Shown here: one piece after another, positions 1 through 64,000 of the stretch
How the letters are laid out: every line of letters starts with the position of its first letter
How positions within the stretch are numbered: the first letter of the stretch is position 1
From: Pseudomonadota bacterium
Lineage (GTDB): Bacteria; Pseudomonadota; Gammaproteobacteria; Acidiferrobacterales; UBA6901
Direction: 5' to 3'
NCBI GenBank assembly: GCA_021819085.1
Contig: JAKASJ010000006.1
Location: 38,166 to 102,165, forward strand
Length of the DNA stretch: 64,000 nt
The notes under the pieces: model-generated
What the model was told of the DNA's origin: nothing
Databases searched by the model: none
Seen by the model: only the letters and a program-made list of their open reading frames with translations
Translations under genes and position numbers: made by a program

Positions 1-815
1 TCCGGCAGCCGCTGCTGCGGTATGGCCAGGCGCCCGCCCGGGAACGCGAGCAGCGCCAACTGGAATTGCTCATCGTATCCGGCCACCGTCGCGTCGAGGA
101 TAGCCGCGGCCTCGTCGCTGCGGGCAAGCGCCAAATCCAGGCGCGTAAGCATCTCACGCAGGTTGCCATGGGCCACGACGCGCCCCGGTTCAAGATTTAC
201 CAGGTGGTCAGCGAGCCGCGCCACCTCGTCGATGGCGTGGCTTACATAGAGCACGGGGATCGGCAGTTCGTCACGCAGGCGCTCGAGAAACGGCAGTAAT
301 TCGGCCCGCGAGCGGGCATCGAGTGCGGCAAGCGGTTCATCCATCAGCAGCATGACCGGATCCCTCAGCAGTGCGCAGGCCATTGCCACGCGGCTGCGTT
401 CTCCGCCGGATAGTCCCTGGACCCGGCGTCCAAGCAGCGGGCCGATGCCGGCCCACTCCACCGTCCGGGAAAAGGTGGCCCGGGAGCGCACGCGCAGCGC
501 ACGCCTCATCCCGTATTCGAGATTGCCGCGCACGCTGAGGTGGGCCAGAAGCCCCGCATCCTGGAATACGTATCCCACCCGGCGGCGGTGGGCAGGCACA
601 AAGACGCGCAACTCGCTGTCCTGCCAGAGTTCATCGTTGACCCGCAGCGTGCCGCGCGCGGCCGGCTCCAGGCCGGCTATGCAATTCAGCAATGTGGACT
701 TCCCGCACCCCGACGGACCGAACAGCGCGGTAACACCGCTCGCCGGTGTCTGGAACGTTGCCTCGAGCATGAAATCGCCGCGACGCAGCATGAAGTGCGC
801 GTCGATACCGCTCAT
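1..815 (-). CDS. modC: Molybdate ABC transporter ATP-binding protein (3' end runs off window)
   Basis: Not in the ORF track. ATG at 815 overlaps the modB stop (ATGA). Translation MSGIDAHFMLRRGDFMLEATFQTPASGVTALFGPSGCGKSTLLNCIAGLEP has a Walker A motif, and the gene lies downstream of modAB. Confidence 0.93.
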   Translation of the reverse strand, partial: MSGIDAHFMLRRGDFMLEATFQTPASGVTALFGPSGCGKSTLLNCIAGLEPAARGTLRVNDELWQDSELRVFVPAHRRRVGYVFQDAGLLAHLSVRGNLEYGMRRALRVRSRATFSRTVEWAGIGPLLGRRVQGLSGGERSRVAMACALLRDPVMLLMDEPLAALDARSRAELLPFLERLRDELPIPVLYVSHAIDEVARLADHLVNLEPGRVVAHGNLREMLTRLDLALARSDEAAAILDATVAGYDEQFQLALLAFPGGRLAIPQQRLP

Positions 816-1495
816 AGGCCGCGCGCCTGCAGGCGCCGGTTGGTTAGGTGGACGATGAACATAACGAGGAAGGAAAAGATCAGCAGTCCTGCCGACAACA
901 CATGGGCGCGCGTGTACTCGAGCGCTTCGACGTGGTCATAGATAGCGATCGACAGCACCTGGGTCTTTCCGGGAATATTTCCGCCGATCATGAGTACAAC
1001 CCCGAACTCGCCCACGGTATGGGCAAAACCGAGCGTGAGTGCCGTGACCAGTCCACGCCGCGCGAGCGGCAGGGCGACGGTAAAAAACCGATCCACGGGT
1101 CCTGCGCCCAGCATTGCCGCAACCCTGAGCGGACGCTCGCCGATCGCCTCAAACGCGTTCTGCAGCGGTTGCACCACGAACGGCAGTGAATACAGGACCG
1201 ACCCGATGACCAGGCCGGAGAAGCTGAATGCCAGCGAACCGCCACTGATAGCATGCCAGGCTTTGCCCAGCGGTCCGGTAGGGGCCAGTCCGAGCAGCAG
1301 GTAGAAGCCGAGCACGGTCGGCGGGAGCACCAGCGGCAGGGCCACAACGGACTCGACTGGCAATTTGAGGAACGAGCGTGTGCGCGCAAGCCACCACGCG
1401 ACCGGTGTCCCGATGACAAACAGAAATGCCGTCGAGATCAGGGCAAGCCGCAATGTGAGCCAGACGGGCGTAAGATCGATCGCCAATGCATTCAT
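812..1495 (-). CDS. modB: Molybdate ABC transporter permease
   Basis: LPLVLPPTVLGFYLL and FAHTVGEFGVVLMIGGNIPGKT motifs; lies between modA and modC. Confidence 0.96.
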   Translation of the reverse strand: MNALAIDLTPVWLTLRLALISTAFLFVIGTPVAWWLARTRSFLKLPVESVVALPLVLPPTVLGFYLLLGLAPTGPLGKAWHAISGGSLAFSFSGLVIGSVLYSLPFVVQPLQNAFEAIGERPLRVAAMLGAGPVDRFFTVALPLARRGLVTALTLGFAHTVGEFGVVLMIGGNIPGKTQVLSIAIYDHVEALEYTRAHVLSAGLLIFSFLVMFIVHLTNRRLQARGL

Positions 1496-1551
1496 GCTCT
1501 AATCCTGTGCCCAGAATGGGGCTGGCGCCCCGGATGGCTTGCTGCGTGTGC

Positions 1552-2358
1552 TCAGTCGACGCCGTAGCCATAGCGGCGGATGATCGCTCGCGCCGCCGGG
1601 CTGTGCAGAAACTTCATGAAGGCAACTGCCGCGGCGTCGTGTCTGGCGCGTTCGAGAAGTACCGCCTGCTGATCGATGGGCGCGTACAGTCTCTGTGGCA
1701 CGATCCAGTAGGACCCGCCGGCCGTGAACGCTGGATCTTTAAGCTGCGCCAGAGCCACGAATGCGAGCCCGGCGTTGCCGCTGACCGCGAACTGGAAGGT
1801 CTGCCCGATGTCCTCTCCGCGGACGATGCGGGGCTGCAAGGTCCGCCAAAGTCCCAGATGCCGCAGCACCGCACGCGCCGCCGCCCCGTACGGCGCAATC
1901 TTGGGGTCGGCGATCGCAAGGTGGCGGAATTTCCCGTATCTCAGCACCAGCCCCGTGTTGTCCACGCGCTGCGGAGAGCGGCTCCAAAGAGCAAGCCGGC
2001 CGCGGGCGTAGGTGAACCGGCTGGCGGCCACGCCCAGGCCCTGTCTGACCAGCAGGCGCGGAGTCGCGCTATCGGCTGCCAGCAGCACGTCGTAAGGGGC
2101 GCCGGCGCGGATCTGTGCGTACAGCTTGCCGGTTGATCCGGCGCTGATCAGCAGGCGCCCGTCGCCGGTGCGGATAAAGGCTGCGTCCAGGTCCTGCAGG
2201 GTATGAATGAAATCAGCCGCGACCGCGACACTGACCACGCCGGCGTCGGTAGCGGCACCGTGTCCGCCGGGCGGTACAGCGCGTGCCGGCAGCGGGGTTG
2301 CGGCCAGCAGCCCAAGGACGAGTGCGAAGATGGGTATTCGCGATGCGCATACGGTCAT
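1552..2358 (-). CDS. modA: Molybdate ABC transporter periplasmic binding protein
   Basis: Signal peptide; VAVAADF, GSTGKLYAQIRAGAPYDV, IADPKIAPYGAAA motifs. Confidence 0.95.
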   Translation of the reverse strand: MTVCASRIPIFALVLGLLAATPLPARAVPPGGHGAATDAGVVSVAVAADFIHTLQDLDAAFIRTGDGRLLISAGSTGKLYAQIRAGAPYDVLLAADSATPRLLVRQGLGVAASRFTYARGRLALWSRSPQRVDNTGLVLRYGKFRHLAIADPKIAPYGAAARAVLRHLGLWRTLQPRIVRGEDIGQTFQFAVSGNAGLAFVALAQLKDPAFTAGGSYWIVPQRLYAPIDQQAVLLERARHDAAAVAFMKFLHSPAARAIIRRYGYGVD

Positions 2359-3103
2359 GGGTGTCGGGTCTTCGATGCCGGTGGACGGGAAAGCCGGTAA
2401 TTTAATCCAAATGCAAGGCTCTGCGCCACATGCGCTCTCGCGCGCCGCATCCAGGCGGCGCTGTCTTCTTCACAGATTCCGTTGATGTGATGATGTCCCG
2501 CGGATCAGGCCGCGTGTTTCCGCCTGGAGTCCGACGCGCAAAGGCATGTCCGAATCTCTGCAAAAGAGGGAAACACGAAATGCCGACTTTGTGATTGGCC
2601 ATTCGCGGATAGCGGTTATCGTATGTGTCCATAGCACATGCAAGCCGCTGCCCACAACGGCTTCATACGACCAGCCCCTGCAGACCGAGCAACAAGTGAT
2701 CGACGGCACCGAGAGCAACGCGTCCGGCGACAGCAACATGGCGGTGCTGTTCCGAGTGCCAGCCGCATGCAGTTACGCGTCTCCGTGGTAAGCAAAGCGG
2801 CCCAGGCGAGGATCACTGCCGGTCCGTTGACCCAGCATCCGGTGAGGCACGATTCATCCGTCCGCCCTTTCTTGGCACATTGCTGGCGGAAATCGAATCG
2901 ATGCGCCCCACGATGTCATTACCGACGCACGCAACGCGCGGAATTGTGGCAACCGCCGCCGGATTCCGGGGCAAGCTGGCTGGATACCGGAGCGGGTGAG
3001 TGTCCCCGTAGGCCTGTACTGCCACGGTGCCCGGGGATGTCGGGCCCACGGGAAGATGAAACCGCATCTTGGGCGCCGCGACGCGCCCGCGTCGGAGCCG
3101 GAC

Positions 3104-3586
3104 TTAAAGCATTTCGATGACCCAGCGAGTAACGGTTGCCGTGGCACGGGCGCACTGATCGCCGCGGGCCTCGCTGAAAGCCGAATACTCGACCGGGTTC
3201 CACATGTCAAAGGTGCGTCCCGCGAAACGCAACTGCAGTTCTTCGCAGGTGATTCCGCCGAATTCTGTACGGAACCGGTCGACCAGCTCGCGGCCTTTCT
3301 GGAAATTGTTCATACCGCGGCCCTGATGGAGCTTGTCACGGTCGCGGCCGCGCTTGGCGCTTAAGGCCATGAGTCCGCCGGTCAAGGCGCCACAGGCGCC
3401 TTTGCCCGTCAGGCCACCACCACCGGACAGGCCATGGCTTGCCTTGATCGTGGCATCGTCGACAATGCCTACTGTCTCCTGGACGGTTGCCAACACGCAC
3501 TGCGGGCAACAGCCGTAATCGATTTCATAGCGTAAAGCCTTGCAATAGGCCTGTTCCGCCAGAGCCTGTCTGTCTGTATTCGCCAT
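3104..3586 (-). CDS. C_GCAxxG_C_C family putative redox-active protein
   Basis: Cys pattern GCCPQC...GACGALTGG...GGITC...C fits this family; RBS GGGAGA precedes the ATG. Confidence 0.8.
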   Translation of the reverse strand: MANTDRQALAEQAYCKALRYEIDYGCCPQCVLATVQETVGIVDDATIKASHGLSGGGGLTGKGACGALTGGLMALSAKRGRDRDKLHQGRGMNNFQKGRELVDRFRTEFGGITCEELQLRFAGRTFDMWNPVEYSAFSEARGDQCARATATVTRWVIEML

Positions 3587-3601
3587 GTTGCTCTCCCGGG
3601 T

Positions 3602-3651
3602 ATATTAGAAATCTCTGATATGATTATAGGTCAGGCCGGGGGTCATGACTA
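3602..3651 (-). promoter_or_regulatory. Putative sigma70 promoter with adjacent imperfect palindrome, upstream of the C_GCAxxG gene
   Basis: Minus-strand TATAAT at 3623-3628 and TAGTCA at 3646-3651 (17 bp spacer). AT-rich inverted repeat ATATTAGA-aatc-TCTGATAT at 3602-3621 (1 mismatch). Confidence 0.55.
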
Positions 3652-3735
3652 ACCCGCGAGACGTCAGCATCCGGTATCCACGCCCGGCCGGGACCCCGCG
3701 CCGCCTGTTGCCCGGGTCTTCTGGGGAGAAACCAG

Positions 3736-4698
3736 TCAGCCGCCCAGGGCTCCGCCACAGCCGGAGCCCTGGCCTGCCGTGCATCCGTAGCAATGATCGG
3801 CGACTGCGATCGGATTGCCATCGAGCCGCTTATGGACCAGGTCGGCCAGGCGTACTCCGGGGCGGCCTCCGAAACTCATCGGCAATCCAAGCATCTGGTT
3901 GAAATCACAGTCGTAGACGCGGCCCTCCCAGTCGACGCTCACAAGCGAGCGACACATGACTGACGCCAGGTTTTCCGGCCGGTGCGCGGCTTTGAGCGCT
4001 TCCATATAGGATTGGAATTTCCCCCGCGAGATTAGCGTGCTTCCGAAGCGCTGAATCGGCATGTTGGCGATCGTGTAGAGCCGGCTGAATACGATGCCAT
4101 GGTGTGTGCCGAGTTCATTGCGATATGTATCTTCGAGGGTGCCCTGTGGTGGAGGCAGCGCCGCTCCGCCCGGGTTGTACACCAGATTGAGCACGAGTCC
4201 AGCGTCGCGGCCGTACCCGAGTTCGTTCAATCGCTGCAATGCGGCAATGCTCCTGGCAAAGACGCCGGCCCCGCGTTGGGCATCGACGTTGGATTGCTGG
4301 TAGCACGGCAAGGAGGCGGTAACCTCGACACGCTGTTGCGCCAGGAATTCAGCCAGACCCTCCTGTGCGGGTTCGAGCAGGATCGTCAGATTGCAGCGGT
4401 CGATGACGTGAACGTCGCGACGACGCGCTTCCGTGACCAGCATCCGAAAATGGGGGTTGAGCTCCGGCGCTCCGCCCGTCAGATCCATATTGCGGACAGT
4501 TGTCGCGTCCAGAAACGCTAGTACTTCAGCGATGGTGTCGCGCGACATCTGTTCCTTTCGCGATGGGCCGGCATTCACGTGGCAATGCAGGCAGGATTGA
4601 TTGCAGCGGTATCCGAGATTGACCTGCAGGGTCTCCAGGCGTCCGCGCGCAAGCTGCGGAAAGTCGGTATTGTTCAGCAAAGGAAGTGTGGCATGCAT
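3736..4698 (-). CDS. arsS: Radical SAM protein of the ArsS / rSAM Cys-rich (DUF3641) family
   Basis: LQVNLGYRCNQSCLHCHVNAGP (CxxxCxxC), DLTGGAPELNP, VIDRCNLT, YDCDFNQML, C-terminal HCYGCTAGQGSGCGG. Confidence 0.85.
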   Translation of the reverse strand: MHATLPLLNNTDFPQLARGRLETLQVNLGYRCNQSCLHCHVNAGPSRKEQMSRDTIAEVLAFLDATTVRNMDLTGGAPELNPHFRMLVTEARRRDVHVIDRCNLTILLEPAQEGLAEFLAQQRVEVTASLPCYQQSNVDAQRGAGVFARSIAALQRLNELGYGRDAGLVLNLVYNPGGAALPPPQGTLEDTYRNELGTHHGIVFSRLYTIANMPIQRFGSTLISRGKFQSYMEALKAAHRPENLASVMCRSLVSVDWEGRVYDCDFNQMLGLPMSFGGRPGVRLADLVHKRLDGNPIAVADHCYGCTAGQGSGCGGALGG

Positions 4699-4736
4699 GG
4701 GTGGACTCCGGCCGCAGAGGCGGGGAACCGTCTGTT

Positions 4737-6152
4737 TTATGGTATCAAACGTTGCAGCCAGCGCACGAGGTGGCGCGTGGCCGGACTGAAAAGCGTCTGG
4801 GCGAACGCCGTGTTCGCGGTACGGCGGTGGATCTGGGCGAGCGTGGGGTAGGCGTGGATTGTGGAGGCAATCGTGGCTACCGATGCGCCGGATTTCATCG
4901 CCAGCGCCATCTCGTGAATGAGTTCGCCCGCGTGCGGCCCGAGCATCGAGGCACCGAGCAGCTTTCCGCGATGCGTGACAAGCTTCAGCATCCCCTGCTC
5001 TTCGCGCTCGGCAAGGGCGCGATCGATCTGCGAAAACGGAAAATGCAGGATCTTCGGGTCGATCCCGCGGCCGCGTGCCTCGCTTTCGGAAAGTCCCACC
5101 TGCGCAAGTTCGGGATCGCTGAATGTCACCCGTGGCACCACGCGGTAGTCCACCCTCCGCCGCAGCCGGAATACGGCATTAGAAATGATGATTCCGGCCT
5201 GGTATTCGGCCACGTGTGTGAAGGCGTGCGGACCGCAGACATCCCCGCAGGCATAGATATGATGCTGCGAGCTGCGCAGTCGGCCATCGACTTCGATTCC
5301 ACCGGTGCCGTACCGTACTCCGGCGGCCTCCAACCCGAGACTCTCTACGTTCGGACGGCGACCGGCAGCGACGAGGATGGCATCCGCCTCCAGATCCGCT
5401 GCGCCGCTGCAGTGGACGATCTTCGTCTTGCCGCGAAGCTCCACGCGCTCGACCTCCGTTCCTGTGCGGACAGAGATGCCCTCGGACTCGAGACAATCGC
5501 GCAGCATTGCACACAGCTCACTGTCCTCCGTGGGCAGCAGCTGCGTCAGCCGTTCTACGATCGTGACGCGACTCCCAAGGCGGCCGAAAGCCTGTGCCAG
5601 CTCGACACCGATCGGCCCGCCGCCAAGCACCACCAGATGCCGCGGCAGTGCGCGCAGGCTGAACACATCCAGGTTGGTAAGATAGCCGGCCGACTCGAGA
5701 CCAGGCACCCCAGGCACCGCCGGACGCGAACCGGTGGCGATGACGAAGCGCCGCGCGTACACCGATTTTTCACCGACGCGCAGCTCCCGCGGCGAGACGA
5801 ATGTCGCTGCCTTGCCCAACAGTACTTCGCATCCGTAGCCGCGGAAGCGCTCGGGATCGTCATGATCCTGGATGCGATCGATCACCTGCTGTACGCGTTC
5901 GTTGACGGCAGCCAGATCCACCGGCAGCGTTTGCTCCGGCAGTCCGAACTGCGCCGCGCGGCGTATCAGCGCTGCCACCTTGCCGGCGTGTATGAACGCC
6001 TTGCTTGGCACGCAGCCGTGGTGCAGACAGTCGCCACCGAGGCGATCGGATTTTTCCACGAGGGTTACCGTCTGACCGAGCTGTGCCGCTACGCTCGCGA
6101 CCACGAGCCCTCCGGCACCACCTCCGATTACCGCCAGATCACGCTGCTTCAC
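4737..6152 (-). CDS. Class I pyridine nucleotide-disulfide oxidoreductase (MerA/Lpd-like, no C-terminal Cys-Cys)
   Basis: GGGAGG FAD motif, GGDCLHHGCVPSK redox disulfide, GGGPIG nucleotide motif, IHAYPTL. GTG start overlaps the upstream stop. Confidence 0.88.
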   Translation of the reverse strand: MKQRDLAVIGGGAGGLVVASVAAQLGQTVTLVEKSDRLGGDCLHHGCVPSKAFIHAGKVAALIRRAAQFGLPEQTLPVDLAAVNERVQQVIDRIQDHDDPERFRGYGCEVLLGKAATFVSPRELRVGEKSVYARRFVIATGSRPAVPGVPGLESAGYLTNLDVFSLRALPRHLVVLGGGPIGVELAQAFGRLGSRVTIVERLTQLLPTEDSELCAMLRDCLESEGISVRTGTEVERVELRGKTKIVHCSGAADLEADAILVAAGRRPNVESLGLEAAGVRYGTGGIEVDGRLRSSQHHIYACGDVCGPHAFTHVAEYQAGIIISNAVFRLRRRVDYRVVPRVTFSDPELAQVGLSESEARGRGIDPKILHFPFSQIDRALAEREEQGMLKLVTHRGKLLGASMLGPHAGELIHEMALAMKSGASVATIASTIHAYPTLAQIHRRTANTAFAQTLFSPATRHLVRWLQRLIP

Positions 6153-7486
6153 GTGCCACCAGACCTTTTTCCCGGTTCGATCAGGATGCGGCGACGGAAC
6201 ACCACGTAGGAAATCGGCGCCCGGTAGTGGTCATGGTTCCGGTGCGAAGTGTCCATAAGCCAGTAGCGTACCACCGCCTCGACGGCTGTCGGGCGAGGAT
6301 GTGAGCGGGTGGAAAACCCGATGTCGTAGGTGCGTGGCTCGAGCGGGCGCAGGCGGGTATCGTGCAGTTCGATGATGAACGGCCGCCAAAGCACGGATCG
6401 CTCCAGGGTGAAAATCCGTGATTTGAGAGCATGTCCGCGGGAACCGAGTACCCGCAGCTGCACGGTCAGATGCCGGTCTGGAACACCGGTGGGGACGTAG
6501 TGTTCGGCGCCGGTGTTGGTGATGGTCAGTGCGTAGCGCTCCCGGCCGGATGGCGCGGCCGCAAGCCGGGCAAAGCTGATGCTGAGTGCATCCCGCACCA
6601 TGCGTGGGTCGTGACCGCCGCGCCACAGATGCCGCCGCGATGGCCGGATCTTGCCTCCGGGCACCAGCGGGCGGTTGACCGACGGCATGTGGCATTGCAC
6701 GCAGTTGAGTGCTGCGAGGGCCCTGGCCGACATGGCCACGCCGTAGCCGTCATTACCGGTTGCGGGAAACGTCCGCTGCGCCTGCCGCCCCGCGCGATGA
6801 CTCTGCGTACCGACGGAAGAGCGTGATGCCAAAGCCGGCAGCAATGCCTGGATCGCCCGACCCTTCAGCCGGAAGCGGCGGCGCGTGCGCGCGATCTCCG
6901 TCACGGTACCGCAAGGCGGCAGACGGTAAAACACGTCGTGGTGACGATTGTTGACGACGTGGCAACGGATACAGGTTTCATTATCATTGTTCCAGCGCGC
7001 GACCGGATGTGGCGCGTCGAGTTTTGCAAACGGTCCGTAGACGACGCCGTGCCGGATGTGGCAGGCCGCGCAGGTCACTCCTTGCCGGCGCAGTGCCGGT
7101 TCGAAGGCCGGGTTGACCGCAAGTACCGGATCCCACCGGTTGCCCCCATGATAACCCAGCACCCGGTACCGCTGCTGTGCGGCGAGAGGGGTGTGGCATT
7201 CGAGGCAGACCGGTTTGCGCCCTTCCGCCCGCCAGTCGGTCTGAAAATAGGGGTCGGTCCAGGCGCGGCTGTGTATGGTTGTGCTCCATTCCCGGTAATT
7301 GGCGACGTGGCAGCTGCCGCAGCTGCGTGCGCCGAGTTTTCCGAGGGGCGGAATCGGTGTCGCCGGCAAAGGATTTTCGAAGCGTTTCGAAATCGAAAAA
7401 ATCTCCAGCGGCCGCAGCATGCGCCAGCCGAGAAAAACCGCCGCACTTCCGGCCACCGCCCAGATCAAGGCGACCTTGAACTTCAT
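6149..7486 (-). CDS. Membrane-anchored or exported multiheme c-type cytochrome (5 CxxCH)
   Basis: N-terminal hydrophobic helix; CGSCH, CLECH, CAACH, CIRCH, CVQCH; c554-like N-terminal segment (CxxCH...EWxxxxHSRAWTDP). Confidence 0.87.
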   Translation of the reverse strand: MKFKVALIWAVAGSAAVFLGWRMLRPLEIFSISKRFENPLPATPIPPLGKLGARSCGSCHVANYREWSTTIHSRAWTDPYFQTDWRAEGRKPVCLECHTPLAAQQRYRVLGYHGGNRWDPVLAVNPAFEPALRRQGVTCAACHIRHGVVYGPFAKLDAPHPVARWNNDNETCIRCHVVNNRHHDVFYRLPPCGTVTEIARTRRRFRLKGRAIQALLPALASRSSVGTQSHRAGRQAQRTFPATGNDGYGVAMSARALAALNCVQCHMPSVNRPLVPGGKIRPSRRHLWRGGHDPRMVRDALSISFARLAAAPSGRERYALTITNTGAEHYVPTGVPDRHLTVQLRVLGSRGHALKSRIFTLERSVLWRPFIIELHDTRLRPLEPRTYDIGFSTRSHPRPTAVEAVVRYWLMDTSHRNHDHYRAPISYVVFRRRILIEPGKRSGGT

Positions 7487-7572
7487 TCCACCCGCCCCTT
7501 TAATTTATAGTTGATCCGGTATAGAGATCGGGCGCATGGCCGCACGTGTGTGTCGCCTGATGTGATTGTCGG

Positions 7573-8388
7573 TCATGAGGCTGTCGACAGTGTTGCGCCC
7601 GGCACTGGCATACCGGACTCCGGTTCCAAACCAACCGGTCTGGTAAGGAAGGACGCGATCTGTCGTCCGGCGAGATAGATCCGCAGCTCGCCCGGCCTGA
7701 AGGGTGACCAAACATCGCTCTCGGTGAGCGGTTCGGTGGCGATCACCGCAATATCGGATGTCGGGTCCCCGCAGCAGGCAGCGGACGTATTGTCCAGACT
7801 CCACAGGCGGTCATGGCCGTAGGCGATGAGATGTTCGCCATCGGACATCAGAAAATTGAAGCGGCCGCGCGACGCCAGCATCTCGGCGACATCGGCAAGC
7901 GCATCGAGCCATCGGTTCCCCTCCTGCGCCCGTGGTCCGGAAAACGCCGTGGCGATGTGCTCGAGCACCACGCAGAAAGCATGTTCGGAATCAGTGTCGC
8001 CGCTGGGCACGCACACCGGCATGGTGTGCGATGCCGCGGGCATCGCGGCATCGGGAAGGATGCCGTTGTGGGCGAACACCCACTCGCGCTCGCAGCAGAT
8101 GCGGAGGAACGGATGGGTGTTGGCCGCCACCCTCGCCGTCGGCGGGTTGGCTTTGCGCACGTGTCCTACAATCAGTGGCGCGCGCGTGCGCGCGCACAAC
8201 TCGCGGAAGCGGGCGCTGCTGGCGGCTGGCCGCGGCTCCTTCTCGATACGGAACGAGGCGCCCTCGACCCAGGCGAGGCCCCAGCCATCCGGGTTGTCGG
8301 CGACGCCACCGCCGTGCGCTCCGAAACGGCAAAGCAGTTCCCGTGGCTGCAGGGCGGAATTACTGCTCAGTCCGAATAATTCGCACAT
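7573..8388 (-). CDS. Class II (Ntn) glutamine amidotransferase, YafJ/EgtC-like
   Basis: N-terminal MCELFG (Cys2 nucleophile), NPDGWG, HVRKA, NTHPF, FAHNG, GDTDSEHAF. Confidence 0.9.
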   Translation of the reverse strand: MCELFGLSSNSALQPRELLCRFGAHGGGVADNPDGWGLAWVEGASFRIEKEPRPAASSARFRELCARTRAPLIVGHVRKANPPTARVAANTHPFLRICCEREWVFAHNGILPDAAMPAASHTMPVCVPSGDTDSEHAFCVVLEHIATAFSGPRAQEGNRWLDALADVAEMLASRGRFNFLMSDGEHLIAYGHDRLWSLDNTSAACCGDPTSDIAVIATEPLTESDVWSPFRPGELRIYLAGRQIASFLTRPVGLEPESGMPVPGATLSTAS

Positions 8389-8403
8389 GACGTCGCCATC
8401 CGC

Positions 8404-9459
8404 TTAGTCCGTCTTCGCCAATAAACCGGTGCTTTCCGGACGTGCCTCTGAACCGGCGGCCGGAACTTCGCGTACTGTATCGAATCCCCGACTCCTCCAC
8501 CCGACCAGCCCATCGTTTACCAGCAGCGCCTGGGTAAAGCCCGCCGATCGCAGCAGTTCGACCGCCTTGCCGGACATGCGGTTGGTGCGGCATATGACGG
8601 CAAGCGGATGTCCGCGCTGCGGTTCGATCTCGGTCAGGCGATGCGCCAGTTCCGCAAGCGGGATGTTGAGCGAGCCGGCGATGTGCCCGAGCTCGCCGGT
8701 GTAGTCGGCGAGCGGACGTACGTCGAGTACCATCAAGCCTTCGTTGCCCTCAAGGCGCTTTTTGAGTTCATCGCTGGAAATGGTGTCCGTGCCGGGCTTG
8801 CGGCGCACACGCTTGACGAGCCCCGGCAGGAATGCGACTGCGGCAAGCAGGGCCAGCGCGAGCAGTCCCTTGCGCACCACACCTTCACCGCCCGCCGCCG
8901 CTTCGCGTCCCGCGTAGCCGAGATAGGTGTAGGCGAACGCGCCGGGCAGCATGAATACGAAGGAACCGACGATATAGGAAAGCAGCCGGATGCGGGTGAG
9001 GCCCAACGCATAGTTGAGCAGGTTAAACGGAAACAGCGGCACCAGCCGCACGAATGCGATGAATCGCCAGCCCTCCCTTTCAACGCCGTCGATGATCGAT
9101 CCGGTCCAGCCGCCAGCCCGGCGATGCGCCCAGTCGGATGCGAGGTAGCGGGCAATCAGGAACGCAATCGTGGCGCCCGCGGTGGCGCCGGTGAGACTGT
9201 ACAGGGTGCCCCACACTGGACCGAAAAGTGCGCCACCGGCAAGCGTGATCACCGCACCGGGAAGGAACAGTACTGTGGCAGCAGCATAGGCCGCCATGAA
9301 AAGAAGCGGCCCGAGGGCACCGGCGCCGGCGATCTGCGCCTGCAGCGCGGCGGCGTTGAGCCAGTCCCGATTGAAAAACGCTGCGATGATCCCGACGACG
9401 AGCGCGGCAGATATCACAAGGCGCGGGATTGTCCGGCGTTTCACGAAAACCGGCTCCAT
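8404..9459 (-). CDS. TVP38/TMEM64 (VTT/DedA-like) membrane protein fused to a C-terminal rhodanese domain
   Basis: LFLPGAVITLAGGALFG and FVRLVPLFPFNLLNYALGLT (VTT); then VLDVRP...GHIAGSLNIPL...ICRTNRMS...DGLVGW (rhodanese with active-site Cys). Confidence 0.88.
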   Translation of the reverse strand: MEPVFVKRRTIPRLVISAALVVGIIAAFFNRDWLNAAALQAQIAGAGALGPLLFMAAYAAATVLFLPGAVITLAGGALFGPVWGTLYSLTGATAGATIAFLIARYLASDWAHRRAGGWTGSIIDGVEREGWRFIAFVRLVPLFPFNLLNYALGLTRIRLLSYIVGSFVFMLPGAFAYTYLGYAGREAAAGGEGVVRKGLLALALLAAVAFLPGLVKRVRRKPGTDTISSDELKKRLEGNEGLMVLDVRPLADYTGELGHIAGSLNIPLAELAHRLTEIEPQRGHPLAVICRTNRMSGKAVELLRSAGFTQALLVNDGLVGWRSRGFDTVREVPAAGSEARPESTGLLAKTD

Positions 9460-10292
9460 TCGCGACGGTTGATGGCATAGCCACGGACACGACCGAGAAA
9501 GGGCAGGATCAGCATGCCCGGCAAATCATTTACGAGTTTCGGCTTGCGGTAATCGCGGATGCCGAAGGTCATGCTGTCGTGGCCGGCGTCGGGCTGGTCC
9601 TTGTAGGTGCCAAACAGCCTGTCCCACAGGGACAGATTAAAGCCAAAATTGCTGTTGGCCTCATGGTCTTCGATAGAATGGTGTACCCGATGCATGTCCG
9701 GGGTGACGATCAGCAGACGCAGCACCCGGTCCAGGCCAAGCGGCAGCCGCACATTGCCATGATTGAACATGGCGGTGGCGTTAAGTACCACTTCAAAAAT
9801 CACCACGGCGGCCGCCGGAGCGCCGATAAGTGCAATTACTGCAAACTTGATCAGCATCGAAAGCAGGATCTCGACCGGATGAAATCGCGCGCCCGTGGTG
9901 ACGTCGAAATCAAGGTCGGCATGGTGCATGCGGTGCAGCCGCCACAGCGCCGGAACCGCATGGAACATGATGTGCTGGAGATAGATCGCAAAATCCAACA
10001 GAATCACCGAGGCAAGAACGGCGACCCACGGAGCGACGGCAAGCATGTTGAACAATCCCCAACCGCGGCCGGCCGCCAGCAGCGCAAATCCGGTGGCGGC
10101 CACCGGCAGCAGCAGGCGCAGCAATGCACTGTTGAGGAACACGATGCCGAGGTTGCTGCCCCAGCGGCGCGGCCGGGGCAAGGAAAGCGCACGACGCGGC
10201 AAGGCAAGTTCCAGCAGGATCATGACCATGAGGATCCCGAAAAACATGCCTAACCGCAGAACCATGGCATGCCGCACGACAGATTGAAGCAT
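9441..10292 (-). CDS. Sterol desaturase / fatty acid hydroxylase family protein
   Basis: His boxes QHIMFH, HRMHH, FNHGN, HRVHH and NFGFNLSLWDRLFGTY. ATG 10292 (SD-like AGGGG) preferred over GTG 10349. Confidence 0.88.
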   Translation of the reverse strand: MLQSVVRHAMVLRLGMFFGILMVMILLELALPRRALSLPRPRRWGSNLGIVFLNSALLRLLLPVAATGFALLAAGRGWGLFNMLAVAPWVAVLASVILLDFAIYLQHIMFHAVPALWRLHRMHHADLDFDVTTGARFHPVEILLSMLIKFAVIALIGAPAAAVVIFEVVLNATAMFNHGNVRLPLGLDRVLRLLIVTPDMHRVHHSIEDHEANSNFGFNLSLWDRLFGTYKDQPDAGHDSMTFGIRDYRKPKLVNDLPGMLILPFLGRVRGYAINRREWSRFS

Positions 10293-10329
10293 GATGCCCC
10301 CTACCGACCGTAGAAAATACGCCGCCAAT

Positions 10330-10376
10330 TTGGAAAAACCAGCCGGCACTGCTATAATTCAATTAGTCAATTGAAT
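10330..10376 (+). promoter_or_regulatory. Sigma70 promoter of the ArsR-rhodanese gene with overlapping operator palindrome
   Basis: TTGGAA (10330-10335)-17 bp-TATAAT (10353-10358) with TG extension. Perfect inverted repeat ATTCAATT-agtc-AATTGAAT at 10357-10376. Confidence 0.75.
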
Positions 10377-10396
10377 ACTATGTTTCAGAGGTTCCC

Positions 10397-11071
10397 ATGT
10401 CAAGTCCTTCGCTCAAGCAGCAGCTCTATCGTGAAATTGCACGCATCGGCAAAGCTGTCTGTCACGGCAATCGTCTGGAACTGCTCGAGTATCTTGCTCA
10501 GGGAGAGCGCACTGTCGATGCGCTGGCGGGGCTGACGGACATTTCCGTGGCCAACGCTTCGCAGCATCTCCAGGTGCTGCGCCAAAGCGGCCTCGTGAAA
10601 GCCCACAAGGAAGGACAACACGTTTTCTACAGTATTGCCGACGATGAGGTCGTCCGGCTGCTTGCAAGCATGCGCAAACTCGCGGAAACCCACCTGGCGG
10701 AGGTTGAGCGCCTGGTGCGCAGCTATTTGACCGTCAAGGACGAGCTGGAGCCGATTCCTCGGGCAGAGCTTCTCGACCGGGCGCGCCGCGGACTGGTAAC
10801 AGTAATGGACGTTCGCCCACAGGAGGAGTACGCCTCGGGCCATGTGCCAGGAGCCATCAACCTGCCGATCAAGGATCTTGAGCACCGGTTGCGGGACCTG
10901 CCGCTGGATCAGGAGATCGTCGCCTACTGCCGGGGTCCACACTGCGTGCTGGCCTTCGAGGCGGTGGAACGGCTGCGCCGGGCGGGGTATCGGGCGCGAC
11001 GGCTGCAGGATGGATTTCCCGAATGGCGCGAGGCAGGACTGCCGGTCGAAACCGCAGGTTCCCGCGACTGA
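10397..11071 (+). CDS. ArsR/SmtB-family transcriptional regulator fused to rhodanese
   Basis: Winged HTH (RLELLEYL...SVANASQHLQVLRQSGLV...EGQHVFYSI) plus rhodanese (VMDVRPQEEYASGHVPGAINLP, YCRGPHC, DGFPEW). Confidence 0.92.
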   Translation: MSSPSLKQQLYREIARIGKAVCHGNRLELLEYLAQGERTVDALAGLTDISVANASQHLQVLRQSGLVKAHKEGQHVFYSIADDEVVRLLASMRKLAETHLAEVERLVRSYLTVKDELEPIPRAELLDRARRGLVTVMDVRPQEEYASGHVPGAINLPIKDLEHRLRDLPLDQEIVAYCRGPHCVLAFEAVERLRRAGYRARRLQDGFPEWREAGLPVETAGSRD

Positions 11072-11083
11072 CGAGGGCGTTAT

Positions 11084-11776
11084 GTGCGTGACGACATCCG
11101 GATTCGCAGGAGCGGGCGCAAGCGGATTTTTTTTGCCCGTGCCGAGCGCATGACCGCTGTGTCCGGCGGAAATTGCCGCTGGCACAGCTGCAGCATGGCG
11201 TGGGTGGTTCTGCCGCTGGTTTTGGCCGCGGGCTGGACGCCGGCAGTGGATGCTTCCGGACCGCAGCCCCGATCGACGCTGCCCAGGTGGTCGGAGGTCG
11301 AGCCTGACGGACTGGCTGTCGAACTTGTCCAGCGGCCGATCGATCTGACCGAGGCGTTTTTTCAGGGGCGTGGCTTTACGCCCGCCACCTCACGGCAGAT
11401 TGCCGACGCCTGTGTCATGGCGGTTGTCGTAAAGAACCGGTCACCTTCCGGGACGATTCGGTTCAATCTCGCCGATTGGCGGGTGATCACCAGCGGCCAT
11501 GAGCAGCCGCTGCGACTTGAAGCCGACTGGCACAAAGAATGGGGTAAGGAACGGGTCTCGCGCCCGGCGCAGATCGCCTTCCGCTATGCCCTGCTACCGA
11601 CCGTGGATCGGCTCGGCCCGGGCGACTGGCTGCAGGGAATGATTACCGCCAATCTCGGTGCCGGCCGGCACTTCGATCTCCGGATCCGCTGGACGGACAA
11701 CGGCGTGCCGAAGCAGACAACGGTGCGCAGCGTGCTATGCTCTGCGAGGCATCCATCGACAGGGAAATCGCCTTGA
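11084..11776 (+). CDS. Hypothetical exported protein (true start probably further downstream)
   Basis: Signal-peptide-like MAWVVLPLVLAAGWTPAVDA followed by a globular-looking domain with two Cys; stop overlaps the next start (TTGA). Confidence 0.65.
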   Translation: MRDDIRIRRSGRKRIFFARAERMTAVSGGNCRWHSCSMAWVVLPLVLAAGWTPAVDASGPQPRSTLPRWSEVEPDGLAVELVQRPIDLTEAFFQGRGFTPATSRQIADACVMAVVVKNRSPSGTIRFNLADWRVITSGHEQPLRLEADWHKEWGKERVSRPAQIAFRYALLPTVDRLGPGDWLQGMITANLGAGRHFDLRIRWTDNGVPKQTTVRSVLCSARHPSTGKSP

Positions 11777-12324
11777 TTAATCGCTTCGTTGCCGCGGCAG
11801 TTATCGCCTGGCTCACCGCCGTACCGCTGGCCTATGCCAATTCAGCTGCCGCTCCGGGGCGCTTTGCTCCGAATTTCTCCCTCAAGGATCTTAACGGCAA
11901 GGTACGGCATTTCTCGGATTATCGCGGCAAACTCGTTATCGTGAACTTTTGGGCGACATGGTGTCCGCCCTGCCGCATGGAAATTCCTTCCATGGAGCGT
12001 GCCTACGAAAAGCTCAAGAACAGAGGATTCGTGATTCTCGGCATTGATGTCGGCGAGAATTGGAGCTCGGTTGCGCCCTTTGCGGAGCAGATGAAAATGA
12101 AGTACCCGGTTTTACTGGACCGCAATTCCACCGTCAGCAGGAAGTGGGGGATGATCGGATTGCCGACCAGTTACGTCATCGATCCGCACGGACGCGTGGT
12201 CGATGTCCTGGTCGGCGGAAGGAATTGGTTGAATCCGAAGCTGCAGGCACTCCTGAAGCAGCTGCTGCCGCGCGCTCCGGGGCCGGCGACTTCACTGAGG
12301 AGGCCGGCGACCGGTTCCGGTTGA
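11773..12324 (+). CDS. TlpA/ResA-family periplasmic thiol-disulfide reductase
   Basis: Signal peptide; APNFSLKDLNG, VNFWATWCPPCRMEIP, GLPTSYVID. TTG start at 11773 after AGGGA. Confidence 0.9.
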   Translation: MINRFVAAAVIAWLTAVPLAYANSAAAPGRFAPNFSLKDLNGKVRHFSDYRGKLVIVNFWATWCPPCRMEIPSMERAYEKLKNRGFVILGIDVGENWSSVAPFAEQMKMKYPVLLDRNSTVSRKWGMIGLPTSYVIDPHGRVVDVLVGGRNWLNPKLQALLKQLLPRAPGPATSLRRPATGSG

Positions 12325-12800
12325 GTTGCGGCGCTTTGGTCCGGCCAGACCCAGGGCGCGCACTGTGCTGATCATGTCTACGGATACCGGGACGTGATTG
12401 TGCTCATCCGCGTAACTGATTCCCGTCCCGAGCAGCAGATCCCCTTCGACGTCACCCGGTTTCCCGGGCGGACCCCTTTGCGCTTTTCACACGCTGTGCC
12501 TTGTCGGTGCCAAATCCGCGAATAAGGATCGGTGGTGCCCGGTGCGCCTGACCGGGAAACACGCCATGCCTGGATGAACTGGACGGGAATGAGCCACACC
12601 GCACGAGGTCTTGCCCTGGCGGGGCCCCGGTGTTTTCGCGCCCTCTTCGGGCCTGACCTTCAGGCCGCCACGCATTGCCGGCAGTGATCGTGAACGGGTT
12701 AGGCGCTGCTTCCCGTCTTCTGCGGCAGGTGCGACCGAAGCGCGCTTGTCAGCTTCCGATTCACGGCAGACGGAACATCGATACCCGCCGCGCTGACCTT

Positions 12801-12809
12801 TGCTATAAC
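12801..12809 (+). promoter_or_regulatory. Putative extended -10 promoter element for the beta-oxidation operon
   Basis: TGCTATAAC about 30 bp upstream of ATG 12839, in a locally AT-rich patch; no clear -35. Confidence 0.4.
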
Positions 12810-12838
12810 TACCCATATACGGAACAATAATCAAAGAC

Positions 12839-15800
12839 ATGCCCTCCTCGCCCGAAGTCCTCATCGTAGGTGCTGGACCCGCTGGGATCGCGGCAGCGCT
12901 GCGGCTGGTTCGCGCGGGTGTTTCGGTGATGGTGCTCGAGGGTGCGGAGTATGCAGGCGCGGAGAACTGGTCCGGTTGCGTCTATCACGCCGAGGGTCTG
13001 CTGCGCGAGGATGTGCTGGGGCGAGAGCTGTGGCAGCAAGCCCCGAAGGAGCGGCGTATCGTCGCGCGCAGCCTGTATCTGCATGACGGCATCAATGCCG
13101 CAGGCTTCGAAGCCCGGGCCCATGCTGGCAATGATTACGGCGAAGCATGGACCGTTCTGCGCCCCAAACTCGATCGCTGGCTGGCGAGCCGCGCCATTGA
13201 TTTCGGCACCACCCTGATTACTGGCACCACGGCGACAGGCCTGCGGTATCACGGCGACCGTGTGGTGGGTGTCGATACCGACCGCGGGCCAGTGGACGCT
13301 CCCGTGGTGTTCCTCGCCGAAGGCGACGCGGCCGGATTGCTGGCGCGCGAAGGCTTCGAGCGGACGAAGCTCCCGCATTATGCCCAAGGCATCAAGGCGC
13401 TCTTCCACCTGCCGCCGCCGGAAATCGAGAAACGCTTTGAGCTGGGGCCGGGTGAAGGCATGGCGCAGGAGTGGCTGCTGCGAAACGGCCAGCTTGCCGG
13501 TCGCCCGGTGCGACTCAACATGACCGCCTTCCTTTATACGAATCACGACACGCTTTCGCTGGGGCTGGTGCTCCCGCTTGACCGGCTGGCCCAGGCCGGC
13601 GTTGCCGATCATCCGCATCTGTTTGAGCGCGTTCGCAACATTCCGGTGATCGCATCCTACCTCGCGGGTGCGCAGCAGATCGCCTACGGCGCCAAGGTAA
13701 TTCGTTCCGGGGGAATCGACGAGACTCCGGAGTGGGTGCGTGCCGGGCTGGCCGTTGGTGGCGGTGCGCTTGGCCTCGGGCAGGAGGTGCCCTACCCGAA
13801 TTTCATCGCCCCGGCCATCACCAGTGCACTGACTTTCGCCGACGCCGTATTGCGCATACGCCAGAAGGGTTCCGATTACACGCACGCGGAACTGCAGCAT
13901 GAGTACGCCGAAACATTGCGCAGCACCACCGATTTTTGCAATGCTGCGCTCATTCGGCGCTGGCCAGAGGCAATTCACGGTGGACCGGCCCTGTTCGACC
14001 ACCTGCCGGCCATGCTGGGCCAGATGATCGATGCCGAGCGACTGCCGTCCGGCGCCGGCCGCGCCCAGTGGCGCCGGGCCCTGGGTGTGCAGCTTACCCA
14101 TTTGCGCAGCGATGCGGCCCAGGCCTTGCATCTTGCGCGCGGGTTTGGCCCACGCTGGCGCGTGCTCCGGACGGCGCCACCGCCACTGCATGTGCGGTTC
14201 CTGGTCGCGCGCGCCGGCAGCGCGCCGGTACCGGTCGCAGTACCGGATGACCCTCTGCTGGCGCTGGCTGGCCAGGTGATCGGTCATTTCTACGGCCGGC
14301 GTTTGCCGGCGTTTGCCGATCGCGTGGCGTTGATCTGGCGCAGCATGGTGCGCCTGCCGCTGGCGCTGCCACGCATCGCCGGTCTGGGGCTGGGTGCGCT
14401 CACCGGGGGCGCGTCGCTGCTCGGCGACCTTGCAGCGTACAAGGCCTGCCGCCTGCCGTTGCGTGAACTGCTCCTGCGGCCTTACCATCGTTACGACGAT
14501 TGCACGCGCAGCAGCCTTGACTGGAGCGGGGCGCACCGAAGCGCCGCCTCCCCGACCACATGGATCGCTCCGCTCGTGCGTTACCGACCCGACCCACGGC
14601 ATCTGACCGTGCCCCTGGGTCTCGGCGCAGCGGCGCAGCAGCTGCGCAATGTCTGTCCGGCGGAAGTCTACAGTCTCGTCGGTCAGCTGGGCGGAGTCGC
14701 TAGCCAGCACGAAAACTGCATCAAGTGTGAGTCCTGCCGTGTGACGGTGCCCGGGGTGGACTGGAATCGTAACAGCAATCACCGGTTTGCCTATCGGGTT
14801 CCGGGAAATACTCGAAGCGGCCCGGATTCTTCCGTGATTTCCGCGCTGGAGCCTGTCTCGGCCGAGCCGCTGCCCCTGAGCGTTGCCGAGCGCAGGATCT
14901 GGCAGCGCCTGTATCAGTCGCTGTGTGCCCGACCGGCGATGGTCGCCGGGGAATGGCCGCGTGCCTGGGAAAAACTGTTGAGGGCAATTCCTCACAACGA
15001 GCTGACGCGGCCAAAAGTCGCGCGCATGGACGCGTGGTTGCGGCGCCACGGCTACGGCTGGATGGAGACTGAAGTGCGCGCTCTGCTGGAGCAGGCGCGG
15101 GCGCTGCCGGTTGACGGGCAGGGCGTGCGCGACAACGGCGCACACGCCCTGCAGCGCAGTCAGCGGGCGTGGGAGCGGCTGAAGACCGATTTTCCGTCGG
15201 AGCGGCTCAAATCGCTCGGACACGCGGCCTGGAAGCTTTCCGACCGGCGTGTCTTGCTTGATTGGATAGTCGCCGCGCGTACCCATCGTGTTGCCGCCGT
15301 CGAATGGCTGGCGGGCTGGTCGAGCGCGCTGGCGTGGATGGCCGCTGGACACTACCTGGCGGAGGCTTACGCCGGACACACGATCGCGGATGCCCTGGCC
15401 GGGCCATTGTGGCGCGAAGAAGATGGAAATTCTAATTGGATGTCAGGGGTCGTCGAGCGCTTTGTCGACCTGCAGGGCGTCAGCAGATCTGCCGCAGGGA
15501 TCGTTGCGCACGGTGCCGGCGCCGACGCCGCCCAGCCGGTGCGCAGGCGCGTCGTGGACGATGTCAGCGGCTTTTCCGCAACCGCCGAGCTTGCCGAAAT
15601 GAGCGTTGCGCTGGCGCTCGGCCAGGCGACGGTGTTGCGCCGTCGTGCACTGGAATATGCCGCTACCCGGGTCCAGTTCCGCGGCGAACTGCGGGACAAT
15701 GAGGGGCGCGAGAGCATCGCCAAGTTCGGCGTGGTCAAGCAGATGCTGGCGGGTGTGGAGTACGCGCATACGCTTCTCGGCCTGGCGCGCCGCTGGTGCC

Positions 15801-18800
15801 AGCGAGAGCCGGAGCGGGTATTGCTGCTTGTGCGCGAGTGCATGGGGCCGTGGATGGATGGTGTGCCCTGGCTCGCCGGACAGATTTTCGGAGGCATGGC
15901 ATATTCTGAAGAGGACATCCTCGCGCCTCGCTACCGCGACGCGATCCTGTTCAGCCAATGGCCGGGATCGCGCGCGCTCGCGCGCGAAGATCCCGGCTTT
16001 GGCATGCGCCTGCTCGCACAGACGCTGCCGGAGTCGGACATAGACTATGTCGTGGCCGACAGCCTGCTGCAGTTCGCGACCGGGCGCCGTTGCCTGCGCA
16101 CATTGCGCCCGCTGCAGGCCGAACCGCTGCGGCGCAAGCCTCTGCGCCCGCGTCTTCCGCTGACATGGGAAGCACACAGGAAGTTCACCTACCAAAGCGG
16201 CAGCTTTCTGAGCGGCAACCTGCTCGCGCCCGATAGGCTGCTCGTCCTTGAGCATTTCCGTCGGGACCCGTTGCTGCGCCGTACACGTGCCGACGTTTTG
16301 CGGCTGCTGCGCCGCGGCTTTCGCAGCCCGCGCAGGGGCGAACCCTACGGTCGTTACATCGATTTCCTGCACGGAATGCCGGAAGGCGACATTCAGCTGC
16401 TGCGTGAATTCAACGCCTTTGCGACGATTGTGCCCGCAAGTCTCGGGGGAAAGGGCTGGAGCAAGGCTCAGTACTCGGTGCTCACCAATCTGTGCATGGG
16501 GGAAAAGGATACCGCCACCGGCCTGCTGATCATGGCCAGCACCAGCATCGGCACCATGCCGGTGCTGCTCGGCCGCGACAAGGATCTGCCGCGGCTGCGC
16601 CACGAGATCGATGCGTGTCTGGCCGATGCGTCCGGATGGCGGGAATTAAAGGAGGACCTGAACCGACTTATCGAAATGATCGAGCGTCCGGAACCGGGGC
16701 CCCTGCGGCGCAAGCTGGAGCGTCTCGGCGGACAGGTCCAGCGCATGTTTCTCTTTCCCGGTTCGACGCTCAAGTACCTGATCCGCGATTTTCTCGAGCT
16801 CATGCGTCAGACTGTGCAAGCGGCGAAAGCGCGTGATCTCACGATCTTCGGGGATTGCCTGCGGCGATGCCGGGACAGTCTGCCGGCGGTGCGCGTCCGG
16901 CTCAGGGACGAACAGCAGGAAATCGATGCGCGCGAGCGCGCACATGAGCGCTTTCTGCAGTTCCTTGCCTGTGGGCAGATCAGTGCCTTTGCGCTCACGG
17001 AGCCGGCCGCCGGCTCCGACACCGGGGGCATTCAGGCGCGCGCGGTTCTTCGCGAGGTAGAGGCGCGTGCCGACGACCAGGGGCTGTACCGCTTCACTGT
17101 CGCCGGCACCGAAACACCGCGTTTGCTGCTGGATGCGCGGCGTCTGGTATTCGAATCGTGCCGGGCGTTTTTTCGCATGCCGGACAACAGCCTGGCCAGC
17201 CTCGATGACAGTGACTGGGATCTGGCGCGTAACAGCGGCCGCCGCCGGATTCGCGTCGGCGGGCACACCTATCCCTATGACGACATCGGCACTGTTGTCG
17301 TCACAAATGGCAAGGCCTTCTATCGTTACTGGGAGCTGTCAGGAAGCAAGATGTGGATCACCAACGGCTCGGTCGCGGATCGTTACTGTCTGTACGCCCA
17401 GACCGCGATCGGCGAAACCGGCTTTATGCTGGAACGCCGCTCCGAGGGGTTGCGCATCGGTCCGAACGAAAACAAGCTCGGCCAGCGTGCTTCGCCGACC
17501 AACGAGCTGACGCTGGACCGCGTGCGAGTAAGCGCGGATCAGGTGATCGGCTTCACGGGTCATGGGCAGGTGAACGCACTGGAGACGCTGAGTGTTGGGC
17601 GTGGCGGTCTGGTCATGAGCTGTGCAACGCTCGCCGAGCGCGTGTTGCGGGAGTTTCTGCCGGTGTGGCAGAAGGATCCGGTCTTGCATGCCGCAGCCCA
17701 GGCGGAGTGCGACCGCCTGCAGACCCTGGCTGCGCGCCTGGTTGGCCTCATGGACCGGTCCGACCTTCAGCGCGGAGATTTTCGCATTGAGGCGGCGCTT
17801 TCCAAGTACCTCGCCTCCGAGGGTGCGCACCGTATCCTGGGCTGGCTGGAGAGACTCTATGGCCCCGATGCTGCCGCACGCGAACGGATGCTGGAAAAAT
17901 GGCGGCGCGACATACGTATCCTGAACATCTACGAAGGCACGAACGAGGTCCAGCGCTTTCTTGTGCTCAAGGACCTGCCGAACCTGCTGCGCGAGCAGGC
18001 AATGGAGGTTGCCGACAACGCGCCGCTCGATGCCGCACTCCAGGAGTTCCGCGAATTTGCAGCGGGTCGTGTCGCGGAGCTCGGTGCCGGGGTCTGGCAG
18101 AATCCGGATCTGCAGGCTCGCTGGTTCCCCGTTGTCGACTGGGTCGCCGAACTCTACAGCTGGTCGGCACTGCACGAGCGCACCCGTTTGCTGGAATCTC
18201 ATGGCGACCCCGTGGACCGGGAGAACATTGGGCGTCTGCGTGCGAGCGAAGCCAGCATCGCACAGCACGTGCAGGATGTGGCCGGGATGGTGCGTTCGGA
18301 TTTCGAGCAGGCCGAGCATGGCGATACGGGTCCCGGCGACGCCGCACTGGCCTTGGCACGCGCAGCGCTGGCCGTACCGGCGAGAGTGGATGACGGCCCC
18401 GTGGCAGTGGGCGCATTGGCGGGAGAATGGGCTGTCGTGCTGCGCAGCCGTTTCGAGCCCGGGGCCGGTGGCCTCGAGTGGGCCGGATGGAATCCGGCCG
18501 ATCTCGCGGTGCTGGATCGCCTGCTGTCGTGGTCGGACCGGTTTCCGGCCCTGCATGTGAAAGTCGCCGCGCTCGCGCCGCGCGACACCGCCGACGCACT
18601 GCGCCGTCTGCAGGCGGCCGGCGCCGAGGTTCTGCACGTTGCCCAGCCGGCCGGTGCCGCCGAAATGGCGGGCGCGGTTGCCGCCATCCTGCGCGTTTGG
18701 CCGCAGGTGCGGCGATGGGCATTCGGATGCGGCGCATCCAGCCCCCGCGACCGCGGTTTTGCCGCGAACATGGGCCAGCTTCTTGGCGTCGATCTCGTGG

Positions 18801-20158
18801 AGGGCGCGACCGCCCTGGGCGACGTTGCGCATGGTTTGTGGGTGGAGGATGCCGCCTGGCGGCGGAGATTCATCACCGACCGGCGCCGTATCGCATTCGT
18901 GTGGGACCTGAAGCCGGGCGGCCGCGCCGGTCGTTACGGAGTGCGGGATTGGCTCGCGGCACTGCGCACCGATCTGCAGTGCGCCGAGGCCGCTGCGTAT
19001 CCGCTGCCGACGGCTGTGCGACTGCCGGCCCTGCCGCCGGCCGCCGATCTGCCGCAGCGCTTTGCGGACGTAGGCGAGCTTGCAGCCTGGCTCAGGGGCC
19101 GATTCAATGCGGGTGTCGTCCCCGATGATCCGGCGGCGACTCGGCCGGCACAGGTACCGTTGGCCGGCTACAATCTGTGGTTGACTCCGGCGGACGTGCT
19201 GGCCGGCGCCAGTCGCGAATCGGCGCTGCGTGCGCTGGTCGGGCTGGGCACCGGGTTCGGCGTACTCGCCTGGCTTCCTGCCGGACGGAGTCCCCCCCCG
19301 GTATCGCTGCTGCTGGGCCAGCCTGGATTCGCAGGTCTGTGGCAGCTGCCGCTGCATGGCGCGGTGCTGCATGCGGCACTGGCCGACCTGCTGGCAGAGC
19401 ACATCGGTGTACCGCATCGCATAGTGTTGAGCGCGGAACATCGCGCGCTCGGGGCGGCGCTGGCGGCTCGTCTCGGAATGGCGCTGTTCGACGAGGTAAT
19501 CGCGGTCACAGCCGACGCCGTGACCTGTTCTCGCGATGGCTACGAGGCGGATTACCCGCTGCCGGACGCTGCACTGCTGATCATCGGCCGTTCCTGCAGC
19601 GCGCCACCACTGGCGGCTCCGGCATCCCTGCCGCTCCCGGTCACGCTGCTGCCCGCGGCGCACCTGCAAAGTTCGGCGCTGGCGCGTGCCCAGGCGCGCG
19701 TGGCTACGGGAGCAGGTCTGACGACAGCCAAGTTCATCGTAGACGTAGGACTCGGCGTTGCAAATGAGTCCAATTACAAAAAACTCATTCCGCCTCTGTG
19801 CGCGGCGCTCGAACGTCTTAGCGGCGAGGCCGTGGAGCTGGGGGCGACGCGCAAGGTGACCCAAGAACTCAAGCTTCTGCCGGTCGACCGGCAGATCGGC
19901 CAGACCGGTGTTCCGGTGGCGCCGGCGTTGCTGCTGGCGCTGGGCATCTCTGGGGCGCCACAGCACATGGGTTGGATCGATCCGGGTGCCGTAGTGATCG
20001 CGATCAACCGCGATCCGGATGCTCCGATTTTCGGCTGGTCGCGCCAGAATCCGGGACCTCGTGTCATCGCCTGTATCGGCGACCTCGAGGAATGGGTACC
20101 TGCGCTGGTGCGATTTCTGGGTGCCGATGGCACTCTGCAGTCTGCCGGGGATGGTTGA
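12839..20158 (+). CDS. Multidomain fusion: FixC/ETF-QO flavoprotein + [4Fe-4S] + two acyl-CoA dehydrogenase domains + ETF-beta-like + ETF-alpha
   Basis: Single 2439-aa ORF with IVGAGPAG/APKER/VLRPKLDRWL/LAEG (FixC), CPAEVY...CIKCESC (Fe-S), RVQF and QIFGGMAY (ACAD-1), FALTEPAAGSD/KMWITNG/IYEGTNE (ACAD-2), NPADL (ETF-beta-like), QIGQTG/GISGAPQH/AINRDPDAPIF (ETF-alpha). Confidence 0.88.
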   Translation: MPSSPEVLIVGAGPAGIAAALRLVRAGVSVMVLEGAEYAGAENWSGCVYHAEGLLREDVLGRELWQQAPKERRIVARSLYLHDGINAAGFEARAHAGNDYGEAWTVLRPKLDRWLASRAIDFGTTLITGTTATGLRYHGDRVVGVDTDRGPVDAPVVFLAEGDAAGLLAREGFERTKLPHYAQGIKALFHLPPPEIEKRFELGPGEGMAQEWLLRNGQLAGRPVRLNMTAFLYTNHDTLSLGLVLPLDRLAQAGVADHPHLFERVRNIPVIASYLAGAQQIAYGAKVIRSGGIDETPEWVRAGLAVGGGALGLGQEVPYPNFIAPAITSALTFADAVLRIRQKGSDYTHAELQHEYAETLRSTTDFCNAALIRRWPEAIHGGPALFDHLPAMLGQMIDAERLPSGAGRAQWRRALGVQLTHLRSDAAQALHLARGFGPRWRVLRTAPPPLHVRFLVARAGSAPVPVAVPDDPLLALAGQVIGHFYGRRLPAFADRVALIWRSMVRLPLALPRIAGLGLGALTGGASLLGDLAAYKACRLPLRELLLRPYHRYDDCTRSSLDWSGAHRSAASPTTWIAPLVRYRPDPRHLTVPLGLGAAAQQLRNVCPAEVYSLVGQLGGVASQHENCIKCESCRVTVPGVDWNRNSNHRFAYRVPGNTRSGPDSSVISALEPVSAEPLPLSVAERRIWQRLYQSLCARPAMVAGEWPRAWEKLLRAIPHNELTRPKVARMDAWLRRHGYGWMETEVRALLEQARALPVDGQGVRDNGAHALQRSQRAWERLKTDFPSERLKSLGHAAWKLSDRRVLLDWIVAARTHRVAAVEWLAGWSSALAWMAAGHYLAEAYAGHTIADALAGPLWREEDGNSNWMSGVVERFVDLQGVSRSAAGIVAHGAGADAAQPVRRRVVDDVSGFSATAELAEMSVALALGQATVLRRRALEYAATRVQFRGELRDNEGRESIAKFGVVKQMLAGVEYAHTLLGLARRWCQREPERVLLLVRECMGPWMDGVPWLAGQIFGGMAYSEEDILAPRYRDAILFSQWPGSRALAREDPGFGMRLLAQTLPESDIDYVVADSLLQFATGRRCLRTLRPLQAEPLRRKPLRPRLPLTWEAHRKFTYQSGSFLSGNLLAPDRLLVLEHFRRDPLLRRTRADVLRLLRRGFRSPRRGEPYGRYIDFLHGMPEGDIQLLREFNAFATIVPASLGGKGWSKAQYSVLTNLCMGEKDTATGLLIMASTSIGTMPVLLGRDKDLPRLRHEIDACLADASGWRELKEDLNRLIEMIERPEPGPLRRKLERLGGQVQRMFLFPGSTLKYLIRDFLELMRQTVQAAKARDLTIFGDCLRRCRDSLPAVRVRLRDEQQEIDARERAHERFLQFLACGQISAFALTEPAAGSDTGGIQARAVLREVEARADDQGLYRFTVAGTETPRLLLDARRLVFESCRAFFRMPDNSLASLDDSDWDLARNSGRRRIRVGGHTYPYDDIGTVVVTNGKAFYRYWELSGSKMWITNGSVADRYCLYAQTAIGETGFMLERRSEGLRIGPNENKLGQRASPTNELTLDRVRVSADQVIGFTGHGQVNALETLSVGRGGLVMSCATLAERVLREFLPVWQKDPVLHAAAQAECDRLQTLAARLVGLMDRSDLQRGDFRIEAALSKYLASEGAHRILGWLERLYGPDAAARERMLEKWRRDIRILNIYEGTNEVQRFLVLKDLPNLLREQAMEVADNAPLDAALQEFREFAAGRVAELGAGVWQNPDLQARWFPVVDWVAELYSWSALHERTRLLESHGDPVDRENIGRLRASEASIAQHVQDVAGMVRSDFEQAEHGDTGPGDAALALARAALAVPARVDDGPVAVGALAGEWAVVLRSRFEPGAGGLEWAGWNPADLAVLDRLLSWSDRFPALHVKVAALAPRDTADALRRLQAAGAEVLHVAQPAGAAEMAGAVAAILRVWPQVRRWAFGCGASSPRDRGFAANMGQLLGVDLVEGATALGDVAHGLWVEDAAWRRRFITDRRRIAFVWDLKPGGRAGRYGVRDWLAALRTDLQCAEAAAYPLPTAVRLPALPPAADLPQRFADVGELAAWLRGRFNAGVVPDDPAATRPAQVPLAGYNLWLTPADVLAGASRESALRALVGLGTGFGVLAWLPAGRSPPPVSLLLGQPGFAGLWQLPLHGAVLHAALADLLAEHIGVPHRIVLSAEHRALGAALAARLGMALFDEVIAVTADAVTCSRDGYEADYPLPDAALLIIGRSCSAPPLAAPASLPLPVTLLPAAHLQSSALARAQARVATGAGLTTAKFIVDVGLGVANESNYKKLIPPLCAALERLSGEAVELGATRKVTQELKLLPVDRQIGQTGVPVAPALLLALGISGAPQHMGWIDPGAVVIAINRDPDAPIFGWSRQNPGPRVIACIGDLEEWVPALVRFLGADGTLQSAGDG

Positions 20159-20213
20159 GTCAGGCAGGACAGTGTGGCGGGCTTCCGCTACCGTGGGCGA
20201 TTAGGAGACAACT

Positions 20214-21512
20214 ATGTCGGATGCAAAGGTTTACGTAATCGATGGTTTGCGCACGCCGTTTCTGAAAACCCGCGGCCAGGCAAATGAGTTCAGCGCAGCC
20301 GATCTGGCAGTGGCCGCCGCCCGACCGGTGCTGGCGCGCGCGCCGTTTGCGCCGGAGCAGATCGACGAGATCATCGTCGGCTGCGTCATTCCGGCGCCGG
20401 ATGAGGCCAATGTCGCACGCATTATCGGATTGCGCCTGGGCTGCGGCAAGACCGTCCCCGCCTTCACGGTCCAGCGCAACTGCGCATCCGGGCTGCAGGC
20501 GCTGGCGTGCGCGCGCGAGCGCATCGCGCAGGGGCGGGCGCATCTGGTTCTCGCCGGCGGCACCGAGGCGATGAGTCGCGCGCCGATCCAGTGGAATACC
20601 GCCATGGCGGGCTGGCTCGCTGGAGTCCTGCGTGCACGTAACCCCGTTGCACGGGCGCGTGCCATCGGTGGCTTCCGGCTGTCACATCTGGCCCCGGTGT
20701 ATACGTTGCTGCTGGGTCTGACCGACCCTCTGGTGAAACTCAATATGGGCCAAACCGCGGAGATCGTCGCACATCGATTCGGTATTACTCGCACGGAGCA
20801 GGATGCCTATGCGCTCGGCAGCCATCAGCGACTGGCGGCAGCCTATGGTGCCGGACAGATGCACGATGAGATCGTGCCGCTATTCGATTCCCGCGGCCGC
20901 GTTTATGAGGAGGACAATGGTCTGCGCAGGGATACCGACATGGACAAGCTGGCCAAGCTCAGGCCGGTGTTCGACCGCAAGTACGGCTCGGTGACCTCGG
21001 GCAACAGCTCGCAAGTGACTGATGGCGCGGCTATGCTCATGCTGGCGAGCGAGACCGCCGTGCAACGCTACGGACTGACGGTGCTGGGCGAACTCTTGGG
21101 CGAAGAATGGGCGGGCGTCGATCCGAGCCAGATGGGTCTTGGACCAGTGCACGCCGTGGCGAGGCTGCTGGCCCGGTTCGCGCTTAGCATGGACGATATC
21201 CGAAAGATGGAACTCAACGAAGCGTTTGCCGCCCAGGTGCTCGCCTGCCAGGCAGCATGGGCAAGCCCCGAATACGCCCATGACGAACTCGGTCTTGGCA
21301 CTCCAATCGGTCCGGTAGATCCGGCGCGCCTCAACACCGAAGGCGGCGCGGTCGCGATCGGCCATCCTGTCGGCGCTAGCGGTGCGCGGATCGTTCTGCA
21401 CCTGCTGCGTTCGCTGCGGCGTCACGGGGGCGGCCTCGGCATTGCAACTCTTTGCATCGGCGGCGGCCAGGGTGGTGCGATGCTGGTGCGCGCGAAAGGG
21501 GAATCAGCATGA
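20214..21512 (+). CDS. Acetyl-CoA C-acyltransferase (3-ketoacyl-CoA thiolase, FadA/FadI-type)
   Basis: VQRNCASG, NEAFAAQ, GHPVGASG, LCIGGGQG; RBS AGGAG. Confidence 0.95.
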   Translation: MSDAKVYVIDGLRTPFLKTRGQANEFSAADLAVAAARPVLARAPFAPEQIDEIIVGCVIPAPDEANVARIIGLRLGCGKTVPAFTVQRNCASGLQALACARERIAQGRAHLVLAGGTEAMSRAPIQWNTAMAGWLAGVLRARNPVARARAIGGFRLSHLAPVYTLLLGLTDPLVKLNMGQTAEIVAHRFGITRTEQDAYALGSHQRLAAAYGAGQMHDEIVPLFDSRGRVYEEDNGLRRDTDMDKLAKLRPVFDRKYGSVTSGNSSQVTDGAAMLMLASETAVQRYGLTVLGELLGEEWAGVDPSQMGLGPVHAVARLLARFALSMDDIRKMELNEAFAAQVLACQAAWASPEYAHDELGLGTPIGPVDPARLNTEGGAVAIGHPVGASGARIVLHLLRSLRRHGGGLGIATLCIGGGQGGAMLVRAKGESA

Positions 21513-23554
21513 ACATGGATATTGACGCGGCCAATTGGCGAATCGAGGAAGCCGACGAAACCATCGTGCTGACGCTCGATGTGGTCGGACAGCGCGCCAA
21601 CGCGCTGTCGTCCGTGGTGCTTGAAGAGTTCGACCGTATCCTGGGACAAATCGAAGTCCGTCCGCTCCATGGCCTGGTCATTCGTTCGGCAAAGGTCAAC
21701 AGCTTCATCGTAGGCGCGGATGTCAACGAGTTCCAGAAGATCAGTGACTCTGTGCAGGCCACCGCCCTGGCGCGCGCGGGGCAGACCGTGTTCAATCGGC
21801 TTGCAGGCCTGCCATTTCCCAGCGTCGCGCTGATTCATGGCAATTGTCTGGGTGGCGGGCTTGAGCTGGCGCTCGCCTGCACCTACCGTGTCGCGCGCGA
21901 GGACGACGCAACGCGGCTGGGCCTGCCGGAAGTGCGGCTCGGAATCCATCCGGGTTTCGCCGGAAGCGTGCGGCTTCCGCCCCTGATCGGCGATCTGGCG
22001 GCGCTTGATCTCATCCTGACGGGCCGCGCGGTGAGTTCCCGCCAGGCGCTTGCGCTTGGTCTTGTTGACGAAATCGTGCCTGATCGCCACCTGATGCATG
22101 CGGCGCACGCGTTCATCGCGCGCCACCCGCGTCCAAGGCGTGCAGCCTGGTGGAAACGCACGCCGTCGTGGTCGATGGTGCGCAAGCCGGTCACGCGCCT
22201 GCTGCAGCGGCAGCTGCGGAAAAAGGCGAACCCCGATCATTATCCGGCTCCGTACCGGGCGCTTGATCTGTGGCGCCGCAATGCTTCGCAGGACGAGGAA
22301 GCGCTTTCGTTGGGCGAGCTGATGGTCGGGCGTACGAGCCGCAACCTGGTCAGCATGTTTCTGCTTGGCGAAGAGCTGAAGCGTCACGGGCGCCGCCACC
22401 CGCATGACGTCGCGCACCTGCACGTGATCGGTGCCGGTACCATGGGTGCGGACATAGCCATCTGGGCCGCGTTCAAGGGTTTTCGCGTGAGCCTGCAGGA
22501 TCCGCAGATGGAGGCGCTCGCACGGGCGGTCAAGAAGGCCCACGGCTTCTACAAGAAGAAGCTTAAGAAACCGGTGGCCATTCAAGATGCGATGGACCGG
22601 TTGATGCCTGATACAAATGGCGATGGTCTGCATCGTGCCGATCTCGTTATCGAGGCCATAGTCGAGAAGGCGGATGCCAAGTGTGAACTGCTTCGATCGG
22701 TCGAGAGCATGGTGCGTCCGGACACGCTTCTGGCGACCAACACTTCAAGTATTCCTTTGGAGATCCTGGGTGAGGCGCTCAGGGATCCGTCACGCCTGGT
22801 CGGACTGCATTTCTTCAATCCGGTGGCGCAGATGCAGCTCGTCGAGATCGTGCGAGGAAAGCAGACCAGCGAATCATCCCTGGAACGTGCCAGGGCATTC
22901 ACCGTCGCAATCGAGCGTCTTCCTTTGGACGTCCGGAGCAGCCCGGGCTTTCTGGTCAATCGTGTGCTGATGCCGTATCTCATCGAGGCAATGACGCTGG
23001 CCCAGGAGGGGATTGCGATCGAGGAGATCGATCAGGCGGCGATGCACTTCGGCATGCCCATGGGCCCGGTGTTGTTGGCCGATACAGTGGGTCTGGATAT
23101 CTGTCTGTCGGTGGCGGAGATGCTTTCCGGCCCACTCGGTATTGCGGTGCCGGAACGCCTGCGCGAAGCTGTCGCGCGCGGGGATCTCGGAAAAAAGTCC
23201 GGACGGGGCTTCTATTCCTATGACAAATCAGGAAAACCCCGCCGCCGGGCGGCCCACGGGCACAGCGATGTCCCCGTCACCGAGCGGCTGATCCTGCGCA
23301 TGCTTAATGAAGCAGCGGCCTGTCTGCGCGAGGGGGTGGTCAGTGATCCCGATGCGGTGGATGTGGGGATGGTTTACGGGACCGGGTTTGCGCCCTATCT
23401 GGGTGGACCCATGCGCTATGCCGAGGCGCTGGGCGAGGTCGGCATCGCCAGCAGCCTGCAGCGGCTAGCGCAGGAATATGGGTCGCGATTCGCCCCCGAT
23501 GAGGCATGGGGCAGAACCGACCTGTTCGCACGCCGTGCTGCATTGCGGGGATGA
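21509..23554 (+). CDS. Enoyl-CoA hydratase / 3-hydroxyacyl-CoA dehydrogenase (FadB/FadJ-type)
   Basis: FIVGAD, GGGLELAL, LGLPEVRLG (crotonase); GAGTMG, IEAIVE, TNTSS, GLHFFNP, PGFLVNR (HAD). ATG overlaps the thiolase stop. Confidence 0.95.
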   Translation: MNMDIDAANWRIEEADETIVLTLDVVGQRANALSSVVLEEFDRILGQIEVRPLHGLVIRSAKVNSFIVGADVNEFQKISDSVQATALARAGQTVFNRLAGLPFPSVALIHGNCLGGGLELALACTYRVAREDDATRLGLPEVRLGIHPGFAGSVRLPPLIGDLAALDLILTGRAVSSRQALALGLVDEIVPDRHLMHAAHAFIARHPRPRRAAWWKRTPSWSMVRKPVTRLLQRQLRKKANPDHYPAPYRALDLWRRNASQDEEALSLGELMVGRTSRNLVSMFLLGEELKRHGRRHPHDVAHLHVIGAGTMGADIAIWAAFKGFRVSLQDPQMEALARAVKKAHGFYKKKLKKPVAIQDAMDRLMPDTNGDGLHRADLVIEAIVEKADAKCELLRSVESMVRPDTLLATNTSSIPLEILGEALRDPSRLVGLHFFNPVAQMQLVEIVRGKQTSESSLERARAFTVAIERLPLDVRSSPGFLVNRVLMPYLIEAMTLAQEGIAIEEIDQAAMHFGMPMGPVLLADTVGLDICLSVAEMLSGPLGIAVPERLREAVARGDLGKKSGRGFYSYDKSGKPRRRAAHGHSDVPVTERLILRMLNEAAACLREGVVSDPDAVDVGMVYGTGFAPYLGGPMRYAEALGEVGIASSLQRLAQEYGSRFAPDEAWGRTDLFARRAALRG

Positions 23555-25293
23555 CCATGCGTGTTCCGGTAACCGAGCACACAACGCTGCCGCAGCTGTT
23601 TTTGGCCCGTATCCACGATACACCGAACGGCCGGGCCTTTCGTCAGCATCACCCTGATCCTGGCATGTCCAAGGATGCGCGTCGCGGCCGATGGCAGGAC
23701 ATGAATTGGGCAGAGGCCGGACGCGAGGCAGGGCGCTGGCGAGCGGCGCTGCGCACCGAGGGCCTCAGGGCCGGAGACCGCGTGGCGCTGTGCATGCGCA
23801 ACCGGATCGAATGGATCCTGTTCGATCAGGCGGCTCTCAGCCTCGGGCTGGTCGTTGTGCCGCTGTTCTATAACGACAGGGCCGAGAACATGGCGTGGTG
23901 CATGAATGACGCCGGCGTGAGCCTGCTTTTGCTCGAGGATGGTGTGTTGTGGAGAGATCTGCGCGCTCAGGTTCCGACGCTCATTCGTGTGGTCTGCATC
24001 AACGATGCGCCTGCGGGCGATGAGACCGCAGTCGCTGCATCAGCATGGCTTCCGGCGCGAGGTGAAAGCCTGGATGAAGGTCCTGCGCGTGCCACAGACC
24101 TGGCAACCCTGGTTTACACATCGGGCACGACGGGCCGGCCGAAAGGTGTGATGCTGAGCCACCGCAATATCGCGAGCAACGTCAGCGCCAGTCTCGATGC
24201 CGTGCCGATCGTGAATGCCGAAGATGTCTTTCTTTCGTTTCTGCCGCTTTCGCACATGTTCGAGCGTACTGTCGGCTACTACCTGTCCATGTGCATCGGC
24301 GCCAGTACCGTTTTCGCGCGCAGCATCACGGAACTTCCGGAGGATCTCCTGAGCCAGCGTCCAACGATGCTGGTGTGTGTCCCGCGAATCTTCGAACGCA
24401 TCTATGCCCGAATGCAGGAGAGCCTGCCGCCCGGTTCCTTCCGCCGGCGCCTTTTCGACCTGGCAGTGAATGTCGGGTGGAGGCGCTTCGCCGGCCAGGC
24501 GCGGCCGGGCGATGCGCTCCTTTGGCCTCTGCTTGATGTGCTTGTTGCGCGCAAGCTGCGCCGCCGGCTGGGGGGGCGCATGCGTCTGATCGTTTCCGGT
24601 GCCGCAGCGCTCGCGCCGCAGTTGTCGCGCACGTTTCTCGGGCTCGGACTTCCTTTGCTGCAGGGATATGGGCTCACCGAGTTTTCGCCCGTCGTGAGCT
24701 GCAACCGTCTTGAGGATAACGACCCCACTTCGGTCGGCCGGCCGGTCACCGGGGTTGAAATCAGGACCCTCGGCGATGGCGAGTTGCTGGTGCGCGGACC
24801 GGAAGTGATGCTCGGCTACTGGAACAATCCGGCCGCCACCGGTGCCGTGGTCGACGCCGAAGGTTGGTTGCACACCGGCGACATGGTGCGCATCGAGGGG
24901 GGGCGGATTTACGTTGTCGGACGCGCCAAGGAAATCATCGTGCTCAGCAATGGGGAAAAGGTTCCGCCGGCGGATGCCGAGCAGGCGATTATGCTCGATC
25001 CAGTCTTCCAGCAGGTGATGGTGGTGGGTGAAGGCCGCCCGCGCCTCGGACTTCTGGTGGTGAGCGGACTTGCTGACGAGCGTGCCCTGTGCGAGCGCGC
25101 CAACGCCCAGCTGCGGAATTTCCCCGGGTACGCGCGGATATATCACATCGCGCGCATTGCCGAAGCGTGGACAGTGGAGAATGACCTGCTCACGCCGACG
25201 CTCAAGCTGCGCCGGAACAGGATCGAGGAGCGTTTCGCCAGAGAGATCGAAAACATGTACCGCAGCCGGGATCTGTGTCGCCAGACACGGTGA
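23551..25293 (+). CDS. Long-chain fatty acid-CoA ligase (AMP-dependent synthetase)
   Basis: YTSGTTGRPKG, FLPLSHMFER, QGYGLTE, GWLHTGD, LLTPTLKLRR. ATG overlaps the upstream stop. Confidence 0.93.
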   Translation: MTMRVPVTEHTTLPQLFLARIHDTPNGRAFRQHHPDPGMSKDARRGRWQDMNWAEAGREAGRWRAALRTEGLRAGDRVALCMRNRIEWILFDQAALSLGLVVVPLFYNDRAENMAWCMNDAGVSLLLLEDGVLWRDLRAQVPTLIRVVCINDAPAGDETAVAASAWLPARGESLDEGPARATDLATLVYTSGTTGRPKGVMLSHRNIASNVSASLDAVPIVNAEDVFLSFLPLSHMFERTVGYYLSMCIGASTVFARSITELPEDLLSQRPTMLVCVPRIFERIYARMQESLPPGSFRRRLFDLAVNVGWRRFAGQARPGDALLWPLLDVLVARKLRRRLGGRMRLIVSGAAALAPQLSRTFLGLGLPLLQGYGLTEFSPVVSCNRLEDNDPTSVGRPVTGVEIRTLGDGELLVRGPEVMLGYWNNPAATGAVVDAEGWLHTGDMVRIEGGRIYVVGRAKEIIVLSNGEKVPPADAEQAIMLDPVFQQVMVVGEGRPRLGLLVVSGLADERALCERANAQLRNFPGYARIYHIARIAEAWTVENDLLTPTLKLRRNRIEERFAREIENMYRSRDLCRQTR

Positions 25294-25314
25294 GGCGGAC
25301 GCCAGGGACGCAGG

Positions 25315-26253
25315 CTATCTGCAGTCCGGAATTTCCAATGGTTTACGCAACGTCGCACGCTGGCGCACCAGCTCCGCCTGGTCCATCAGGAAAACGCTTT
25401 CATCTCCACTGCGCGTGGTTAGCCACACAAATGGAACCAGAGGGAAGCGCAGTTCCAGCGCTTCGCGGCTGTTGCCGACCTCTACGACCAGAATTCCGCC
25501 GGATGTCAGGTGATCCTCGGCCTGGGCAAGAATGCGCGCTGCCGCCTCCAGGCCGTCGGCTCCCGAGGCAAGCGCCAGCTCCGGTTCGTGGCGGTACTCG
25601 GCCGGAAGCGACGCCAGCTCGCCTGCGGCAACATACGGTGGGTTGCTCACGATAAGGTCGTACCGTTCGCCGCCCAGCGCGCCGAAGAGATCGGACTGGA
25701 TCGGGCGCACCCGCGCCTCCAGGCCATGCGCCCCGATATTGATCCGCGCCACCTCAAGCGCCTCGGCCGAGATATCTGCAGCATCCACCTGTGCCTGCGG
25801 GAAAGCCCTAGCGACTGCCACGGCAATGCAGCCGCTGCCGGTGCACAGATCGAGTGCGTGGCGCACGCGCCCCGCATCGATCCATGGTTGAAATTCCTCC
25901 AAGACAAATTCACCGATCAGAGAGCGCGGCACGATGACCCGTTCGTCCACGTAGAACCTGAGACCCGCGAACCAGGCCTCTCGCAAAAGGTATGCTGCCG
26001 GTTTGCGCGTACGTATGCGCATTTCGATGATGTGTCGTGCACCAGCCAGATGCGATGCGTTTAAGGGTCTATCGAGCTGGCTTTCAAGGTCGGCGGGCGC
26101 CACGCCGATGGCCGATCCCACCAGCCACGCCGATTCGTCGAGAGCGTTGTCGGTACCGTGGCCGAACGTGACTCCGGCCTCACGCAGTTGCCGTTCGCCC
26201 CAAAGCACCAGCTGGCGCACGGTTGTGGGTTGCGGGTGGGGTTTGGTGCTCAT
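25315..26253 (-). CDS. prmB: Ribosomal protein L3 N5-glutamine methyltransferase
   Basis: FGHGTDNALDE, FYVDERVIVPRS, DLCTGSGCIA, SNPPY, EVGNS. Start at 26253, or up to 26295. Confidence 0.93.
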   Translation of the reverse strand: MSTKPHPQPTTVRQLVLWGERQLREAGVTFGHGTDNALDESAWLVGSAIGVAPADLESQLDRPLNASHLAGARHIIEMRIRTRKPAAYLLREAWFAGLRFYVDERVIVPRSLIGEFVLEEFQPWIDAGRVRHALDLCTGSGCIAVAVARAFPQAQVDAADISAEALEVARINIGAHGLEARVRPIQSDLFGALGGERYDLIVSNPPYVAAGELASLPAEYRHEPELALASGADGLEAAARILAQAEDHLTSGGILVVEVGNSREALELRFPLVPFVWLTTRSGDESVFLMDQAELVRQRATLRKPLEIPDCR

Positions 26254-26384
26254 GGTCAGCGTCGATTGTACGGCATCCATCGGGACATTCGCCATTGCGC
26301 TGCCGTGCCAAAAGGTGCTGAAATCAGACCCGCGGCTGCCGGTGCGCCGGACGGCACGGCAATTTACCTAAGGAAGCGTATGAG

Positions 26385-27452
26385 ATGAGCCAGTTGTTCT
26401 CGCCCTTGAAACTGCGCGGGCTGAATTTCAAGAACCGCATCTTTGTTTCCCCCATGTGTCAATACTCGGCGCCGGATGGAATCGCCACTTCCTGGCACCT
26501 GGTGCATCTCGGAAGCCGTGCGGTGGGAGGCGCAGCGCTGGTGATGACCGAGGCTGCCGCAGTGAGCCAGGCAGGCCGTATCTCGCCGTGGGATCTCGGA
26601 ATCTGGTCGGACACGCACGCCCAGGCACTGGCGCCGATCGCAGGTTTCATCAGTGAGCACGGCGCGGTGCCCGCAATCCAGCTGGCACATGCCGGACGCA
26701 AAGCATCGACCGATGTGCCGTGGCGTGGTGGCCGCCCGGTGCCCACGGACGAGGGAGGATGGCAGCCGCTTGCACCTAGCGCGATGCCCTTCGCTCCGGA
26801 TTCCCCTGTTCCCGCCGCGCTTTGCAGCGCAGACATCGATCGTGTGGTCGGGGACTTCACCGATGCGGCGCGCCGCAGTCTCGACGCCGGTTTCAGGGTG
26901 GCGGAAATACACATGGCGCACGGCTACCTGCTTCATGAATTTCTATCGCCGCTCAGCAACCGTCGCAATGACGAGTACGGCGGCAGTCTGGTGAACCGTC
27001 TGCGTTTTCCGTTGCGTGTCGCACAGGCGGTGCGCGCGGTATGGCCGCAGGACCTTCCGGTATTCGTGCGCATTTCCGCCACGGACTGGGTCGAAGGTGG
27101 CTGGGACCTAGAGCAGTCGATACATCTCGTACGCCGGCTGAAGGAGGCGGGCATCGACTTCATCGATTGTTCCAGTGGCGGCGTGATCCCGGACGCTCGC
27201 ATCCCGGCAGGCCCGGGATTTCAGGTTCCGTTCGCGACCGCAGTCCGGCACGAGGCGCAAATCGCCACAGGCGCTGTGGGATTCGTCACCGACCCATTTC
27301 AAGCGGAGCAGATCGTGGCGACCGGACTTGCTGATGCTGTTTTGCTCGCCCGGCAATTGCTGCGCGACCCCTATTGGCCGCTGCATGCCGCCCGTGCCCT
27401 TGCCGTCGACCTGCCATGGCCAGCACAGTACGAACGGGCAAAACTGCGCTGA
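26385..27452 (+). CDS. NADH:flavin oxidoreductase (Old Yellow Enzyme, YqjM/XenA-like)
   Basis: SPMCQYSA, QLAHAGRKAS, EIHMAHGYLLHEFLSP, C-terminal QYERA. Confidence 0.92.
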   Translation: MSQLFSPLKLRGLNFKNRIFVSPMCQYSAPDGIATSWHLVHLGSRAVGGAALVMTEAAAVSQAGRISPWDLGIWSDTHAQALAPIAGFISEHGAVPAIQLAHAGRKASTDVPWRGGRPVPTDEGGWQPLAPSAMPFAPDSPVPAALCSADIDRVVGDFTDAARRSLDAGFRVAEIHMAHGYLLHEFLSPLSNRRNDEYGGSLVNRLRFPLRVAQAVRAVWPQDLPVFVRISATDWVEGGWDLEQSIHLVRRLKEAGIDFIDCSSGGVIPDARIPAGPGFQVPFATAVRHEAQIATGAVGFVTDPFQAEQIVATGLADAVLLARQLLRDPYWPLHAARALAVDLPWPAQYERAKLR

Positions 27453-27540
27453 AGCGCTGCATCAATAAATAATGTGGAAAGCTGATCGCGCCGATCATTC
27501 CGCGTTGCGCAGGGTTTCCCGGAGCCGCTTCCGGTGGAGT

Positions 27541-28230
27541 TCAATGTGGCAGCGTTCCTCGGGCTTCGCGCGTAGCTGCAGATCTCTGCATGATCCCGGC
27601 CGTTCGTTGAACGGGTGCGGTCCGGCCACGCAGCATCGGTTTGAGTACGCGCCAGAGGTTTTCGAGCACCCTCGGTTCACCCGCCGCCCGGGGATGCAGT
27701 CCATCCGGTTGCATCAATTGTGGCTCCAAGGCTACTCCCTGAAGCAGGAACGGAACGAGCGGCACATGATATTCGCGCGACAGATCAAGGTAGATCCGGT
27801 GAAACCCGTCGGCGTAAGCCTGGCCGTAATTGGTCGGCAGGTACATGCCGACCAGCAGCACGCGCGCTTCGTGATGAAGAGCCATGGCGATCATGGCGGA
27901 AAGATTGGCGCGCATCTCTGTCAGCGGGAGCCCACGCAGACCATCATTTGCCCCAAGCTCGATGATCACGACCTGCGGACGGTGACGCGCCAGCGCCGCG
28001 GGCAGGCGTGCGCGCCCACTGCTGGTCGTATCGCCGCTGATGCTGGCATTAACCACATGGTAGCGATAGCCTTGTTTTTCGAGCCGTTGTTGTAGCAGAG
28101 CCGGCCAGGCCGTGTGCAGAGCAATGCCATAGCCCGCACTCAGGCTGTCACCCACGACAAGTATTGCCGGCATGGCGGCTGCAGCATTGCCGGCGAACAG
28201 CAGCAGTGCGTAAAGCAGAAATCGTCGCAT
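27541..28230 (-). CDS. tesA: Arylesterase / acyl-CoA thioesterase I (SGNH hydrolase)
   Basis: Signal peptide; GDSLSAGYG, NASISGDTT, ELGANDGLRG, DGLHP; divergent from ybbA. Confidence 0.92.
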   Translation of the reverse strand: MRRFLLYALLLFAGNAAAAMPAILVVGDSLSAGYGIALHTAWPALLQQRLEKQGYRYHVVNASISGDTTSSGRARLPAALARHRPQVVIIELGANDGLRGLPLTEMRANLSAMIAMALHHEARVLLVGMYLPTNYGQAYADGFHRIYLDLSREYHVPLVPFLLQGVALEPQLMQPDGLHPRAAGEPRVLENLWRVLKPMLRGRTAPVQRTAGIMQRSAATREARGTLPH

Positions 28231-28247
28231 GGCGAGGGTATTACACC

Positions 28248-28973
28248 ATGTACATGGTGCAGGCGCAAAAGCTCAGCAAGCGCGTGGCGAGCCCGGAAGG
28301 AACGCTTACGCTGCTCGATGCGGTCGATCTGGAAGTTGTCGCGGGAGAGGCATGCGCCATAGTTGGTGCATCCGGATCCGGGAAGTCGACCTTGCTCGGC
28401 CTGCTTGCCGGGCTCGATGCCCCCAGTTCCGGGCGCGTGCTGCTGGACGGCGTCGACCTGGGTACGCTTGACGAGGACGGGCGCGCGCGGTTGCGCGCCG
28501 GGCGCGTGGGCTTCGTGTTCCAGTCGTTTCAGCTGCTCCCCTCTCTCACTGCCCTCGAGAACGTCATGCTTCCGCTGGAGCTTACCGGGCGCACGGCGCC
28601 GGGGCGCACGGCGCGGGAGGTTCTCGCGCGAGTCGGACTGGCAGACCGCCTGCGCCACTATCCCAGCCAGCTGTCCGGTGGCGAGCAGCAGCGTGTGGCG
28701 ATCGCACGTGCGTTTGCGTCAAGCCCGAAGATCCTGTTTGCCGACGAGCCCACCGGGAATCTCGACCAAGCTACCGGTGAACGCGTGATCGACCTGATAT
28801 TTTCGCTCAATCGTGAGCGCGCGACCACCATCTTGCTCGTTACCCATGATGAAGCGGTGGCCGCGCATTGCCACCGCCGGCTGCACCTTGCAGCCGGCCG
28901 ATTGCGGGACGATTCCGGACCTGGTGCGGACAGACAGCTCGATCTGCCGGGGGCCGCCGGTGAGAATATTTAG
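28248..28973 (+). CDS. ybbA: ABC transporter ATP-binding protein
   Basis: GASGSGKS, LSGGEQQRVAIARA, FADEPTGNLD; tesA/ybbA/ybbP arrangement. Confidence 0.88.
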   Translation: MYMVQAQKLSKRVASPEGTLTLLDAVDLEVVAGEACAIVGASGSGKSTLLGLLAGLDAPSSGRVLLDGVDLGTLDEDGRARLRAGRVGFVFQSFQLLPSLTALENVMLPLELTGRTAPGRTAREVLARVGLADRLRHYPSQLSGGEQQRVAIARAFASSPKILFADEPTGNLDQATGERVIDLIFSLNRERATTILLVTHDEAVAAHCHRRLHLAAGRLRDDSGPGADRQLDLPGAAGENI

Positions 28974-31452
28974 GCTCTCGCTGCTTGGCCTGCTGCGCGA
29001 CTGGCGCGCGGGCGAGCTGCGGGTGCTGGGGCTGGCGCTTGTCATCGCCGTCGCGAGCACGACTGCGGTGGGGTTTTTCACCGACCGGGTAGGGCTGCTC
29101 ATGGGGCGTCAGGCTTCGGCGCTACTGGGGGCAGACCTCGCGGTTGTTTCTTCCGACCCTATCAGTCCCGGGTTTGCCGGTAATGCCCGTGGTCTTGGTC
29201 TCAAAATCGCGGAAACAGTCACATTTCCAAGCGTCGTACTCGCCGGCAGCAAGACCGAGCTGCTTGAGGTCAAATCCGTGAGCGCCGGTTATCCGCTGCG
29301 CGGAATGCTGCGGGTCGCGCAACTGCCCTATGGCAAGGAGCTGGCGACGCGCACCATTCCGGCGCCTGGTACGGTATGGCTAGGTCCGCGTGCACTCACC
29401 CGCCTCGGGCTGCGCATCGGCGACAAGATCAAGCTCGGCTCTTCGCTGCTTACGGTCGCCGAGGTCCTCGCCTACGAACCCGACCGCGGAGGTGACCTCT
29501 TCGGCATCGCGCCACGGCTGCTCATGAACCTTCAGGACATGCCGGCTACCGCGCTGATCGGTCCAGGCAGCCGTGTCACCTACCGCCTGCTCATCGCGGG
29601 TCCGGCGCCGGCACTCGCAAAGTTCCGACAGTGGATCGACCGGCGCCTCGAACCAGGGGAACGCCTCGAAGACATTCACGATGCTCGCCCGCAACTGCGG
29701 GAGGCGCTCGATCGCGCGCAAAAATTTCTCGGGCTCGCTGCTCTGGTCAGCGTGTTGCTTGCCGGTGTTGCCATCGCAACTGCGACAAGGCGTTATGCCG
29801 CGCGCCATCTCGACGGCACGGCGGTCATGCGCTGTCTCGGGGCTACGCAGCGTTATGTCGTATGGCTTCACGTTCTGCAGATGCTGTGGCTCGGCCTGGT
29901 CGCCAGCCTAGCCGGTTGCGCGGTAGGTTACTTCGCGCAACAGGTCCTCGTGTACCTGCTTTCCGGGCTGGTCGCGGCGCCGCTTCCTCCGCCGTCCGGG
30001 TTCCCGGTCGTGTCCGGCCTGCTTACCGGCCTGGTTGCCCTGCTCGGTTTCGCTCTTCCGCCGGTGCTGCGACTGAAGGATGTCACTCCTGCTCGGGTGC
30101 TACGCCGTGACCTCGGCCAGTTGCCGGCGCGGACCTGGATGGTTTATGCCGCGGCACTGGCAGTCGCCACCGCGCTCATGCTGTGGCAAACACGTGACGT
30201 GGGGCTCACGGCCTACCTGCTGTCGGCTACCTCGCTTACGCTTGCCGGCCTGAGCGCTGTAGCGTATGCGCTGGTGCGCCTGCTCAGATTGCTGCGCGCA
30301 CATTCGGGGGTTGCCTGGCGTCTCGGGCTCGCCGGCATCGCACGACGAGCCGGTACCAGTGTAGTGCAAATGGTCGCATTCGGGATCGGTATCATGCTGC
30401 TCTTGTTGTTGTCGCTGGTGCGCGGCGACCTGCTCAATGAATGGGAGCGCAGCCTTCCCCCGGGGGCGCCGAATCAGTTCGTCATCAATGTACAGCCTGA
30501 ACAGGTCGCGCCACTGCGGCGGTTTTTCTTCGCCAACGGGCTGAAGGACGTGGATCTCTACCCGATGGTGCGCGGGCGGCTGCTTGCCATCAATCACAGG
30601 CCAGTAGACGCTTCAAGCTACTCCGATATCCGTGCCCGCCATTTGGTCGAGAGGGAATTCAATCTGTCGTGGACCGTGCGGCCGCAGCCCGACAACCGCA
30701 TCGTTGCCGGACAATGGTGGACTGCGGCGCAGTACGGCAAGCCGTTGGCATCAGTCGAGCAGGGTCTCGCCAAGACCCTGCGGATAAAGCTCGGCGATAC
30801 GCTCGAATACCGCATCGCAGACCGCGACCTTTCCGTACGGGTTGTGAATTTGCGGAAGGTCGAATGGGATTCCTTTCGCGTGAATTTCTTCGTAGTAACT
30901 CCGCCCGGCCTGCTCAACGGTTACCCGGCGACATACATCACGAGTTTTCACCTTGCCGCGGACCGGCACGGACTGCTGCAGAAGCTGATGCAGCGTTTTC
31001 CCAACATTACCATTATCGATGTTCAGACCGTGATGGCCCAGGTGCGCAGCATCATGCATCGTGTGAATCTGTCCTTGGAATATGTATTTCTGTTTACACT
31101 GCTGGCCGGACTGACAGTGCTCTACGCCGCTCTCCAGGCCACGCAGGACGAACGTACGCACGAGGTTGCCGTGATGCGCGCCTTGGGGGCGACCACGCGC
31201 CAGCTCACGCTGAGCCTGGCGGTGGAATTCACCGCAATCGGGTTAATCGCCGGACTGCTGGCTGCCTTGGGGGCAACTGTCTCGGGTTACCTCCTCGCGC
31301 GGCACCTGTTCCATCTTCATTACCACGTTGATCCCAGGCTATGGCTCGCCGGACTGATCGGCGGCGGAGCCGGCGTCGGAACTTTTGGCGTATGGGGTAC
31401 GCGCTTTGTGCTCGCGCGTCCGCCGCTGCAGACGCTGCGCGAATTTTCCTGA
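28960..31452 (+). CDS. ybbP: ABC transporter permease (double FtsX-type)
   Basis: LRDWRAGELR, GYPLRG, PNQFVINVQP, REFNLSW, VEWDSFRVNFF; GTG start at 28960. Confidence 0.88.
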   Translation: MRIFRLSLLGLLRDWRAGELRVLGLALVIAVASTTAVGFFTDRVGLLMGRQASALLGADLAVVSSDPISPGFAGNARGLGLKIAETVTFPSVVLAGSKTELLEVKSVSAGYPLRGMLRVAQLPYGKELATRTIPAPGTVWLGPRALTRLGLRIGDKIKLGSSLLTVAEVLAYEPDRGGDLFGIAPRLLMNLQDMPATALIGPGSRVTYRLLIAGPAPALAKFRQWIDRRLEPGERLEDIHDARPQLREALDRAQKFLGLAALVSVLLAGVAIATATRRYAARHLDGTAVMRCLGATQRYVVWLHVLQMLWLGLVASLAGCAVGYFAQQVLVYLLSGLVAAPLPPPSGFPVVSGLLTGLVALLGFALPPVLRLKDVTPARVLRRDLGQLPARTWMVYAAALAVATALMLWQTRDVGLTAYLLSATSLTLAGLSAVAYALVRLLRLLRAHSGVAWRLGLAGIARRAGTSVVQMVAFGIGIMLLLLLSLVRGDLLNEWERSLPPGAPNQFVINVQPEQVAPLRRFFFANGLKDVDLYPMVRGRLLAINHRPVDASSYSDIRARHLVEREFNLSWTVRPQPDNRIVAGQWWTAAQYGKPLASVEQGLAKTLRIKLGDTLEYRIADRDLSVRVVNLRKVEWDSFRVNFFVVTPPGLLNGYPATYITSFHLAADRHGLLQKLMQRFPNITIIDVQTVMAQVRSIMHRVNLSLEYVFLFTLLAGLTVLYAALQATQDERTHEVAVMRALGATTRQLTLSLAVEFTAIGLIAGLLAALGATVSGYLLARHLFHLHYHVDPRLWLAGLIGGGAGVGTFGVWGTRFVLARPPLQTLREFS

Positions 31453-31731
31453 TCGCGGTGCGTGGTACACGCGACGGCGGGCGCATCCGTCGAGCGGATC
31501 GCCAGGCCGGAATCGGCGCGGCGTCGCCCGCGATTGTGCCGCCGGTCGTCCTCAATTCATCGAAGTGTCACGTTCGCGTCACATTCCTGGTCTAAATTCA
31601 CGATCGACTCCGGGAACATCCATAGCGGCAGTACCCGGGTGGAAGGCGGTAACTACGGTTTTTGTGGTGTGGTTCCCGCCCGGTATGCCTCGATAGAAGC
31701 CGACGGTACTTTCAGCGAAGTGGGCGGACAA

Positions 31732-32427
31732 ATGAATATCGATACTTTTTTGCAGGCGGCAAACTCGACCGGCGAAATTGTCTACCTGATGGCAGCGCTG
31801 CTGTTTATCGCCCTGACAATAGCGTTTGAGCGGACGTGGTATCTCAGGCGCGCATTTATCGCGGGCAACCGGATCATCGCAAAGCTCGATTCGGTCAACC
31901 GACTCGAAGCGCAGCAGCTGCGGGATCTGGCGGATGACTGCAAGAATCTGCCGCCGGCCCAGGTGTTGACAGCCACCGTCAAGCACGACCTGGATCACGA
32001 CTTTGAGCGGCTTTCCGACAGGATCGAGGAGGCCATATTGCGCGAGGCGCCCCGCGTCGATCGCTACCTCTGGGTGCTCGACACTATTGTCACCCTTGCG
32101 CCGCTGCTCGGTCTCCTGGGGACAATAGTGGGCATGTTCAGCACATTCCATGTGCTCTCCAGCGGTGCAGGTGCATCGCCAAAAGTCACCGGCGGTGTAG
32201 CCGAGGCGCTGCTGGCAACCGCTTCGGGATTATTCGTGGCCATCATCGGGCTGGTGCTGTTCAACGGAGCCAGCAACCGGGTGCGCGTGATCCTGCATCA
32301 GCTCGAAACCCTGAAAGTTATGATCATCAACCGCATGTATCCCCACTACCGGGTTCCGCTGCAGACCAGTCCGCACGGGCGTGAGCGGCTGGCCGGTCCG
32401 CGCGTGCTCAGGGCAGGAGAAATCTGA
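31732..32427 (+). CDS. exbB: MotA/TolQ/ExbB proton channel family protein
   Basis: TLAPLLGLLGTIVGM and GVAEALLATASGL. ATG 31732 preferred over the long upstream extension. Confidence 0.88.
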   Translation: MNIDTFLQAANSTGEIVYLMAALLFIALTIAFERTWYLRRAFIAGNRIIAKLDSVNRLEAQQLRDLADDCKNLPPAQVLTATVKHDLDHDFERLSDRIEEAILREAPRVDRYLWVLDTIVTLAPLLGLLGTIVGMFSTFHVLSSGAGASPKVTGGVAEALLATASGLFVAIIGLVLFNGASNRVRVILHQLETLKVMIINRMYPHYRVPLQTSPHGRERLAGPRVLRAGEI

Positions 32428-32428
32428 A

Positions 32429-32821
32429 GTGCGCTACTTCGATAGGAAAAAGGCCCGCATCGAAATAATTCCGATGATCGACATCATGTTTTTCCTGCTG
32501 GTCTTTTTTATCATGATCACGCTGCGCATGATTCCGTCGACGGGGATCGTAACCAACCTTCCCCGCAGCTCTACGGCCAATGCAATGCCGCCGCCTAAAG
32601 TCCTGGTGGCGCTGGGGCCGGACGGAACCATTACCGTAGGTGGTCGCATGCTCTCTGCGGTCGAACTGACCGCCTTCCTGCAAAGCCGAGACCCGGCCCA
32701 TGTCATTGTCACGATCGAGGGCGCGAAGCAGGCTTCCGTCCAGAACCTGATGACCGTGATGGATGCCTGCCGTGCAGCGGGGGTAACGCGCATCGGTCTG
32801 GCTGCCAGGCGACGCGGGTAG
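32429..32821 (+). CDS. exbD: Biopolymer transporter ExbD/TolR
   Basis: IEIIPMIDIMFFLLVFFIM with the conserved Asp; VMDACRAAG; GTG start after AGGAG. Confidence 0.88.
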   Translation: MRYFDRKKARIEIIPMIDIMFFLLVFFIMITLRMIPSTGIVTNLPRSSTANAMPPPKVLVALGPDGTITVGGRMLSAVELTAFLQSRDPAHVIVTIEGAKQASVQNLMTVMDACRAAGVTRIGLAARRRG

Positions 32822-32896
32822 CTCCTGAAAGCGCGTCCAGCGCGAACGTCGCCGGTTGCGTTCTTCCCGCCGGTCAGTGCCGGCGCGCGGCTCTTC

Positions 32897-34156
32897 TCAA
32901 GACAGTGCGGTCTCGATACGGTTAGTGCCCCCACTCTTGGCGCGCCGCAGTGCCATTGAGGCGCGCTGCAGCAGGTCTTCAGGGCCTTCTCCGGGAAGAT
33001 ACCAGGCAAGGCCGGATGAAAATGTCGGAGCAGACATCTGCTTTCCGTGATACTCGAAGTAAGTCCCGATCACCCGGTGCCGGGCCTTGTGCAGTGCCGA
33101 CACTGCCTGTTCACGTCCGGCGTTGGGAAGCAGCACGGCAAACTCCCCGCCGTTGCCACAGCGTGCCACCATGTCGTAGGCCCGGAAGCTTGCCAGAATC
33201 GCGCGCGCGTAGCAGCGCACCACTTCGTCGGCTACCGCGGCACCGGCAAAACTGCCGATGTCTTTGAGCCTGTCCGGGTCGACAATCGCCAGTGCCAGCG
33301 GAATTCCATAACGCTGTGCACGTATCGTCTCGGCCCTGAGGCGATACAGCAGGGCAGCGCGGTTGGGGATTCCGGTAAGCTTATCGGTCAGTGTTGTATC
33401 GTGCGGCCGTGCCGTTTCCTCTCCGAGCCGATCACAAAGGGATTGAAGCTCGCGTGCGCGACTCTCGGCGGTGCGCAGGTGCCCGGCCAGGCGGTCGTGG
33501 TCGCGAATGAGTTCGCCCATGCAATCGAAAAGAATCTGCCGGAGGACGATGACTTCCGACGCATTGTCGGCTTGGGGCAGCGCCAGCTGAGCGGTTTTGA
33601 TGTGGGCGATGAAATCGATCGTTTCGGACAGTGCTCGCTCCAAACTCTGACCGAGCGCAGCATGAACTTCGGCGAGACGATTGCGCTCGGTCCGATGATC
33701 TGGTTCCGTATCGCCGCCGCTTGTCCGCCTCTGCATTTGGCGACGACCACTCATCTCCTGGCTTCTCGCAGACCATAACACCGATGCGATCTGCTGCTCG
33801 AAGTTTTCGATTGATCCGACCGCACCGGCTTTGGCACCCGTTTGCCCCGGACCCGTCGCAGTTCGTGCGTCTTGGCCCGGGTCCAGATACGGGACGATAC
33901 GTTGCTGAATAAGTATGGTGCGCGCACGGGTAGCGGAGTCGCTCAGGGGGTTCTTGCTGTACTGGCGCAAGAGCGCATAGACGAAGGCGATGAAAGCGCG
34001 GTCGACAGACTTGCGAATATTCGTGCGCACGCTGTTACCTCGCTCTAGCTGCGCGTGCAGTACAGCGCCGTCGGGCGTCTGTTGCAGGGTGCTCGCGAGC
34101 GCCAGAAGCGTGCGAACAATCTCCGATTCGTCAGGCAGTGCAGGAACGGCGGTCAA
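32897..34156 (-). CDS. GGDEF-domain protein with degenerate active site
   Basis: TDKLTGIPNR...DMVARCGNGGEFAVLLP...TFSSGLA, with a helical/coiled-coil N-terminus. TTG start at 34156 after GAGGAAG (the ORF extends to 34237). Confidence 0.82.
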   Translation of the reverse strand: MTAVPALPDESEIVRTLLALASTLQQTPDGAVLHAQLERGNSVRTNIRKSVDRAFIAFVYALLRQYSKNPLSDSATRARTILIQQRIVPYLDPGQDARTATGPGQTGAKAGAVGSIENFEQQIASVLWSARSQEMSGRRQMQRRTSGGDTEPDHRTERNRLAEVHAALGQSLERALSETIDFIAHIKTAQLALPQADNASEVIVLRQILFDCMGELIRDHDRLAGHLRTAESRARELQSLCDRLGEETARPHDTTLTDKLTGIPNRAALLYRLRAETIRAQRYGIPLALAIVDPDRLKDIGSFAGAAVADEVVRCYARAILASFRAYDMVARCGNGGEFAVLLPNAGREQAVSALHKARHRVIGTYFEYHGKQMSAPTFSSGLAWYLPGEGPEDLLQRASMALRRAKSGGTNRIETALS

Positions 34157-34466
34157 AAATAGCTTCCTCTGTTGGGCGGATTCCGGATTTAAATGATCCA
34201 CAAGGGAAAATCTACCTTCCAGCGGCCAAAATAACAAATTTCGCAGGAATCGGGCTGCAGCTCCGCCATGTTACCGGCGTGAAGACCGGTTTATGTTCGC
34301 GGCTGGCAACAGTGGTTATGGCGGCTGAAATCCGCCCGTTAACGTCCCGGCAGGTCCACGACCGACTGTCGCAGGCCTCGGGCCTTTGCCCTTGCCGGGG
34401 CTTCGTCCGCCCGCTTGAGCCAGGCCGCGGGTTCTTCGCCATAGCCCGATCGGCGCGCCAGCGGGG

Positions 34467-34884
34467 CTATGGCGACGTGCCCGGTCGATGACTCCAGGGG
34501 GCAGTAGCGGCGAGCGCCACGGGTACGCCCGCACGGCCGCTACGGGCAGGTCGGCTGCCTTCGCCGGCCCGCCGGCAATGCCCTGTTTTTTGAATGCCCC
34601 AGTCCCGAATGCGGTCTGCGGCCGGCAGGCGCCGGATAACTCGGACCGCGATCCTTGTTACCGGGTCGCTTGGGGGCTTGCCGATGTAGTTGTCGAGCAT
34701 ACGCTGCAGCAACCCGGCGAAACCCGGATCGCAGCGACCGCCCCCTTGCCCGATAACGCCGCACGGCACGGTCGATCAGATCGTGGAGGATCTTTCGCTC
34801 CGTGGTTTTCCGCAGGCCAGCCAGCAGGCGCTTGAGGTTTTCCGCGGCGGAATCAGTGCCAGTTCCGATATTTTCAATGTGCAA
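34467..34884 (-). pseudogene. Frameshifted fragment paralogous to the N-terminal domain of the adjacent GGDEF protein
   Basis: Two overlapping minus-strand ORFs join via a 1-nt shift at about 34741-34752 into a sequence that aligns by eye with the GGDEF N-terminus. RBS GAGGGG before TTG 34884. Confidence 0.55.
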
Positions 34885-35068
34885 GACCGCCCCTCGCGGC
34901 AAAACAGTCACCGCCCTACAGTCTGGTTATATGCACAAAACGGTAACCATCCCTGCCGGCAGCGCTGCTGTCCGACCGTCACCCCGGTGCGCCTGACCGA
35001 CGGCCGGGACCGGCCTGACCGGCGTACACTATCGACGATCAGAGATCACTTTTGGGAGACCACGCGAC

Positions 35069-35662
35069 ATGAAAAGTCTGAGCAAGACGTTTCTCACAGG
35101 ATTGTTCGCCATATTGCCGGTCGCCGTTACCTTTTACGTGCTGGTCAAGCTGGCATCCTGGGCGGAGTCGATTTTGGGTACCGCGATAAAGCTGGTGCTT
35201 CCGGCCGGCCTGTACCATGTAGGCATGGGGCTGGTCTCCGGCATATTGCTGATTTTTGTTCTGGGTGTGCTGATGCGGGTCTTCGTGGTGCGTCGCCTGT
35301 TCGGATGGGGCGAGGCTATTCTCGGCCGGATTCCGTTGGTCAAGGTGATTTTCGGTTCGGTGCGTGACCTCATGGGCTTTTTCTCCGGAAGCAAGGCCCG
35401 CGGCTTCAGTCAGGTGGTCTTGGTGAGCCTGGGCCAGACGAACCTCAGCACGCTCGGATTTGTAACCCGCGAAATTTTCACCGGGTTTCCGCCGGAAATG
35501 GGTGGCGAAGATATCGTGGCGGTGTACATACCGCTGAGTTATCAGATCGGCGGGCACATGGTGCTCGTACCGCGTACCGCCATCAAACCACTTCCCATGT
35601 CCATGCAGGATGCGATGCGGTTCGCGATTACTGCAGGCATGACGTCAGGCGTGCCGTCCTGA
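35069..35662 (+). CDS. DUF502 family membrane protein
   Basis: FLTGLFAILPVAVTFYV, RIPLVKVIFGSVRD, LGFVT, AVYIPLSYQIGG. Confidence 0.85.
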   Translation: MKSLSKTFLTGLFAILPVAVTFYVLVKLASWAESILGTAIKLVLPAGLYHVGMGLVSGILLIFVLGVLMRVFVVRRLFGWGEAILGRIPLVKVIFGSVRDLMGFFSGSKARGFSQVVLVSLGQTNLSTLGFVTREIFTGFPPEMGGEDIVAVYIPLSYQIGGHMVLVPRTAIKPLPMSMQDAMRFAITAGMTSGVPS

Positions 35663-35670
35663 AGTGCGCC

Positions 35671-36600
35671 TTATCCGAGATTGAGACGCGCGAGATCCGC
35701 GCGGACGTGTTCGGCCGAGCGGACGAACTCACCGGACTCATCTTCATTCAGCTCCAGCTCCACGACCCGCTCCATGCCGCCGCTGCCCAGTATCACCGGC
35801 ACCCCCATGCATATCCCATTCTGACCGTACTCCCCGTCGAGTATGGCGACGCAGGGAAGGATTCGCTTGCGTCCGTGCTGGATGGCATCGACCATCGTCG
35901 CAACCGCCGCGGCCGGAGCATCGTAGGCGCTGCTGGTCTTGCGCAAAGCCAGGATCTCCGCACCTCCCTGACGTGTTCGTTCGGCGATGCGCGCGACGGT
36001 CTGCGCGTCCAGGAAGCAGCTGATGGGAATGCCATTGATGCAGCTGTATCGGGGCAGTGGGACCATGGTGTCCCCATGCCCTCCCAGCACCATGGCCGTG
36101 ATGTCCTTGATTGAAAAGCCGGTTTCCATCGCCACAAAACTTGCCATGCGTGTCGAGTCAAGGACCCCGGACAGGCCGAAGACCCGGCTGCGCTTCCAGC
36201 CGCTGCGTTTCCATGCCACATAGGTAAGCACGTCAACGGGGTTGGTTACCATGAGAATCATGGCTTTCGGCGCCGAGCGTACCGCCTCATCGACTACCTC
36301 AGTGATAACCGGAACATTGACATCCAGCACGTCGGACCGCGACATTCCAGGTTTGCGGGGGACGCCGGCGGTGATGATGATCAGGTCCGAGCCGGCCATC
36401 GCATTGAGTTCGTTGTGTCCGGTAAGCTTGGTGTCGAACCCGAATATCGGCGCGGATTCCTGTATGTCCAGAGCAGTGCCCTGGGGCATGCCTTCCTTGA
36501 TATCGATGAGTGCGATCCGCCGACACAGTTCCGCCTTGGCGAGATTATGAGCCGTCGACTCGCCTACCCGTCCTGCACCTACGATGGTAATTTTTTCCAT
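35671..36600 (-). CDS. mdh: Malate dehydrogenase (LDH-like type)
   Basis: IVGAGRVG, TAGVPRKPGMSRSD, VTNPVD, VLDSTR, LGGHGD. Confidence 0.95.
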   Translation of the reverse strand: MEKITIVGAGRVGESTAHNLAKAELCRRIALIDIKEGMPQGTALDIQESAPIFGFDTKLTGHNELNAMAGSDLIIITAGVPRKPGMSRSDVLDVNVPVITEVVDEAVRSAPKAMILMVTNPVDVLTYVAWKRSGWKRSRVFGLSGVLDSTRMASFVAMETGFSIKDITAMVLGGHGDTMVPLPRYSCINGIPISCFLDAQTVARIAERTRQGGAEILALRKTSSAYDAPAAAVATMVDAIQHGRKRILPCVAILDGEYGQNGICMGVPVILGSGGMERVVELELNEDESGEFVRSAEHVRADLARLNLG

Positions 36601-36847
36601 TGACCGCTCCTTTATCCGTTTGTCGAGTCTCAGTTCACGCCTTCGACTTTTTTAGTATAGAAGAACGGAGGGGAGTTCCCGGCCGGCGCGTTGCCCGGCA
36701 CCAAATCCGTGTGGCATGCTGCCATGTCCGCCCGCCTTGCATCTGCCGACGAGTGCGCACGGACCGGACTATCGGTCGCGTGCCCAGCCCGTCTCAGGTC
36801 GAGCAAACTCAGATCCAGGATCCGGACAGCGCGGCGAGGTGCCCGGG

Positions 36848-38143
36848 CTATTCCAGTGACAGGCTCTTGGGCTGGCGGCCTGGCCAGACACCATCCGGCG
36901 GTCGGCTGTAATGCGCGGGGAAGGGGCCGCGCGCCACGCCCGAGTCGATGGCCGCCTGAGCCACAGCCGGCGGCACGACCTGGATCAGTCTCGGGTCCAG
37001 CGGCTTGGGAATGATGTAGTCGGGTCCATAGCTCAGGCTTGCCAGTTTATAGGCCTCGAGTACCTGGGCGGGTACGGGTTCGTGTGTCAGGGAACAGAGC
37101 GTTTTGACGGCCGCGATCATCATCTCCCGGTTGATGCTGCGCGCACGCACGTCCAAGGCTCCCCGGAAGATGAACGGAAATCCCAGCACATTATTGATCT
37201 GATTCGGAAAATCTGATCTGCCGGTAGCCATGATCAGGTCGTTGCGCACGCGGTGCGCAACTTCGGGGCGAATCTCCGGGTCGGGGTTGGAAAGCGCAAA
37301 AACAATGGGCCTTGGAGCCATCGACGCGAGCATATCTGGCGTGACCAGATTAGCGGCCGATACGCCCACGAAGACGTCGGCGCCGCCCATGGCATCCGCG
37401 AGGCTGCGTGCCCCGGTGATGTGGGCAAAGCGCTGCTTGTACACGTTCAGGTCATCACGACCGCTATGGATTACACCCTTGCTGTCGACCATCAGGATGT
37501 TCTTGATATCGGCACCGAGGGTCTCCAGCAGGCCCATGGACGTCAGGCCGGCTGCACCCGCCCCCAGACAGACGATGCGGGCCTCCGCAAGTGTTTTGCC
37601 CTGAAGCTCGAGAGCATTGAGCAGGCCGGCGGCAATGATCACTGCTGTGCCATGCTGGTCGTCGTGAAATACCGGGATATCCAAAAGCTTCATGAGGGCT
37701 TCCTCGATCACGAAGCATTCTGGTGCAGCGATATCTTCGAGGTTAATTCCTCCGAATGTTGGCGCGATCGCCGCCACGGTGCTGATAAATTCTTCGGTGG
37801 TGCGCGCCGCAACCTCGATGTCGAATACGTCGATGCCGGCAAAATATTTGAAAAGCACCGCCTTGCCCTCAAGTACCGGTTTCGCCGCTATCGGACCGAC
37901 GTTTCCCAGGCCCAGTACTGCAGTGCCGTCGGTAATGACTGCAACCAGATTGCCGCGGTTGGTGTAGCGGTATGCCGCTTCCGGGTTGCGGGCTATCTCA
38001 CGCACCGGTTCCGCCACACCCGGCGTGTAGGCCAGGGACAGATCGTACTGTGACACGCAGGGTTTGCTTGGCGTAACGCTCAGCTTGCCCGGTACCGGCA
38101 GTGCGTGATAGTCGAGGGCGGCTTGTCTGAAATCGTTATTCAT
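36848..38143 (-). CDS. maeB: NAD(P)-dependent malic enzyme (short form, no PTA domain)
   Basis: [58 protein letters not shown]. Start at ATG 38143. Confidence 0.92.
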
Positions 38144-38255
38144 ACGCTCGCGTGCCAAACGGGTAGGTATCGATATGCCGGTGGGCGCCGGCTTGTGCGA
38201 CGCGCCCCCCTTCTCCGCTGAAGGCCCGACCAGCCCGGGCGTCTCTCCGGTCCAA

Positions 38256-38287
38256 AACAAGAAGGCGCCATCCGGCGCCTTCTTGTT
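38256..38287 (-). terminator. Intrinsic terminator downstream of rpmE (possibly bidirectional)
   Basis: 14-bp perfect stem AACAAGAAGGCGCC-ATCC-GGCGCCTTCTTGTT with T-rich tails. Confidence 0.8.
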
Positions 38288-38311
38288 GTTCATCAAGAAG
38301 CATCCCGGCTG

Positions 38312-38524
38312 CTAGCGCTTGGCGCTCATTCCGTATTTCTGGCGGAATTTCTCCACCCGTCCGGCACTGTCCACGATCTTCTGTTTGCCCGTATAAAAGG
38401 GGTGGCAGCTAGCACAGACTTCGACCTGCAGGTCATGGCCGAGGGTGGAGCGGGTCTTGAATCCATTGCCGCAGGCGCAGGTTACCTGGATTTCCGTGTA
38501 TTCGGGATGTATGCCGGTTTTCAT
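38312..38524 (-). CDS. rpmE: 50S ribosomal protein L31 (Zn-binding type)
   Basis: MKTGIHPEY...CACG...[13 protein letters not shown]...GRVEKF. Confidence 0.97.
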
Positions 38525-38570
38525 GGGTTACCTCTGCTCTGGGCGGGTCGGAAGACCCCAAGGGCCGTGC

Positions 38571-38599
38571 ATCTTAAGCAAAACTCGAGTGCTACGCAA
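38571..38599 (-). promoter_or_regulatory. Putative sigma70 promoter of rpmE
   Basis: TTGCGT-17 bp-TAAGAT followed by the GC-rich discriminator GCACGGCC. Confidence 0.55.
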
Positions 38600-38606
38600 G
38601 CCCGAT

Positions 38607-39863
38607 TCAGCGTTTCATGGAATCGAAAAATTCGGCGTTGTTCTTGGTCGACCGCATCCTGTCGAGCAGGAATTCGGAGGCCTCCATGTCATCCATCGGA
38701 TGCAACAGCTTGCGCAATATCCACATTTTCTGCAGTTCCGTCGGCTCTATCAAGAGTTCTTCGCGGCGCGTGCCGGAACGGTTGATGTTGATGGCCGGAT
38801 AGACGCGCTTTTCCGAGAGCCTGCGGTCAAGATGGATCTCCATGTTGCCCGTGCCCTTGAACTCCTCGTAGATGACGTCGTCCATCTTGGAGCCGGTCTC
38901 AATCAGCGCCGTGGCCAGAATGGTGAGGCTGCCACCCTCCTCGATGTTGCGCGCTGCGCCGAAAAACCGCTTTGGCCGTTGCAGCGCATTTGCGTCGACG
39001 CCACCGGTAAGCACCTTGCCTGAAGCCGGAACAACCGTGTTGTAGGCGCGTGCCAGACGCGTGATCGAATCAAGCAGGATGATCACGTCGCGTTTATGCT
39101 CAACCAGCCGCTTGGCCTTCTCAATCACCATCTCTGCAACCTGCACATGACGGGTTGCGGGCTCGTCGAACGTCGAAGAAATAACTTCGCCGCGGACCGA
39201 GCGCTGCATTTCCGTCACTTCCTCCGGGCGCTCATCGATCAGCAGCACGATCAGCAGGCACTCCGGATGATTGGCGGTGATCGAATGGGCGATGTTTTGC
39301 AACATGACCGTCTTCCCGCTCTTCGGCGAGGAGACGATCAGGCCGCGCTGTCCCATACCTATGGGGGCGATCAGGTCGATCACCCGGCCGGTGAGGTTTT
39401 CGCTCGACGCGTTGTCCCGCTCGAGCTTGAGTCGCCGATTTGGATGCAGCGGCGTCAGGTTCTCGAACAGCACCTTGTTCTTGGCTTCCTCGGGGGACTG
39501 GTAGTTGACCTGGTCCACCTTGAGCAGCGCGAAGTAACGTTCCGATTCTTTGGGCGGACGGATGGTGCCGCTCACTGTGTCGCCAGTACGCAGATTGAAG
39601 CGCCTGATCTGGGACGGCGAAACGTAGATGTCATCCGGTCCGGCCAGGTAGGAACTGTCAGCCGACCGCAGGAATCCGAATCCGTCCTGAAGGATTTCCA
39701 CCACGCCTTCGCCGGTGATGTCCTCTCCCTTTTTTGCCTGGGCCTTGAGCAGTGCGAATATCAGGTCCTGCTTGCGCAGCCGGCTGCCGCCCTCGAGGTC
39801 CATGGCCGTGGCCATGTCGACCAGTTCGGTGGCGGGTTTTTTCTTCAGTTCTGAAAGGTTCAT
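38607..39863 (-). CDS. rho: Transcription termination factor Rho
   Basis: [49 protein letters not shown]. Confidence 0.99.
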
Positions 39864-40021
39864 AAGTCTTTGGGTCGGATCGGTGGCGGCTGGGTACATA
39901 GGGAGGGAACAGGGCGGGCCTGCCCAACGGGGCGGCCCTATGGGTTGAAAGAAAAGGGCTTAAACCTGACTAATTTGGAGTTGGAAAATTCAAAAAGGAA
40001 TTATTCGATTCTTGGTGAGCA

Positions 40022-40050
40022 ACCATAGCACCTGTTTCGGCTGTCGTCCA
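40022..40050 (-). promoter_or_regulatory. Putative rho promoter
   Basis: TGGACG-17 bp-TATGGT with TG extension, in the trxA-rho gap. Confidence 0.45.
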
Positions 40051-40073
40051 GTATGATGTGCCCTGTGACGTCA

Positions 40074-40400
40074 TCACAGGTTGCCGTCGATGAACGCCGA
40101 CAGCTGCGATTTGGAGACCGCGCCGACCTTGGTTGCTTCCACATTGCCGTTTTTGAAAAGCATCAGCGTCGGAATACCGCGAATGCCGTATTTCGGTGGT
40201 GTTGCCGGATTTTCATCGATGTTGAGCTTGATGATCTTGAGCTTGCCTGCGTACTCTCCCGAGATCTCTTCAAGCACGGGAGCAATCATCTTGCAGGGTC
40301 CGCACCACTCCGCCCAGAAATCGACCAACACCGGTCCCGGTGCCTTGAGTACCTCCTGTTCGAACGAGCTGTCCGTAACATGACTGATGTCTTGACTCAT
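40074..40400 (-). CDS. trxA: Thioredoxin
   Basis: [24 protein letters not shown]; lies between rhlB and rho. Confidence 0.98.
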
Positions 40401-40604
40401 GGTCGATTGTCTCCGACGTGACTGTGGGGTGGGTTGCCAAAAGGCATTCGGGCGCTCCGTTGCCGCATGCCGGGGGCGGTCATATTTTGAGCGGATTTGC
40501 CCTGTCATTGCAAGGATACGGCCGCAAATCGGTGGTTTCAGGCCAGATTTGTGTAACTCCTGTCCCAAAGGTGGGCATTTCCTGTTATTCTTGGCGCACC
40601 ATCA

Positions 40605-42035
40605 ATGAGCACACAACACCCCACTGACCGGCGATTTGCCGACTTGAGCCTGGCGGAACCTCTGCTGCGGGGCGTCGGCGACCTCGGATTCGAATACTGC
40701 ACTCCTATCCAGGCAGCAGCTCTGCCGCTGGCACTGGCGGGGCACGATGTTGCGGGTCAGGCACAGACAGGCACCGGTAAGACTGCGGCATTCCTGCTGG
40801 CAGCGTTCAATTATCTCTTGACACATCCGGCGGCCCCGACCCGCCGCGCCGACCAGCCGCGGGTCGTGATCCTTGCGCCTACTCGCGAGCTGGCCATACA
40901 GATCCACAAGGATGCCGAAATGCTGGGCGCGCATACCGGTCTGCGGCTGGTCCTGGTCTACGGCGGCACCGGATACGAATCTCAGCGACGTGCCCTCGAA
41001 CAGGGGGTGGACGTGCTGGTCGGGACTCCGGGACGCATGATCGATTATTTCAAGCAGCATGTTTTTGGACTCGATGCGGTCCAGGTCATGGTGCTGGATG
41101 AGGCCGACCGCATGTTTGACCTCGGCTTCATCAAGGACATCCGCTATCTGCTGCGGCGGATGCCTCCGCCTGCCCAGCGTTTGGGCATGCTGTTCTCCGC
41201 GACCCTGTCCTATCGCGTTATCGAGCTTGCCTACGAACATATGAATAACCCGCAGCTCATCAAGATTGAGCCGGACAAGATCACTGCGGACAACGTCACC
41301 GAAACGATCTACCACACCGCCAACGAGGAAAAGATCCCCTTGCTTGTGGGCCTGCTGCGGCAAACGGATCCGAGGCGCAGCCTGGTTTTCACCAACACCA
41401 AGGGTGCCGCGGAGCGGCTGCGTGCGTGGCTGTCAGCAAACGGTTTCAATGCCGAAGTGCTTTCGGGAGACGTGCCGCAGACCAAGCGCCAGCATCTGTT
41501 GCGCGAATTCCAGGATGGAAAGCTTCCGATACTGGTAGCAACCGACGTTGCGGCCCGCGGGCTGCACATTCCCGACGTGAGCCACGTATTCAATTTCGAT
41601 CTGCCGCAGGATCCCGAGGACTATGTGCATCGCATAGGGCGCACCGCGCGCGCCGGCGCGACCGGCGACGCCATCAGCTTTGCCTGCGAGGAATACGCAT
41701 TTTCATTGATGGACATCGAGCAGTATATCGGGCACAAGATCCCGGTCGAGCGCTTGAGCGACGACCTGCTGCCCGTACTCGAGCAGCCTCCCGGCTGGGC
41801 GGCGCGCGCGCGTGGGCGTCCTCCAGGCCATCATGACGCACGACCGCGTGGACGCGGGGCGGATCGTTTACGGCGGCACTCCGTCGCAAAGCCGGACAGC
41901 AGAGTCCGCGAACAACCACCACTATCCGTGGCGCCCGAGGTTCCGGACGCGACGGGCCCCAAAGCCGAAACGCCGCGGTCGAAGCGCGGTTCGTTGCACC
42001 GCTACAAGCAGAAAGAGAAGCCGGTGATCGGATGA
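40605..42035 (+). CDS. rhlB: ATP-dependent DEAD-box RNA helicase RhlB
   Basis: [48 protein letters not shown]; divergent from trxA. Confidence 0.95.
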
Positions 42036-42539
42036 ATTCCGGCGTGGCGGAGCTGCGCCACGTACTGAATGTCGGCAAACCCGCGTTTCGACAGTGCAGG
42101 ACAAGGCTGGCTGCATGACCCTGGCCTGGCTTCACGGATACGCGGCGGGACGATATCTGTACCCCCCGCTTCAGAATTGCCGAACGGGACCCGCATGTTC
42201 GCACTCGCAGGGAATTCAGGCCGCGCGGCCTGTTGCGGACTCACGGTACCGGGCGCATGCCTTCCTTTTTCCCGGTGTCGCGAATCGGGTTCGGCGCCGG
42301 TACAACCCGGCCAGACCGACATGACCTGCGTTCTGTTGCCCGGCCGGGACGCTGCATATTCGGAGCAGCGTCAGTCCGGAAGGAACGTCCGGTTTCGGAT
42401 CCGGCTTACACGTACCTAAAGCGTCCCGACGGCACGACGAAGCCGATTTGATCCTGCAAACGCAGTTGCCGAAGCGCTGCCGGCGGAATGTCTGGATCTC
42501 TTCCTACTCATCGCCGAACAATGCTGGTAATGTAGTGCC

Positions 42540-43907
42540 ATGTCGTGCCCACGCCTGCTTGTCTTGTGTGTGCTCGTTGCCATCCCGGTACTTTCTCCTG
42601 TGGCCGCCTTGGCATCGGACCGGGTTGTTGTGCAACTCGATATCAATGGACCCATCGGTCCAGCCACGAGCGACTATGTGCACCGCGGACTGGCACGCGC
42701 CAAATCCCTTAATGCCGTACTCGTGGTGCTGCGCATGGATACGCCGGGTGGCCTGGACCTGGCCATGCGCCGGATCATACGTGACATTCTTGCTTCGCCC
42801 GTACCAGTGGCGGGGTTCGTCTCGCCAAGCGGAGCGCGTGCGGCCAGCGCCGGCACCTACATTCTCTATGCCTGCAACATCGCCGCCATGGCACCTGCCA
42901 CAAACCTGGGAGCGGCTACTCCCATAGAGATCGGCACTCTGCCGGGCTCCGGCAAAGGGCAGTCGCCCCCCGTGGCCGGCAGCAGCGGAAAACCGGGCGC
43001 AGAGCGCGGGACCGGCACCGAAATGCGGAAAATCGTCAACGATGCTGCCGCCTACATACGCGGCCTCGCGCAGCTGCGTCAGCGTAATGCTGCCTGGGCG
43101 GTAAAGGCGGTACGCCATGCAGTGAGTCTGCCTGCCGAGGAAGCGCTCAAGCTGCGGGTCATCGATCTCATCGCCCGGAATGTTCCCGACCTGCTGGCCA
43201 AGGTCAACGGGCGCACGGTCGGCGTCCCTGGTGGTTCGGTTACCCTAGAAACCGCCGGTGCGCACGTAATTCGCATAAATCCCGGCTGGCGCAATCGCCT
43301 GCTTTCGGTGATCACCAATCCGAGCATGGCATACATTCTGATGCTGCTTGGGATCTACGGCCTGTTCTTCGAGATGTGGCATCCGGGGCTCGTTTTCCCC
43401 GGCGTCCTTGGCGTCATATCCCTGTTGCTGGCCCTGTTCGCTTTTCAGGTCCTGCCGGTGAGCTTCGCCGGTATTGGCCTGATACTGCTTGGTATCGGGA
43501 TGATGGTGGCCGAAATATTTGTGCCGAGCTTCGGGGCGCTCGGGCTCGGAGGGGTCGCCGCATTCGTCGTAGGTTCGGTAATGCTGCTGGATGCGGCTTC
43601 TCCGGGGTTCGGGCCCTCATGGTGGCTGGTTGGCGGTGTGGCGCTGATGAGCGCGGCGTTCTTCATGACGGTGGTCAGTCTGGCGCTGAGGGCGCGTCGG
43701 CGGCCGGTCGTGAGCGGACGCGAGCAGATGATCGGCGCTGTCGGCGAGGCGCTTTCCACCTTCAAGACCGACGGGCGGGTGAGGGTGCATGGCGAGGAGT
43801 GGCAAGCACGCACGCGCCTGCCGCTGGTCCGGGGCCAGAAAGTCAAGGTGGTGGGCATGGAGGGTCTGGTGCTGTCGGTAGAACCATTCGGCGAGGAGGT
43901 CGACTAG
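42540..43907 (+). CDS. nfeD: NfeD family membrane-bound serine protease (long form)
   Basis: [23 protein letters not shown] region, C-terminal OB fold VHGEEWQAR; upstream of the SPFH gene. Confidence 0.92.
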
Positions 43908-43908
43908 C

Positions 43909-44670
43909 ATGGAATTCCTGTCATTGGTCGTCATCGTTCTGGTCGTGCTGGTGTTGCTGATTTCAGCGGTGCGCGTCTTGCGTGAATACGAGCGCGGCGT
44001 GGTGTTTCTTCTCGGGCGGTTCTGGAAGGTCAAGGGACCGGGAATGGTCCTCATCATTCCCGCCATCCAGCAGATGGTCAAGGTGGATTTGCGCACCATT
44101 GTGTTCGAGGTGCCGCCGCAGGACGTGATTTCGCGCGACAACGTATCGGTAAAGGTCAGCGCGGTTGTCTACTTTCGGGTGATCGAGCCGCAGCGGGCAA
44201 TCATCCAGGTAGAGGACTACTATGCAGCAACCAGTCAGCTCGCGCAGACGACCTTGCGCAGTGTTCTCGGAAAGCACGAGCTTGACGAGATGCTGGCGGA
44301 GCGCGACAAGCTGAACGCCGACATCCAGAAGATCCTCGACTCTGCGACCGACGCCTGGGGAATCAAAGTGGCGAACGTCGAGATCAAGCACGTGGATATC
44401 GACGCCGTTCTGGTACGCGCTATTTCCCAACAGGCTGAGGCCGAGCGCCAGAGGCGCGCCAAGATAATCAATGCCGAAGGCGAATTCCAGGCGGCGGAAA
44501 AACTCGTGCAGGCGGCACAACTCATCAGCCAGAGCCCGCAGGCCCTGCAGTTACGCTACCTGCAGACTCTGGTGACCATTGCCGGCGAAAGGAGCTCGAC
44601 CATCGTCTTCCCGCTGCCCGTGGATATCCTCACCACTTTCCGCGACAGTCTGCAAAAGGGGAAGACATAG
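43909..44670 (+). CDS. SPFH/stomatin-like (slipin) protein
   Basis: [45 protein letters not shown]. Confidence 0.94.
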
Positions 44671-44742
44671 CCGGATGCGGTCCCTTCCCCGCCCCGCTGC
44701 CGAACCGTGTGTCACCAGGTGGCATTGGGCGGCCGAACCTCG

Positions 44743-46213
<1,471 letters not shown>

Positions 46214-46215
46214 GG

Positions 46216-46728
46216 CTATTTGCCGTACTTCAGCTGCAGTGCCCGGTCTTTCGCGATAATCTCGGCCGAGTTGGCGGCGCGTTCATCCGCCAGCCGGCCT
46301 GCCAGGGCTGGTTCACCGAGGGCCAGAATCTGTGCTGCCAGGTAGGCGGCATTCTTTGCACCATGTTTGCCGATCGCCACACACGCCACCGGGACTCCGC
46401 CGGGCATCTGCACGGTGGAAAGCAGGGCGTCCTCTCCGTTCAGGGGGCCGCCCTCCATGGGTACTCCGATGACCGGCCTGACGGTGAGTGCGGCGACCGT
46501 CCCTGCGAGGTGTGCGGCCAGCCCGGCAGCAGCGATGAACACAGCGCAGCCGCGTGCATCGGCGTCCTTGACGTAGGCATGCGTGGCATCCGGTGTGCGG
46601 TGCGCGGAGGTAATTTTCATTTCAAACGGTACCCCGAGCTTCTTCAGCACGGCGGCGGTCGTCTCCATTGTCGGCAGGTCCGAATCGGAGCCCATCAAAA
46701 CCGCTACGAAAGGCATGGCCATTTGCAT
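46216..46728 (-). CDS. purE: N5-CAIR mutase / AIR carboxylase
   Basis: [34 protein letters not shown]. Confidence 0.96.
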
Positions 46729-46850
46729 TGTCTCCCGGTGCTGGATTTATTTTCCGTTGACCATGTCGGATTATACAGGGAAACCGCAAGGCAGCGGCGC
46801 AGGTCGCCGAAAACGGGCGGGTCCGGCGGGCAGCTGCCGGAAGCAGACTG

Positions 46851-48134
46851 CTACAGGCCGCGGGCGATTGCGCGATGGCCTATGTCGGTACGGTACTGCA
46901 CGCCATTCCAGCTGATGCTGCGAGCGAGCGCATAGGCAAGGCGCTGCGCTTCGGCGACGCTGTCGCCGAGAGCGGTCGCACACAGGACGCGTCCGCCGGC
47001 GGTCAGCACCTCTCCGTTCGACACGACCGTTCCGGCGTGGAATACTTTTTGTTCCGGTCCAGTTTTCACATCCAGGCCGCGGATCACGTCGCCTTTGCGG
47101 TAGGGACCGGGATAACCCGCCGCCGCCATGACTACACCGAGTGCGACGCGTGGATCCCACTGCGCCTGAGCGCCGTCGAGTCGACCTTCGACCGCAGCTT
47201 CCAGCAGATCCAGAAGGTCCGAGCGCAGGCGCATCATGATCGGCTGGGTCTCCGGGTCGCCGAAGCGGCAGTTGTACTCGAGTACTCTGGGTGTGCCATC
47301 GGCGGAGATCATGAGGCCGGCATAGAGAAAGCCCGTATAGGGGTGACCTTCGGCCGCCATGCCGCGCACCGTAGGCTTGATAACCTCATGCAGAACACGG
47401 TCATGGATCTGCGGCGTGACAACCGGTGCCGGTGAGTACGCGCCCATGCCGCCGGTGTTCGGTCCCTGGTCCTGCTCACGCAGGCGCTTATGGTCCTGTG
47501 AAGTCGCAAGCGCTAGCACGTGCTCGCCGTCAACCATCACGATGAAACTCGCCTCTTCCCCGGCCAGAAATTCCTCCACGACCACGCGTTGCCCGGCTTC
47601 ACCGAATGCATTGCCGGCCAGCATGGTGTGTGCGGCCGTGGCCGCCTCTTCTGTCGTCTGCGCGATGATTACTCCTTTCCCGGCAGCAAGGCCGTCGGCC
47701 TTGACGACGATGGGCGCGCCCATCCTGCGTATGTAGGCTTCCGCCTGAGCCGCATTGGTAAAACTGCCATATGCGGCGGTCGGAATGTGGTGCCGTGCCA
47801 GAAAATCCTTGGCAAAGACCTTCGAGCCCTCAAGCTGGGCCGCCGCACGGCTTGGACCGAAGCAGCGCAGACCGGCTTCCCTGAAGCGGTCGACGATGCC
47901 AAGCACCAGCGGCGCCTCGGGCCCGACAATCGTTAGATCGATCCCGGAGCCAAGCGCAAAGTGTAACAGGCCATCAATATCATCAGCGCCGATAGCGACA
48001 TTCTCGCACTTGCTCTCGCGCGCGGTACCGGCGTTGCCCGGTGCCACGAAGATCTTTTCGGCACGCGCAGATTGCGCTGCCTTCCAGGCCAGCGCGTGCT
48101 CGCGCCCGCCGCCGCCCACGATAAGGACCTTCAT
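46851..48134 (-). CDS. purD: Phosphoribosylamine-glycine ligase
   Basis: GGGGREHALAW, VKADGLAAGKGV, QDHKR, GPNTGGMGAYSP, EYNCRFGDPETQ. Confidence 0.98.
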   Translation of the reverse strand: MKVLIVGGGGREHALAWKAAQSARAEKIFVAPGNAGTARESKCENVAIGADDIDGLLHFALGSGIDLTIVGPEAPLVLGIVDRFREAGLRCFGPSRAAAQLEGSKVFAKDFLARHHIPTAAYGSFTNAAQAEAYIRRMGAPIVVKADGLAAGKGVIIAQTTEEAATAAHTMLAGNAFGEAGQRVVVEEFLAGEEASFIVMVDGEHVLALATSQDHKRLREQDQGPNTGGMGAYSPAPVVTPQIHDRVLHEVIKPTVRGMAAEGHPYTGFLYAGLMISADGTPRVLEYNCRFGDPETQPIMMRLRSDLLDLLEAAVEGRLDGAQAQWDPRVALGVVMAAAGYPGPYRKGDVIRGLDVKTGPEQKVFHAGTVVSNGEVLTAGGRVLCATALGDSVAEAQRLAYALARSISWNGVQYRTDIGHRAIARGL

Positions 48135-48562
48135 GAGTATTCGTCCAGGTTCAGAGAGAAATGGTGGGCGGAGATGCGCATGCGTCGGGCGCAGTAGAAA
48201 CGATGTGCAGCGTACCGCTGTACGCCGGAATCCAGGTGCATCTCGACGCACCCTTGCGCGGCGGCGTGCTTCACCAGCCAGCCGAACAACCGGCTTCCGT
48301 AGCCTCGTGATCGACGATCCTGCGCAGTAACGAGGTCGTCGACGTACATCACCTTCCCGTGCGACAGCCTGTCCATGATGCGAAACCCGGCCAGCGAAAG
48401 CACCTCCTCGCCATCCTCAAGGCAGGCTAGTTGGTAGCCCTGCTGCTGCTGGACCTGAACCTGCCGGATGAATTGGTCCTCGGCCAGATGCGTGCGCAGT
48501 TGCACCATGACGGTAAAGCAGTGCCTGATTTCGCTTTCAGCGGTGACGATGACGATGTTCAT
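48131..48562 (-). CDS. GNAT family N-acetyltransferase
   Basis: YVDDLVT...RSRGYG (acetyl-CoA motif A), LDSGVQRYAAHRFY; stop overlaps the purD start. Confidence 0.88.
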   Translation of the reverse strand: MNIVIVTAESEIRHCFTVMVQLRTHLAEDQFIRQVQVQQQQGYQLACLEDGEEVLSLAGFRIMDRLSHGKVMYVDDLVTAQDRRSRGYGSRLFGWLVKHAAAQGCVEMHLDSGVQRYAAHRFYCARRMRISAHHFSLNLDEYS

Positions 48563-48604
48563 ATCGAAATGAGAGCGGCGCAGCGGGATGTTGCGCAAGC
48601 AGGG

Positions 48605-50176
48605 CTAGTGCCGAAAGTGCCGCATGCCGGTGAAGACCATGGCAATGCCGTGCTGATCAGCTGCCTCGATGACCTCCTGGTCGCGCATGGAGCCACCCGG
48701 CTGGATCACCGCGGTTACTCCGACTTCCGCTGCCTGATCGAGGCCGTCGCGGAATGGAAAGAACGCATCCGACGCCATCACCGAACCGCGAACCTCGAGG
48801 CCGGCGTCTGCCGCCTTGATGGAAGCGATGCGTGCACTGTACACCCGGCTCATTTGCCCAGCACCCACGCCCAAGGTACGCCCGGCCTTGCAGTAAACGA
48901 TGGCATTGGACTTGACGAACTTGACGACCTTCCAGGAGAACAGAAGATCGTTGATCTCGTTCGTGGTTGGTGCTCGGCGCGTGACAACCTTGAGATCAGT
49001 CCGGCCAAGCACGGCATTGTCGCGCTCCTGAACCAGCAACCCGCCGGTGACGCGCCTGAAATCCAGCCCGGGCGGCCGTTCACCCCGCCATTCACCGCAC
49101 TCGAGCACGCGCACATTCTGCTTCGCTGCGAGAACCGCGCGCGCATCCGGCATGACCGATGGAGCAACAATCACCTCCACGAACTGGCGCTCGATAATGG
49201 CGCGCGCTGTTGAGGCGTCCAGCGCGCGGTTGAAAGCGATGATGCCGCCGAATGCCGAAGTCGGATCGGTGATATAGGCGTTCTGGTAGGCATCGAGCAC
49301 CGTGTCGGCTACCGCCACGCCGCAGGGATTGGCATGTTTGACTATGACGCATGCCGGCTCGTCAAAGGACTTAACGCATTCCAGCGCGGCGTCAGTGTCG
49401 GCAATGTTGTTAAACGACAGTTCCTTGCCCTGCAGCTGCGCCGCGGTCGAAATACAGGCCTCCGCCGGGGCATGCTCCCGATAGAACGCAGCCTGCTGGT
49501 GAGGGTTTTCCCCGTAGCGCATGTCCTGGGCTTTGACAAACTGGGCGTTAAAGGTCCGCGGAAAGCGCACGCGTCCGCCGCCGGGTTCCAGGGTGCCGAG
49601 ATAATTGGCGATGGCGCCATCATAGCGCGCCGTGTGCTCGAAGGCTTTCACCGCCAGTGCGAAGCGCGTGCCATCGGTCAGCGCACCACCGTGTGCCTTC
49701 ATCTCCTCAATCACGACCCTGCAATCGGCGTTGTCTACGACCACTGCCACCGCTGCGTGATTTTTCGCGGCGGCGCGCAGCAGGGTCGGGCCGCCGATGT
49801 CGATGTTTTCGATCGCCAGATCGAGCGTACAGTCGCTGCGCGCCACGGTCTGTTCAAAAGGGTAGAGGTTGACGACTACCAGGTCTATGGGCTGGATGCC
49901 GTGCCGTTCCATGGCCTGAAGGTGGCTTTGTAGGTCGCGCCGACCGAGCACGCCGCCGTGGATCCGAGGATGCAGCGTCTTGAGCCGCCCATCGAGCATC
50001 TCGGGAAAGCCGGTGTAGTCCGACACTTCCGTGACCTTAATGCCGTTGTCGGCAAGCAGCCTGGCGGTTCCGCCTGTTGAAATGATTTCGACTTCGCGGG
50101 TTAGAAGGAACCTGGCAAATTCGACGATGCCCGTCTTTTCCGAGACGCTGATCAGAGCGCGTTTGATGATCGACAT
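48605..50176 (-). CDS. purH: Bifunctional AICAR transformylase / IMP cyclohydrolase
   Basis: [46 protein letters not shown]. Confidence 0.99.
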
Positions 50177-50302
50177 GCTGCCTCTTAACCGGTTGTTGGC
50201 GAGACCCTGGACAAAGATCCGGGAATTCGGTTGCCGCTGTGCTTTTGCGCAAGCAGGTCACTCAGTTGCGCATGTGCCTGTGCCCGCAATAGCCGGAGTT
50301 CG

Positions 50303-50548
50303 TCACTCCAGTCCGTGCAGTTTGAGCTTCTTGCGCAAGGTATTGCGATTGATCCCAAGCATCCGAGCTGCCTTGCACTGGTTGCTCTGTGCGTGCTGCA
50401 TGACTGCCTCAAGCAGCGGACGCTCGACTTCGCTGATGACCATGGCGTACAGGCTGCCCGGCTTCTCGCCATCCAGGTCATGAAAGTAGCGCTCGAGCGC
50501 GCTCCTTACGCAGGCGGCAAGCGGCCCTTTGCGATGATGCTCTTTCAT
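50303..50548 (-). CDS. fis: Fis family DNA-binding protein
   Basis: EVERPLL...NQCKAARMLGINRNTLRKKL; coupled to dusB. Confidence 0.93.
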   Translation of the reverse strand: MKEHHRKGPLAACVRSALERYFHDLDGEKPGSLYAMVISEVERPLLEAVMQHAQSNQCKAARMLGINRNTLRKKLKLHGLE

Positions 50549-51543
50549 GCCGCGATTCCGGCTGCCCGTGCGATCGCGTCGGCCTGCCGAGCGAAAAATT
50601 CCTCGATCATGTCGATCTGCGCCGTCGCCGTCTCTGCTTGGTTGATGGCATGACGGAATGTGCCGCCGCCAACGAAGCCCTTGCTGTACCAGGATATGTG
50701 CTTGCGTGCGATGCGCACGCCCAGATGCTCGCCATAAAACCCGTACAGGTCTCCGAGATGACCGAGCAGAATGTCACGGATCTCGCGCGGACCCGGTTCC
50801 GGGAGAAGTGTTCCGGTGCGAAGAAAATGCCCGATTTCCCGGAAAATCCATGGTCTGCCCTGGGCGGCGCGACCGATCATGATGCCGTCGGCTCCGGTTT
50901 TTTCGAGAACGTACCTGGCTTTTTCCGGGGAGTCGATGTCGCCATTGGCGATGACCGGGATCCGGACCGCTTCCTTGATCGCAGCAATGGTCTCGTATTC
51001 CGCATCGCCCTGGTAGGCGTCCGCGCGGGTGCGACCGTGCACAGCCAGCGCCTGGATTCCGGCCTCCTCGGCGATACGTGCGATCCTCACGCCGTTGCGA
51101 TGGTCGCGGTCCCAGCCGGTACGGATCTTGAGGGTGACCGGAACATCGACGCTCCGTACCACGGCCTCGACGATGCGCGTGACGAGCGGCTCATCGCGCA
51201 GCAATGCCGAACCGGCGAGCACATTGCACACCTTTTTGGCCGGACAACCCATGTTGATATCGATGATCTGTGCCCCGCGATCCACGTTGTGACGCGCCGC
51301 TTCGGCCATCATCGCCGGGTCAGCTCCGGCCAGCTGCACTGACTTCGGTTCCGGCTCGCCATCATGATTGGCGCGCCGCAGTGTTTTCTCGCTTCCCCAC
51401 AAGAGCGAGTTGGAAGAAACCATCTCGGACACTGCCATGCCGGCACCGAGCCTGCGACACAGCTGGCGGAACGGGCGGTCCGTGACCCCGGCCATGGGCG
51501 CGACGATCAGGTTGTTCTTCAGAGAGTAGGGGCCCAGTCGCAT
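50545..51543 (-). CDS. dusB: tRNA-dihydrouridine synthase B
   Basis: APMAGVTDRPFR, DINMGCPAKKV, AVHGRTR, ANGDI. Start at ATG 51543. Confidence 0.97.
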   Translation of the reverse strand: MRLGPYSLKNNLIVAPMAGVTDRPFRQLCRRLGAGMAVSEMVSSNSLLWGSEKTLRRANHDGEPEPKSVQLAGADPAMMAEAARHNVDRGAQIIDINMGCPAKKVCNVLAGSALLRDEPLVTRIVEAVVRSVDVPVTLKIRTGWDRDHRNGVRIARIAEEAGIQALAVHGRTRADAYQGDAEYETIAAIKEAVRIPVIANGDIDSPEKARYVLEKTGADGIMIGRAAQGRPWIFREIGHFLRTGTLLPEPGPREIRDILLGHLGDLYGFYGEHLGVRIARKHISWYSKGFVGGGTFRHAINQAETATAQIDMIEEFFARQADAIARAAGIAA

Positions 51544-51572
51544 CAAGGTCTTGTTCGTATTGCAGAGGGAAA

Positions 51573-51585
51573 GGGCGGCATAATA
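51573..51585 (-). promoter_or_regulatory. Putative dusB-fis promoter -10 with GC-rich discriminator
   Basis: TATTAT followed by GCCGCCC about 30 bp upstream of dusB, as expected for a stringently controlled dusB-fis promoter. Confidence 0.5.
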
Positions 51586-51712
51586 CTCATAAATTGTGGG
51601 TGCAGGGAAGAGGCGGCTCGATGTGTGCCGCTCGCGCCGATCCGGGCGGTGTTGCATCGCATCCGGTGCATCGGTCGCGATGACCAGAGCCCCGGATTCC
51701 GGCGTGCCACCG

Positions 51713-52507
51713 CTACCGGGCGGCGAACAGCTGGATCTCGTAACCGACCGCGCGCGCACCGGGGTTGAGGACGTCGAAGGAGACCGGAATCGCAACGTTC
51801 GGCGGCATGCCGGCGTAGGCTGACGCCTTGCCAAGGTATTCGCGGGGACGAAACACACGCCGGGCGATCACATCTCCGCCGCTGCCGTTAAAGGTGATTT
51901 CGAGCAACGGATAAGGCTGCGTGCGGGAAGCGCGGTTGACCAGGGTCGCGGTAATGCGCAGGGCGTTGGCGACCTTTGGATGCAGGGCGATCTGTGCCCG
52001 TTCCAGGTCGATCAAGGCGATGTCCGTTCGTGCAGCGGCTCTGAACCCGAGCCAGCGCCTGGCGTCCGTCACGACCCGGTTGATCGGCGGATACCACAGC
52101 GAGAGTGTCGGGCCATAGAAGTACAGTACTTGTGCACCAAGAAGGAGCACGAGAAGCAGATTGCCCAGGACCCAGAACGGCGTGCGCGTGCGCGGTCGAC
52201 GGGCACGGCGTAACAGAGGGAACTCCAGCATTCCGGCTTCGGACGGGACTTCAGGCGATGAGCCCTCGGTCGACGTGGCGGTGACAACGCGGTCGGCGAT
52301 GCCTGCAGCAGCCACTTTCCCGTCTGGTGTCGCGGCGGCGGTATTGCCACTCGGCGCCTCATCCTCCCGGGGCAGCCCATGCAGCAGTACGTCGTTGCTC
52401 TGGAATACCGCGGAGCACCGCCCGCATCGGACCAGACCGCCACGGGCTGCACGCTGCGCCTCGGTAAGACTGAACACGGTGTGGCAGCGCGGGCAGCGGG
52501 TGTACAT
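51713..52507 (-). CDS. Zinc-ribbon (MJ0042-type) and DUF3426 domain protein
   Basis: MYTRCPRCHTVF...VRCGRCSAVF, a TM helix, then NRA..QPYPLLE...RRVFRPREYL; usual prmA-dusB position. Confidence 0.88.
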   Translation of the reverse strand: MYTRCPRCHTVFSLTEAQRAARGGLVRCGRCSAVFQSNDVLLHGLPREDEAPSGNTAAATPDGKVAAAGIADRVVTATSTEGSSPEVPSEAGMLEFPLLRRARRPRTRTPFWVLGNLLLVLLLGAQVLYFYGPTLSLWYPPINRVVTDARRWLGFRAAARTDIALIDLERAQIALHPKVANALRITATLVNRASRTQPYPLLEITFNGSGGDVIARRVFRPREYLGKASAYAGMPPNVAIPVSFDVLNPGARAVGYEIQLFAAR

Positions 52508-52528
52508 GATTCGGTGGTCGTAAGGAAT

Positions 52529-53422
52529 TCAACCGTTCAGCGCGGATCTGCGACAAGCCAGCAACGCCCAGCCGTCCCGGATGCGGGTTTCGGTGGAAAA
52601 TGCCGCCGCATAGTGGCGCTCGACCTCGGCAGCCTGCTGTTCCAGCATCCCCGATAGCAGCAGGACACCGCCAGCGCGCGTGAGCCTGCTAAGGCGCGGA
52701 GCGAGCTGGATCAGGGGATCAGCCAGGATGTTGGCGACGACGATATCGGCGTCCACACACGCCGGCAGGGACTGTGGTATGGCGGTGGACAACCGGTCGC
52801 CCACGTCATTGCGCCGTGCGTTCTCGCAGGTCACCGCCAGCGCGGCGGCGTCGATATCGACCGCCCAGGCGCTGCGTGCGCCCAGCTTCAGTGCAGCGAT
52901 AGCGAGGATGCCGGAACCGCAGCCGAAATCGATGATTTCGCTTCCCGACAGCATGTTGGTCGCGAGCCAGTCCAGACATAATGCAGTCGTGGCGTGTGTT
53001 CCAGTACCGAACGCGAGGCCTGGATCGAGAATGACAGCCACTGCCGGCGGCGGTGGCGGAGCATGCCAGCTGGGACAGATCCATAGATTCCCGCCGACGT
53101 GCAGTGGCGTGAAGCGGTCCATCCAGGCCCGCTCCCAGTCCTGGTCCGGTAAGCGGTCGGCTGCCCAGGTGGGGGGCGTATCCATGCCCAGCAGGGCCAC
53201 CACATCGCCGACAAACCGCGATGGCTCCGTGTCGTCGGACAGCAAGGCGCTCAGGTTGGTATGCGCCCACAGGCGCGGCTCGTCGTTGCCGGTGCTGCCA
53301 AAAAGCACTTCATTGCCGGCATCTTCCAGCATGACCGCAAGTGCGCCGCAGCGCTCCAGGGCATCCGCGATGCTGTCCGCCTGCTCGCGGTCAACCCTTA
53401 AGTGGACGCGGAGCCAAGGCAT
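52529..53422 (-). CDS. prmA: Ribosomal protein L11 methyltransferase
   Basis: DQDWERAW, LDPGLAFGTGTHATT, DFGCGSGILAIAA, VANILA. Confidence 0.96.
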   Translation of the reverse strand: MPWLRVHLRVDREQADSIADALERCGALAVMLEDAGNEVLFGSTGNDEPRLWAHTNLSALLSDDTEPSRFVGDVVALLGMDTPPTWAADRLPDQDWERAWMDRFTPLHVGGNLWICPSWHAPPPPPAVAVILDPGLAFGTGTHATTALCLDWLATNMLSGSEIIDFGCGSGILAIAALKLGARSAWAVDIDAAALAVTCENARRNDVGDRLSTAIPQSLPACVDADIVVANILADPLIQLAPRLSRLTRAGGVLLLSGMLEQQAAEVERHYAAAFSTETRIRDGWALLACRRSALNG

Positions 53423-53540
53423 GGCGATTCACGTAAAGCGTCTGCACGACAGCTGCCATCGGTTTCGACATGCGGAATGCATCGCTTGGGTTCACCTCGG
53501 GGTGCCGAAGGGCCGTAGCCGGTCGGCGACCGATTGTCTG

Positions 53541-54881
53541 TCAGAGTCCTAGCTTCTTTTCCAGGTAGTGAATGTTTACCCCGCCAGAGGCGAACGCGGC
53601 GTCATTCATGATGTCCTGGTGCAGGGCAATATTCGTTCGAATCCCGTCGATCACCATCTCGCTCAGGGCAATGCGCATGCGGGCCATGGCGATCTCGCGA
53701 TCCGTTCCGAATGCAATGAGCTTGCCGATCATCGAGTCGTAAAAGGGTGGGACCACATAGTTATTGTACACATGCGAATCGACGCGGATTCCCGGTCCGC
53801 CCGGCTGATGGAACTGGGTAATGCGCCCCGGCGAAGGCATGAAGGTTCGGGGGTCTTCGGCGTTGATACGGCACTCGATCGCATGACCTTGCCACGTAAT
53901 ATCCTTCTGGCGATACGACAGGCGCTCGCCCGAGGCGATCAGCAACTGTTCGCGGACGATATCCACGCCGGTAACCATCTCTGTCACCGGATGTTCCACC
54001 TGCACGCGTGTATTCATTTCAATGAAATAGAATTCGCCGTTCTCATACAGGAATTCAAAGGTCCCGGCTCCGCGGTAGCCGATTTTGCGACAGGCCTCCG
54101 CGCAGCGCTCGCCCATGCGCTGGCGTACCCGTTCCGAAATACCCGGGGCGGGGCTTTCCTCGACCACTTTCTGATGACGCCGTTGCATAGAGCAGTCGCG
54201 TTCGCCCAGGTGTATGGCGTTGCCGTGCTCGTCGGCCAGAACTTGGAACTCCACGTGGCGTGGATTCTCCAGGTATTTCTCCATGTACACGATGTCGTTA
54301 TTGAAAGCTGCCTTCGCTTCGGCACGGGTAAGCGATATGGCGTTGCGCAGGGCGGCTTCGCTGTGTACCACGCGCATTCCCTTCCCGCCGCCACCACCGG
54401 TAGCCTTGATGAGCACGGGGTAACCGATGTCCGCAGCGAGTCTGAGGTTTTCGTCGTCATCTTCCGAGAGCGGTCCGTCGGATCCGGGCACGCACGGTAC
54501 CCCGGCTTTCTTCATAGCCCGGATGGCGGAGATTTTGTCGCCCATCAGTCGAATGGTTTCGGCCCGCGGACCGATGAAGATAAACCCGCTCTGTTCGACG
54601 CGTTCAGCGAAATCCGCATTCTCCGAAAGGAAGCCGTAGCCCGGATGAATGGCGACCGCGTCGGTGACTTCGGCGGCACTGATAACCGCCGGAATGTTCA
54701 GATAGCTGTCCCTGGCTGGCGGTGGACCGATGCACACGGATTCGTCCGCAAGCTTGACGTACTTCGCGTCCCGATCAGCCTCGGAGTGCAGCGCGACGGT
54801 CCGGATGCCCAAAGTGCGGCACGCCCGCTGGATGCGCAACGCGATCTCACCACGATTGGCTATAACTACTTTCTCGATCAT
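53541..54881 (-). CDS. accC: Acetyl-CoA carboxylase, biotin carboxylase subunit
   Basis: [44 protein letters not shown]. Confidence 0.98.
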
Positions 54882-54903
54882 GGAATTGCCGGGGCAGGGG
54901 TGA

Positions 54904-55350
54904 TTATTCGATGACAAACAGCGGTTCGCCGTATTCCACCGGCTGGCCATTCTCTTTAAGGATCGCCTTGATCGTTCCAGCCTTGTCGGCCTCGATTGGG
55001 TTGAGCATCTTCATTGCTTCGATAATGCACAACGTATCACCGACCTTCACCTGGTTGCCGACTTCCACGAACGGAGCGGCACTGGGCGACGGCGAGCGAT
55101 AAAAGCTGCCGACCATTGGAGAGGTGACGATATGACCAGACGGGACAGGGGAAGCCTCCGCAGGCCTTTCAGCGGCGGGAGCGGGCGCCGGTGCTGCCGA
55201 AATCGGTGCATGAACGATCGTTGGAGGTGCCGGGGCGGCCGTCAATATGCGACTGAGCCGGATGGTTTCCTCTCCCTCCCGGATTTCGATTTCCGAAAGG
55301 TTGGATTCTTCAAGCATCTCAATGAGTTTCTTGATCTTGCGTATGTCCAC
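54904..55350 (-). CDS. accB: Acetyl-CoA carboxylase biotin carboxyl carrier protein
   Basis: [10 protein letters not shown], Ala/Pro linker, EAMKM biotinylation motif. Confidence 0.98.
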
Positions 55351-55801
55351 GGTTTTTGTCCTGGTTTTCTAAGTACCGGATGGCTGCCGCAAGCGCCAAT
55401 TCATAGCCTTGAGCGCCAAGCCCGCTGATGACTCCGTTGGCAAGGTCGGAGAAATAGGACTGGTGGCGGAACGGCTCGCGCGCATGAATATTGGAAAGAT
55501 GGACTTCGATGAAGGGAATCGCCGACGCCGCGAGCGCATCGCGTAGTGCGATGCTGGTATGCGTGAAGGCGGCAGGATTGAGCACGATGAACGCCGTCTT
55601 CTGGTCCATGGCCTGATGCACGCGCTGCACGAGTTCGTGCTCGGCATTGCTCTGAAAAAAACTCAAATGATGGCCAGTTCGAGCCACAATTAGCGCAAGT
55701 TCGGCGTTGATCGCTTCAAGACCGGTAGAACCGTAATACCGGGGTTCGCGCGCCCCCAGCAAGTTGAGGTTTGGTCCGTTAAGTACCAATATCTCGGCCA
55801 T
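55319..55801 (-). CDS. aroQ: Type II 3-dehydroquinate dehydratase
   Basis: [40 protein letters not shown]. Confidence 0.97.
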
Positions 55802-55882
55802 AGATCCCTGATTGATTGCCCGATCCTGTGCGGATCCAGACTGGCTGGCGCACAGAAAGTATCAGTACCGAATGGGACGAGG

Positions 55883-55911
55883 ATAGTACGCAGTCAAGCA
55901 GGGTTTGTCCA
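55883..55911 (-). promoter_or_regulatory. Putative sigma70 promoter of aroQ-accBC
   Basis: TGGACA-17 bp-TACTAT on the minus strand. Confidence 0.55.
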
Positions 55912-55997
55912 GTTCAAGACAAATTCCAGTAAATTCGCCGGAGTTCGGGCCCAAGAATCGCAGGACATGGCCCAGGAGGTCAATCGATTCCCGTCAG

Positions 55998-56534
55998 TCA
56001 TGACGGGGACTTGAGATAGGGACTCAGGGCTTTTTTCAGGCTGGTCCCGGTGAATGCTCCGAGCTTGCTGGCCACGATCCGGCCATGCCGGTCGAGAATG
56101 ATGCTATACGGCAGACCACCCTCCACGTCCCCATAACGAGTCATCAATTGCATTCCTTGCTGCTCGCCGAGCAACACCGGATAGTTCATCTTCTTTGCCT
56201 TGTAAAACTGGACCACGCGCGAAGGCCTGTCGACGGCGACACCGATAATCTGGAGGCCCCTGGGGCCAAGGCGCCTCTGGGCCTTGATGAATTCGGGAAT
56301 CTCCTCGCGACAGGGCGGGCACCAGGTTGCCCAGAAATTCACTATGCGGACCTTGCCGGTCCAGTCCTGGATGCTGCGGTCATGCCCGTTGATATCCGGC
56401 AGCGAAAAGGTGACAGCCTGTCCGCTCGCAATGGCTGGCATTGGTGCCGTTGAATGGTGAAAATGCTGACCGAGCCACATCCCGGCCACGCCGGCAAGCA
56501 AGGCGGCCGCTGCCAGCAAAAGAAACTTTTTCAT
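55998..56534 (-). CDS. TlpA-family thiol-disulfide reductase
   Basis: N-terminal anchor; VNFWATWCPPCREEIP, GLPYS. ATG overlaps the dsbD stop. Confidence 0.9.
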   Translation of the reverse strand: MKKFLLLAAAALLAGVAGMWLGQHFHHSTAPMPAIASGQAVTFSLPDINGHDRSIQDWTGKVRIVNFWATWCPPCREEIPEFIKAQRRLGPRGLQIIGVAVDRPSRVVQFYKAKKMNYPVLLGEQQGMQLMTRYGDVEGGLPYSIILDRHGRIVASKLGAFTGTSLKKALSPYLKSPS

Positions 56535-58852
56535 GAAGTTGCCCCAGATCGTGATGAAATCCGATTTTTCCCCGAAAATTCGGCTTCGGCCTGCCGTACC
56601 GTGGCGAGGAACCGATCCGGCGAACGGTATCCGTAGAAGCGCAGCCGTTTCATCTCTCGGCCGTCGGGAGAGAACCACAGCACAGCCGGCGGGCCGAGAA
56701 CGCCAAATTTCCGCTTGAGCGACCGCGTTGCCGCATCATTGTCGGTAACGTCGGCCTGGAGAGTGACGAAACTTTGCAGCGCAGCGCGTACGCGCGGATC
56801 GGAGAAGGTACTGCGTTCCAGCTGTACGCAATCGAGGCACCAGGACGCGTAAAAATCGAGGAGTACCGGCTTGCCTTGGGCACGTGCCTGAGCCATGGCA
56901 GCCAGAATTTCCTTCGGCCGGGGATAGCGCCGGAACAGCAGTGCCGGCGCCGCCGATTCTGGCTGTTTGCCGGCTGTGACCCGGGCTGCGATGCCTGCAA
57001 TGCCCTCGGGAGGAAGCGGATTCAGTATGTCCCGCCTGCCGCTCAGGCCGCCGAGCAGCGCGACGATGCCCCAGATGAGCATTACTGTACCGATCCCCTT
57101 CCACAGGTAACTCCAGCCGCTCGCGCCCTTTGCCAGGGATTGCGTTGCCCCGAGGTACACCCCCGTGACGATCAGCAAGCCCGCCCAGAGCAGTAGCACC
57201 GGCACCTGGGGCAGTGCGCTCAGTACGTAGATGGCAATGCCGAGAAGCAGCACCCCGAAGACGTGCTTTACTTTGTCCATCCAGGGCCCGGCCTTGGGAA
57301 GCAGTGCACCGGCGCCCACGCCGATCGCAACGAGCATCGCGCCGGTGCCCATCGCAATGGAAAACATGACGGCTGCGCCAAGAACCGGATCGTGACTGGA
57401 GATCGCGATGCCCAGCGCGGAGATAAGCAGCGGCGAAACGCAGGCACCGACAATCAGCGCCGATAGCAGGCCGAGCGCAAAGGTCCCGATGAATGCACCG
57501 CCCCGGAAGCGGTGGCTCTTCTTGTGTAGTTCCTGACTATGGTGATGCAGGAGTGACTGTATGGAAGCCGGTACCTGCAGGTCATACAAGCCGAACATCG
57601 AGAGCGCGAGGAAAACGAAGATGGCACTGAACAGACCGATCGCATAGGGATTCTGGAAATAGGCCTGCAGCTGAATCCCGGTCGCCCCCGCCAGCGCACC
57701 GGCAACAGTGTAGGTCACAGCGGTGCCCAGCACGTAGGAAAATGACAACAGTCCGGTGCGCAGCTTGGTTGCATTGCGGTCGCTCTGTCCCACGATGACG
57801 CTCGACAGTATCGGGATCATGGGCAAAACACAGGGCGTGAAGGTCAGGAGGACCCCGGTTCCGAAGGCCGCAAGCATCGCGAGCAGGTAGGTCTCGATGC
57901 TGGCGTGGTGTACCGGCCCGCCCGCAGAAGATAGGTCGGCCGAAGCGGCAGCGCTCGGATTGCCGGTACCGGTCATCGCAACGGTTACGACTTTCGTGAC
58001 AGGGGGATAGCAAATCCCCTTTTCGGCACACCCCTGGTAACTTGCCTTAAGTCGGAGCGACGACACCTGGCCGCTGTAGCCAGTGAGGGGCAATGTGATC
58101 CTGACCGGAGACCGGTAGATTTCGGTGCGCCCGATGAACGGATCGACCTTCACGAAGCCGTGGGGCAGCACATAGGGTGCCAGACGTATGCCGTGGCCCG
58201 GCATCAGCTTGAAATGGACTTTGTCGCGATAGAGATAGTAACCAGGCGCGATGGCGAGGCGCGCACTGAGTGAATGGGCATTGCGTTGTACGACCCGCAG
58301 GCGGAACGCTTGGCCCGGCCTCAGGAATTGAGCACCGCCAGTCATCTCCGATGTTTCCACGGCCGTAGCCGGTGGCTGTGCACGTGCAGCTGCCGGCACA
58401 CGGAGGGGCGGTAACGTGAGTGCTACCGTCTTTACCATGGGCGGAAAGCATATGCCGATATCGGCGCAGCCCTGCGCAGTCACCTGAAGGTTCACCCTCC
58501 GGACCGCCGGATCGGTGCGCATCAGGGGCAACAACACGCTCACCCCGTTACGGTAGATCACGGTGTTGCCGACGATCGCATCATTTATGCGAATTCCCGG
58601 CGGATAAACCGGTTTTCCCAGAGATACCCCGCTGTTCCGTACCGCGAATTTGAATTTGTCGCGGTAAAGATGGTAACCGTTCGCGATGTGCCAGTGCGCT
58701 ACAACAGTGTCGGCATTACGTACCTGAACGCTGAGTACGAACGCCTTGTCGGCCTTTAGAAGTCCGTCGGGCAGTGAATTGGCATGACCAGGCGCGGTGG
58801 TGGCCAGGGCGGCCGATCCCACGGCCAGCATGGCGTAAAGCAGGTGTCTCAT
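56531..58852 (-). CDS. dsbD: Thiol:disulfide interchange protein DsbD with duplicated N-terminal domain
   Basis: Two Ig-like domains (LYRDK...QGCADIGICFPP; LYRDK...QGCAEKGICYPP), TM domain FTPCVLPMIP/GACVSP, thioredoxin domain DFYASWCLDC. Confidence 0.93.
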   Translation of the reverse strand: MRHLLYAMLAVGSAALATTAPGHANSLPDGLLKADKAFVLSVQVRNADTVVAHWHIANGYHLYRDKFKFAVRNSGVSLGKPVYPPGIRINDAIVGNTVIYRNGVSVLLPLMRTDPAVRRVNLQVTAQGCADIGICFPPMVKTVALTLPPLRVPAAARAQPPATAVETSEMTGGAQFLRPGQAFRLRVVQRNAHSLSARLAIAPGYYLYRDKVHFKLMPGHGIRLAPYVLPHGFVKVDPFIGRTEIYRSPVRITLPLTGYSGQVSSLRLKASYQGCAEKGICYPPVTKVVTVAMTGTGNPSAAASADLSSAGGPVHHASIETYLLAMLAAFGTGVLLTFTPCVLPMIPILSSVIVGQSDRNATKLRTGLLSFSYVLGTAVTYTVAGALAGATGIQLQAYFQNPYAIGLFSAIFVFLALSMFGLYDLQVPASIQSLLHHHSQELHKKSHRFRGGAFIGTFALGLLSALIVGACVSPLLISALGIAISSHDPVLGAAVMFSIAMGTGAMLVAIGVGAGALLPKAGPWMDKVKHVFGVLLLGIAIYVLSALPQVPVLLLWAGLLIVTGVYLGATQSLAKGASGWSYLWKGIGTVMLIWGIVALLGGLSGRRDILNPLPPEGIAGIAARVTAGKQPESAAPALLFRRYPRPKEILAAMAQARAQGKPVLLDFYASWCLDCVQLERSTFSDPRVRAALQSFVTLQADVTDNDAATRSLKRKFGVLGPPAVLWFSPDGREMKRLRFYGYRSPDRFLATVRQAEAEFSGKNRISSRSGATS

Positions 58853-59178
58853 GGAGCGATTTCCGGGTTGTGGAGCCATGCTAGGTAGGCGGGCAGGCCG
58901 TTCGCGATTGGGACCGCGATAATCTCGGGAAGTTCGTAAGGATGCAAAGCCTGAATCCGCTCCTGGATGGCCGCGTAGCGCGAAACCAGGGATTTGACGA
59001 GAACAAGATGTTCGGTGGCAGTCTCGACTTTGCCCCGCCAAGTATATATCGATTGCATCGGCGGCAGAATGTTGACGCAGGTCGCGAGCCCTTCGCGCAC
59101 CAGCACCTCACCCAGCTGCTGCGCGGATTGCCCGTCGGGCATAGTCGTCAGAACCAGCTGATAAAGCACGGCGGTCAT
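58849..59178 (-). CDS. cutA: Divalent-cation tolerance protein CutA
   Basis: LATCVNILP, SIYTWRG, HPYELPEIIA, YLAW. Confidence 0.95.
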   Translation of the reverse strand: MTAVLYQLVLTTMPDGQSAQQLGEVLVREGLATCVNILPPMQSIYTWRGKVETATEHLVLVKSLVSRYAAIQERIQALHPYELPEIIAVPIANGLPAYLAWLHNPEIAP

Positions 59179-59830
59179 GGCCGGAACTCCAGTAGGTATC
59201 GAGGGGTCACAAGAATAATCCGATCGGTGGCCCGCACCGGCAGCTTTCGGATTCCTCCTTGTGTGTTAATTCATGTGGTTAGGGTGACATAACGTTACGT
59301 CGTGTCGCCCTTTTTTTTCTATGAAAAAATCCGATAGAACCGGCGCAGAACCGCCACATCGCCCCGCTTCAACGTTCAGAGCGGTTCCATGCCGGCGAAG
59401 CGTTGTCTCTGCAGCCGGTCCGGCTTCCTCTTTAAGTCTGCCGGGTACTGCGGGGTGGGCAGACGTTATTCCATCTCCCTGCCATCCCGGCCCATGCCGC
59501 TCTGGTTTGTGATACCACTTGATGACGGTACCGACATTGACGGTAATGACGGCCCGGATATTCCCCGTTCCGTCCGGCGTTGTACGCATTCCAGATCCTG
59601 AACCCGTACCAAAAATCGAGCTGGGGGAAACGCCTTGCCTCGAGCGACGGGCAAGCTATCGGTCCTCGGACAAATTTCCGCTGTGGTAGAACAGAACGAA
59701 GGGGTGGCGCCACCCCGCGCAGTAAATGGCTCTATCTTTGTTCGCCCCGGAACTGCGTCTTACCCGCACGGGCAATCCTCTCTGCCCGGAAGTCGCAGGC
59801 TCCAGCGGTCTGCCGGCGGATAGCTCCGGG

Positions 59831-59859
59831 CTTGACAATAAAGCCATAATCCCTATCAT
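59831..59859 (+). promoter_or_regulatory. groESL promoter (sigma32-like and/or sigma70-like)
   Basis: CTTGAC-14 bp-CCCTATCA (sigma32-like) overlaps TTGACA-16 bp-TATCAT (sigma70-like). Confidence 0.7.
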
Positions 59860-59885
59860 TAGCACTCACCTAAGGCGAGTGCTAA
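59859..59885 (+). promoter_or_regulatory. CIRCE element (HrcA operator)
   Basis: Exact consensus TTAGCACTC-N9-GAGTGCTAA directly upstream of groES. Confidence 0.96.
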
Positions 59886-59984
59886 TAACCATGGCGCATC
59901 GCCTCGAAGGTTAGACCCGTCATTGACATATCAGGAGGAAAGGCAATGACTGCACAATCCGCTAAGAAATCAGGAGAAGCATCA

Positions 59985-60278
59985 GTGAAAATTCGTCCAC
60001 TTCATGACCGTGTCATCGTGCGCCGTCTGGAAGAAGAGCGCAGAACTGCGGGCGGCATCGTCATCCCGGATACCGCCAAGGAAAAACCCATTCAGGGCGA
60101 AGTCATTGCCGCTGGCAAGGGTAAGATTCTGGAGAACGGCCAGGTACGCCCGCTCGACGTGAAGGTCGGCGACAAAGTACTGTTCGGCAAGTATTCGGGT
60201 ACCGAAGTAAAGGTCGGCGACGAAGAACTGCTCGTGATGCGTGAAGAAGACATCATGGGCGTGGTCGAAGGCAAGTAA
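59985..60278 (+). CDS. groES: Co-chaperonin GroES
   Basis: [32 protein letters not shown] 59985 after AGGAG; alternative in-frame ATG at 59946. Confidence 0.98.
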
Positions 60279-61979
<1,701 letters not shown>

Positions 61980-62005
61980 GCGCCGCATTGCTCCTCGTAG
62001 TACCT

Positions 62006-62044
62006 GAAAGGCCCCGCTCAAAAAGCGGGGCCTTTCTTGTTTGT
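62006..62044 (+). terminator. Intrinsic terminator of groESL
   Basis: 13-bp stem GAAAGGCCCCGCT-CAAAA-AGCGGGGCCTTTC followed by TTGTTTGT. Confidence 0.88.
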
Positions 62045-62178
62045 GCGGTTGTGTCCGGCAAGGTGCCAGCGTGGATATGCCGGGTATGCACCACACCTGT
62101 TATTGCCCTGCCAGTCGAGTCGCCGCGAAGCGGCCAGGCCGGGGCCCCGCGGCCGTGCTGCGATTTCCGGAATGACTT

Positions 62179-62820
62179 TCAGCGTTTCCGGGCTAAGGTC
62201 ACCCCGTCCCGCACCGTTAGCATGACGTGCTCCACGCGCAGGTCGTTCCGTATGTGATCATTGAACGCTACGATGGCATGGTCACTCTGATGCTGCGGAT
62301 GCAGAACTGTGCCTGACCACAACACGTTGTCGACAATCATCAGACCGCCGGGCCGCAGCCGTGGCAGAGCGGCCTCGTAGTAGCGGATGTAGTTTTCCTT
62401 GTCTGCGTCGATGAAAACCAGATCAAACTCTAGTCCCGTCTGCAACGCCGCAAGTGTCTCCAGTGCTGGCCCCAGGCGTACTTCGATCTTCCTGCCGTGT
62501 GCACTACGATCAAAAAACGATCGCGCAATCGCGATGGTTTCCGGATTGATGTCGCAGGACAGTATCGTGCCGTCCTCGGGCAGCGCCTCAGCCATGGTCA
62601 GGGCGGAATAGCCGGTGAACATTCCCAGCTCCAGGATCCGGCGTGCTCCGGTCAGCTGCACGAGCAGGCGCAGCAGGGCGCCCTCCATGGATCCGGTCAG
62701 CATCTGCGATTGAGCACAATGACCAATCGTGTATGCTTCCAGCTCCTGGAGCAAAGCAGACGGCACGCTGGAATGTTCCCTGCAGTAGCTTTCAATGGCC
62801 TCGCTGACCAGGTGCTTCAT
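62179..62820 (-). CDS. Class I SAM-dependent O-methyltransferase (caffeoyl-CoA OMT-like)
   Basis: LELGMFTGYSAL, FDLVFIDADKENY, VDNVLWSG, VRDG. Confidence 0.92.
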   Translation of the reverse strand: MKHLVSEAIESYCREHSSVPSALLQELEAYTIGHCAQSQMLTGSMEGALLRLLVQLTGARRILELGMFTGYSALTMAEALPEDGTILSCDINPETIAIARSFFDRSAHGRKIEVRLGPALETLAALQTGLEFDLVFIDADKENYIRYYEAALPRLRPGGLMIVDNVLWSGTVLHPQHQSDHAIVAFNDHIRNDLRVEHVMLTVRDGVTLARKR

Positions 62821-62921
62821 GGCTCATCTCCTGTACTCTTGGCCGATATTCAGTGCGGGATGCCCGGGGTTGCCACCTGCCAGCAGGGGCTTATGTTCCA
62901 GTATATAAGTACGGGTCAGTG

Positions 62922-64000
62922 ATGGTCGATCCTCAATACGTTATCGTTGATACCGCTCTTGCCGGGCTTCCGCAGCCCTTGCAGTCCCGGGTCCGCACCT
63001 ATTGGGAGGACTATCGCGCCCAAGTGCAGCCGGCAACTGCAGCGCCGTCCGGGGAGTCACAGGACCAGTTCGTGTCATTGCCCCGCGTTTGGGCCGCGAG
63101 CGATTTTGTGGCACGTACCTGTATTGCCCACCCCAGCCTGCTCGATGAACTTGCTGCCAGCGGTGACCTGTTTCGCGCGTATGTTGGGCATGACCTAAGT
63201 GACCGTGTGAGTATGACGGTCGCCGAGGCGAGGGACGAGGCCGGACTTAAGACCGCGCTTCGCCGTGCACGGCGGCGCGAGATGCTGCGCATAGCCTGGC
63301 GCGACCTTGCCGGCTGGGCACCACTTGGCGAAGTCATGACAGAGCTTTCTGCCTTCGCCGAGGCATGCCTTGAAGCCGCCTTGGCGCGCTTGTTTGCGTG
63401 GTCGATCGCGCATGCCGGCCGGCCTTTGACCGCCGACGGCACGGCGGCGTCCATGATTGTGCTGGGCATGGGCAAGCTCGGCGGTGAAGAGCTCAATTTC
63501 TCGTCGGACATTGACCTCATATTCGCGTATACGGGTGAAGGCGAGGTGGTGGGTCCGCGGCCGCTCAGCAACGACGAGTTTTTCTCCCGTCTGGGACGCA
63601 GCTTGATCGATGTCCTGAGCGAGCTCACCGTCGATGGCCTGGTGTTTCGCGTGGATATGCGATTGCGCCCGCACGGTGCCAGCGGTCCACTGGCGCTGTC
63701 GGTCGATGCGATGGAACAGTACTACCAAGCGCACGGCCGGGAGTGGGAACGTTATGCACTGATCAAGGCGCGCCAGGTTGCGGGCGACCGCGCGGCCGGC
63801 GCTGCGCTGCTCGACCGCTTGCGGCCATTTGTTTACCGGCGCTATCTTGACTATGGCGCATTCGAGGCGATCCGCGCGCTTAAGGGCCTGATCGAGCGCG
63901 AACTGCTGCGCAAGGGGATCGAGCAGAACATAAAGCTCGGCCCCGGAGGAATTCGAGAAATCGAATTCATCGGACAGGCCTTTCAGCTCATTCGTGGAGG
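62922..64000 (+). CDS. glnE: Glutamine synthetase adenylyltransferase/deadenylyltransferase (3' end runs off window)
   Basis: Not in the ORF track. Open frame from ATG 62922 with RIAWRDL, GMGKLGGEELNFSSDIDL, RVDMRLRPHG, GREWERYALIKAR, NIKLGPGGIREIEF. Confidence 0.95.
   Translation, partial: MVDPQYVIVDTALAGLPQPLQSRVRTYWEDYRAQVQPATAAPSGESQDQFVSLPRVWAASDFVARTCIAHPSLLDELAASGDLFRAYVGHDLSDRVSMTVAEARDEAGLKTALRRARRREMLRIAWRDLAGWAPLGEVMTELSAFAEACLEAALARLFAWSIAHAGRPLTADGTAASMIVLGMGKLGGEELNFSSDIDLIFAYTGEGEVVGPRPLSNDEFFSRLGRSLIDVLSELTVDGLVFRVDMRLRPHGASGPLALSVDAMEQYYQAHGREWERYALIKARQVAGDRAAGAALLDRLRPFVYRRYLDYGAFEAIRALKGLIERELLRKGIEQNIKLGPGGIREIEFIGQAFQLIRG

Follow-up and report, generated by a model that had tools for sequence, protein, structure and literature searches.

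Two unequal acyl-CoA dehydrogenase folds that probably build one FAD site within a single-chain ACAD-ETF-quinone reductase fusion

A single open reading frame in the stretch of DNA analysed here (the window, 64,000 nucleotides) joins FixC/FixX-like modules, two acyl-CoA dehydrogenase (ACAD) folds and an ETF module in one chain. The first of these folds (ACAD-1, aa ~766-1041) is probably a dead, beta-subunit-like partner that completes, within that chain, the FAD site of the second (ACAD-2, aa ~1122-1718). Sequence motifs and predicted models support a splitting of roles: flavin and substrate binding and catalysis would fall to residues of one half, while the other would contribute the residues that act on the FAD in trans. 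In ordinary ACADs, each FAD is gripped at its ADP-ribose/pyrophosphate end by RxQF and QxxGG residues that belong to the adjacent subunit. Each subunit of the homomeric enzymes has both cis and trans FAD residues, which results in two FAD sites per dimer, as described in the MCAD structure literature. To our knowledge, FAD binding throughout the ACAD family depends on a partner subunit, and we know of no characterised member that works without forming a dimer or tetramer. The features of the frame and of the genes downstream are as follows (aa numbers refer to the frame).

12839..20158, + strand: whole reading frame, 2,439 aa, intact, with all eight motifs within
aa 7-398 of 12839..20158, + strand: FixC-like module
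aa 606 and 627, + strand: FixX-like Cys motifs, CPAEVY and CIKCESC respectively
15134..15373, + strand: ACAD-1 N-terminal helical domain, aa ~766-845, no invariant residues (models, fold match, conservation)
15398..15550, + strand: ACAD-1 shrunken beta domain, aa ~854-904, few short strands, no invariant residues (model, conservation)
15584..15961, + strand: ACAD-1 C-terminal helical domain, aa ~916-1041, with all 21 invariant ACAD-1 residues (motifs, conservation, 1buc alignment)
15668..15679, + strand: R944-V-Q946-F947, trans-FAD RxQF motif (motif, conservation, complex model)
15881..15895, + strand: Q1015-I-F-G1018-G1019, trans-FAD QxxGG motif (motif, conservation, complex model)
15998..16183, + strand: linker between the two ACAD folds, aa ~1089-1115, predicted at low confidence, preceded by two helices that trail ACAD-1, aa ~1054-1088 (predicted models)
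16202..16969, + strand: ACAD-2 expanded N-terminal helical domain, aa ~1122-1377 (model, fold match)
16982..17533, + strand: ACAD-2 expanded beta domain, aa ~1382-1565 (Pfam, motifs, conservation, model)
16997-17020, + strand: TEPAAGSD, aa 1387-1394, in the ACAD-2 beta domain
17348-17368, + strand: KMWITNG, aa 1504-1510, in the ACAD-2 beta domain
17564..17992, + strand: ACAD-2 C-terminal helical domain, aa ~1576-1718 (Pfam, motifs, conservation, VLCAD alignment)
17933-17935, + strand: E1699, catalytic-base candidate, within IYEGTNE (aa 1697-1703)
aa ~1720-2170, + strand: stretch between ACAD-2 and the ETF-alpha-like module
aa ~2173-2428, + strand: ETF-alpha-like module
20214-21512, + strand: thiolase, downstream of the frame
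21452-23554, + strand: enoyl-CoA hydratase/3-hydroxyacyl-CoA dehydrogenase (FadB-like)
23506-25293, + strand: AMP-binding acyl-CoA synthetase-like gene

Translation of the frame places the eight motifs at the residues given by the earlier note, those of ACAD-1 being ALEYAATRVQF at 937-947 (with R944), QIFGGMAYSEE at 1015-1025 (with Q1015), RYRDA at 1031-1035 and FSQWPG at 1038-1043. To read conservation, 120 homologues with 33-100% identity across the region were aligned with MAFFT; their source names, of uncultured bacteria, include Acidiferrobacterales, Nitrospirota and Verrucomicrobiae. R944, Q946, Q1015, G1018, G1019, S1023, E1024, Y1032, R1033 and D1034 are present in all 120 and F947 in 119, and the 21 residues of ACAD-1 that are at least 99% conserved all lie within aa 928-1034, with none in its N-terminal and beta domains. 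The beta domain of ACAD-1 has no equivalent of TEPxAGSD or WITN, and the catalytic Glu is missing from the C-terminal part, where FSQWP stands in the place of the expected IYEGT and position 1040 is Q in 67, R in 34 and H in 10 of the homologues.

ACAD-2 has the complementary pattern. All 120 homologues keep T1387, P1389, A1391, G1392, D1394, K1504-I1507, N1509 and Y1698-E1703 (E1699 included), and E1388 and S1393 (119/120 each) and T1508 (116/120) fall slightly below full conservation. Neither of its two trans-FAD positions carries a conserved Arg or Gln among the 120 homologues: the segment 1604-1616, where the RxQF site is expected, is variable, RLYGPDAA (1672-1679) replaces QxxGGxG, and column 1672 is mainly R (36), Q (21), K (13), T (11) or G (6). 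Alignment to solved ACADs supports the homology of the motifs on both sides. ACAD-2 aligns with VLCAD (E 2.7e-9), with V1609, Q1611 and K1612 opposite R-x-Q-F of VLCAD and RLYGP opposite its QIMGG, and ACAD-1 aligns with butyryl-CoA dehydrogenase 1buc at the RVQFG and QIFGGYGYSEE of that enzyme, a match that is weak by sequence (phmmer against PDB, E 0.18). The reciprocal motif loss described in the earlier note is therefore a pattern conserved across the 120 homologues, beyond chance.

By sequence, ACAD-1 is barely recognisable as an ACAD: Pfam profiles give no match to it at E up to 0.1, and hhalign of the ACAD-1 and ACAD-2 profiles returns a probability of 0.5% (E 0.12). Its membership rests on the predicted fold. 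Folded alone (pLDDT 87.9, pTM 0.88), ACAD-1 adopts a three-part ACAD fold with a full-length VIA match of Z 21.2 to 9gn5_A (rmsd 4.8, 314 aligned), followed by Z 20.1 (7xp7_A), 19.3 (6wy8_A, a steroid ACAD) and 17.8 (4x28_C, ChsE4-ChsE5), within a range of Z 17-21 to many ACADs over 262-321 aligned residues; a Foldseek comparison with ACADs gives E 2e-5. The earlier note had ACAD-1 keeping only the RVQF and QIFGG..RYRDA segments and set the pair at 15590..17990. The motifs and absences stand, but the domain is a complete three-part fold, a whole though degenerate ACAD and not a mere C-terminal remnant. Its start, near aa 766 (nt 15134), lies some 450 nt upstream of that interval.

A complete, ACAD-like fold could also suggest a second dehydrogenase activity in ACAD-1, with a separate FAD and a separate substrate. 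This is extremely improbable given the lack of TEPxAGSD, WITN and YEGT equivalents, with FSQWP in place of IYEGT and the catalytic Glu absent, and a beta domain shrunk to ~50 residues; moreover, a second FAD site would require trans residues on ACAD-2, which lacks them. In the case of ACAD-2, Pfam recognises the middle beta domain as PF02770 (50.3 bits, cut-off 33.3) and the C-terminal helical domain as PF00441 (58.7 bits, cut-off 22.4), and its fold, with large insertions and about 600 aa long, matches 2jif_B at Z 28.7 (rmsd 2.6, 355 aligned). The best-scoring ACAD model, NCBIfam NF058590 (acyl-CoA dehydrogenase FadE, Bacillus type), reaches 114.9 bits, below its cut-off of 600, so that the protein is not a member of that family.

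The two folds are predicted to pack against each other. A complex of ACAD-2, ACAD-1 and FAD scored 0.87 (0.86, 0.88 and 0.87 in three runs) versus 0.00 for the best of three controls, in a run that departs from the calibration of the tool by its custom alignment and by FAD as a riding ligand, and since solved ACAD homo- and heterodimers exist, this pass may mirror likeness to them instead of a property of the frame itself. In that calibration, 116 of 157 solved complexes attain this mark, as do 2 of 215 mismatched pairs. At least 90% of the contacts agree between runs, and the pLDDT of the partner is at least 82. The interface includes V945-R948, Q1015, G1018, G1019 and A1021-E1025 of ACAD-1, together with its beta-domain residues 860-867, 890-894, 900 and 902, and A1390-D1394, W1506, E1544-Q1549 and R1693-E1703 of ACAD-2. 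RVQF and QIFGG would thus face W1506, the loop of TEPxAGSD and the strand of IYEGTNE (I1697-E1703), with QIFGG contacting I1697 and E1703; the protein-protein contacts of this model do not include R944 itself. The interface holds more invariant residues than expected both in ACAD-1 (9 of its 21, in 43 interface positions out of 330; Fisher p 4e-4) and in ACAD-2 (22 of its 86, in 41 interface positions out of 605; p 5e-10), an enrichment that is not independent of the pairing hypothesis, because the interface residues are largely the general FAD motifs of ACADs. The split of FAD roles between the two halves, as the earlier note proposed, is supported by three independent lines, namely the conserved motif pattern, the fold of ACAD-1 and the complex model.

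ACAD-1 might instead be a structural relic, a scaffold or docking surface only (serving the ETF or FixC modules, for instance), with ACAD-2 holding FAD unaided. Such a role would fit a domain that Pfam no longer recognises and whose N-terminal and beta domains are devoid of invariant residues, and the complex score covers protein-protein contacts, FAD contacts being neither scored nor listed in the output. However, a scaffold would have no need for precisely the RxQF and QxxGG residues, lost from ACAD-2, to be kept in ACAD-1 by 119-120 of 120 homologues, and in the complex model the two segments adjoin the flavin-binding loops of ACAD-2. In CasC, according to what is reported in PMC8399759, the equivalent N-terminal domain is necessary for FAD binding and the catalytic Glu is on the C-terminal domain only. 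We regard the relic as improbable.

The same complementary halves could also pair between chains, ACAD-1 of one polypeptide completing ACAD-2 of a second one in a head-to-tail homodimer. The folds are joined by a linker of ~25-40 residues predicted at low confidence (pLDDT <50 at residues 403-410 of the single-chain model), and the complex was built from two separate chains, indicating that the covalent link is not needed for the interface. P0179, of 1,123 aa, may be a natural form ending just past ACAD-1, or it may be a fragment. On the other hand, both folds are packed in the single-chain model of aa 690-1720 (pLDDT 85.1, pTM 0.80), and they stay fused in 12 of 18 matches, with open frames of 2,271-2,490 aa (the other 6 being shorter, 880-1,944 aa), and in the listed homologues wherever the reading frame is complete. 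Although the complex and single-chain models fit both arrangements alike, pairing between chains seems unlikely to us, and pairing within the chain is the reading we follow.

In the intrachain pairing, ACAD-1 would pack on ACAD-2 as one subunit does on the other in an ordinary ACAD dimer. ACAD-2 would bind the isoalloxazine and the acyl-CoA, with E1699 abstracting the alpha-proton, and R944, Q946 and F947, together with Q1015, G1018 and G1019 of ACAD-1, would hold the ADP-ribose/pyrophosphate end of the FAD. With the trans residues coming from ACAD-1 and the rest from ACAD-2, each chain would have one FAD and one active site, which would match the single ETF and the single FixC/FixX quinone-reductase module fused alongside.

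The genes downstream on the same strand (20214..25293), for a thiolase, a FadB-like protein and an acyl-CoA synthetase-like protein, give a beta-oxidation context, which makes a straight-chain fatty acyl-CoA the most likely substrate of the pair. In a source genome rated 99.98% complete, the frame is the only match to PF00441 (ACAD C-terminal domain) and the only one to PF00766 (ETF-alpha), so that the composite site would carry all the acyl-CoA dehydrogenation of the organism. The pairing would explain how an ACAD can be part of a single-chain electron wire, with a stripped-down copy within the chain taking the place of the partner subunit, and the α/β division of labour would extend past the steroid catabolism of Actinobacteria and Proteobacteria into the apparently ordinary fatty-acid β-oxidation of uncultured bacteria. 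The invariant residues of ACAD-1 would outline a minimal set for the trans-FAD role, which makes the didomain a compact model for flavin sharing in ACAD dimers. As a tentative and rather doubtful scenario, the pair may have arisen apart from the steroid α/β ACADs through tandem duplication of a VLCAD/FadE-like gene, and may have been fixed for its one active flavin site per chain, letting one monomeric polypeptide run acyl-CoA to ETF to FixCX to quinone at 1:1:1 without a dimer or tetramer.

Homomeric ACADs (SCAD, SBCAD, MCAD, VLCAD and Bcd) share fold and motifs with ACAD-2 (Z 26-29, 24-30% identity, VLCAD on top), but have cis and trans FAD residues in each subunit, which here are divided over two unequal folds. 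A similar division of FAD roles in heteromeric and fused steroid ACADs, claimed in the earlier note, agrees with what is described in PMC11153573, PMC8399759 and PMC11333196. In the α2β2 enzymes, as reported, the alpha subunit is in charge of isoalloxazine binding, the catalytic Glu and the substrate site and the beta subunit contacts the ADP-ribose, as in ChsE4-ChsE5 (PMC11153573), which gives each alpha-beta pair a single FAD (PMC11153573, PMC8399759). The cis/trans role split proposed for ACAD-1/ACAD-2 is the same as in ChsE4-ChsE5 (4x28), ChsE1-ChsE2 and Tcur3481-Tcur3483 (6wy8), which are each encoded by two separate genes and act on steroids, whereas here a single gene is involved, and ACAD-1 fits 6wy8_A and 4x28_C no better than ordinary ACADs. 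As in these enzymes, the catalytic Glu is found on one unit only (E1699 of ACAD-2), and, at the motif level, the trans-FAD residues are in the non-catalytic ACAD-1, ACAD-2 having V1609 and R1672 in variable columns. Unlike a steroid catabolic neighbourhood, the 15 ORFs scanned around the gene, among them the thiolase, FadB-like and acyl-CoA synthetase-like genes, show no steroid-specific family.

Two fused ACAD domains per polypeptide are also described for the steroid side-chain ACADs CasC, from Rhodococcus jostii RHA1, and ChsE3/FadE34, from Mycobacterium tuberculosis (PMC8399759, PMC11333196), and the order in CasC, dead copy and then live copy, is identical to that of ACAD-1/ACAD-2. The mechanism of a dead plus a live ACAD is well supported and not new, since the α2β2 steroid ACADs and the fused CasC and ChsE3 work alike, with the same domain order. 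CasC and ChsE3 are stand-alone proteins of steroid gene clusters acting on steroid-CoA esters, whereas ACAD-1/ACAD-2 lies inside a 2,439-aa fusion beside β-oxidation genes, and the insertions of ACAD-2 and the shrunken beta domain of ACAD-1 set the pair further apart. The pair may have a separate origin. Its distinctive side is where it is found, within a single-chain ACAD-ETF-quinone reductase whose gene lies in a fatty-acid β-oxidation operon.

The two acyl-CoA dehydrogenase (ACAD) halves that the earlier note proposed to build one composite FAD site, in the region 15590-17990, fall within one open reading frame of the + strand (12839..20158), which encodes a megaprotein of 2,439 residues. 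The following parts can be recognized in its translation:

aa 7-398, + strand: FixC-like FAD oxidoreductase (Pfam and NCBIfam)
Between the FixC and ACAD regions: Cys motifs CPAEVY (606) and CIKCESC (627) (motifs in the translation)
aa 937-947, 1015-1025, 1031-1035 and 1038-1043: ACAD-1 motifs ALEYAATRVQF, QIFGGMAYSEE, RYRDA and FSQWPG
aa 1387-1394, 1504-1510, 1672-1679 and 1697-1703: ACAD-2 motifs TEPAAGSD, KMWITNG, RLYGPDAA and IYEGTNE
aa 1497-1711, + strand: ACAD middle and C-terminal domains, belonging to ACAD-2 (Pfam and NCBIfam)
aa 2294-2377, + strand: ETF-alpha FAD domain (Pfam and NCBIfam)

Compared with PDB sequences, the N-terminus resembles the FixC of EtfABCX (7koe_C, E 6.5e-23) and also ETF-QO (2gmh), and the C-terminus resembles ETF alpha subunits (5ow0_A, E 8e-15). 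The stretch of ~450 residues that separates ACAD-2 from the ETF-alpha-like part (aa ~1720-2170, 17999-19350) matches no Pfam family or PDB sequence and, judged from its position, should be the ETF-beta equivalent.

All the motifs previously named for the dead copy, ACAD-1, and the complete one, ACAD-2, were found at their residues. In the case of ACAD-2, alignment with VLCAD (E 2.7e-9) places the Glu of FEGTN opposite E1699, the catalytic-base candidate, whereas the R-x-Q-F and QIMGG of VLCAD face V1609/Q1611/K1612 and RLYGP, respectively. ACAD-1 gave no match in the Pfam scan, and a phmmer search of PDB sequences yielded nothing better than a weak alignment (E 0.18) with butyryl-CoA dehydrogenase 1buc, located exactly at RVQFG and QIFGGYGYSEE, so that the identity of ACAD-1 rests on its fold and motifs. 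The profiles of the two copies showed no significant similarity in hhalign (probability 0.5%, E 0.12); the single, non-significant stretch aligned placed RLYGP opposite QIFGG.

A homologue search limited to proteins of 1,341-4,269 aa (E <= 0.001; 7,998 candidates scored) matched 402 proteins, the best 120 of which show 33-100% identity over aa 700-1720, nearly all with the same architecture, and come, where named, from sources including Acidiferrobacterales, Gammaproteobacteria, Nitrospirota and Verrucomicrobiae. The query was aligned with 119 of these matches, leaving out P0002, a sequence identical to it. In ACAD-1, residues R944, Q946, Q1015, G1018, G1019, S1023, E1024, Y1032, R1033 and D1034 are present in 120/120 sequences and F947 in 119; the 21 positions of this copy conserved in at least 99% of the sequences all lie within aa 928-1034, with none in aa 766-927. 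In ACAD-2, T1387, P1389, A1391, G1392, D1394, K1504-I1507, N1509 and Y1698-E1703 are equally invariant (120/120), followed by E1388 and S1393 (119/120 each) and T1508 (116/120). The same alignment is variable at aa 1604-1616, the expected site of RxQF in ACAD-2, and at position 1672, which faces the canonical Gln (R in 36, Q in 21, K in 13, T in 11 and G in 6 sequences). This reciprocal conservation among the 120 sequences argues that the division of motifs between both copies is constant throughout the family.

A model of the didomain (aa 690-1720, 1,031 aa), built from 29 sequences, reached a pLDDT of 85.1 and a pTM of 0.80. Its ACAD-2 part (model residues 441-1029) superimposes on solved ACADs with a Z of up to 28.7 (2jif_B, rmsd 2.6, 355 aligned residues), and in this structural search its identity was highest to VLCAD (29-30%). 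Since the matches listed for the whole model belonged to ACAD-2, ACAD-1 was folded alone (aa 755-1100; pLDDT 87.9, pTM 0.88). A search independent of Foldseek then matched ACAD-family chains over its full length, led by 9gn5_A (Z 21.2, rmsd 4.8, 314 aligned residues) and including 7xp7_A (Z 20.1), ACAD9 8phe_A (Z 19.5) and the steroid ACADs 6wy8_A (Z 19.3) and ChsE4-ChsE5 4x28_C (Z 17.8), with the first unrelated folds at Z <= 7.4; Foldseek agreed on an ACAD fold (E 2e-5). As modelled, ACAD-1 is a whole ACAD fold whose beta domain (aa ~854-904) consists of no more than a few short strands. The motifs thus lie where they had been described, but the start of this copy at 15590 has to be moved, because the fold begins upstream, near aa 766. 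Two helices after the C-terminal domain of ACAD-1 (aa ~1054-1088, 15998-16102) correspond to the first part of the C-terminal extension found in the long ACADs 9gn5_A, 2z1q_B, ACAD9 8phe_A and FadE2 8png_B, all of which were aligned through model residue 346. This correspondence hints that ACAD-1, like ACAD-2, may come from a VLCAD/FadE-type ancestor.

To model the pairing of both copies, ACAD-2 (aa 1116-1720), ACAD-1 (aa 766-1095) and FAD were each entered as a chain of their own, and three controls were added. The complex scored 0.87 (runs of 0.86, 0.88 and 0.87), as compared to 0.00 for the best of the three controls, with at least 90% of the contacts in agreement between runs and a partner pLDDT of at least 82. 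In the calibration of the tool, 116 of 157 solved complexes and 2 of 215 mismatched pairs attained this 0.87 mark; our job departs from that calibration in its author-made alignment and riding ligand. The existence of solved ACAD dimers also means that the score may reflect likeness to them. The confident interface includes V945-R948, Q1015, G1018, G1019, A1021-E1025, Y1032 and R1033 of ACAD-1, and A1390-D1394 (the TEPxAGSD loop), W1506 (WITN), E1544-Q1549, E1671-E1682 and R1693-E1703 (around YEGTNE) of ACAD-2, its tightest pairs including I1697 with Q1015, G1018 and G1019, and E1703 with Q1015. R944 is outside the listed contacts, which are protein-protein contacts and do not cover those with FAD. 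We take these interface segments to be those lining FAD in ordinary ACAD dimers, as in the structural literature on MCAD. Invariant residues are enriched at the predicted interface in ACAD-1 (9 of 21 within 43 of 330 positions, p 4e-4) and in ACAD-2 (22 of 86 within 41 of 605 positions, p 5e-10), an enrichment that in both copies overlaps with the known FAD motifs. Fused steroid ACADs may still dimerise, and in that case the suggestion that the fusion would be freed from oligomerising is not safe.

A phmmer search with ACAD-1 over 1.84 billion representatives gave 77 matches at E <= 0.001, 37 of them with a length of 1,700 aa or more. The remaining 40 are shorter (66-1,464 aa) and, as fragments or split forms, map on the megaprotein (P0001) to ACAD-1 and adjacent parts only; ACAD-1-like sequence is nearly confined to the megaprotein family. 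One protein, P0179 (1,123 aa), maps to query aa 6-1038, comprising FixC, FixX and ACAD-1, and ends a few residues past the RDA motif; it may represent either a naturally split version, which would imply pairing between two chains, or simply a gene truncated where its contig stops. Among related genomes, 17 of 41 carry the megaprotein (that of the window included), and their 18 matches show no internal stops; 12 of them have open frames of 2,271-2,490 aa, and six have shorter ones of 880-1,944 aa.

The megaprotein ORF is the only match to PF00441 (ACAD C-terminal domain) and to PF00766 (ETF_alpha) in a genome of 3.42 Mb rated 99.98% complete, and for this reason looks like the sole acyl-CoA dehydrogenase and the sole ETF of the organism. 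Its gene neighbourhood is as follows:

3736-4698, - strand: radical SAM/DUF3641 protein
4737-6152, - strand: pyridine nucleotide-disulphide oxidoreductase with dimerisation domain
6149-7486, - strand: multihaem cytochrome-like protein with c554/c7 motifs
8404-9459, - strand: VTT/DedA-rhodanese fusion
9441-10349, - strand: fatty acid hydroxylase family protein
10397-11071, + strand: ArsR-type HTH fused to rhodanese
11084-11776: 230-aa ORF with no Pfam match
11737-12324, + strand: AhpC/TSA peroxiredoxin
20214-25293, + strand, downstream of the megagene: thiolase, then bifunctional FadB-like enoyl-CoA hydratase/3-hydroxyacyl-CoA dehydrogenase, then AMP-binding acyl-CoA synthetase-like gene

The upstream genes at 8404-12324 are sulfur- and redox-flavoured. 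The three downstream ORFs abut or overlap and look like one beta-oxidation operon; no steroid-specific family occurred among the 15 ORFs scanned around the megagene.

A literature search, with most subscription journals outside its coverage, found no paper describing the megaprotein or its ACAD pair. The mechanism proposed for the pair would be one already known, because the alpha-beta and fused steroid ACADs are described in this way in passages of three papers (PMC11153573, PMC8399759, PMC11333196). In the heteromeric enzymes ChsE4-ChsE5 and ChsE1-ChsE2, isoalloxazine binding, the catalytic Glu and the substrate site all belong to the alpha subunit, and the ADP-ribose of FAD is contacted by the beta subunit (part of PMC11153573); each αβ pair has the catalytic Glu in just one subunit and binds one FAD at the dimer interface (part of PMC8399759). 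Two ACAD domains are fused in one polypeptide in ChsE3 and CasC (part of PMC11333196), and CasC shares the domain order of ACAD-1/ACAD-2. The N-terminal domain of CasC is reported to be required for binding FAD, and its catalytic Glu is carried by the C-terminal domain only (part of PMC8399759). This likeness of CasC and ChsE3 is one of architecture, and in the structural search steroid ACAD chains match ACAD-1 no better than ordinary ACADs do. Unlike the steroid enzymes, the megaprotein embeds its ACAD pair in a FixC/FixX-ACAD-ETF single chain, lacks most of the beta domain in ACAD-1, carries large insertions in ACAD-2 and is encoded in a neighbourhood of fatty-acid β-oxidation.
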